A DNA stretch of 64,000 bases from the human T2T-CHM13v2.0 reference genome, Homo sapiens (GCF_009914755.1 NC_060928.1); one strand, 5' to 3'; shown: positions 1 through 64,000, counted from the first letter of the stretch. The notes: generated by a model not told the origin, from the sequence alone. Program-made: numbers and translations.

Positions 1-523
1 AAGCCATTCAACAAGTCTCTAGGAAGTGACAAACTTTCCTTTATCTTTATGTTTTCTTCTGAGCCCTCCAAACTGTTCCAATCTCTGCCCATTAGCCAGT
101 TCCAAAGTCACTTCCACATTTCAGATATCTTGATAGCAATTCCCCACTTTCCTGGTAATTTTCTGTATTAGTCCATTCTCACACTGCTATAATGAGCTAC
201 ATGAGACTGGGTAATTTATAAAGAAAAGAGGCTTAATTGATTCAGTTCCACAGGCTTAACAGGAAGCATGACTGAGAGGCATCAGGAAACTTATAATAAT
301 GGCAGAAGGGGAAGAAAGCACATCTTATCATGGCAAAGCAGGAGAGAGAAGGAGAAGGGGGAAGGCCACACACTTTTAAACCATCAGATCTCATTGAGAA
401 CTCACTCACTGTCATGAGAACAACAAGGAGGAAATTCACACACATGATCTAATCACCTCCCACCAGGCCCCTCCTCCAATTTGACATGAGATTTGGTCAG
501 GAACACAAATCCAAAGCATATCA
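1..523 (-). mobile_element. MaLR MSTA-type element: 5' LTR (164-523) plus start of internal region (1-163), continuing out of the window
   Basis: The reverse complement of 164-523 runs TGATATG...ACTAATACA with MaLR motifs (gagactgggtaatttataaagaaaagagg, ccatcagatctc). 1-163 resembles the THE1/MST internal sequence also seen at 4270-4450. Confidence 0.85.
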
Positions 524-529
524 CCTTCT

Positions 530-1990
530 CTCAATTATACATAGAACAAGTAAACAGGAATCAAGAAGACTTGAAAAACACTATCAAGCAACTTGTCCTA
601 ATTGACTTTATAGAAGATACCATACAACAACAACAGACTATAAATTATTTCCATGCGTGCACAGAATATTTACCATAATACAAACCATAAAATAAATATC
701 AATACACATAAAAGGATTCAAATCATAAAACGTGTTTTCTGATCACAGTGTGATGAAATTAGAAACGATATTAGAAACTAGAAAAAAGTAACAGAAATAT
801 CTCTGGAAAATTCCCAAGTATATGGAAAATAAATAGAAGTATATAAAGGAACTGAATAAAACTCTTCTAAATGACATAAAAAACACACTTTCATTCATGA
901 GTAAAAAAGAAAATTACATAGAAATTAGAATCTAGGATTGAAGCAAAATGAAAGCAAAACATTGAAATTCTCAGAGTGTACAAAATTGGTAAACTAGACT
1001 TCATCAAAAGTGACTTCTGATATTCACAAGGCACTATTACGTAAATAAAAGGCAAATCATAGCCTTGGAGAACATATTTGTATATCATATATCTCATAAA
1101 GATCTTGGATCCAGAATATATAAATAACTGCCAAATCTTAGTAATAAGAAAGCAACATAGTTTTTATTAAATGGTAAAATAGTTAACAGACACTTCTCCA
1201 AAGACATACAGATGGCAAATCGGCACACAGAAATCTGCTTGACATCAATAGTTAAGAGTGAAATGCAAATTAAAGCCACTCTCCTATCAGAGAGGCTAAA
1301 CTTAAAAACACTGACCACATCGAGTGTTTGTAAGCACGTAGAAAAACTGGAATCCTCACGCACTGTTAGTGGGAATGAAAAATAACGCAAATACTTTGGA
1401 AAACAGTTTAACAGAACCTTAAAATATTAAATATATACTTACCATCAATCGAGCTATTTCATTTCTAGATATCTGCACCCCTCAACCACAACAATATATG
1501 TTATACAAAGAATAGAAAACCAATGATTATAGCAGCTTTATTTATAATAGTTTCAAACTCAAAACAACCAAATGTCCATCAACATTTGGATAAATAAATA
1601 AATTGTGGGATATTCATAAATAAAATAATACCTTAGCAATAAAAACAAACTATTGATATCCTAAAAAATATGTATGCACCCAAAATAACTATTGAGTGAA
1701 AAAAATAAGATCTTTAAAAAATTTATCCTGGTTATAGAAAATTCTAGAAATAGCAAACTGAGTTTTAGGGACAGAAAGCAGGTTATTGATTACCTTTGGA
1801 CAGTGGGAGGGTCAGACAGGAATAATTACAGAGTAACATGTGAAAACTTTTAGAGATAATGGATGTTTGACTATCTTAATAGTGGTAATGTTTTGATGTG
1901 TAAATACATATGTCAATACTTAGCAAGCTGCCTACTATATAATTACAGTTTATTGTATGTCAATTACAACTCTTTAATGTTGTAAAAAGA
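530..1990 (+). mobile_element. Old L1 (L1MC/MD/ME-like) fragments: ORF2 piece and 3' end
   Basis: L1 3' motifs (aacagacacttctccaaagacatacagatggcaaat, caaatgtccatcaaca, tttattgtatgtcaatta), heavily diverged. Confidence 0.75.
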
Positions 1991-2259
1991 AGCCAATCAC
2001 CTGTACTTAAAATTTAAATGCAAGATCATTAATTTCTTCACTGTTACTAATGGCAAAAATAAAAAAAATAAAACTGAGTAACCATCAATAGGGAAATATT
2101 TAAGAAAATTGTGATTTATGTAACTTGTCATATAGTATGTAGACCCTAAGTCAATGAGCTCTTCTTAAATGAGAAAAATCAAGACACAGAGATTAAAGTG
2201 TGATTTATTTTTTAATTGGAAAATTAAAAAGTAGTCAAGATATATTAACACATACATAC

Positions 2260-2469
2260 TTTTAAAAATATTTTTTAGCTAGTGGGGAAGTCACTGGCTA
2301 ACCAAACATAAAAATAAATCAGAAGAATTAGCTGGAGAAATATTAAAGTGATTGTTGGCTATGACTCCTGGTGCTTTCAACACAAATAGGTGTACGAAAG
2401 TTAATCTATTCATATTTTATTTATTGCTACAACTGTACTTCTGATGTTTCCAAAACAGCTATATCTTTC
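2260..2469 (-). pseudogene. Fossil hAT/THAP12-like gene, C-terminal part of last module
   Basis: Translates ...YFSS*FF*FIFMFG*PVTSPLAKKYF (PVTS at 2286-2297), resembling the hAT dimerisation motif PVTSxxxERSFS. Co-linear with the block on the other side of THE1D. Confidence 0.5.
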
Positions 2470-4815
2470 TGTGTTAGTCTGTCTTCATACTGCCATAAAG
2501 AACTGTTTGAGAGTGGTAATTTATTAAAAAAGAGGTTTAATTGACTCACACTTCTGTGTGGCTGGGTTTGCCTCTGGAAACTTATAATAATGGTTGAACG
2601 CAAATGGGAAGAAAAGCACCTTCTTCACAAGGTGGCAGGAATGAGAAGTGCAAGCAGAAGAAATGCCAGATGCTTATAAAACCATCAGATCTCATGAAAA
2701 CTCATTCGCTATCATGAATAACAGCATAGAAGAAACTGCCTCCACGATCCAATTACCTCTACCTGTTTCCACCATTGACATGTGGGGGTTATGGCGATTA
2801 CAATTAAAGGTGAAATTTGGAAGGGGACACAGAGCCAAACCGTATTATTCTGTCCTTGGCCCCTCCCAAATCTCATGTCTTTTTACATTTCAAAACTAAT
2901 CATGCCTCCCCAACAGTTCCTCAAAGTCTTAACTCATTTTAACATTAACTCAAAAGGCCACAGTCCAAAGTCTCATCTGAGACAAGGGAAGTCCCTTCTG
3001 CCTATGAGCTTGTAAAATCCAAAGCAAGTCAGTTACTTCCTAGATACAATGGGGTACAGGCTTTGGATAAATAGTCCCATTCCAAATGAGATAAACTGGC
3101 TAAAACAAAGGGGCTACAAGCCTCATGCAAGTCCAAAATACAATAAAGCAGTCATTAAGTCTTAAAAGTTCCAAAATGACCTCATTTGACTACATGTCTC
3201 ACATCCAATCACACTGATGTAGGAGGTGGGATACCACAGCCTTGGGCAGCTCTGCCTCTGTGGCTTTGCAGGATACAGCGCCTCTCCTGGCTACTTTCAT
3301 GAGGTGTTGTTGAGCGTCTGTGACTTTTCTAGGTGTACGATGCAAGATGTTGGTGGATCTACCATTCTGGGGTCTGGACGTTGGTGGCCTTCTTCTCACA
3401 GCTCCACTAGTCAGCGCCCCAGTGGGGACTCTGCACTGCCCTAGCAGATGTTCTCCATGGAGAGCTCTGCCCCTGTAGTACTCTTCTGCCTGGACATCCA
3501 AGAGTTTCCATACATCCTCTGAAATCTAGGTGGAGGTTCTCAAACCTCAATTCTTGACATCTGTGCATCTGCAGGCCCAAAACCACATGTAAGACACCAT
3601 GGCTTGGGGCTTTCACCCTCTAAAGCAATGGCCTGAGCTGTATGTTGGCCACTATTAGACACAGCTGGGATGCAGGGCACCAAGTTCAGAGACTGCACAA
3701 AGCAGCAAGTCCCTGGGCCTTGCCCACAAAATTATTTTTTCTCTCCAATCCTTCAGGCCTGTGATTGGAGGGCTTGCAGTGAAGACATCCGACATTGACT
3801 GAGGCCATATTCTCCATTGTCTTGGTGACTAACATTTGTCTCCTTGTTACTTATGCAAATTTCTGCAGCAGGCTTGAATTTCTCCCCAGAAAATGAGATT
3901 TTTCTTTTCTATTGCATCATCAGGCTGCAAATTTTCTGAACTCTTATTCTCTGCTTCCCTTTTAAACATAAGTTCCAATTCCAAACCATATCTTTGTGAA
4001 TGCATACAACTGAATGGTTTTAAGAGCACCCGAGTCACTTCTTGAACACTTTGCTGCATATAAATTTCTTCCACCAGATATTCTAAATCATCTTTCTCAT
4101 GTTCAAAGCTCCACAGATCTCTAGGACAGAGGCAAAATGCCACCAGTCTCTTTGCTAAAGCATATATAGCAAATAGTCACCTTTATTCCAGTTCCCAACA
4201 AGTTCTTTATTTGTATCTGAGAGCATCTCAGCCTGAAATTTATTGTCCATATCAGTATCAGCATTTTCGTCAAAGCATTCAACAAGTCTCCAGGAATTTC
4301 CAAACTTTCCCACATCTTCATGTCTTCTTCTGAACCCTGCAAATGGTTCCAACCTCTGCCCATTAGCTAGTTCCAAAGTTGCTTCCATTTTCAGGTGCCT
4401 TTATAGTGATGTCTTTACAGCAGTGCCTCACTCTCCTGGTACCAATTTTCTATTTTAGTCCAGTTTCACACTGCTATAAAGAACTGCCCAAGACTGGGTA
4501 ATTTATAAGGAAAGAGATTTAATTAACCCACAGTTCCACATGGCTGGAGAGGACTCAGGGAACTTACAGTCATGGCGGAAGGCAAAGGGGAAGCAACTGC
4601 CGTCTTTGCAAGGCAGCAGGAGGCAAAATGCTAGGAGGGGAAATGCCATATGCTTATAAAAAAATCAGATCTTATGAGAACTCACTTACTATGAGAAAAG
4701 CATGAGGAAAACTTCCCCCATGATCCAGTTACCTCCACCTGGTCCTGCCCTTGACACATGGGGATTATAATTTGAGGTGAGATTTGAGTGAGGAACACAG
4801 AACCAAACAATAACA
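2470..4815 (-). mobile_element. Full-length THE1D (LTR 2470-2847, internal 2848-4450, LTR 4451-4815)
   Basis: Two homologous ~370-bp LTRs flank ~1.6 kb of THE1-type internal sequence. LTR motif gaaatgccagatgcttataaaaccatcagatctc. Degenerate 5-bp flanks ctttc/ttgtc. Confidence 0.9.
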
Positions 4816-5870
4816 TTGTCCTATATATAGAGTTTACTCAAAGTATATAACCACGTCTTTTAAATTTTTGGTCTTCACACTCCTATTAGGTCTCTTCTTG
4901 ATAGTCTCATCTCATTTATAATCTGTAGCATTTCTTGATTTATGGGAAAAGCTGCTGCCATGAGTAGCTTCTTGTCTTCGCTTCTTTTGAACTTCAGTGT
5001 TTTCCCCATCACCACATTCAACTTTTTTTCTCACACTCCTAAAACATGTCACATACACAGACTTTAGAACACATTCCATCCCTTCTGCCTAGTGATTTCA
5101 TTATTCTATAAATGGACACTTCTATGTTCTGAGTATTTGTTTTTAAGCAAGTAATTGTTCTATTCAAAATCAAATTATTGAGGACCCATGAAAGACAGAA
5201 AATGAAAACATTGCAATGTGATATTTAAACACAAACTTACCTGATGTTCATATTTCAAATAACACCTGTAAATTCACCAACAGAAAAAGTGTCTGATATT
5301 GTCCTTCACTGTTTTTTCACGTGTCATTTTATTTATTTATTTTTGTTATTATATATATATTTTTTATTATACTTTAAGTTCTAGGGTACATGTGCACAAC
5401 GTGCAGGTTTGTTACATATGCATACATGTGCCATGTTGGTGTGCTGCACCCATTAACTTGTCATTTACATTAGGTATATCTCCTAATGCTATCCCTCCTC
5501 ACTCCCCCCACCCCACAACAGGCCCCGGTGTGTGATGTTCCCCTTCCTGTGTCCAAGTGTTCTCATTGTTCAATTCCCACCTATGAGTGAGAACATGGGG
5601 TGTTTGGTTTTTTGTCCTTGTGATAGTTTGTTAAGAGTGATGGTTTCCAGCTTCACTCATGTCCCTACAAAGGACATGAACTCATCCTTTTTAATGGCTG
5701 CATAGTATTCCATGGTGTATATGTGCCACATTTTCTTAATCCAGTCTATCATTGTTGGACATTTGGTTTGGTTCCAAGTCTTTACTATTTATTGTGGCAC
5801 GTGTCATTTTAAGTAAAGAAAGATGATGTTCACAATAAAACAATGAGAACTATTTTAGCTTTGGCGACAA
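4816..5870 (-). pseudogene. Fossil hAT/THAP12-like gene block, interrupted by the L1PA insertion at 5332-5797
   Basis: After removing the L1 and one TSD copy, one frame reads HCFIVNIIFL..RTISDT..VI*NMNIR*..ISHCNVFIFCLSWVLNNLILNRTITCLKTNTQNIEVSIYRIMKSL..MF*EC..KKRRQ..NLKDVV, co-linear with recalled THAP12 (DGINSDTNIRWNN..VSDFDFIV..VLHSL..WFEEA..ELKDIF). Confidence 0.6.
5332..5797 (-). mobile_element. 5'-truncated L1PA (L1PA4/5-like) 3' end
   Basis: ttattatactttaagttctagggtacatgtgcacaacgtgcagg... 3' UTR. Perfect 14-bp TSD cacgtgtcatttta at 5318-5331 and 5798-5811. Confidence 0.93.
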
Positions 5871-6164
5871 AATGTATACTTCAAATTATATTTTGTTAAT
5901 TTTAAACTTCTGGCACAATTTACCTTTTTTCCAATGATAGATTTGACTAGTTAATATCAATAATAAAATGCAAATTTAGAACCTTCCTGAGTCATTGAAT
6001 CAAAGGGATTAATTACCATACTCCAAAATATACTAGGTTATCCAAGGAATTAAAACACCTCTAGGGGAAAAAAAAACCCAAAAATAAATGGAAGCTCAGA
6101 GGAAGATATATAGACTCTTAAGTCTTTCAATTAGTAATCTTTCTATGAAAATTTTAATTATATG

Positions 6165-6252
6165 TTATTAGGGAGTCAAAAGTTACACACAAAGTTTTGA
6201 GTGTATAGGGAAGTCAGTGCCCTGAAACCCCAAGTTATTCAAGGGTCAACTG
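6165..6252 (+). mobile_element. Tigger2-family terminal fragment
   Basis: gggagtcaaaagtta...gttattcaagggtcaactg matches the Tigger2 end and TIR. Confidence 0.7.
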
Positions 6253-6274
6253 ATATATACTGTACATTCAACTG

Positions 6275-6283
<9 letters not shown>

Positions 6284-6312
<29 letters not shown>
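6284..6312. repeat. (CA)n microsatellite
   Basis: Direct observation. Confidence 0.95.
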
Positions 6313-6315
<3 letters not shown>

Positions 6316-6400
6316 GAATATACTCTACATATTTTTTCTCTTTCTTGTACTTCCCCACCATTTAACTCTCCCATCAAACCCTTCTTCCCCTTTTCCTTAC

Positions 6401-6534
6401 CTGATATCCATTCTATAACTTCTCAACTACCATGGAACTTTCAGTATACTTCGAAACATCTCCAGACATTGAGAAAAGTTATTTTAAAGCATTATCCAAA
6501 CAAGATTGTTATAAATTTGCTTTGTCCTCTGTTT
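6401..6534 (-). pseudogene. Fossil exon of hAT/THAP12-like gene
   Basis: tttctag| acceptor and cag|gtaagg donor. Phase-1 join with the 7502 donor gives ETEDKANL*QSCLDNALK*LFSMSGD (cf. recalled THAP12 ELDNVISVLFQNSKE). Confidence 0.6.
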
Positions 6535-6827
6535 CTAGAAATATCACATTAATATTGATTGACAGAAATTTAGGGGCCAGTGAAGAGCCCTGTGGAGTCC
6601 TCTTAAATTCCTCACTGTATGTCACTAACAAATCAGCTTATATAAGATCAGACATGAACCAGGCAAACGTGTCAAAAATATTGACAAATTTTTTTTTAAA
6701 TGTAATCATGTCACAAAATTGTGCTTATACCACATCACTTTTTTTAAAAGAAACAATAAAGGATTATGTGGTCGCACAAAATAATTGATATGCAACTTAT
6801 CCTTATCCAAATTAATTCCAAATATAA

Positions 6828-7175
<348 letters not shown>

Positions 7176-7501
7176 TGAAAAAAATAATGAGACAGAATTT
7201 TAAAATCTCACTTATATTTGTACTTCTGAAAACAAAGGGTCTGAAGTGTTACTGTGTAATTTTCTAATTACATTTTGTTTTCCCTAATTGATACAATTCA
7301 TTGCTCACATTAGTTTTTAAGAGATTGCAAACAAAAGTCATTATTATTCACCAATAATCAATTATAACTGTTCTAATCACATTCAGTTTTCCTTTATTTT
7401 AAAGAAAGTTATAGAAGTTAAATTTTACATGCTGTTTTAATTCTGGAAAATTTCACACAATTTTGTCAGACAAACAATTTCACAAAATGTTGCTTGTATA
7501 C

Positions 7502-7936
7502 CTGCCTCATGGAGAAATGCCAGCATCCTTTGCAAATCTGAGAGGAGATTTGCAAATAATTCTGATAACTTTCTCAATATCAAGAGTTGTTAGTCAGCTG
7601 CAAAAGTGTTCTTCAGTGTACCCTACAATGATAAATGGCAAAGTGATGGTGCATACAATGGCAGGATGATCAGTAGCCTGAAGAAGCGTAGGAATGCAGT
7701 AGGTCATCATTTCCATTTTTATTAGAATTCTTTTTTTCCCCAGAGCATCATTCCTTTCAGCACTAGCCAAGTTGCTTTTGCACTCTAAGTCCTTGAGCAG
7801 ATATAATTTCCATGTCACACAGTGCTCCTTTTGTGAACTTTTACAAAATTTAATCCAGTAGTATTTTTAAAGTGCTTTCACACTTATTTTTCCCAAAATG
7901 ATCATATACTGTGACCAGAATATAAAAATATTTTTT
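7502..7936 (-). pseudogene. Fossil exon of hAT/THAP12-like gene
   Basis: ttttaaag| ... gcag|gtatac. Reads KKYFYILV...GALCDMEIISAQG, then after a frameshift K**PTAF...ILRKLSELFANLLSDLQRMLAFLHEA (cf. FFSIITD, GLNMEYCRGQA, KYPQAI). Confidence 0.55.
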
Positions 7937-8489
7937 CTTTAAAATGTATAAAGTATTATAAGTCACACTCAAATTGGTTGAAACAATTATGTACCTTGTA
8001 CAATACATTGAATGTCAGCTCATGATTCCTCTTCTACCCTATTTGGTTTTTAAAAATTATTTACTTATGTATGGTTTGTTCATTCATTTGTTTGTTCATT
8101 CATTCATTGGATGTAAAGCATCTAAAATGAAGTAATTATTTTGAAAATGAGAAATTAATACCTGATATGTAATGAATAGAAATTAAGCAAATGACCATTT
8201 TTTCCCATTTATTACATTCTTTTCTCCTAAAAGCAGTCTCACGTTAGCTCTGATCTTGCCATGAACAACTGAACTCAAATGAAAAGATCTGTTTTGTAAG
8301 TTATAGTTTTCACCTCTTCCGTGTTAAATTAAGATGTCATTTCACTGGAGTGCTTCTATAATTCCCACACTGGTCCTAAAATGTATAAGTTATGAACATT
8401 TTTTTAGACTAGGGACCATTTTTCTAGCATTGACCTACTGCACTTAATCTTGGGGTGAATGCAGTTTTGTTTTGCTTAATTATCTTAGC

Positions 8490-8790
8490 ATGACTGAAAA
8501 TAAGCAGAGTCATTGGAACTGGATTTAATATTAACTCCATGATTTGTAGATAAATGTAATTTTGTAATTTTTTTACTTTGTATTTTTTCTTCTACAAAAT
8601 GTGCATTTATAATATCTAAATGTTGAAAGAATTAAATATAATATCTGAATGTTGAAAGAATTAAATAAGTTTATGTATGTAAAGTGCCAACATATTTTGA
8701 ATTCCAAGGGAATCCATTGAATAGTTATTTGCACAGCCACTCAAAGTGCCTCATCTATAAAACTAACTAAAATTGCCTCTCAGGAGTGAG
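8490..8790 (+). mobile_element. MIR fragment(s) containing a 29-bp tandem duplication (8608-8665)
   Basis: MIR core-like ...ctacaaaatg...attaaataag...atgtaaagtgc. tataatatct(a/g)aatgttgaaagaattaaa occurs twice. Confidence 0.55.
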
Positions 8791-9509
8791 AACTGAATAT
8801 GATTGTGTATGTATAGATGACATATAGACTAAAAATTGCTAGGTGGGTATTGATAATTGTTATTCTAAGAAATATCAGCATGGTCTGAATAATAAAATTG
8901 TCAACTTCATTTTAACTTTTATGTATAGAAATTTTATGCATAACCAAATGGGAAAATTGCCTATATTTGATAGCTTTTTATGTGAATTAGAAAACTAACG
9001 TCAATAATACTATAACTATACCATTTGTTGGGTATTGTCAGTTAATCTAATTTCTAGGCTTATAAATATTAGACACTAATACCATTAGATTAAAATTATT
9101 TTTAAATAACATTCGACTGTTTGGGGGTTACTGCTTTCAGTATATAAATGAATTGTTCTCTTGATGCTTAAAATTCAAATTTTCATATCCTTTTCCATAT
9201 TAAATTAGTTTATAATAATATATTTAGCAGAAACCTTTTGACAGTTGTTTCTTTATTAACATACACTCTCTTAATACCTTCATCAATCCAAGGAATTATA
9301 TTACCCTCCAAGTTGATAACACAGGATAGGCAACACCATTCCTTGCTAAAATAATGTTCTTAGAGTGCCTAGTAAGGCACATTCTTATGAGTAAGCTCAA
9401 TAAATAGCAAAATATTTTTGGCAATTATGTGCTTAAATTGTCTCAGCAGCATTTGTGTTGTACTTGCCTTGGATTGCTTTTTACTTTATATTGACTAGTA
9501 TCATAGTCT

Positions 9510-11490
9510 ATTCATAAAGACTAAATGGAAATAATTAGAAGTGCCTCTACTCAGGAATATAGTAAATAAAAAAAATACAGCATTCCTTGAAGGATTGCAG
9601 AGATTAGTGTCACCATTAAAAACTTCCAAGATGTAAACGGGGTGATTCTCGCTACATCCCCAATCTACTCTCCTATTTGGCCTGTAGAGAGAAAGACAGT
9701 AAATTACCATAAGTTTAACTAAGTGGTGACTCCACTTGTAGCTGCTCTACCAGATCTGTTTTCATTGCTTGAGCAAATTAGCGCATCCTCTGATAGCTGG
9801 TATGCAGCTATTGATCTGGCAAATGCCTTTTTCTTCATACTTGTTTATAAGGCTTCATACTTGTTTACAAGCAATTTGCTTTTAGCCATTAAGGTCAGAA
9901 ATAGACCTTCACTGTCCTACTTCAGTGGTTATATCAACTCTTCAACTCTGTCATAATTTGGTTTGCAGAGATTACCTTTCTCTTCCACAAGACAGTACAA
10001 TGGTCCATTACACTGATAACATTATACTGCTAGAGTCTACTGAGCAAGAAGTGGCAAACACTCTAGACTTATTTGTAAGACATTTGCATATCAGAGGGTG
10101 GGAAATAAAGCCAATTAAAATTCAGAGACCTTCAACCTCAGTGACATTTCTAGGGCTCCAGAGACGTGGGGCATGACAAGATATGCCTTTTCGGGTGAAG
10201 GATAAGTTGTTGCATCCCACTCCTCCTACAACCAACAAAGAAGCACAGTGCCTGGTAAGCTTATATGGCTTGTGGAGGCAACATATTTTTCATTTGGGTG
10301 TGTTACTCTAGCCTATTTTTCACATGACCCCAAAAGTTGCCAGTTTTGAGTGGGGCCCAGAGTAAGAGAAGGCTCTGTAACATGTCAAGGCTTCTGTGCA
10401 AACTGCTCTGCCACCTAGGGCATATGATTCAAAAGATCCAATGTTTCTTAAAGTTCAGTGGCAGATAAGCATGCTGTAAGAAGCCTTCGGCAGGCCCCTG
10501 TAAGTAAATCACTGCTGAGGACTTTAGAATTTTGGAGCAAGTTTCTCATGCCGTCATCTGTAAATAAGACTCTCCTTTTGAGAGTTAGCTCTTGGTCTGC
10601 TACTGGACCTTAGTAGAAACTGAATACATAGACACCAAGTCAATGTGTGATCTGAGCTGCCTATCAAAATTTAGTGTTATCTGACCCACAAAACCATACA
10701 TGTTGGGGACATATGCATAAATACGCCATTATCAAGTAGAAGTGATATATATATATGATCAGGCTAGAGCAAGCCCTGAAGGCACAAGTTAGTTACATGA
10801 ACAAAGGGCCCAAATATTCATGGTTTCCACTCTTGCTGCATTGCCTTCTCTCCCAGTCTGAACCTATGGCCTTAACAAGGATTATCCTACAATCAGTTGA
10901 CAGATGAAGAGAATAATGGGGCTTGGTTTACAAATGGTTCTGTAGGATATGCAGACACCACCTGAAAGTGAACAGCTGCAGCACTACATCAATTTTGTGG
11001 GACAGGCCCTAAAGGATCATGGTGAAGAGAAATCCTCCTGGTGGGCATAAGTTCAACAGGTGTACCTGTTGTGCACTTTGCTTGGAAGGAGAAATGGCCA
11101 GATGTGTGATTATATATTATTCATAGGCTGTAACCCATGGTTTGGCTGGATAACTAGAGTTTAGGAAGGAATACAATCAGAAAATTCATGCCAAAGTAAT
11201 ATGGGAACAAATAAGCAAATTAGAACTCTCTGAATGGGCAAAAATGGGAAGACAATTTTGTCCTATGTGAATGCCCACCAAAAGGTGACCTCAACAGAGG
11301 AATATTTTAATAATCAAGTGGATAGAATTACCCATTTAGTCAATACCGGTCATCCTCTTTCCCCAGCCACTTCTTTTATTGCCCAATGAGATCATGAACA
11401 CAGTGGTTATAGTGGCAGAAATGGAGGTTTTTATGGACTAAGCGACATGGACTTTCAGTCACAAAGGCTGATCTAGCTATGGACAAAACT
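9510..11490 (+). mobile_element. ERVL (HERV-L-like) internal pol fragment, RT-RNaseH, degenerate
   Basis: ORF track gives VTPLVAALPDLFSLLEQI...WYAAIDLANAFF and VHYTDNI (YIDD position), typical of ERV-L RT. Confidence 0.9.
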
Positions 11491-11619
11491 GGAGATTTGG
11501 AAAAAAATTATTAAGACATGAAGTTTGTGTTTTTACATTATACTATATTTATCAAATATATGTGTAAATACATCATGGTATATGGTATATTATAAATATA
11601 TCTTATATTACTTATAATA

Positions 11620-11947
11620 TTACTTATAATAAGATATATTTGAAATAATTGACTATTGTGGGGGTTGGCAAGTGTTAAATCAGTGGGACAAGCTGGCAGG
11701 TGGTAAACTCTCTAATAGAGGCTGCTGCAGTCTTAGGGTAGAATTTCTTCTTCCTTAGGGAAGCCTCAGTTTTGCTCTTGAGGCCTTTCCACTGATTGAA
11801 TAAGGCTTGCTTACATTATCTATATAATCTTTAATTGGAGTCAATTGATCGTAGATATAACCACATCTATGAAGTACCCCCACAACAATACCTAGATTAG
11901 TATTTAAGATGCTATATCTAAATTGACACATAAAACTAGTCATCACA
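11620..11947 (-). mobile_element. MLT2-type (ERVL) LTR
   Basis: Reverse strand starts TGTGATG..TTTTATGTGTCAA and contains gagcaaaactgagg.ttccc..ggaagaagaaattct.cc..aagactgcagc. Confidence 0.8.
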
Positions 11948-12049
11948 AATACTGAATAAATGAGTTACTAAATATAATTTTTGTGCATTTTATATTTAAA
12001 TATATGCATTAGAATTTTAACAAAATATTTTAAACCATCCTAAAATTAT

Positions 12050-14330
<2,281 letters not shown>

Positions 14331-14340
14331 GAGTTTAGCA

Positions 14341-15110
14341 TGGTTTGTAAAGTTTATGATAAAAATTGTCTGTGTGGTGAATTCAAAAATTTCAGTATTA
14401 CATTTCATTATGCAGTCTGAAATCATTCGTCTGGTATTCAGAGATAAATAGATTTAAAGAATCCATGAGTTATCTTTATTGGGATCAGTGCTTTTTAAAT
14501 CTTGGCTAAACAATTTTTTTCCTACAGAAAATGGAAATTTCTACTTAGATGTTCTCCTTTTAGAAAAAAATATTTTAAATGGTTCAGTTAAGCTTTTAAG
14601 TTTCATACTGTGACCATAAACAAAAATTTAAAATGTCAAACTGTCTCTATTCTTATTTGCCCATTTTTTTTTTTTTGCTGCTCTACTTATCTGTATTTAC
14701 TTTGTATCAGCATTAGTAGTACTCAGGTTCTATCAAGTAAGAATCAATTGAATAATTGTAATCAATATACTATAAATACATCCTAAATGTAATAAAGCAC
14801 AATTTAGAAAAAAAATTCTTATGAATGGGTTTCATTGAAAGTAGGTCATTTTTTCTTTGCTGGATAGTACATTTTTCTAGTATTTATAAAGCTTGCTCTG
14901 CTGGCAGTTAATTCATGGCCCCAAAATACAGAATATAAATTACTGTTCTTGTTGCATGGAGCAGAGAAACATCTGCTGGTTATTAACATAACATTTGAAT
15001 CTGACAGAATTCAGTTCTGGTTTGTAAAGTTTATTACAAAAATTGTGTGTGGTTAATTCAGAAGCTTTAGTGTTACTTTTTATTGTGGTGCTTAAAATTA
15101 TTCTTCTGAA
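14341..15110 (-). pseudogene. Fossil hAT/THAP12-like gene block (N-terminal DUF4371-like part)
   Basis: Fragments HFKFLFMV, RNFHFL*EK (cf. DNFQALLE) and QTA**NVILKFLNS (cf. KTQQRQMLEICES). Contains an internal ~93-bp diverged repeat. Confidence 0.4.
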
Positions 15111-15144
15111 AGTTGTGTATTTTTTTCTTTTAAAATTTTAAAAA

Positions 15145-15409
15145 TTTTTCTTTTTTTCTTTTCTTTTGAGACAAGTTTTCACTCTGTCACCGAGACTGGA
15201 GTATAGTTGTGTGATCAAGGCTCACTATAGTGTCAACCTCCATGGCTCAGGCACTTCTCCCACCTCAGCCTTCCTATTAGCTGAGGACACAAGAGTCTCC
15301 CTATGTTGCCCAAGCTGGTCTCAGAGTCTCAGACTTCTGGGCTCAACCAATCCCCCTGCTTCTGCCTCTCAAAGTGCTGGGATTATAAGTGTGACCCACC
15401 ATGCCCAGC
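15145..15409 (-). mobile_element. AluJ-type element with internal deletion
   Basis: Diverged Alu (gtctccctatgttgcccaagctgg, ctgggctcaa). The central A-rich linker region is missing. Confidence 0.8.
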
Positions 15410-15536
15410 AAAAAGTTTCTTTTTTGAATAATTTTTTAGAATTAAAATAGGTTATTAAAACCACAAACTTCTCATCTATGAGGCCTATTTGGTTTTTAAT
15501 TTATTTTAGTTATTATTTATATATTTATATCATTAT

Positions 15537-15703
15537 CTTTGTTGATGAGTTGTAAGATGACTTAATTTTGCTCATTTGCAAACCCCTCAGGACTTCCTAA
15601 GGAGAGCTCTCCTTAGAGAATTCCCTTCTTCTATTATTGGTGTCCCTGTTGTATCTTATACTACTGATGCTAAGGACCTCCATATAAGCATGGCCTTCTT
15701 TAT
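15537..15703 (-). pseudogene. Candidate fossil exon, no motif assigned
   Basis: Strong acceptor ttttcttcttgtag|, 55 codons with one stop (KEGHAYMEVLSISSIRY...), apparent mutated donor aag|ataatg. Confidence 0.35.
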
Positions 15704-16549
15704 CTACAAGAAGAAAAATAGAAGGAAAATACTAATATAAATCTTCACCTTTTAGAAAATCTTATCTTTATGAAAACAGTTGACAAGATGACCACCTGTA
15801 AGATGTCACAAGTAAAAGTCAAAGACAAAACCTCATAAATATTTTATAGACATACTACTGTATTCTGTTACTACTAATTTGAACTCTGTTCTAGGTACAA
15901 TATACAATCAATGCTAACATTTAAGGATATTATCAACAGAGGCAGGAGAGAAAAATGTGTGTTTTCACTCAAGGTTTATATCTGGCATTCTTAACATTTT
16001 TCTTGAGGTATTTGCCCCAATATACCAGAAATATGCAAATACTATGACAAAGAAATATATGAGTGTTTTCAATATTCTGGAGACAAGACCATAGTCATGT
16101 TCATAAATTACCTTCTATAACGTTTATCTGTTATTAATCTAAAAATAAATACACTTATCTGATGTAAGTTGTTCCTAGAAAGGGGAAAACATAATCACTT
16201 TATTATTTGACAATAAGATAATTGCAATTGAAGCTGAAATGCATTGAATGCTTTTAAAGATATATTTCTCAAGATTTAGATAATTTTTTAAAAATTAGTT
16301 CTTCTCGGCTGAAATTAGCAGTCATAAAATGATATAATCAAGGGAAGCAAAGTTTAAAAAAGGCCAAGATTCACTTTAAAACAATATATCTTTTAAATGA
16401 CACACCCAGGAAAAGTTATCTCAATTCTATTTCAGGGTTTTCCAATTTAAGTCCCCTTCATATTGCATATTATGTTTCTTCTTCCATTAATTAATCAACT
16501 CATGAAAGTTTAGATCACCCTCTTTGTCACATTTCCAAACAACCATTGT

Positions 16550-19287
16550 CAATTTCTGCTTCTGACAAAATGAAATAGATGCACATATTCTATTCCTTCT
16601 ACTAAGTTCAATTAAAATTATTGTACATTACATGTAAAACAAACGTAAGAAGCCTCTGAAAAGTGGAAAGAAAAATGCAGACCAGTTAAGGAAATCAGGA
16701 CCTGAGGAATCATTATGGCGCTGAGTTTCCTGGGTTTTCTTTTTGCTTCATTTTTCTACAACGTGTAGTTGAAGCAGCTGGTGAATCAGAATAGCCAATG
16801 GACACAGATAATAAAAGCCCTACCAGGACAAAGAAAGCAATCAGGAAAAGACAGTAAACTTTTGTACGATAATTGTTTTAGTCTAGTCCAATACTGCATG
16901 GAAAACTGGGTGTCAGACCCAATGAAACAATCAAAGACTGAATGGTGATCTAGATCTCTACCCTGGCAATGCTGTAGAGAGGTGGCCCAATACTCTGCTG
17001 TTACTATCAAAGAAGACTATCAGGGTGCCAGAATTTTCCACCCTGACTGCAGGTAATATAGTGCTTCCTTTCTGGAAATCAGTGGAGACCACAAAAGGAA
17101 CCTGGGGTCCCACCTTCACTGGCAGTAAGGTGTGCTCCTACCCCTCACTTCTCGGGTAGTGTAAGAGGTTGCTTAGTGGAGAGTCAAGATTTTCACAATT
17201 GCGCATCAGAAATGAGGCCACTCTCAACTGCAGTGCCAAAGAAATCCATGTGGGGGCCAGGCGCGGTGGCTCACGCCTGTAATCCCAGCACTTTAGGAGG
17301 CCAAGGAGGATGGATCACGAGGTCAGGAGATCGTGACCATCCTGGCTAACATGGTGAAACCCCGTCTTTACTAAACAAACAAACAAACAAACAAACAAAC
17401 AAAAAACAAAAAAAAATAGCCGGGTTTGGTGGCGGGCGCCTGTAGTCCCAGCTACTCGGGAGGCTGAGACAAGAGAATGGCGTGAACTTAGGAGGCGGAG
17501 CTTGCAGTGAGCTGCGATCGCATCACTGCACTCCACCCTGGGCAATAGAGCGAGACTCTGTCAAAAAAAAAAAAAAAAAAAAAGGAAAAAGGAAGAAATC
17601 CGTGTGGGGACTAAAAACTCCCACTCCTGCAATGTGGCAACAAGGACCTCCTCACCGGGGTGCTGATAAAAGCTGAGTGAAAAATCTACATCTGTTTGAT
17701 GGTATTAAGGTAGAGTTCCCCTTTCTCTTGCTGTTAACAGTGTTAGAAAAAAGCCCGTTTGTAAAGGCTTAAATAAAATAAAATCTTATAACAAAATATG
17801 AAATGTCAATTTTCAATCAAAAATCATTTATATAAAGAAATAAGAAAACCTCAAACTGAAAAAATCAATAGGTGCCAACAAAAGATGACCGATTTTGGTT
17901 TTATATAACCGAAATTTTAAGACAGCTATAATAAGAAAGCTCCAAGAAACACTTTATAACGTGCTTGAAACAAATGAAAAGCCCCAATAATAAAATGGAA
18001 AATCACATCAAAGAAATTGAAGCTACAAAGAAGAACTAAAAGAAGAATATTGGTACTGAGTAAAGCAATAAACAAAATAGAAACCTTTTTGAATGGGATC
18101 CAGAGCAGAATGGAGAAGATAGAGGAAAGGATCCATGAACAGGAAAATAAGACAATATAAATTACCTAATCTTAACAACAGATTTAAACTAGACTGAAAT
18201 AAATAATAACAGAGACTCAAGATCTGTAGGATAACAATAAGAATCTAACATTCTAACTTTTTCTCTCTGAAAGTCCCTGACATGATAATGAAAAGACAAG
18301 CTACAGATTGGAGTAAAATATTGCAAGTTACTTACCTGGTAATGGACAAATATCTGGAAAATATTTTTAAAAACTCTCAAAAAACAGTAGTAAAAAAAAC
18401 TAATTAGGACAATTAGGAAATGAGCAAAAGACATGAGGAAACATTTTACCAAAGATGCTTGGTACATCCGTAGATGGCAAATAAGTACATGAAAGGTATT
18501 CAGAATTGTTAGCTATAAGGAACATCCAAATTTAAAACCTGTTAGAATTGCTAAAATAAAAAATAGTGACACCACCAAATGCTAGCAAGAATGCAGAGAA
18601 ACTGGATTATTCAGACATTGCTGATGGGAATGTAAAATGGTGCAGCCACTCTGGAAAGAAGTTGAGCAGTTTCTTAAAAATAAACATATAAACCAACAAA
18701 AACCATGAAATTACCATACAGCGTAGCTACTGCACTCTTGGGTCTTTATCCTATAGAAATTAAGATGTAAGTTCACAGAAAAACCTGTACATGCGTTTTT
18801 GTAGCAGCTTTATTTGAAGTAGCCCAAAACTAGAAGCAACCAGTTTGTCCTTCAACAGGTGAATGATTGATCAAACCGTATTGTATCCATAACATGAAAT
18901 ACTACTCTGCAAAAAAAAAAAAAAATTGACATGCACAATAACTATCTCCAGATAATCATGCCCATGGAAAAAAAAATGCTAAAAGTTTATATACTATATA
19001 ATTCCAATTATATACCATTCTTGAAATAGCAAAATTATGGATATGAATTACAGAATAGTGATTACCAAAGATTTAGAAGGTGGTGTGGGTGAGAGAGAAG
19101 AGGGTGTAGTTTAAAGGGCAAGATGAGAGATTCTTATGATAATGAAAATTTTCCGTATTTGACCATATCAACCTCACTATCAGGTTGTGATGTTGTACTA
19201 TAGTTTTATAAGATGTTACCACTGGAAAAACTGGTTAAAGATACATAGAATCTCTCCATATTATTTCTCACAACTGCAAGTTAATCT
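16550..19287 (+). mobile_element. L1MC/MD-type L1 with large internal deletion (5' region and ORF1 joined to 3' end near 18280)
   Basis: ORF1-like sequence at 17800-18270, then 3' ORF2/UTR ending tattatttctcacaactgcaagttaatct. Confidence 0.75.
17255..17592 (+). mobile_element. AluY-like element with (AAAC)n-expanded linker
   Basis: gatcacgaggtcaggagatcg..accatcctggctaac and gaatggcgtgaac. 16-bp TSD aagaaatcc(a/g)tgtggg at 17239-17254 and 17593-17608. Confidence 0.92.
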
Positions 19288-19859
19288 CTCTCTCTTTCTT
19301 TCTCTCTTCTATCCATCTATATATATGTATATATATGTATTTATTTCTAAATATATATGTATTTCATATATACATATATATGAAAATGTATGAAATGAAA
19401 AAAGAGATACACACGTTGACCATTGTTCAAATGCTAATGTGAATATCTGCTTCTGCTTTTCATTGATTTCAGAATATATACAATAAAAATATTTTTTCTC
19501 TCTCTGTTTTTTGCTTTCTGTTATAAAAAGAGTTATCTATGTTGAGTTTTTGCAGTATACTTGAAGAAAAATATTTACTAAAAAGAGTTACTTACTTGTT
19601 CAGCAGACAACGAATATGGAATATTTTGTTTAACCTGTGCCTTCAGATTTAGTAAAGAAGAACCAGTATTTAGCACTATTTGAAGTCAGATAGTTTTACC
19701 CTAAAGCTCAAACTCTTAACTATATGGTTTATTCCTTCACTCAATCATCATTCATATTTTGACAAACTTACAAAATATATATCTACTCTGAACTATTTAT
19801 TGAGTTTCAGATCCATAAAACAGCTTCATAATGAATATAAAGTAGCTACCAAAATCTTA

Positions 19860-20130
19860 GATGTTAAAGCTGGACTCATCAGAATATCAGAGTGGACTGT
19901 AATATCATACTGGGTTTGTATCCCTGCTCTATCAATTACTAGTTGTGTAAGTTTATATATGTTATTTTTTTAAATCTAAATATCACAATTTCTTTATGTG
20001 TAAAAGAGGTGAAAAATTACTACTATTATACAGGAATTTTGTGGGAGTTGACAATATATGTTAAGCACTAAGTGCCTGGCACATAATGCTATATCAATGT
20101 GAATTATTTTTGACATTTTATTGTTATCAT
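19860..20130 (+). mobile_element. MIR
   Basis: ctgggtttgtatccctgctct..attactagttgtgt..., aagcactaagtgcctggcacata. Confidence 0.7.
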
Positions 20131-20765
20131 TATTAAGAGAAGTAGCTATATAATTATTTATTATGTCCCCGTTTTCTCCCTGTACTTTACTTTCATTATT
20201 TCTGAAGTCAGGGTGTTTAATGATCCTTCATTTAGTGGCCAAGTAAATCTTGAACATTAATCTTTTTATGTTCTATTGTGGCATGTAATCAATCTTTAAA
20301 TATTGTTTATATTTTCTTCTTAATATATCTGAAATGTGTTCTCTTCTTTAAATTGTATAATGTTAGCACCATTAGGTTGCAGACAATAGGAATTAATATT
20401 TGTTCACTAAATATTGCATATATTTCAAATTGGCAGGAGGGTCTGAAATCAGCCTTAGGAATGGTAAGAAAATAGATCAATTTTAGGGCATTGAGTGATA
20501 GAAACTCCTCAACAGCATCCTGGGGTAACCACCTCCAGAATGAATGAATGAACTCCACTATGCATGGGTTCTAATGTAGACAAAATGTCTTTAGGAGTTA
20601 GCCAGTTCCCCGGAGATATGATATCAGGGGCTCAAATGTGGTTGTATTTATTCACAAATTAAGTACTCAGCATCTTTGATAAAGTTTTTTTTTTTGTGTG
20701 TGTGTATGTTTATTTTCCTTTCATTTTTGATACTAGACATCTGTAACTCTGTGGACACCGCTTAC

Positions 20766-21535
20766 AATTCCAATTCGAAAACTCTATGGTGGCTAAGAAA
20801 GGTGTTCAATTGGTATCCAGTGAATGGGCCTTCCTCATCTTCAGAGTAGGAAGACTTTTTCTGTAATATTTGTACTGGGTGAAACTTTCTCTTACTCTGG
20901 GCCCTTTCTGTGCGGCTATTTTGCTTACTGCTTTTCAAAAATTCCCTGTCACCCATATACCAAATGTGCTTCCTTATGGTTCCTGGTCAGTGCCTATAAG
21001 TCTGAACAGATACCAAACTTAGACAAACTGGATCTTTCAAGTCTACCCACTGAGAGGGTTTTACTTTTCCAGTGCCCTTTAGGACCACTTTCACTTGAGA
21101 CTATAACACCAATAAAATACTGTCTGCTTTTCATCTAGTAAAGACTAGACGGGGAGGTTCTTACATATGAAAATGGGATGGAGATGTCTCAATGGCTGTC
21201 TGTGAAAGTTTTCATGCTTTACCTGCATACACATGAGCCATCAAGGGTGGCACTTCTTTCTTCACTTTCAGTGCTCTTTTAACACATATTCCACAACACT
21301 GGATTGCCCATGCATATTAATCATAATAATCTACCATTCTTTATTAAATCTGTTTATTTGCAAGGAATACAGGGTGCCTGCATGTTTTAACAAAGGAATT
21401 TCATTAATATAGTGTATCAGCATGACATCTTGTGAGAGCCTGAATTTCTCAATGTTGATATGATTAAGTTGAGGCACTGAACAAGAGAATCAATATTGAT
21501 AAAGATACTTTAGCAAGAGTACACTGTTATGTTTT
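20766..21535 (-). pseudogene. Large fossil exon of hAT/THAP12-like gene (central to C-terminal part of a module)
   Basis: tctag| ... tt|gtaagc. In order across frameshifts: NIDSLVQCLNLIIS, KA*KLSQ, VCLSLVSV (21008-21025), HIWYMGD, EGPFTGYQ (cf. LQALVLCLDGINS, EATNLA, KCLSLVPSV, HADMYRSD, ELPSTIYE). Confidence 0.7.
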
Positions 21536-21870
21536 CTAGATAAAAGCACCCTTTAAATATTTTCTCTTCAAAAAATTGAGTAAAAGCATTCCTTAATGCA
21601 GCATCTATACTGATTTATTCCAATTAAGGACCAAGTCTGCCATAACAGCTTAAATTTGAAATACTTAATTAAACTTCTTAACATTCATTATCACACTTCA
21701 AATTTCATTTCATCCTTTTTCTGATATAGATAACTTAGAAAATAAATCAAGATTTATTAAAAATCACAACGAATGTTTATTTCAAGTATTTGATGGTATG
21801 GACAACCAATTGAAAAGCAAGTCTGCAATAACAGCTTAAATTTGAAACAATACTTGTATTATATACTCAT

Positions 21871-22057
21871 GTATTTAATGGTCTGAACAACCTGCATACT
21901 GAACTTCAACGATATATAATACTGAAGGAATTTGACACTTTCTAATAGCTTTCCCTAAGAGGAAGTAAAGTAACAAGGGAACCAAGAAATGTTTCAGAGT
22001 TCTGACTCGAAGAACATAGAGCTGAGCATAGACAACTATAACCGAAGAACTGAACAT
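21871..22057 (-). pseudogene. Fossil exon of hAT/THAP12-like gene
   Basis: VQFFGYSCLCSALCSSSQNSETFLGSLV, then GKLLESVKFL (cf. YTLCSSCALNMWLAKSV, GTIEEVCSFF). Donor tac|atgagta looks like CpG-decayed gtgagta. Confidence 0.55.
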
Positions 22058-22719
22058 TTATAGGAAGAAAATAGGCACAAAGGAAACAACAGAAAACTGG
22101 GGATATTTAATCAAAGAAAGCAGAGAAGAAAGGGAGAAGTAATATCAGATGTGATTTGACTGGGGATGTAAATAAATAACCAAATTTGAAGTACTTTGTA
22201 GTCTAAGTAAACGTGTTTTTTTCTTCATTCTAAGAGCAGCCATGTAGCAAAGAAAAGGTGTTAAGCACAAAAAAGTTTTAAAACTAATATGATCAGTTTG
22301 TGCTTTCATTTAATTACACGTTATTCATGTCACAGTTTAGAAGCCACACCTCCTAACAAACTTCTAGTCTTTGTTACAAATGCACACAAAATATCGTTAT
22401 TTGGTCCCATTATTTACATTAAAAGCATAGGTTGTTTAATGTTTCATAGTATTTATTAATCAGTTTTATAATTGTTTACCTTTTAAATTTTATTCTAGAA
22501 CAAAGTTTCTTTGAAAACATAAATGATGTCTTTCACATAGCATGGTTCACAGTAAGAACTCAGTACATTCTTGTCAAATAAATGCTTAAAAGTCAAGTAT
22601 GCTGTTCATTGTTGTCATATATTGCCATTATTGTCTCCTGTTAGTTATTCCTGTCAGTTACTGTCTCCTGTTTGTGAGCCTCTGTATTGCAGCATATGTT
22701 CTAATATCTTATGTCTCAC

Positions 22720-22795
22720 ATCTCTCTAGTAATCTAATGGTAGCAATTTTCTGCAACTTTTATCAGACTCTAAGCATCTCATTTGTAAGTGAAAA
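22720..22795 (-). pseudogene. Short fossil exon
   Basis: KLQKIATIRLLER|gtgaga. The phase-1 join gives RLLERY (cf. KMKVVASRLLEKY). Confidence 0.6.
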
Positions 22796-23526
22796 TTATA
22801 AAAGAAAAATTAGTGCCAATATAATTTCTAAGTCTCTATGGTATGATTCAAAAGAGAAACTGATCATAACAATGTATCTTCAAGTGATACTCTCTATAAT
22901 ATCTTAATTATAATCTAGTCAATAAATGTTACTGGTTTCCAGTTTAGCAATGTGTTGTATAAAGTTCTTATTTTACTTTCTCACTAAAATTAAAAGAGAA
23001 AATAAACAGTTGGAAAGTGAGGTCAAAGATTTCATTATAGATGAAAAAATTAGTCAAGCTAAGAAGATAAGTGTCATGCTGTGTTTTTACTTTATTTTCA
23101 CTAATTTGTTTTTTGAAATGGGTCATATTTTTCTTTCAACTCTTTGTAAAATAACTGCAATTATACTTTACTATGTTCTATAGCTACCATTAAATTAGGC
23201 AAATTAAGAAACAATTTTCACTATTGATTATTTTGAGTGTTACCCACCCATCTTTCATTTTAACTGGTGCACTTTATTTTTTCAAAAAAAGCAATATTAC
23301 CTAATTTAAGATAACAAGTATATCAATTTTAATTTGTTTTATTTTCATGTTTACTCTTGCCTGAAGTACTCCAAAAACAAAATCTACATGTGATTTACTT
23401 ACAATTTAATAAAGTATGCTTTATTTTCATATTGGATAACAAGGTTTAAGATTATATAATTTCAAAATAATAGACTTGAAAGACAAGTAAACCCAAAGTA
23501 AAATCAATAAGCAAATAAATGACACT

Positions 23527-24250
23527 TCATCCCAGTTCCTGACTGAAGTCAGACAGCTTATTAATTTCAAGTATATAGTCTACTTCATCCTAGCTCTACC
23601 CCACTTCATGTTTAGCTTTCCTTCCTGACTGCTGCTCACTATAGAAAAAATTCCACTATAAACAAAGCTTAAATATTACTGTCAATGAAACAGACATTGG
23701 TCTACTACCATTTGCTAATAGAACAGCCTTACATATATTTCTGCATTAGCTTCTGCAGTTGCATAAGGTCTAAACTTTACAATAAAAAACTTATTTTATG
23801 TCAATATCTACATCAGTGAATCACTTATTTTATAATTTATGTTGCTTCCATTTCTCTGATAAAATGCTGACTGATACATGGCTAAGGTATATGACAGTTT
23901 TTCACTCAATACATATATGTATGTTTAAATATAAGATATAAATACATAGTAGCAACACAACCAAAAATGTCTCTGAGAATTTTAATCAATCTTCATATCT
24001 GAGCATTATCAATGGAACAGTACTGAATGTAGATACAATTTACAAAATGCTATCATAAGCTATTTTGCATAATAACTGCCAAATAAAGTTCAGATTAGAA
24101 GTGTTCCTCTGAGTTAAACACATAAGAAAAGTCTGTAATTTAACGAAGTTAATTAAATTTACAGTAGTAAAACTGGATCTAATTGAATAATGAATTGAGT
24201 AATAAAATATATTACCATATCTTATAAAAAATTGTAATTGAAGAGTCATT
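23527..24250 (-). pseudogene. Fossil block joining the middle of one module to the start of the next
   Basis: VKLQTFLMCLTQRNTSNLNFIW..IVSTF..LKFSETF, then CISQHFIREME, FRPYATAEANAEIYVRLF (23733-23774) and GKLNMKWGRAR (cf. LQALVLCLDGINSDTNIRW; FLPYEADAEILAVKF; GLNMEYCRGQ). Confidence 0.75.
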
Positions 24251-24883
24251 TATGGATTAGAAATAGTGAACATTTTAAAACTTGGAAGGTTCATTATTTA
24301 TCCAGAATCCAGCTCCCACACCAACACAAACATGCAAAAAACACCTTCGTTTAGATTTTTTAAAGACATTAAAAAGTCCCAATATTATAAAACATATTGA
24401 AGTATATGTTTATTACTGGTACCTCTGTGAGCAAAGTTGCTTGTAAAACAACACAAACAAATAAACGGTGAAATGGAAAGTAAATGACTGGGCATGTAGA
24501 AAACATTACATTTAAAAAAAAGCTGCTACACCAAAAATACCACTATTAACAAAGTTTAAGTATTACTGATAACAAAATGGAAAAGGCAAAATTTATGAGA
24601 CAAATATCACAATACTGAATAAGAACTTTCATATAGGCATTAAGAAGATTAAAGAAAAAAGCAAATCATCTTTTAAAAAATAACCCTTGTAATGAAGAGA
24701 CAAATAAATGTTGATAAGTTGATTAAATGTTGATTAACATTTAAGACTAGTATAACGTTAACACTATAACTTCTTAAGGATAGGAAAAGCAAAAATACTT
24801 AAAAATCACCATTATTTTGCTTAATATCTTAAATTTTTGGAGGTCTTACAGATATTCAGGTCATAGTAATTATTTTTGAATAC

Positions 24884-25260
24884 CAAGTCCCCAGCTTGTT
24901 TTTTCTTTTAGTAGGGCATTAATTCTTGAATATGTCCTCCATCTGTCTCCCAATCTAAAATATACATCCTAGCCTTCATCAAGCCCAGCCCCATGTAATA
25001 TCAATTGTTTTTCAGGTAAAGTGCTTTGTGGCACTAATTTGGGTAGTGTACAAAATTCTTGATTTTGTTCTTACCACATGAGAATCAAAGGATACTTAGA
25101 AAAACTAAACATGGCTGTCAATTATTCATATAATCAGCAACTTTTCAGGTTATTATGTAGTCAGCCTACAAGATCATTCCTTCCCAGAGACCTCACATAG
25201 TAAAGATACATCCGTGGGCCATACCATTTCCGTTAATATGTCTAAGATACTTCATTTTGT
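24884..25260 (-). pseudogene. Fossil exon of hAT/THAP12-like gene
   Basis: ttctag| acceptor. Single frame RKWYGPRMYLYYVRSLG..SKYPLIL..LPKLVP..LDEG*DVYFR (cf. EKWGLNMEYCRG..EKYPQAI..LAKSVP..IEEVCSFFHR). Confidence 0.65.
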
Positions 25261-25480
25261 CTAGAATATTAAGATAGTAAAAAACACAGATTTGCCTCCA
25301 CTATGTTTACCTCTTCGTTTCTTAACCTAATCCTTTCCATGATTGAATCTCAACAACTCTTTACTAACAAAGCATGCAACCAACTATACAATGCTTCAAA
25401 CTAAATAGTTTGTACTTGAACTATCTACTTAAATACTAATTTACAATTTTCAAAGAATGATAATAGATTGTTTCAAATAC

Positions 25481-25511
<31 letters not shown>
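25481..25511. repeat. (TA)n/(CA)n microsatellite
   Basis: Direct observation. Confidence 0.9.
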
Positions 25512-25512
<1 letters not shown>

Positions 25513-27170
25513 TCAACTTTCATAAATGCTGCCAAGACTTTAAAGAAGTAAAGAGAGAGATACCAATTTTGCTAATGTGAAAGTAGTTGTTAACCTTAGC
25601 AAGAACAATTTTATTGCAGGCATGGAGGCGGAAACTAGATCAGGCTGGTTGAAGTGTAAGGAGCAGGTAAAGAAAGAAAAAAACTGGTAAAATTAAAAAA
25701 AAAAGTCCTATGAAATTAAAGTGATATTTTTATTTCTTTTCCTCTCTGCCCACTCTCTCTATCCTCATTCATTACTAATGACAGTAAAAATCTATAAAGA
25801 ATTTTTATTCTAGTAGAAAGGATCTAATAGGAAAGTTAAAGTTAATAATATAGAACAGAAAGGCAGTATCACAAGGGAAAATATATTTGAACAGATGAAA
25901 AGTGTTGGAATTGAAAGCAAATATTCAAGAAATGCCCTGTTACGGGAAGTCAGTGTAGTAAATTTGTATAATTTTATGTGTCTTGGCATCCATTTTGAAT
26001 ATAGATTTAACTTTCTCATACTAGAAGCAGGGCTCAGTCACCTTTGACAGTTTTCAGTTCTATACCACATCCAAAGAGCTCGAGAAAATGGCCAGAGATA
26101 AGGACTTAGAGGCATTTCCACCTAGTAGACTGAGCTCCTCCCTTTCCTGTGCTTCCTTTAAAGGGATCATTCACCCATTTGTCCTTGAACTTGAAGTGAC
26201 CACACCCTATTTTTTTATATATACTGCAAGTTGCCATGTTCCCTCTCTTGCTGCCTGATTCTTCATTTCTGCCTTGCATTACTTGAGAATGGAGAGCTGT
26301 CTTCCCCACTCATTGCAACTTCCCTGCCCAGGATCTGTAAGTTTAAAAAGAAAATGTGATAATGTATTAAATTTGTACCTTCTATCAAAATACTAGGGGT
26401 TGCTCCAGGCCAGTTTTTCCCCAGGATGCTGGGGAAAACACAAGGTCAGACTCTTAGCTCCAGAGAAATAGTCAGGCAGGCATAAACTGGACACGAGTCA
26501 GGCAAAAGTGTCTGCCAGGATAAATAAACTTTTCATGTGAGGGATGTCCTGGTCATGGGCAACTAGGCATTAAGACATCCACTAGTTGAAAGAAATATCC
26601 CATAAAAGGTATACTGTAAAAAGTCACATTCAGCTCCCCTTTATTTTCCATTAGGGCTTGGTACTCTCATACTGGAATGCTAATTTAGTTGGTGGATCTC
26701 AAAACAGGCAGATGCTCATACTTTAAGAAAAGTGAAGAAGCAGATGTGATATACTTAGTGGTAGAAATATTGGGTGTAATACCTGATAGCTTCTATTTTC
26801 TTAATAGATTAGAGATATCTGAAGAAAGATCAGATGAAAAAAATTATTCCTGAGAGGAAAAAGAGCTAAATATGAGAATTCCATGGCAATAATAATTAGT
26901 ATTTAAGTTTATGATAATAAGATGTAAGTAAAACCAATCTTTTCTCATTTTACTTTACTCAATAGTGTTCAAATGCTTAATTGCATGCAAAATAAAGGTC
27001 AATAGTTGAATTTATCCAGGTGAACAGGAGAAAAGTGAATGCTAGGGCTTAAAGAATTATATTTTCCAGGGAGTGACTAAAACAATGGATAATGCAGTTT
27101 AAGAAGGGCAAATAGTTAATTGTAACAAGTTGTGACTGATGCTAATTGTTAGATAAATCATTAAAAGTGT
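25512..27170. mobile_element. L2 fragments split by the MER54 LTR
   Basis: L2-like purine-rich motifs (caaatgctgc-like, accttagcaagaacaattt, gggtgtaatacctgatagcttctattttct). Confidence 0.5.
25954..26706 (+). mobile_element. Solo LTR, MER54-like (ERVL class)
   Basis: TGTAGT..ataattttatg..ggcatccattttgaatat..aactttctcata..agaagcagggct...AAAACA. 5-bp flanks gtcag/ggcag. Confidence 0.75.
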
Positions 27171-27496
27171 TTGTGTCTGTGTGTGTGTGTGTACTCTATG
27201 CTGACTTATGTTATATAAATTACTGACGTAAAAACATCATAGGGAAATAATATAATAAAACACAAACCTCTATACTATATCTGACCTTGCAATTAAACCC
27301 TACAAGATCAATTATCCTTTCAATTATCATATATTCACCATCAAATTTCATCACTTTTTTGCAAATATTTGAATGATACATGTGTTAGATTAAATGTCCC
27401 CCAAAACCCTTGTGTTTCCTGTCTTAATAAATCTTTACTTTTCATCATAATTATCAAGAAATTCTGCAACAATAAAAAGTAAGAACAACTACACAC

Positions 27497-30400
27497 TGTT
27501 TAGTAAATACAAGGTGAGGTACCCAGATCCCATGCCTCCAGGGCTGAGGCACTCATTTGCCCAGATGCTGGTGCGATATTGGCAATATTGACAGCTGTTA
27601 GCGGAGTTCCTTGCTGGGAAATTTACTGGATTGAAGAGGCTACTTCACCTAAGTTTATGTCTCCGTGTGAAAGAGTTCAGTGATTTCTTGATGGGCATGT
27701 AAATAGCCTGGCTCTTCATCCCAATTACAGACGTGGCTAAAACTCTAACCCATCTCCATATTTTCTCATCAGGTGAACTGAGAACTTTTAGGCAACTGCC
27801 TTGTAGTTCAAGCTCTTGCTCTGCTTGACTTCACTTACTATACTTCCTGAAAGTTTTTGGTCTTTAACTTTTACAATTATTTGAATATCAATTTTCACCC
27901 CAGAGGCTGCTTCAAGAGAAACCAGACCTATGATTTCTGGTCCAAAGTTTAGTCAGGATAAAGTAGTTAGAAAGTGGACTTTTACATGTGATTTTGTAGC
28001 TTGTTTACCCAATGCCTCACTGGCAATGTGGTCCTCATGAGTTGTGATAGGTGGAGCATGCAACAGTAATATGTTTGTTAAAATTTTCATTAATGGTGAC
28101 CTGCAATAGTTTATCAGTGCAAGAGAATTATCTTGAGTATAAAATATATTATGTACTTGAGAAATAGTGAGATATAATAATTATATGACACTTAAATCTT
28201 GGGAAATCCATGCTTTGCAGGAAAGAGAAACACTTAGGAAAATTAGTCATCCATTAAAAGTTAAGTTTGAAAGCCAGAAGATATCTCTGGCCACATACAG
28301 AGAGACTCCAGTATCCTGCACCAGAAAGCAGAAATAGATGAGGAGAAGGCAAAGAAAGAAATTATAAGACAAGCAGTTATAAAGGTGTTGTTTTATTCTC
28401 AATTAGGCCATCATGTATGTCTGATCAAGCCCCTGTTAAAAAGATGAAAGCCTAAGATTGGAGACGGTATAACTGGATCAATGCAGATGAAAATATTAAC
28501 TCAAACATATTCCTTTGAATCATTTTACCCCATTGAATCAGTCAATTTCTCCCCGATAAAGATAGTGCTAGTACCTTGCCTAAGAAAAATATGGACACCT
28601 CTACCTTGCAAAACAACACATATTTACCTTAAAAGGCACTTGTTTTATTTTCTTGGTCAACAGATTAAAAACTAGAGCTGTTTCAAGATGTAATACAGCC
28701 AGGAAAGTTTGATATCTTCTATGATTAAAAAAGGTCAAAACTTTGAAAGAGCCACAAAACATTCAACATGCACCAGCAGGGGCAAAGAGAGTATAGCAAA
28801 TCCTGAGAAATGGGGAGAATTAGATTTCCAAAGTTACCACATTATTAGATTAAAGTATAGTTTTCAACAACAACAAAATTACAAGGCATACAAATAAGCA
28901 GGAAAGTATGACCCATTCAACAAAAAAAATAATAAACCAACAAGTCTGTCCCTTTAAAACACCTGATGGCAGATCTACTAAACAAAGATTTAAAATAACT
29001 ATTTAAAGATGTTCAAATAATTAAAGAAAGTTAAGAAAATATTGTTCAATCAAAAAATAAACATCAATAAAATTAAAAAGAAACTGTAAAGATAAAAGGT
29101 ACAAATACAATTTTAAGAAATCACTAAAGGGATTCAATGGCAGATTTAAGAATCAGAAGAAAAAAAAATCAGCATTCTTAAAGATAAAACAATAGAAATA
29201 ATTAATCTGATGAGCAGAAGAAAAAAAATTGAAGAAAATTAAACAAAGTTGTGGAACACAATCGAGTGGTCCAAAATACACACTCTGGAATTCTTGGAAG
29301 GAGAAGACACAGAGACAAGGACAAAGAAAAAATTTGAATAATTAATGGCTGAAAACTTCCAAATTTCATAAAAGACAGGAATATAAACACTGAAGAATCT
29401 TAAAGAACCGCAGGTAGGATGACTTCAAAGGAAACCACACCCAGACACATTATAAGCAAACTTTCAAAAAACAAAGGGAATTTTGAAAGCAGCAAGAGAG
29501 AAGCAAATCATTACATCAAAGTGACCCTCAATAAGATGAACAGATTTCTGATCAGAAACTTAAGAGACCAGAAGGCAGGGAGCTAACATATAAAAAAGGT
29601 CTAAACAAATCTGTTAACCAAAAATCTTATCTTCAACAAAACTTTCTCTCAAAAGTGAGGTAGAGATTAAGACATTCTGAATAATCGAAAACAGAGGAAG
29701 CATGCTACCAGTAGTCCTGTCTTTCAATAAATGTTCCAGGGAGTCATGCATGGTAAAATAAATAGCACCAGAAAGTAATTTGAATCTTTGTGAATAAATA
29801 AAGATTTGAATATAGGTAAGTAAATACACAGGCTATTATAAAGATTAGTATTATTGAAACAATAGTTTGTAACTCTACTTTCTGTTTTCTATATAATTTG
29901 AGAGACTAATACATGTTTAAAACAATCTGAGAGCTAGTATTATTGTAGCTATGGTTTGTTGTAACACCACATTTTGTCTTTTATGTAAATTAAGAAACTA
30001 ATGTCTTTAAAATAATCATTAGTTTATATTTTTGGACACACAATGTATGAAGACGTAATTTTATGACATCAGCAACTAAAGGAAGTATTGGAATTAAATT
30101 TGAAAAATTTAAATGAGTGTATTAACTTCAGTATGCTAAATATAATTCCTGTTGTAACCACAAAGAAAATAGGTAAGTAACATATACAACAGGAAATCAA
30201 GTAGGAATTTGAACGTTTCACTACAAACACACACACACACACAAATGAACATATTTGCCACAGTGCCTCCTTTATCTATAGCTTCGAAATATCTCCTGTA
30301 GAAATGGCAAGAAAATGGCTTTGAAGGTGCCTCCTTCTCCATAACGAAGGCAGAAAATCAAAATTGTTCTTGTTTTCCGAGGAGAATAGCAAAGATTTGT

Positions 30401-31490
30401 ACCATTCTTAACAACCTAAAGGATACAGGGATGGTGAGATACTATTATATCACACTTAACTCACCAGTCTGTTTTTTATGAAAAACCTGAGAGATCATTG
30501 GGTATGACAGTAGATTATCACAAATACAATTCATTTGTTCCCAAATTGCAGCTGCTGTACCAGATGTGCTCTCTTTGCTAAAGCATGTAACTACAGCCTC
30601 AAGTACACATAATGCATTTATTACCCTGAAAAATTCATTATTAACGACCTCTATCAAGGAAATAAATTAAAAACAGTTCACAATGGACACTGTGAACAGC
30701 CATGAATATTTATATCTCATTTCAGTGCTATATTAACTTGCCACTGGCTTCTGTTACAGTATATTATAAAACAAAATGTCATTTGGGAACTCTGTGGAAC
30801 ATCACTTTTTTGTATGATATCTCTGTTTTCGTGTTAATCAGATCAGATAATTTTAAAAATGACTATAATTTAGAGGTCTTGGTAATGCAAATGCTGTGCA
30901 AAATTAGAAAATAATTCCTATCAAGTTTCAGGAATCTATCACATCATGAGAATGTTAGCAGTCCTGGTAATCTGAGGTTACACAGATAGGCCCAAAAGTG
31001 TAAAAGACAAATGGTTGTACCTCATTCTTTCCACCACTAAGAAGGAATCACCATGCTTCTCAGGCTTCTTTGGATTCTGGAGGCAGCATATTCCGGATTT
31101 AGGGATATAAATTTGACTCACGTAACCAATGAACAAAAAGACTGGTGGGGCCAATATAAGCTGTAAGGTGGCTTAGAACCTCATTTCATTTCTCCTGCAG
31201 TTGTGCTGGCTTCTGTCTGTCTGCTCAGACCTATGATGAAACAGGTGTTTCTTAGAATATATGGAGAAAAATGTAGGCTTCTTTAATAAGTGGACCCACT
31301 GAAATATGCCTACAAGCCCTGCCTCTCACAAAAGACTGCAGTTGCATTACCACTTCCTTAGAGATACCTCTGAAAGACAGCAGTGAAGGAAGCCCAACCC
31401 CCTCTCTCCTTCCCCCAGCAGGGAAGAACTTTGTATGATGCATTTCATCACCCACAAGTTGAAAGAGGCACATAGTGTATGCAACCCAAA
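27497..31490 (+). mobile_element. LTR16C-like LTR (27497-27934) with ERVL/ERV3-16-type internal remnants, interrupted by L1
   Basis: cccagatccc..gaggcactcatt..ccag.tgctg LTR16 motifs. RT-like remnants near 30400-30620 (NLKDTGMV, TVDYHK). Confidence 0.7.
28765..30226 (+). mobile_element. Old L1 ORF1 region fragment
   Basis: atggctgaaaacttccaaattt, ccacacccagacacattata and gaaagcagcaagagagaagc are L1 ORF1 motifs. Confidence 0.8.
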
Positions 31491-31499
31491 GCATATGGA

Positions 31500-31836
31500 A
31501 TTAATAAAAAAAACTCTCAGATTTTTTCCAAACTCAGGGCAATTTTTGGAGGTTATATTTGTGTAAATTAAAACATCTGCAGTTTTGATGTGCTAAGATT
31601 GAAAAAGAATGAAATAGGATGAAACCAAATCAAATACCTAGACTTTCAGAATTCATAGTTTTACACACAAAAGCCTTGTCATCTAAACTTAGTCTTTTAT
31701 TCCCATCTCTTTAAAAGCCACTCACACATAGGTATCCAGCCTCAATTTCAACATATGGAAATAAGGTATTTTCCTCCCTTAAATTTGTATCAATGACTGG
31801 ATTATTCATTTTTACTCCCAAAGACATTACTATTTT
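31500..31836 (-). pseudogene. Fossil exon, N-terminal part of a further module
   Basis: ctag| acceptor. IDTNLREENTLFPYVEIEAGYLCV (NLREE at 31771-31785), then LLKRWE*KTKFR*QGF in another frame (cf. HNLREEFIGFLPYEADAEILAV, ITEKWGLNMEYCRGQAY). Confidence 0.7.
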
Positions 31837-34800
31837 CTAGACCACAAAAATTAAAACCTTCAAAATATATCTTCTTTGTTGTATGTCTTATTTTATATTT
31901 AGTATATGTGCTCTTTTCTGATATTAATGGTCTGTTAACATTGCTGATCATCAGGAAATCATCCATTGCAATGTGTGCAATTTATGTAGGCAGTAGCATC
32001 TGAGGTACACATTTTTTATGACTGAAAATGGTCACACCTTTCCTTCTGCTAGGATTTTTATACAGACATTTGTACTAATCAACTTAGCATGTGAATTAGT
32101 TTGTGATTTGCTGTTAAGTCTATACCTATTTTTAGTGCTCCTTGGCTTTCACATCCTGTAGAAACAGCTTGTGTCTAGGGTGAAAGGTGGTTTACCAGAG
32201 CATGATTTAAAAAACATATTTATGAAATATATTTATGTTTATCTTTGTGTTGTGTCTCAGAATGTGTACCTTTGCAAGTTCTTATTGCTCTCCTGTCCCT
32301 CTCTTAGCACTTGTTATTTGAAATTCATTACTTTGGCTGAGGGGCTTAATGGGGCCCCTGTATGTGGCTTGGTTTGAATCTTTGTGGTTGTAATAAAGTT
32401 ATCCTTCCCATGGTATCACCACTTCTATAGTCTAGACAGTGGAGACTTCCTTTTCCTGTCTCTCCCCTGCCTGTCCTACTTGGGGTCAGCACTTAAACTC
32501 ACAATTCCTTCCTGAATTGTGCTCACTCTCCCTCTTCTTCCCTTCTCCCAACTGTAATAAGTATTCATCAATATCTTAAGGTCAGCAGTGTTCCATTTTG
32601 TCACCAATTAAGGCTTTTATTCCATAATGGAGAGAGAAAAAAATTTCTTCACTGCAGAAATTTCTGTTGAACAGAACTAATACAGAGTTCATTGCCCACA
32701 CTGCAGCTGTGTTCACTTTTTGAGAACTCTTCTCTGTCTACCTGCTGAGTCCATGGCAATGGGCCTATAAGGGGGGAGTGCAGACTCCCCTCTTTCTGGA
32801 CCTTCAAGGATTTTCCCACTGTCTTATAAGCCCAAACACAGCCTTTTCCAATTTGTTACCGGTCTTAAATGAATTTTTTTTTACTAGTATCACTTTTTAC
32901 CTGTATCTACCTTCAGATGATCATGGGTGCAAATCTCCTTTCTCCCTGGAGATACTTTCTATCCTTAGATTTTGGGCCAGTTGTTTTCTCTCTTTCCATA
33001 GGTTTTTCAAATCTATGAAAAATTTGAAAGAAATGTCAACAATTAACTGTGGATTTCTTCTAAGGATTGGAGAGAAGCTACTCCTTCTCTCCAGATCCTA
33101 GGGTAGAAAATAATTATCTTTGTGTCTGAAGAATACTATCTTTTGTTACACATAAAACTCTACATATAGTTTGTCTTCTCCGAGCACATTAAAAATGTCA
33201 GTCCTTTGACTATTGGCCTTACATTTTTTTTATATACTAAGAAAAAGTATGTGCTTCTACCTAATCTCAATCAGATTATCACACTTAAGAAATTTAATAG
33301 AGCCTTAAAGGGCAGAACAAAATGACCCACCTTCTCCCTGTGACCCCCTGAACACCACATTGAATAGCCATCCATACAAGGAAGCACCTTCATAAGAGCC
33401 TAAAATCAGGTGAGCAATCACAGTATCTGGTTTTAACGTCATATCAAGGAAAGAGAAACTGAAGAGCGTAGAAAGGACAGTCTTGAATTGCAGATAAGAC
33501 AGCTCTCCCATCTCCCAGCAAAAACGAGTGACTCAGAGACAGAATCTGTGTGCTTGATGGGTAGAAATCTCAGTAATGGTGGGATTTTGCATTGGAACTA
33601 GTGCTTAATGTTGCCCTGTCACCGCAGAATGAAATGCAGAACAGAATTCAGCCAGAGCCCATAGGGACAACATTTAGACCAGCCCTAGCAGGAGGGAAAG
33701 TTTCCATCCTAGTGGTTGAAACCTGAGTTCTAGCTAGCCCCACCACCACAGGCTAAAGTATTCTGGGGTCCTAAATGAATTTGAATGGTGGCTGTGAGGA
33801 CTACAATTTCTAGGGAAGTCCGGGTGCTGTGCTGGATTCAGAGCCAGTAGATTTGGGGTATATATTACCTATGAGATACCAGTGGGGCAGCCAAAAAAGT
33901 GTTTGTGTCACCCCTCCCCCAACCCAAGGCAGTGTAGCTCACAGCTCCAGGACAGACTCCTTCCTTCTGCTGGAGGATAAGAGAGGGAAGAGTAAAGAGG
34001 ACTTTGCAACTTAGATACAAGCTCAGCCACAGTAGGATAGACTACCAGCAATGTCCTGAGCACTACATGCAAGGCCTTAGCTCCTGGACAATATTGCTGG
34101 ACACACTCTGGGTCAGAAGGGAACTTGCTGCTTTAAAGGGAAGAACCACGTCCTTGCAAGATTCATCACCTACTAACTAAGGGGCCCTCAGGCCATGAAT
34201 AATATTTGTGTTACCCAGACAGTATTAGCCACCAGCATCGGGTAGGACCCAGGGCTGTTCTGGCTTCAGGTCATACCCAGCTCATTCTTAGCTGTGTTGG
34301 CCTTGGCGAGAGCTTCTGTCTGCTTGAAGAAAGGAGAGGAAAGAGCGAGGTCTTTGTTTTGCAGCTTGGGTGCTGACTCAGACACAGTAGAATAGAGCAC
34401 CATGTAGATTACTAAGATTCCTGATTCCAGACCCTGGCTCCTGGGCAGCATTTCTGAACTCACCCTGGGCTGAGAGGGAGAGTTCACTGCCCTTAAGGGA
34501 AGGACAAAAGCCTAGTATGATTTGCAACCTGCTTAGTGAAGAGTCCTTGGGCCTTGAGTGAACATTGGTAGTAGCCAGGCAGTGATACTGCAGGTATTGG
34601 GCAAGTTGCAGTACGGTCTTGGCTTTGCATATGAACCAGCACAGTCCCAGTGGTGGTGGCCACAGTGAAGACTGATTGTTTTAACCCTTCCCACAACCAG
34701 GCTGCTCAGCACAGAGAGAGAGACTCCATTTGTTTGGAGGGGAGTAAGGGAAGAAAGCAGGAGTCTTTGCCTGGTAATCTAGGGAATTATTTTGAGTCTT

Positions 34801-36299
34801 ACCCTAGATCACCATCTTATAAAGTTATAAACTTACAAATCTTATAAAGTCACAGCAATCATGGGCTTTGGGTGCACCCTAATGTACATATGGGTACAAT
34901 GACCAAAGACTTAGATCACAACACTCAATTCTCTTTGAATAACTGGAAAGACTTCCCAAGAAGGACCAATAAAAACAAGCCTAGACTGTGAAGGCTACAA
35001 TAAATACTGAACTCTTCAATGCCCAGACATTGATAAACATCAGTACTACCTAGGAAGCATCATTACCATCTAGGAAAACATGACCTCACTAAACAAATTA
35101 TATAAGGCACCAGCTACCAATCCTGGAGGGACAGGAAAATCATCTCTTTAGACAGAGAATTTAAAATAGTTGCTGTGAGGTAACTCAACAAAATTCAATA
35201 TAACACAGAGAAAGAATTCAGAATCTTATCATATTTAACAAAGCGATTGCAATAAGTTAAAACAATTGAGCAAAAATGCTGAGATAAAAAAATTTAAATG
35301 ACATGAAGAATGCATCCGAATCAACCACAGAATTGATCAAGCAGAAGAAATAATTATGAGATTGATGACACGCTACTTGAAAATACAGTCAGAGAAGACA
35401 AAAGAAAATGTGCAAAAACTAATTAAGCATACTCACAAGATTGAGGAAACAGCCCCTAAGGGCAAATTTAAGAGATATTGGCCTTAAAGAGGAGCTAGAG
35501 AGAGAACTTGGAGTAGAAAGTTTATCCAAAAGGATAATAGCACAGTGTTTTCCAAACCTGGAGAAAGATATCAACATTTAAGTATAAGAAAGTTATAGAA
35601 CACCAAGCAGATTTTATTAAAAAAGGACTATCTCAAGGGATTTGATAATCAAACTCCAGAATATCAATAATAAAGACAGGATCCTAATAGCAGCAACAGA
35701 AAAGGAACAGATAACATACAATGCAGCTCCAATTCTTCAGGCAGAAGACTTAGTGGAAACCTTGCAGGCTAGGAGACAGTGACATCACATGTTTAAAGTG
35801 CTGATAGAAAAAAAAATACTTTTACCCCAGAATAGTCTATCCAGTGAAAATATCCTTCAAACATGAAGAAATGAAGATGTTTCCAGAAAAACAAAACCTG
35901 AGGAATTTTATTAACACCAGACCTATCCTACAGAAAATGATAAAGGAAGTTCTTCATTCTAAAAGAAAAGATACTAAGAAGAAATAAGAAAACATTTGAA
36001 GGTACAAAACTCTCTGGTAATAGTAAATACACAGAAAAACAGTATGTTATTACACTACAATTGTGGCATGTAAATTGTTCATATCTTGAGTAGAAAAAAG
36101 TAAATGATGAACCTATCAAAAATAATAACCGCAATATTTTTTCCAGACAGATAGTATAATATGATATAAATAGAAATAAAAAGTTAAAAAGTAGAGAAAT
36201 GTACTTAAAATGTAGAGTTTTTATTCTTATCTTTGTTTGTCTGTTAGTTTATTTGTTTGTTTTTCCAATCAGTGTTGTCATCAGTTTAAAATAAAATCA

Positions 36300-36356
36300 C
36301 CCCACTGCACTCCAGCCTGGGTGACACAGTGAGACTCCGTCTCAAAAAATAAAAAA
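36300..36356 (+). mobile_element. Alu 3' tail fragment at an L1 deletion junction
   Basis: ccactgcactccagcctgggtgacacagtgagactccgtctcaaaaaa only. Confidence 0.8.
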
Positions 36357-37282
36357 GGAAAAAGAAAATATTCAAATAAAATTAGAGATGGAAAAGGAGA
36401 CATAACAACTGATACTGTTAAAATTCAAAGGATTGCTGGAGAATACTATAAATAGCTATATACCAATAAATTGGAAAACCTAGAAGAAATGGATACATTC
36501 TTAGACACGTACAACCTAGAAATATTGAATCATGAAGAAATCCAAAACCTAAATAGACCAATAACAAGTAATGATATCAAACCCATGATTAAAAGTCATC
36601 CAGCAAAGACAAGCCAAGGACCTGAAGGCTTTACTGCTAAATGTTTGGTAAAAGTTTAAATACACAAAGATCAATCAAAATGAATTAAAGGCTTAAATCT
36701 AAGACCTCAAAACATGAAACTAGTAGAAGAAAACTTGGGGAAGCTCCCTAAGACATTGATCTGAACTTAAGTTTCTTGAGTAATACCTCAGAAGCACAGG
36801 CAAGCAAAGCAAAAATGGACAAATGGGATCACATCAGGTTTAAAAGCTTCTGCACAGCAAAACAAATAAACAAACAAACAAAAAACAAAGAGACAACCCA
36901 CAGAATGAGAAATATTTGCCAACTATCCAACAAGAGATTAATAACCAGAATATATAAAGAGCTCAAATAACTCAAAAAATATAAGAATTCAATTACATAG
37001 GCAAAATATCTAAACAGACATTTCTCAAGAGAAGACATAAAAATGACAAACAGTTATATTGAATGGTGATCAACATCATTGATCATTAAATAAATGCAAA
37101 CCAAAACTACAATGAGATATCATCTCACCCCAGTTAAAATGGCTTTTATCCAAAAGACAGGCAGTAATAAATGCAAATGATGATGTGAGCAAAAGGGAAC
37201 CCTCATACACTGTTAAAGGAGATGTAAATTAGCACAACCATTATGAAGAACAGTTTGGAGGCTTTTCAAAAAATGTCCAATA

Positions 37283-37812
37283 GGTCAAGTGTGGTGGCTC
37301 TTGCCTTTAACCCCAGAACTTTGAGAGGCAGTGGCACGTGGATCATTAGAGTCCAGGAGTAGGAGACCAGCCTGGGCAACATGGGGAGACTTTATCTCTA
37401 CAAAAAATACAAAAAATTAGTCGGCCAGCAGATCACGAGGTCAGGAGATCAAGATCATCCTGGCTAACACGGTGAAACCCTGTCTCTATTAAAAAAAAAT
37501 ACAAAAAATTAGCCAGGCGTGGCGGTAGGCACCTGTAGTCCCAGCTACTTGGGAGGCTGAGGCAGGAGAATGGTGTGAATCCAGGAGGCAGAGCTTGCAG
37601 TGAGCCCAGATCGCGCTACTGAACTCCAGCCCAGGTGACAGAGCAAGACTCCGTCTGAAAAAAAAAAAAAAAAATTAGTCAAGAATTGTGGCAGACACCT
37701 TTAGTCCCAGCTATTTGGGAGGGTGAGACAAGAGGTCAAGGCTTCAGTGAGCTGTGATTGCACCACTGCACTCCAGCCTGGGTAATGGAGTGAGACCCTA
37801 TTCTCAAAAAAA
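37283..37812 (+). mobile_element. AluJ-type element with a 5'-truncated AluY-type (37423-37668) nested in its A-rich linker
   Basis: 12-bp TSD aaaaaattagtc at 37411-37422 and 37669-37680 flanks the inner Alu. Confidence 0.88.
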
Positions 37813-38479
37813 TTACAAAGAGAGCTGCAAGCCCACTGCTAGCTATCTACCCCAAAGAAAGGAAATCAGTATATCAAAGAGATATTTGCATTCCAATGTT
37901 TATTGCAGCACTATTCACAATAGCCAATATTTAGAAGCAACCTAAGCGTCTATCAACAGATGAATGGATAATTAAAATGTGATATATATTTGCAATGGAG
38001 TACTATTCAGCCATAAGAAATGAGATCCTGTCATTTGAAACAATATGGATAGAAATGGTTGATATTATATTAAATGAAATAAACCAGGTGCCAAAAGACA
38101 AAGTTTGCATATTCTCACTCATGTGTGGGAGTTAAACATTAAAACAATTGAACTAATGGAAATAGAGAGTAGAATGATGGTTACCAGAGACTGAGAAGAG
38201 CATTGGGGAGGGTAAGGGGAAATGAGGAAGTTAATGGATACAAAAATATAGTCAGGTAGAATGAATAAGATCCAGTATTTTATAGCATGATGAAGTAACT
38301 TACAGTCAATAATAATTGATTGTACATTTAAAAATAACTAAAAGGGTGAAATTGGAATATTTTTAAGAAAGAAATGATAAATGCTTGAGGTAATGGACAC
38401 AGCATTTACCCTGATGTGCTTATTAATCATTGTATCCTTGTGTCAATATATCTCATACGTCCTTTAAATACATACACCT

Positions 38480-38760
38480 GGCCTGGCTTGGTGGCTCAGG
38501 CCTGTAATCCCAGCATTTTGGGAGGCTAAGGCTGGCAGATCACTTGAGGCCAGGAGTCAAGAGCAGCCTGGCCAACATGGCGAAATCCCGTCTTTACTAA
38601 AAATACAAAAAATTATCCGGGCGTGCGCTTGTAATCTCAGCTACTCAGGAGCCTGAGGTATGATAATCACTTGAACCCAGGAGGTGGAGGTTGCAATGAG
38701 TTGAGATCATGCCACTGCACTCCAGCCTGGGCAACAGAGTAAGACTGTCTTAAAAAAAAA
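38480..38760 (+). mobile_element. AluS-type
   Basis: Full dimer with A tail. Confidence 0.88.
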
Positions 38761-39104
38761 TTTACTTGCACTTACTATGTACCCATAAGAATTAGAAATT
38801 AAAAAATAATAGTGATAAAATGTTAATATCAAATATAGACTTTCTATTCAAGTTTCTCCAATTATTTAAAGAATGTGTGATTTTTAATATTCCTTATAAC
38901 AATTTTGTTTTTTAATTCAAGAGCCAATCAAAAGTTTATCAATAATTTATAATTTTGAAATAATTTCCCTTCTTATATTGTTTCTTTCATGATATTAATA
39001 TTTTTAAAGGGTACAGGAAACATTAAAATTGTTGTCTGAATAATAGCATTTCTGAAATTGAGGTTATTAAGGCACATATTTCTTAAGAAGGGCAAGGTTT
39101 AGAA

Positions 39105-39317
39105 CTAAGCTATTCAATATGGTATCAACTATTCATATATAAGTAGTTAAATTTAGATTTAAGTTAGTAAAATAAAATAAAATAAAAATTTATTTTTTCA
39201 ATTGCACTAGCCACATTTCAAATGCTGTATAGTCATTTGAAGCTAGTGGATATTATTCTGGACAATGCAGATACAAAACTTTTTTTCCACTGCATTAATT
39301 TTTGTTGAACATCACTT
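39105..39317. mobile_element. MER33/MER3-like hAT-Charlie MITE
   Basis: ttgcactagccacatttcaaatgct..tagtca..tg..gctagtgg.ta..attctggaca.tgcag. Confidence 0.75.
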
Positions 39318-39374
39318 GTATAGGACATAACTACATTTTTGGTGGCTAAAGTGATATGAGTGCATATACATTTA

Positions 39375-39853
39375 GTTAAAACATAGGTGTAACCTGTAAC
39401 AAAATGACTAAAAATATCGATGTTTATTCCTCTTTGATTTTCTGATTTGAATAAAAGAATTTCAATTCTGAAAGAGAATCTTTACAATGTTAGAAGCTTA
39501 ATTTTGTTTTATCTTATTACTCTATCATTCTCAGCACATGACTTTATAATTCATATCTAAATACAAGATAGCTACCCCATTTATCGTCATTAAATCTACA
39601 CCCAAATCCATGTTTCAAAGTGAAAGAAGAAAATGAGGGTGCTCCCAGTTTTGTTAAAGTTAAAAAATAAAAGTATGCATAGCTTTCTTTAATATTGCAT
39701 TGGCAAACATGTGGTCACATAGCCTCAAATATCTCCAAGTATGCCACAAAATAATTGTCTTTAGCAAAGCAGCCCTGTATCCAGCTAAAACTCAAGAGGT
39801 TCTAAATCTCAAAGGGAAAAATGGTGTTGGAGGATAACTAACTGTATCTGTTA
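39375..39853 (-). mobile_element. MLT1J-like MaLR LTR
   Basis: cattggc...gtcacat.gcc and gtatccagctaaaa motifs, diverged. Confidence 0.55.
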
Positions 39854-39959
39854 ATGTATTGGACTAAGAAAAAAAAGCTCATTTTATATTGCATCATTAT
39901 AGTGTTCTGATTAGTATGGTATTAAATCCATAGTCTCAGGAACTAATGATATAAATCAT

Positions 39960-40330
39960 GATATTAAATATATTAATAGTCATTTTTTAGGGATGCCAAG
40001 ATAATTGTTTAGAGCTTTGGGGTTTTCAGAGCACTTTTCCATGTTTATCTCATGTATTCTTTTGTTAATACAAAATCTGGATGATCTTTGCTCAAGGTTT
40101 AGTGTGTTCTGGGAACAGTTCAAGGTCGTCCAGATATGGAAGCAAGCAAAAGAGACAAGAATTGTGTCACTATAAACATAAAAACAGCTACATCAGATAT
40201 TTTCAATTGTAGTTATTTATATCGATAAAAATAAACATATGAGAGTGTCTGGGATCACTTTAGCTAAGATACTGAGGTAAAGCCTCTCTAATTCAAGCCG
40301 AACACAGAAACACAAAATTATTTTCACATT
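39960..40330 (-). pseudogene. Fossil block, N-terminal part of a module
   Basis: CFCVRLELERL..LFLSI, LLPYLDDLEL and EINMEKC in order across frameshifts (cf. SCIREETLREV..FFSII, FLPYEADAEI, GLNMEYC). Confidence 0.6.
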
Positions 40331-41009
40331 GTTCAGATATGACATAGGATTAGTTAGGGGAAAATTAACAGGAAGAGAAATTGTAGAACACATGCAGTTA
40401 ACTGATGGGACATTATTCCATAAATATTCATAGATATGCATCTTGGGCACATTTCCAGCAGAAATGGCTTTTCCTAAAATGGCAGGCTAGACAAAGGGAA
40501 GAGGATGCCTCATAAGAAAGAATGCACTCTACTGCCACACTGCAATAAATATTTACAGGTTATCATAACAAGGTTTAAGGATTACCTAGCTTCCCTAGGA
40601 TAGACATATATACAGACCCAGAGAAAACAATAAGGAACATGCATACCAAGGGCTAAGAACTAACTGCACTCCAAGAATCCTGGGAACATGATGTATACCA
40701 AGAATGCTGACCTCATGCAAAGGCCTTTTACCACCAACAGCTGACTCCATCCAACTGATGAGTTCTAATTAACTACCCATACGAAAAATGAAACAAAACT
40801 CCAGGGACAACTAGTTTTGTCTACCACCTCTATAGAGATTGCATTAAATCTGCTATTTCAGTGATGAGTTGTAGCCATATGTAAATCTCCAGGGAAAAAT
40901 ACTCTTAGGGAAAACCAGTATTTGGCAATTCCAAAAGCAGATTTTGGAACTGATCTTCCTAATAAGGACACTTGTCAGGGCTGGGAATACAATTATGCAA
41001 ATTAAAGAA

Positions 41010-41725
41010 AAACAAAATCCAACTTCAGTTTAAGTAAAACCTTTCCCCATAATTTGCTTCAATCAGTAATAGTGAGCATTTCTTTAATTATAATTCAGGA
41101 AAAATAAGGTTCTAGGAATGTATTATTTACTATTAAATATTACTAAGTTAGACTGAAATAATTATCATGATATATTTATTAACATCCCTATCTACAGAGA
41201 AAGACAGAGAAGTTTGGTATAATTATTTCACTAATTGTGAAGGGTCAAACTACCACTTGAAAACACTGTATCTGGTTCTAAATCCCGACACACCACTTAT
41301 TTCCAGGAAGGAATAGAAGGGAATACTCTGACTTTGTATTTCTTGGCACCATTCTCCAATATATTTTGTATTTGAAAGAGGATTTGGCATGTCTCTATAT
41401 AAAAATAATCCAAGGAGGAATACATTTAACACAGTTTTCTAATAAATTACTTTCCAGCTTCTGCAACCATAACATACCAGCAACTTAATTCATAAACTCT
41501 CAAGATAGTGACTTTGTCCATAAAACTCATTTATGCATTAATACAATATCCTCAGCAAGTTATGAACCTCAATAAAAGTGAGAGATTAAAGAATAATTAA
41601 AATAGTTTTTGTTTGTGTAAGGTGAGGCCTTTCACAGTAGAAATTATAAAATATACAATCTCAGCAAAAATATTTATTGCCTTTTGTATGTTGTTATTAA
41701 TTTTTATTATTTGAATCTGTTAGCT
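41010..41725 (-). pseudogene. Fossil block, C-terminal part of a module; paralogous to 61260-61631
   Basis: IQKAINI, VKCI, YSLLFLPGNKWCVGI*, PFTI..PNF and EMLTITD*..VLLKLKLD. Nucleotide homology to 61283-61613. Confidence 0.65.
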
Positions 41726-41759
41726 TAGAAAATGACCTATTCTGTCTGTGCACAGATCT

Positions 41760-44060
41760 TTCTTTCTTTTTATGATTTCACTGCTTATTTCACATATGGG
41801 GGGACATGTGAAGATTTGTTACATTGGAATATAGCATTATGCTGAGGTTTGGAGTCTACACAATCCCATGATCCAGGTAGTAATCATAGTACCCAATAGG
41901 TAGTTTTTTAACCCATTCACCCTCCGCTCTTTGTTATTCCAAGTGTCTGTTGTTCCCACATTTATGTCCATGTGTGATCAATGTTTAGCTGCCACTTCTA
42001 AATAAGGACATGTGGCATTTAAATTTCTGTTTCTGCATTAATTTGTTTAAGATTATGGTCTCCAGCTCAATCCATGTTGCTGCAAAGGACATGATTTCAT
42101 TCTTTTTATGGCTGTGTAGTACTCCATGATGTATATATGCCACATTTTCTTTATCCACTCTGCCACTGATGATCACCTGGGTTGATTCCATGTCTCTGTT
42201 ATTGCGAATGGCACAGCAATTAACACACAAGTGCATAAGTCTTTTTGATAGAATAATTTACTTTTTTGAAGGGGGTATTTACCCAATAAGAGATCTGTTG
42301 AGTAAAATGGTAGCTCTGTTTTAAGTTCTTTGAGGAATCTCCAGACTGCTTTCCACAACTGCTAGACTAATTTACATTCCCACTAACAGCGTATGAGCAT
42401 TCCCTTTTCTCTGCAGCCTTGCCAGCAACTGATGTTTTTTGACTTTTTAATAACAGCCATTCTGGTGTGTGACATGGTATCTTATTGTGGTTTTAATTTG
42501 CATTTCTCTGATGATTAGTGACACTGAGCATTTTTTCATGTTTTTTGGCCACTTGTATGTCTTCTTTTGAGAAGTGTCTATTCATATCCTTTGCCTATTT
42601 TAAATAGGGTTGTTTTTTGCTTAATTTGTTGCCTTTGTCAGATGCATAATTTGTGAATATCTTCTTCCATTCTGTAGTCATCGGTTGCTCTGTTGATAGA
42701 TTTTTGGTTTTTGTTGTTTTTTGTTTTCCCTTTCCCTGAGCAGAAGCTCTGTAGTTTAATTAGGTCCTATTTGTCTATTTTTATTTTTATTGAAATTGCT
42801 TTTGGAGACATAGCCAAAAATTATTTGCCATGACTGATGTTGAGAAGAATATTTCTTAGATTGTGTTCTAGGATTTTTATAGTCTGATGACTTATATTTA
42901 AATCTTTGATTCACTTTGAGTTAATTTTTGTACATGGTAAAAATCAGGTGTCCAACTTCAATCTTCTGCATATGGTTAATCGATTATCCCATCACAATTT
43001 ATCAAATAGAGAATCCATTCCCCATTTCTTGTTTTTATCAGCCTTGTCAAAGATCAGATAGCTGTAGATGTGCAACTTTGTTTCTGGGTTCTCCATTTTG
43101 TTCTATTTGTCTATGTGTCTGTTTTGGAACCAGTCCCAAGGTGTTTTGCTTACTGTGGCTTTATTCCTGGGATGTGAAGCAATAAATGTAATTCACCACA
43201 TAAACAGAATCAAAAGTGAAAGCCATATGATCATCTCAATAGATGCAGTAAAAGCTTTCAGTAAAATCCAACATCTTCATAAAAACCTCTCAACAGATTA
43301 GGCATCAAAAAACATACCTCAAATAATAAAGCCATCTATGTCAAACCCACAGCCAATATCATACTGAATGGGCAAAAGCTAGAAACCATTTGCCTTAAGA
43401 ACTGGAAAGAAACAAGGAAGCTCACTCTTACCACTCCTATTCAACATAGCACTAGAAGACCTAGCAAAAACAATCAGGCAAAAGAAATAAATAAAAGGTA
43501 TCCAAATAAGAAAATAAGTCAAACTATCTCTGTTCACTGACAGTAAGACCCTATACCTAGAATATCTTAATCTTTCAAAAGGCTTCTAAAACTGATAAAC
43601 TAGTTTAGTAAAATTTTAGGATATAAAATCAATGTACAAAAATCAGCAGCATTTTATACACTCAACAAGATACAGGCTGAGAGTAAAATCAAGAACACAT
43701 TCCACTTACAATAGCCACAAAGAAAATCAAATATCTATGAATATAGCTAATGAAGGAGGTGGACAGTCTCTACAAGGAGAACTGCAAAACACTGCTGAAG
43801 GAAATCAAAGATGACACAAATAAATGGAAAAATATTTTATGCTTATGGATTGGAAGAATCAATATCATAAAAATGGCCATAGTGCTCAACTCAATTTACA
43901 GATTCAATGCTATTTCTATCAAACTACCAATGTCATTCCTCACAGAATTAGAAGCGTTATTCTGAAACTCATATAAAACCAAAGGAGAGCCCAAATAGCT
44001 AAGACTAAGCAAAATGAACAAAACAGGAGGCATCACATTACCCAACTTCAAACTATACTA
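41760..44060 (-). mobile_element. L1PA/PB-type 3' portion with 5' inversion (41760-43160 antisense; 43161-44060 inverted)
   Basis: The inverted piece ends at ...cttcaaactatacta, directly adjacent in L1 coordinates to the start of the non-inverted piece. Confidence 0.85.
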
Positions 44061-44096
44061 AGAAAAGTTTGATTGAAAAAAGATTTTAAGTATTAC

Positions 44097-44323
44097 CTTT
44101 CTTAAAATTTTAAATTTACTGTATCTCTCTTTAATGCAGTATTTTTCTTCAATTTTACTCATATTTTCTGTCTTTCTAAAAGTTGTGATAAAATGTTCCA
44201 TATATCATAATGAATCCCTGTTATTTGGTGGCTGTTGAGTTTTCTGGATTTTTGGAAATCAAATATCATTACCTTAGACAAAGCAACATTATTTCATCAA
44301 TATAAATATATGATCTTCAGTGC
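44097..44323 (-). pseudogene. Fossil exon, middle of a module
   Basis: cttatttcag| acceptor and aag|gtaata donor. TEDHIFILMK and IDEIMLLCL..TATK*QGF. Confidence 0.5.
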
Positions 44324-44343
44324 CTGAAATAAGAATCCCTATG

Positions 44344-51061
<6,718 letters not shown>

Positions 51062-51254
51062 AAGAATCCCTATGCTTATGTACAATTATTCATAATATTT
51101 TTCAATTTTCAATTTCCTGAGTTACTTCATGTATCTATTCCTTATAATTTATTGATACATTTACTTACTGAAAATTTATTATGTTAAGCTTCCAAAACAA
51201 ATGGTAAATATTATGTATGATATTTCTTCATCTATTTTATACCTAATCATGGAA

Positions 51255-51425
51255 GCATAGAGGAAAGGGCATGGTTTTGAATCCAAGATGTCTTGAATTT
51301 GCATCATGGCGCATCCAATTATTCTGTAAACTTGGTCAAGACACTTAACCTCTCTGAGATTCAGTATACTAATATATAAAAAGGAATACTGATAATTCTA
51401 TCAAAATCATTGAAATATTAAAAAT
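51255..51425 (+). mobile_element. MIR fragment
   Basis: aacttggtcaagacacttaacctctctgagattcagt MIR core. Confidence 0.7.
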
Positions 51426-51529
51426 AATATATTTTGTTTTTCACATCCCATATATATTGTATGATAGGTATTATCTAATTTAAAACACACGGATTCAAAT
51501 TTACATACTTTAATCTGTGCTAACTTTGT

Positions 51530-51935
51530 AGTCAACATTTATGTAAATAATTTTCTGAAAAACAATATTTACATTATTATTAAATTATGCCTTATATATT
51601 GATTATAGCTGTTTTCTCTCCATCCTAGGCTTCCGTTAATAAATGTGAGTAATGTAAAATTGGTTTTAATAGATTCTAGACTTTTAAGATTCTCAGCCGG
51701 TTTCATTTTAAATATATATAACATTAATATATTTTTGGATTTTTATATATTAAAATGGCCAAAATAATTTATACATCAGTATGTCTGCCATGCAGCACAA
51801 TGTGTGTGTATGTATATCTAGTCAAATAAATACTTAATTATTTTCTTTTTCTTTTTATATACTTAGCTAAACTGAAAGTACATGTCCATGTAGCTACAAA
51901 TATTATGATTTACTATCAGAGAAATTTTCATTATC
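51530..51935 (-). pseudogene. Fossil block containing hAT CxxH-position motif
   Basis: IHTHCAAW (51788-51811), then LLTFINGS and NNVNIVFQ (cf. generic hAT HCxAH; THAP12 CSFFHRS, DNVISVLFQ). Confidence 0.5.
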
Positions 51936-51944
51936 TTTGAAAGG

Positions 51945-52448
51945 GGAAGTTGAGCCCTAGTCCTAAGCTCTGAAGATTGATGTGGAGTACCAGAATCTGA
52001 CTTACTTTGTTGGCATAAGGCAGAAGCTGAGTCTGAACTTCTCTAGAGACCTTTTAATGTCTCCATTCTTCTTCTCTGATTTTGAACCATTTATATGTAC
52101 AACTTCATGACAAAGGGCAAAAGGCTGTGATGTAAGTTGGTCGTGTTGCTACAATTAGAGTTCATGAGAATCATAACTGAGTTCTACTCTGACCTCATTA
52201 GTTCTAGTTTTCTTTGTTGGATCTAATTGGTTCACACACTCTCTTACTTTCTGTATAGTTTCTCTTTGTAATTACTGCTACTCTTGACCTTCAGTGACTT
52301 CAGGCTCACCATAATAAAAAGATAAAAGAGCTTTCTATAGATATTGTCACTGGATCTCATAAATCCATAAGATCTAATTTCTATAATAAATACTTTGTTT
52401 CATATCAGTCCTAGCGGTTTTACTTTGTTAACTGAACTCTGATATACA
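51945..52448 (+). mobile_element. ERVL-class LTR (LTR33/LTR41-like)
   Basis: 3' end ctataataaat...catatca..c.tag.ggtt...gaactctgatATACA. Confidence 0.55.
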
Positions 52449-55400
52449 AATTCTAGATATGTCCTGTAGATAGAAAAATCTATAAAGCAAAGTGATAAAT
52501 AAAATTAAATAAGCAATGATAATAGAAAATGACAAAGGTTTATTATACAAGTCCAAACAATAAAAAAGTGGAGACTGCCACCTTGAAATAAAGCAAAGGA
52601 TACTCAAGCCCCAAAACCCTTACTTCCTGAGAATATAGAATATGCTTTCATCTGCAGTGCACATAGCTCTTCCAGAAAATTTGATACTATTATAGTTTGA
52701 CAATAAAATGTTTAACAAACTTTATAAAATAAAACCAGTAAAGATAAAACAGACCGCAAATGAAATATATATATATATATTTTTTTTTTTTTAAATAAAG
52801 AAGAGATCCTTAGACTTGTGGCTTTATCCTATTACACTATAGTGCTCAGGCTAATAAGGAAATTTTTTAAAAAGTGAAAGTTTATAAAAAGTAATGGTAG
52901 TCATTAGGGTTTCTGGCTCTGCATGTAAGGAGCACCCAAGTCACCATCCATACTAAAACAAGTAAATATATGAACAGACTGAAGTATCAACAACTCTTCT
53001 GGGATCTTTAAGAGAGATATGGATACAGGAAGAATGGCTGCAACCAAGACTGGAGAGTCAGACAGAAAAACATAGGAAATCATGGCTTACTGGGGCAGAG
53101 ACTAAAAAATGGAAATCACCAAGGAAATCAGCACTGGGATGGGAAAACTTAAACTGCAATTGACAAATTTTTGGAGGCTCACTTAGGACAAGCCGTAGAG
53201 TTATATACCCCAAGGGGCCCCACAGTTTTGTGAGTTTTACCTCCAGGAACTTGACCAGCTTATCATGGTATGTATTGGGGTGGGGGGATCTCTTTACGCT
53301 TCCGGCAAGGAGAGGAGAAAAGCAAGCATTTTAAGATACGCCAGAACACTCTGTTCTTACTAGGAAAGTCTGTCTTAGGAAAGACTATTTGACCAGAACC
53401 TATCTTGGCGGGATATTATAAAAGCCAGACTAACCTGGGAGAAGGGAAATACCCAATTCCAGTTGGCTCTAGCCTTTCCTGTGGAGGAAGGAAAATACTG
53501 AACTCTACCCCACTCTAGCTATCAATCCCCACCTCAGGATAAAAGGAAAAAATAAGAAACACTTGTGAATTTTCTAGTACAGACGTTTAGGCCCACTAAA
53601 TGACTGAGATGTAATCAGAAGATCATAGGATTACAGAAGGCTTTCTGCTCCCTTCCATACTTTACTGTCATGTTATTAAAAGCCTATTTACAGCAGTTTA
53701 TTTTAGCTGCTACATCATGCTCAGCCATGCAAAACAAAACAAAACAAAACAAAACAAGGCATACTAGAAGGTAAGAACAATTTGAAAAGGCAGAGCAAGC
53801 AGCAAAACCAAACAAGGTAGGAATGCTGGAATTATCAGACCTGGAATTGAAAATATTTCTAAATATTTCTGAATAATATGCTTAGGGGTCAAATGGATAA
53901 AGTAGACCGCATGAAAGAATACATGTGGAAAATCAGTAAAGAAGTGGATATACTAAAAAAAAGAACCAAAAAGAAATGTTACAGATAAAAAATTTTGTAA
54001 CAGAAATATTAATAAATAATGCCTTTAATGGCCTTATTTATACTTATGGTGTGGCTCAGAAAAGAATCTCTGAGCTTAGAATAGAAACTTTCAAAACTGT
54101 AAACCAAAGAGAGTGAAGATTGAAAAAAAAAGAGAGAATATCTAAGGGCTTTGGAATAACTACAAAACATTTAATATATGTGCAATTGAAATACTAGAGG
54201 AAAAAAAAGAGAGAAAAAAACAGAAGAAATATTTGAAAACATGTGACAGGTAATTTCTTCCAATTTGTTTCAGACGCCAAAGCACAAATCCAAGAAGTTC
54301 AGAGAATATCAAGCAAGATAAACACAAAATATATATATATATAGACATATCATTTTCAAATGACAGAAAATCAAAGATAAGAGAAAAAATCCTGAATGAA
54401 ACTAGAGGGAGAAAAAATACCTTTTATAAAATAAAAATGAAAATTATATTTAACTTCCCTCAGAGTCAGTTGCACTATCTGGTAACCAAGGCTGTAGACT
54501 GAAGTATTTAAAAGTAGTGAGAGAGCAAACATCTAACCTAGAATTATGTGTCCTAAAAAATTACCCTTGAAAACAGAAAATGAACTAAATACTTTTTTAA
54601 ACAAAATAAAAACTGAAGTCACTTATTGACAAATTTGCCTTGCAAAAAAGGTTAAAAGAATTTCTTTAGACAGGATCTATTAATGTGGGACATTGAATCT
54701 ACATTGAAAAAAGAAGAGCATCAAATAAAGAATAAGTGAATAACAAATAAAAACCTTTTATCCTTGATCTAACATATAATGGTTTATTCAAAATAAAAAT
54801 AGCAATATGTATTCAATTATATATACTTATGTATGTATCATATATAAAAAATATAAACATATGTTATATATCCTTATATATAAGTAAAATGAATGACAGT
54901 AATGGCATAAAAGATGAGAGGGAGGAATTAGAATTATTTTGTTATCAGAATATACTCATACTACCCATGTAGTGGTATAGTGTTATTTGAAAGTGGGCTT
55001 TTACCGGTTTTCAAGGTATATTCAAACTCTCAGGCAATCACTAAAAAATACATAAAAAGAAATATAACTTATATGACAAGGAAAGAGAAAAAAAATATAC
55101 AAAGTGCTCAATTAAAACCACAAAAGAAAAAGGGTAGATGACAAAGAGACAAAGGAAAAAAATAAAAAGCAATAATAAATATAGTAGATATTAACCAGAA
55201 TATACTAATAATCACTTTGAATAGCAATGGTATAAATGCATCAATTAAAAGACAGTAATTGTCACAGCAGACCAAAACTCAAGACCCAGTTATATGCTGT
55301 TGACAAGAAACATACTTTAAATAAAAATATAGAGGCTAGTTCATGAGATTTAAGAAAGGAAGCTACCTCCATAAATAAAAGTGCAAGGTGATGCAGCAAG

Positions 55401-55791
55401 TGCTAATATAGAAGCTGCAGCAAGTAATCTAGAAGATCAAGATAAGATAATTGATGAAAATGATTACACTAAAGAACAGATTTTCAGTGTAGATAAAACA
55501 GTTTTATATTAGAGAAAGATTATAAATCAATGGAAGAAAAACATATAATGCTAACACTAATCCAAAGAAAGTGGGAGTAGCTATATCAATTTCAGACAGA
55601 GCAGACTTCAAGAAACATTTTTAGGGATAAAGGGCATTAACTAACAATAAAGGCGACAAGGCTACAAGAACACACAGCAATACTTGACATGTATGCGTAA
55701 TACAGCATCAAACAACATGAGGCAAAAACTTACAGATCTGCAAGGAGAAACAGATGAATTCACTATTGTAATTGGAGACCTTAATAACCCT

Positions 55792-57886
55792 TGTAATTAT
55801 TTGGGAGTACCATGAAGTAGACCTGTATAAGGCAAAATAAATGTTATTAGTGTTCAGAATGCTCCATTGACCAGATTTTTCTTCATCTCTCTCCCTCTTC
55901 TTGTGCCTCCCTATTCCTGAAGACACAACAATACTGAAATTAGGCCAATTAATAACCTTGCAATGGGCTCTAAGTGTTCAAGTGAAAGGAAGAGTCATAC
56001 TTCTCTCACCTTAAATCGAAAGCTAGAAATGGTTAGGCTTGGCATGTCAAAAGCCAAGTAGGCCAAAGCTAGTATTTTTGCAGGAAAACATTAGCCAAGT
56101 TGTGAAGGCAAAATAAAGTTTTTGAAGGAAATTAAAATGACACTCTAATGAACACACCCATGATAAGAAAGCAAAACAGCTTGATTGCTAATATGAAGAA
56201 AGTTGTAGTGGCCTGGATAGATGAAACCAGCCACATCATTCACATATACTAAAGCCCAATCCAGAGCAAGGCTCTGTCTTCAGTTCTATGAAGGGTAGGA
56301 GAGGCAATAAAGCTGCAGAAGAAAAGTTTGAAAGCAGAGGTTGTTTCCTAAGATTTAAGAAAGCAAGCTGCCTCATAAAATAAAAGTACAAGGTGATGCA
56401 GAAAATGCTAATATAGAAGCTTCAGCAGGTGATCCAGAAAAATCAAGCTAAGATAATTGATGAAATGACTACACTAAAGAACAGATTTTCAGTGTAGATA
56501 AAATAGTTTTATACAGGAGAAAATGGCATTGAGGATTTTTACAGCTAGAGAGAAAAAGTTAATGTCTGGCTTTAAAACTTCAGAGTTGGACTTTCTTGTT
56601 AGGGAATAAGGCAGCTGGTGACTTTACACTGAAGCCAATGCTCATTTGCTATTTCGAAAATCTTAGGACCTTAAGAATTATGCTAAATCTAATCTGCCTA
56701 TATTCTATAAATGGAACTGCCAAAGTCTGGATGACAGCGTTTCTATGCACAGCATAGATTACTGACTATTTCAAGCCCATTCTTGGACCAACTGCTCAGA
56801 AAAAAACAATTATTATAAAATATTATTGTTCAGTGACACTAGTCACCCAAGATCTCTGATGGAGATTTACAAGGAGATTAATGTTGGTTTTATGTCTGCC
56901 AGTACAACATCTATTCTACAATCTATGGATCAAAAAATAATTTCTAATTTCAAGTCTTATTATTTAAGCAGTATATTTTGTAAGGCTATACCAACCATAG
57001 TCATTCTTCTGATAAATTTAGGCAATGTAAATTAACAACTTTGTGAAAAAGAATCACCATTCTAGATGTAATGAAGACCATTTATGATTTATGGGAGTAC
57101 GTCAAAATGTCAATGTTAGCATGAGATTGAAAAAAGTCAGTTTCAACCCCCAAAGTCAATGACTTTGAGGGATATAAGATTTGAGTGGAAGAGGTAATTG
57201 CAAAGTGGTGGAAATTGCAAGAGGGCTAGAATGAGAAGTGGAGCTTGAGGATGTAACTGAATTGCTCTAATCACACTATCAAACTTAAATGAATAGGGAG
57301 TGGCTTATGATGATGAGCAAAGAAAGTGGTTTCTTGGGATGGCATTTAGTCTTCATGGAGTTACTGTGAACATGGTTGAAATGACAATAAAAATTTTGGA
57401 ATATTTCATAAACTTAGTTTGTAAAGCAATGATAAGGTTTCAGAGGACTGAATCCAAGTTCTGTTAGTAAAATGCTATCAAACAGCATTTCCCGCAACAC
57501 AGAAATCCTTCACGAACGAGTCCGTCATTGTGGCAAAATTTATTGTTATCTTATTGTTTTAAATTTCCACAATGACCCCAAACTTCAGCAACCACAACCC
57601 TGACTAGTCATCAGTCAACATTTATGCAAGACCCTTCATCAGCAAAAAGATTAAGACTCACTGAAGGCTTAGATTATTGTCAGCATTTTTTAAAAACAAA
57701 ATATTTTTAAATTAAAATATGTCCTTTTTCAAAATAATACTATTGTGCATATAGGCTACAATATAGTACAAACATAACTATTATGTATACTGAAAAACCA
57801 AAAATTTGTTTGACTCATTTTATGGTGATACTCACTTTATCACAGTCGTCTGGAATGATATGAGAAATATTGATGAGGTAGGCTTG
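55792..57886 (+). mobile_element. Tigger1 (pogo-like DNA transposon), left end missing
   Basis: ctaagtgttcaagtgaaaggaagagtc..ctcac.ttaaatc.aaagctagaaatg transposase start. Right TIR-like gaggtaggcttg followed by TA. Confidence 0.9.
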
Positions 57887-59760
57887 TACTTTACCCAACA
57901 ACAGCAGAATACACATTCTTATCAAGCTCATGTGGAACGTTTCACTAAGATAGATCATATTCTGGGCCATAAAACACACTTAAAATTTTAAAATAATAAA
58001 AATTACACAATATTTAATCTCAGAAAACATTGGATTTAAACAAGAAATAAATGACAGAATGATAAATTTTAAAATCTCCAAATATGTAGACATTCAACAA
58101 CACACTTCTAAATAACACACAGACTAAAGAAGAAATAGCAAGAAACATTTTAAAATATATCAAGTTAAAGAAAAATAAAAATACAAGACAAAACAACATA
58201 AAAATTGTAAGGTACAGTAACAGTAGGGCTTAGAAGGAACATTTTATAATTGAATGCATATATTAGAAAAAAACAAAAATCTAAAACCAATAATATAAGT
58301 TTCCACCTGTCCGAACCAGAAAAGAAGTGCAAACTAAATCAAAAGTAAGCAAAAGAAAATAAATAATAAATATCATAGGAGAAATTATTGACATTGAGAA
58401 CAGGAAATCAATAGAGAATATCAACAAAACCAAAAGCAGATGCTTTGATAATACCAATAAAATTGATAAAACTCTTATCTTGTTATCTAAATAAAAAAAG
58501 AGAAGAGACAAATTACTTTCAGAAATCATAAAAGTAAACATCACTTCAGATCCCATGGACAATAAAAGGAGAATAAAGGAATACTACAGAAAACTTCATG
58601 GTCACAAACTTGATAACATGTAGGAACTGGACTAATTCCTTGAAAGACACAATCTACCAAACTCACACAAGAAGAAATAGACAATTTAATTGAAGAAACT
58701 GAAAAAATAACTAATAATCTTTCTGAATGGGAAGCATGAGGCCCAGATGGATTCCCTGAAGAATTCTACGAAACATTTAAGAAAGAAGTTACTCCAATTG
58801 TTTTTACAATTTCTTTCAGAGGACAGAAGCAGACTTTCTGACTCATTCTATGAGACCAGCATTACTTTGATAACAAAATAAGACAAGGAAATTTCAAAAA
58901 AACTAAACTATAACCAATGTCTCTCATGAACATAGATGCAAAAATCCTCAAAAAAATACTATGAAGACAAATTCAATAGTGTATAAGAATTACACACAAC
59001 AACCAAGAGGGATTTATCTCATTTAGGCAAAGCAATTTGAACATTTGAAAATTCATTGATGTAATTTACTATATCAATAAGCTAAAAAAAATCACATGAT
59101 CATGTCAATATATGCAAAAAAGCTTTTAACAAAATTTAACAACCATTCATGTTAAAAAAAATCTCTCAGTAAACTAGAAATATGGGAAAATGTCCACAAC
59201 TTAATAAAGTGTATGTACAAAACAATATTATAAGTAACTTCATACTTAATGATGAGAAAGTAGAAGATTTCTCATTAAGTTAAGGCAAGACTATCCCCTC
59301 TTACCACTTCTTCAATCTCATACTGTAAGTTCAAGCTAATGAAATAAGATGAGAAAGGGAAGTAAAAGGAGCACAGATTGGGAAGGAATAAATATATTTT
59401 TTAATTCACAGATGACATGATCATCCCTTTAGAAAGTTTGAAAGAATTGACAAAATACTCTAGGAACTAATAAGTGATTATAGCAAGGATTTAGCATACA
59501 AAGTCAGTACAAAAAATTCATAGCTTTCTGTAAAAAGTTTCTTTGTAAATATAAGAAACAAACAAGTGCAGTTTGAAATTTAAAAAATAATTTAAAAATA
59601 AACTAATAAAACATTTATATTAACATCCTAAATAATGAAATACTTAGGTATAAATGTAAAAATGGTATACAAGATCTATATGAAAAAATATAAAACTGAT
59701 TAATAAAATCAAATAACTATACAAGTGGAAATACATTTTATGTTTATAAATAGGAAGACT

Positions 59761-60379
59761 TGTTGGGGAAAAGCTGAGTGTTGGGAAAAATGCTGAGGTA
59801 GGGCTTGCATGTCTGACATAATGTAAAAGAGTCTTGGAACATGTCTGGGGTCCAGGGTCTAAAACCCCTTGTGGCCTTTGGAACACCAAGCTCTGTGCAA
59901 AAGGGTGGAAGGGTGCCCCGCCACACCACAATCTAAGCCCAGGGCATAAAAAGCCTCATGGCTTGGATGGAATCCAGGGCTCAGGGCATAAAACCCCCTG
60001 TGGCCTCTGGAATGTGTCTAGACTTGCTGGCTCCTTGCTCCTAGCACTCCCAGGTTCATAGATCAATTGTATCTTAAACTAGAACATGTTTCCCATTACC
60101 TCAAGTAGCAGAACATGTTCCATATGCTTCAGAGAAAATGCTAAACCATCACAGCTGTAGATCATGCACTTGATACACTGCTTTCTTTCAACCTTCACAT
60201 CCTCACCACCTGATTCTTTGTTTGATCACTAATAAATAGTTTGGGCTTCCAGAGTCAGGGGACTTTGCAGCCTCCATGCTAGCGTTGGCCCCCTGGTCCC
60301 ACTTTATGCACTCTTGTCGTCTCATTCCTTTGACTCCACCAGCCCCCACAGCCTGGTGTTAGGTCTGATCAACCCAACA
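59761..60379 (+). mobile_element. Solo LTR14-family (HERV-K14 group) LTR
   Basis: TGTTGGG...CCCAACA termini, internal aataaa, perfect 6-bp TSD aagact at 59755-59760 and 60380-60385. Confidence 0.88.
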
Positions 60380-61259
60380 AAGACTCAATATTGTCAAGAT
60401 GTCTGTCAATTCTTCCCAATTTGACCTATTGTTTCAATGCAATCCCAATTAAAATTCCAGTTTTTTTTGTGGACATTGACAAACTGATTCTAAAGTGTAT
60501 GTTGCAGAGGGAAAGATGCAAAATAGCTAACACGATACTGAAGGAGAAGAAAAAATTTGAGGGCTAACACTCTTGATGTTAATACTCCCTATAGAGCTAC
60601 ACTAAGGAGGACTGTGTAATACAGGCAAAATAATACACATATAGATTAATGGAACAGAATAGAGAGCCAAGAAATTGACCCACATAAATACAGTTAGCTG
60701 ATCTTTGAAAAAGAAGCAAAGGTAATATAATGGAAGTAATATAGTATTTTCAACAAATGATGCTGAAACAACTAGGCATCCAAATGCAAAAAATAAAAAT
60801 AATCCAGACATTGACCTTTCAAGTCCAGAAAACTGTCTTTAGTAAAATAATGCTCAATTACTACAAAACAACACAGAAAAAGAGGAAAAGAAAATAGCAG
60901 AATGATATACTGAAATCTGTTTCAATAAAATCTGTTTCTATGTACTTTGTTTAAATATTGCAAATAAAAATAGGGCTTGTGAGATTGTATTTAAAAAGCA
61001 GCACCTACTTATATCCTGCCTACAAATAAATACAACAAAACAAAACAAAAAAACAATAAAAGAAAACTTGGAAATCCATAAAAAAGCAAACCTTTAAATG
61101 CATAGATAGAAAAAGTTATATACAATGTTAACATTATACAAAGGAAGGCTGTTATAGCTGTATTAATAGCAAAGCAAATTTTAGGAAAAAATAATATTTG
61201 CAAGGATTAAAAAAGATTTCCAAGATATAGGGCAGAAAATAATAAATAAATATTTGGGT

Positions 61260-61631
61260 ATGCAAAATTAAAAACAACTTATAGAAATTTGGGTAAAATG
61301 TAGTGGACATAATTGTGAAGAGTCAAAGGACCCCTCAGCTAAACTGTGTCTGCTTCCAAATCTCTACACAACATTGATTTCTTTTCACACTACCACCACT
61401 ATTTCCAGGAAGATATAGAAGGTAATATGCTGGAATCATATCTCTTGACAGTGTTCATATATATAATTATATATATATATATAATATTTGAAAGTAAACT
61501 TAGAACTAAGAAGTAAAGCACATTTGACTCTAGTTTCTAATACAGTGGTGTTCTTTGGGAACAATAATATACTAGCAACTTGGTTCCTATACTTTTGAAA
61601 GACAGTTTGACTGTTGTGGCCAAATTTATAA
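61260..61631 (-). pseudogene. Fossil block, C-terminal part of a module, frameshifted by a (TA)n expansion
   Basis: RVKCALLLSS..YYLLYLPGN..CCVEIWKQ..LFTIMSTTFYPNFYKLF (cf. ALKCLSLVPS..YRSDLP..HCWRIKWKH..PSTI..FFPNVYALL). Confidence 0.7.
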
Positions 61632-62189
61632 CTTAAAATTTATCAGAATAGTGATGAAAATTAAAGTCTCATTTTTGGTTAAGCATTTTGAGTAAGAAAA
61701 CAAGAATAATGAAATAGGTAATTTTTACATTTTAAATATTTCCAACTTTGTCCTTATCCATTTTAGCATGATCGTCATCTTGTATATTAACAAGATACTC
61801 AGTTGAATAAAATAACTTTTATTTGTTATTATTGCATTAGAAAATCTCTTTCTATAATGGTAATGAGAGAGAATTGAAGACAATAACCTCTGAAGCTTCA
61901 GTATTTCATCTTCACATCTACCAAAATTTTTAATTATTTAGGTTTCAAATTTTTTTCTATTTATGAGGCTACATTTAAAAATTGTATACTTTACTCAACA
62001 ACAAAAGATACCTAGAATAAATAAGAACACTGCAAAACAAATTGCAGGTAAAGTTAAGAAGAATATTAACTTATTTATTAATTGAATAATAGTTGTAATG
62101 GGGATAATTGAACAAGTAAAATATGAGTTTATATTTGCAGAGAAATGAGTTTGTATTTTATTGAGAGATTAAGCAATATCAGACAATGC

Positions 62190-62450
62190 TAATAAAAAGC
62201 TATGACTTTTCTTTTGCTGTTAGAGATGAGGTGAAATCAGTCATGAGAAATGAATTATTAAATAAGTGTAAAAACAGGATTAAGGAAGAGTCATCCATAT
62301 GGACACTGAAGTCACTCTGAATAATTTTTAAAAATATAGATGTTGAGTAACACAGTGAACCAGGTGTGCAAATTATCACTACATGAAGAAGATTGCCATA
62401 TTAGTGTGAATTTTCAAGGCTGATAGTGTAAATAATACCAGATTAGTTGT
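62190..62450. mobile_element. L2-like fragment
   Basis: gtcatccatatggacactgaagtcac motif typical of L2. Confidence 0.45.
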
Positions 62451-62459
62451 TATTTTCTC

Positions 62460-63520
62460 AGCATTTTCATGGTATTTTATTTGCTGCTTTGGTAAAATAT
62501 ATATTGTAATTATCATTGTTTACCTTTGGATTCTCTTTGTTCAAATGAATATGTTGAAATTTTTAGGTATGAATCTTGTTTATGGTTTATATTCTCTATA
62601 GAATCAAATTATACATTGAAGCTGAAAGAACCAATTCTATAAAGCACATAAGGAAGAATTGTATATAATTTGAAAATATAAATAACCAAATGAAAATTAA
62701 AATGTTAAATATTGACTGTTTTATACTTAAAAAGGTAGTTTGGCTTTTTTTAAAAAAAAAAAAAAAAGAAGCAATTTTAAGCTGCAGAACTACATAGGAC
62801 ATCAAATTCCAGCATCATTTGCTTTGGGTTATTAATTCCAAACGTTAATAGGGACATTGATTTAGTAATATTCCTCATAAGAACAATGAAAACATCACCA
62901 TCATTATGAAAAAATATAAGTTGCTGGGCAAGCTTACTTTGGAAATAAAACAGTGTTGAGGGCTCTCTTCAGCTATTTACCACGTAGCTCCATAAAAAAA
63001 GTCATGGTGACAAATGATTCAGGATAAACGAATGAATGGAAATTTTAAAATGTTTAAACACAGAGAACAGCTCTCCAGAGAACGAGTGTCTTTTATTGGG
63101 TGTAATCTTCCTTAGGAAAGAATGAGCTTCTCTTAACTTGACTGATGTTAAGTGAACAATTGAGTTCCATTTCTTTAGGAGCAATCTGAAATAATCACTT
63201 TCCCCTAGAAGACAGCTATATTGGAAGGTTTCTTATAAGCCCATCAGCTAATGGTTCTATACATTATTTCATACATTATATGGCATGTTTAAAAACCCCA
63301 AATTAATAACTAATTTTTATTGAACAACTCCTACTCAAAGGGAAATTTAATTGCAATTTTGTTAGCTTATTGTATATCAAAGAAAAATAGTATTTTGTTA
63401 ATGTTTAGATAATATAAATAGAAAAAATAATTATGGCTAACTCTATATCACAAAGAAAATTATGTCTTGTTGTTTAGGAAATTAATTTCTTTTTCCTCTT
63501 AACGTCTATGGGAAAAGTGA
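62460..63520 (-). pseudogene. Best-preserved fossil block, N-terminal to central part of a module
   Basis: 63184-62780 is 135 codons with only 2 internal TGA: LLLKKWN..SP*LFLWS..DVFIVLMRNITKSMSLLTFGINN..FDVLCSS. Upstream are YFSLI and LGFLNMPY (cf. FFSII, IGFLPY, ITEKWG, DAFEILVELLQALVLCLDGINS, FVLCSA). Confidence 0.75.
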
Positions 63521-63599
63521 GTTGACTGGTCTTACTTTACAAGAAAAAAATTATAACTGAGAATACATTTGAATTTATATGAAGTTAACAGGACATTTA

Positions 63600-64000
63600 T
63601 AAGAAATAATTCAAATAGTATAGAGTAATGCTTACAGTGCATATTTCAAAATCTATAAAATTATATGATACCATAAACAGAACAAAATTGTAATAACCAG
63701 CCATCAAATTCAAGGTCATTATTTCCTCAGTGGAATGAGTACTTTTTAATATTCATACTCCTTCTGAAATTTTAAAATGCATTATGTATTACAAGTTCCC
63801 TGCTAAAAGATAGTTTGAGCAAAAATATAGAACATCAGCTCTCTCTTTAATGAATCAGGAGATAGTCCACATTTATACATATATACATAATGCATTTATA
63901 AATAAACCACTAGTGAAATTACTTATGTTATCATGCATGCTTTAAAAGAATTTCCAAAGTAAATATCAATTTACATTATCTAAAAACATACGCAACAAAT
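63600..64000 (-). pseudogene. C-terminal part of a module that begins beyond the window
   Basis: HYVYMYKCGLSPDSLKREL (MY..EL at 63836-63880; cf. HHADMYRSDLPNPDTLSAEL). Confidence 0.65.

What the first reader, a model, noticed from the sequence alone, without database searches (positions are those of the whole stretch)
41208..61613. Diverged ~310-bp direct repeat 20 kb apart with frame-preserving indels
Seen: 41208-41515 aligns with 61283-61613. One ungapped block (41298-41348 vs 61400-61450) matches at 39/51. By-eye core indels are 3, 18 and 24 nt, apart from a (TA)n expansion. Several changes are synonymous in the VKC..FKY..LPGN..CV..FTI..PNF frame. Inference: the modules arose by internal duplication and diverged while still coding. 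This evidence does not depend on my recall of THAP12.
Basis: seen in the sequence. Interest (0 to 1): 0.7.

Follow-up and report, generated by a model that had tools for sequence, protein, structure and literature searches.

The report
Ancient short local duplication, non-coding
Two roughly 300-base stretches 20 kb apart in a region of human chromosome 4 with no annotated protein-coding gene are about 72% identical and show no significant protein-coding signal; they are most likely one old local duplication that drifted apart and was likely pushed apart by later LINE-1 insertions, which is ordinary.

Summary
The repeat is real. 41232-41501 and 61310-61596 are 72% identical over 255 columns, far above controls. 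The coding reading does not hold. Formal alignment gives shifts of 24, 14, -20, 2 and -3 nt, so 2 of 5 keep the frame, against 12 of 61 in control repeat pairs. THAP12 does not match by three methods, and no protein relative was found. Five genome-wide pattern searches found no third copy; 0 of 45 inspected loci extend. That excludes a family of tens of copies at up to 20% divergence, but not a much older low-copy one. At least 15 kb of the spacer is LINE-1 with nested repeats. Best reading: an old (about 80 My, inferred) two-copy local duplication, like the published repair-mediated duplications, decaying neutrally. One weak hint remains: a plus-strand frame has dN/dS 0.46 and no shared stop (post-hoc P about 0.03), and the core has no 1-nt indels. 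Dfam and cross-mammal conservation could not be run.

The parts
41208..41510 (.). Copy A of the duplicated module (core 41232-41501; weak similarity may run on to about 41579)
61283..61606 (.). Copy B, same orientation (core 61310-61596)
61370..61399 (.). 24-nt excess in copy B (exact placement ambiguous)
61457..61482 (.). (TA)n run in copy B; net shift across this region is -4 nt, the one frame switch between the well-supported blocks
41760..44060 (.). LINE-1 insertion, one part inverted, in the spacer
44330..51063 (+). Full-length LINE-1 (85-86% identical to a young L1) with a 13-bp target-site duplication; younger than the A/B duplication
52900..60830 (+). Old LINE-1 (58-63% to young L1) with a nested DDE_1 (Tigger-type, name recalled) transposon. 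54508-60799 is tool-supported; 52900-54500 was read by eye as 5' region/ORF1
   Evidence: Pfam gave no ORF1 hit

Best explanation
The two stretches are about 72% identical direct copies with no significant coding signal, and are most likely the products of a single old local duplication of about 300 bp of non-coding DNA that has since decayed neutrally. Shown: homology, same orientation, sharp limits of about 300 bp, no third copy detected, 15 kb or more of LINE-1-derived DNA between them. Inferred: a copy of nearby DNA was captured, probably during double-strand-break repair (synthesis-dependent strand annealing), or a longer tandem duplication was eroded down to this core. Age about 80 My, from K2P 0.35 and a recalled neutral rate of about 2.2e-9 per site per year. 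Original spacing about 3-5 kb if all three LINE-1s came later, about 11 kb if the oldest was already there. No function is implied.
For: Homology. Two copies only: five patterns built from the shared blocks gave 42 non-self hits against 63 for reversed controls. 38 of the 42, plus 7 loci from translated searches, were aligned; none of the 45 extends (best score against copy A 2140, A vs B 7395). No third copy in the window or the 20 kb downstream. Spacer; residual non-L1 interval 2734 bp. Size, copy number and lack of a poly-A tail fit PMC2671141.
Against: No 1-nt shift in 228 well-aligned columns, where about 2.3 (all controls, P about 0.10) to 4 (LTR pairs, P about 0.02) are expected. One plus-strand frame has dN/dS 0.46 with no shared stop; joint post-hoc P=0.033. 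If -20 and +2 are merged, 3 of 4 shifts are multiples of 3 (P 0.03-0.11). ts/tv is 1.15 against 1.56-2.0 in LTR pairs. Repair breakpoints cannot be read at this age, and donor and acceptor are not identified. Pattern searches have little power against families 30% diverged (upper bound about 144 copies). Upstream of the window was not scanned.
Confidence: 0.68

Rival explanations
1. Two independent insertions of a very old, low-copy dispersed repeat (DNA transposon or LINE fragment) that happen to lie close together.
For: Chance proximity of repeat copies happens in this window: the retroviral-pol pair 9535-10460 / 30321-31264 also sits 20.8 kb apart. Search power is low at 30% divergence. Dfam was not run.
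Against: A and B are 72% identical, so family members of the same age would be about 15-20% from their ancestor; the upper bound there is about 3-8 other full copies. No terminal inverted repeats beyond 8-11 bp AT-rich words. No LINE-1 ORF2 match, no Pfam hit, no Rfam hit near a gathering score.
Confidence: 0.12
2. Remnants of a lost gene or transposon reading frame on the plus strand (codon phase starting at 41201) that was duplicated and diverged partly while still coding, then decayed.
For: This frame has dN/dS 0.46, no shared stop and the fewest mismatches at codon position 2 (23/15/23); joint post-hoc P=0.033. No 1-nt indels in the core; 24, -18 (merged) and -3 keep the frame.
Against: First and third positions are equally changed. 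Each copy has 2-3 stops of its own in the aligned blocks. No relative among 527 candidates in the 5.8-billion protein set, in the PDB, in Pfam or in the human genome. The mirror minus frame scores alike and also finds nothing.
Confidence: 0.07
3. A pair of duplicated non-coding elements (enhancer-like) kept under sequence constraint, and so older than the neutral clock says.
For: Few small indels and lowish ts/tv. PMC2671141 reports that 82 of 824 donors held a conserved segment.
Against: The longest exact runs (13, 11, 10, 9) are like those of neutral repeat pairs. The hub annotation lists no RefSeq functional element in the window. Conservation could not be tested here.
Confidence: 0.07
4. 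One reading: THAP12/hAT-like coding modules on the minus strand that diverged under coding constraint.
For: A short FYPNFYKL stretch in copy B resembles the hAT dimerisation motif of THAP12 (best frameshift-aware score 36, ending at THAP12 fragment residue 549).
Against: That score is inside the control range (mean 30, max 46, n=60). A profile of 62 THAP12 homologues gives -2.5 and -3.5 bits while positive controls give 1126 and 130 bits. PF05699 does not ring here. dN/dS is at the null and a stop is shared. The three phmmer hits are tandem-repeat proteins whose E-values come from summing 4-12 weak stretches.
Confidence: 0.03
5. The 5' and 3' LTRs of one decayed provirus.
For: Direct repeats of LTR size, a few kb apart before the LINE-1 insertions; an AATAAA lies at 41572.
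Against: No solo copies elsewhere. No Pfam domain in the largest residual interval 51063-52900. GC is 32-33% against 36-43% for LTR-like pieces in the window. No primer-binding site or purine tract was seen by eye.
Confidence: 0.03

Closest known systems
Repair-mediated duplications (Pace, Sen, Batzer, Feschotte 2009, PMC2671141; I read the abstract, introduction, the first two results sections and find-passages)
   Same: Short (their proximal class up to 619 bp, mean 162), two copies on the same chromosome, no poly-A/T tail, non-tandem.
   Different: The copies are now 20 kb apart (their class: under 5 kb); a closer original spacing is inferred. This pair looks older than most of theirs (53 of 1,136 were shared with a non-primate mammal). 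No interrupted transposon or readable breakpoint signature. I did not check their Table S1 for this locus.
'Doublets', short paired duplications (Thomas et al., known to me only from the passage in PMC2671141)
   Same: Short local two-copy duplications.
   Different: The surveys cited there covered near-identical pairs under 100 bp; this pair is about 300 bp and 72% identical.
Segmental duplications
   Same: Intrachromosomal duplicate of unique DNA.
   Different: Defined as over 1 kb and over 90% identical; this pair meets neither.
THAP12 / hAT transposase C-terminal domain (PF05699)
   Same: Only an 8-residue motif likeness in copy B.
   Different: No significant match by tblastn, frameshift-aware alignment, family profile or Pfam.

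Membership tests
Repair-mediated duplication (PMC2671141) | Duplicated segment of 50 bp or more (observed maximum 619 bp) | tested here: met
   About 270-330 bp
Repair-mediated duplication (PMC2671141) | Found at only one other place in the genome | tested here: met
   0 of 45 inspected loci extend; holds to the power, 4 of 42 pattern hits not inspected
Repair-mediated duplication (PMC2671141) | Donor and acceptor within 5 kb | tested here: inconclusive
   20 kb today; about 3-5 kb if all three LINE-1s are removed, about 11 kb if the oldest predates the event
Repair-mediated duplication (PMC2671141) | No poly-A/T tail | tested here: met
   Longest A or T runs near either copy are 5 nt; a tail could have decayed at this age
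Repair-mediated duplication (PMC2671141) | Microhomology, filler or deletion at breakpoints, read against an empty orthologous site | not testable with these tools
   No other mammalian genome is held
Repair-mediated duplication (PMC2671141) | Acceptor interrupts a transposable element (their detection rule) | tested here: inconclusive
   Only a weak LINE-1 likeness left of B (E 1.6) and none right of it
THAP12 / hAT-derived sequence | Match to THAP12 or PF05699 | tested here: not met
Coding paralogues | dN/dS below the neutral null and third-position excess | tested here: not met
Coding paralogues | Indels are multiples of three | tested here: inconclusive
   2 of 5 formal (P=0.26); 3 of 4 if two gaps are merged (P 0.03-0.11)
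Dispersed repeat family | Match to a Dfam/Repbase consensus | not testable with these tools
Dispersed repeat family | Many copies genome-wide | tested here: not met
   not excluded for families about 30% diverged
LTR pair of a provirus | Internal gag/pol remnants and solo LTRs elsewhere | tested here: not met

The most novel reading that the evidence does not exclude
The two copies are the last readable exons or modules of an unknown lost gene (or unknown transposon ORF) on the plus strand, duplicated and diverged under coding constraint in early placental mammals, with no living relative in current protein databases.
Probability: 0.07. Interest if true: 0.45.

Novelty: new member of a known kind. 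Interest (0 to 1): 0.1.

Why it matters
If the best reading holds it matters little: over 800 short local duplications are already catalogued in the human genome (PMC2671141). It is a tidy example of how LINE-1 insertions can stretch an old close pair to 20 kb and take it out of such catalogues. It would matter more if cross-mammal data showed coding or regulatory constraint, because it would then mark a lost gene or a duplicated enhancer in a region with no annotated coding gene.

Tried and rejected
THAP12 and other human hAT-derived ORFs: no match. LINE-1 endonuclease origin of the module: scores 27-32 against controls up to 41, with positive controls 156 and 84. Pfam on 12 frames: one chance row at E 0.84. 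5.8-billion protein set with plus- and minus-frame alignments, longer proteins only: 0 of 527 and 0 of 115 candidates, which the tool calls weak evidence. PDB: none, and one row at E 2.1. Translated searches of the human genome in three frames: beyond A and B, seven loci at E 0.07-7, none homologous as DNA. Direct DNA searches did not even recover the partner copy, so they carry no weight on copy number. Wider duplication: the four residual spacer pieces against the flanks of A and B gave nothing significant (best 5% of 140 null tiles). A 20.8-kb periodic structure: the other pair at that offset is two retroviral pol fragments. Terminal inverted repeats and target-site duplications at the module ends: only short AT-rich words. 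Literature: LOC105377253 gave 0 papers; the Zaphod/THAP12 search gave 0; two searches gave listings only, nothing on this locus. A language-model look-alike search and a profile scan of the whole genome were not obtained, so very remote protein or repeat relatives stay open. In one search two typed column totals for controls were slightly off (439 for 446, 376 for 389); the effect on the P values is negligible.

Full report
Observation. The window is human chr4 (G000:C4:66898001-66962000). A self-comparison finds the pair: 41231-41508 vs 61309-61605, nhmmer E 3.1e-16. A local alignment scores 231 against a maximum of 98 in 232 other tiles, and 7395 against at most 2511 under HOXD70 scoring. 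Identity is 72% over 255 columns, with 38 transitions and 33 transversions, K2P 0.35. GC is 32-33%. The homology is confined to about 300 bp: the four residual spacer pieces do not match either flank significantly.

Indels. A pair-HMM gives six confident blocks (228 columns) with shifts +24, +14, -20, +2, -3. So 2 of 5 are multiples of three, against 12 of 61 in ten control repeat pairs from the window (P=0.26). The net -4 across the TA region switches frame. Against my reading: the core has no 1-nt shift, where about 2.3 to 4 are expected (P about 0.10 to 0.02).

Codon test. Over five of those blocks (68-72 codons), dN/dS by frame is 0.67, 1.65, 0.46, 0.83, 0.72, 0.48. It has mismatches 15/22/22 at codon positions 1/2/3 and one stop shared by both copies. 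The lowest of six frames is unremarkable (P=0.47). A plus-strand frame and its mirror have no shared stop; a frame with both properties arises in 3.3% of shuffles, a post-hoc result. Stop counts per copy are as in shuffled sequence.

Protein identity. THAP12 was taken from the genome through PF05699 (L007; named). It gives no tblastn hit at either copy, frameshift-aware scores of 34 and 36 within controls (mean 30, max 46, n=60), and -2.5/-3.5 bits with a profile of 62 of the 120 listed homologues, where positive controls give 1126 and 130 bits. LINE-1 ORF2 does not match. Pfam on 12 frames gives one chance row. phmmer on 1.84 billion proteins gives three tandem-repeat artefacts. The 5.8-billion set gives 0 of 527 and 0 of 115 candidates for the two best frames, and the PDB nothing credible. 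Rfam gives nothing near threshold.

Copy number. Five patterns from the shared blocks gave 26, 3, 0, 1 and 12 non-self hits in the human genome, against 54, 0, 1, 2 and 6 for reversed controls. I aligned 38 of these 42 loci and 7 loci from translated searches. None of the 45 extends beyond the seed (best score against copy A 2140 vs 7395). The four uninspected hits carry the same or nearly the same word as two inspected ones. A simulation on the first four patterns bounds other full copies (95%) at about 3, 8, 31 and 144 for 15, 20, 25 and 30% divergence from the ancestor. No third copy lies in the window or the next 20 kb. Upstream of the window was not scanned, and Dfam was not available.

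Spacer. It holds three LINE-1 blocks. The first is 41760-44060, partly inverted. The second is 44330-51063, with a 13-bp target-site duplication and 85-86% identity to a young L1. The third is an old element, tool-supported over 54508-60799, with a nested DDE_1 transposon; its 5' part from 52900 I read by eye, and Pfam did not confirm ORF1. Removing all three leaves 2734 bp. The second block is clearly younger than the duplication. The third (58-63% to young L1) could be as old, so the original spacing is about 3-5 kb or about 11 kb.

Mechanism. Shown: two copies, same orientation, short extent, no poly-A tail, no significant coding signal. Inferred: one local duplication event, about 80 My ago (K2P 0.35 with a recalled neutral rate; similar to the 0.25-0.34 of LTR-type pairs), then neutral decay, a 24-nt gain and TA expansion in B (direction not established), and LINE-1 insertions. 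The likeliest route is capture of nearby DNA during double-strand-break repair, as described for 824 human cases within 5 kb and up to 619 bp long (PMC2671141; abstract, introduction, first two results sections and find-passages read; supplements not opened). An eroded tandem duplication is the alternative. It works like a repair-mediated duplication; membership is not established, because distance and breakpoints are inconclusive or untestable.

Novelty and verdict. I found no paper on this locus: LOC105377253 gave 0 papers, and searches listed nothing on it. The kind is well known. Interest 0.1. The lost-gene reading in the plus frame keeps about 7%.

Noticed in passing
window 9535-10460 and 30321-31264: Two decayed retroviral pol fragments (63-64% identical; RVT_1 E 2e-4 in the first; ERVL-type by recall) also 20.8 kb apart. 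The second overlaps the annotated lncRNA exon 31021-31230, antisense.
   Followed up: partly
window 55331-55517 and 56336-56522: 187-bp direct pair, 86% identical, 1 kb apart: a piece of the nested DDE_1 transposon sits separately inside LINE-1 ORF2. Possibly a second, younger repair-mediated duplication, and one that does interrupt a transposon.
   Followed up: no
window 33875-34770: About three diverged copies with a period of about 353-359 bp (66% identity), upstream of LINE-1 ORF pieces; looks like an old LINE-1 5' tandem array (recalled).
   Followed up: partly
window 4-542, 2462-2939, 4275-4828: Three related LTR-like pieces (73-79% identical), MaLR-type by recall; used as neutral controls.
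   Followed up: partly
window 14288-14434 vs 14956-15109; 21620-21661 vs 21806-21847; 23639-23690 vs 24526-24577; 29846-29927 vs 29935-30017: Several more short local direct pairs (42-150 bp, 74-88%), 89-887 bp apart; short local duplication looks common in this window.
   Followed up: no
window 51250-51450 and 51930-52450: MIR-like and LTR-like pieces (by eye, recalled) in the residual spacer.
   Followed up: no
L010 (G000:C3:86085148-86088354): THAP12 processed-pseudogene-like copy, 1126 bits with the THAP12 profile; used as positive control.
   Followed up: partly
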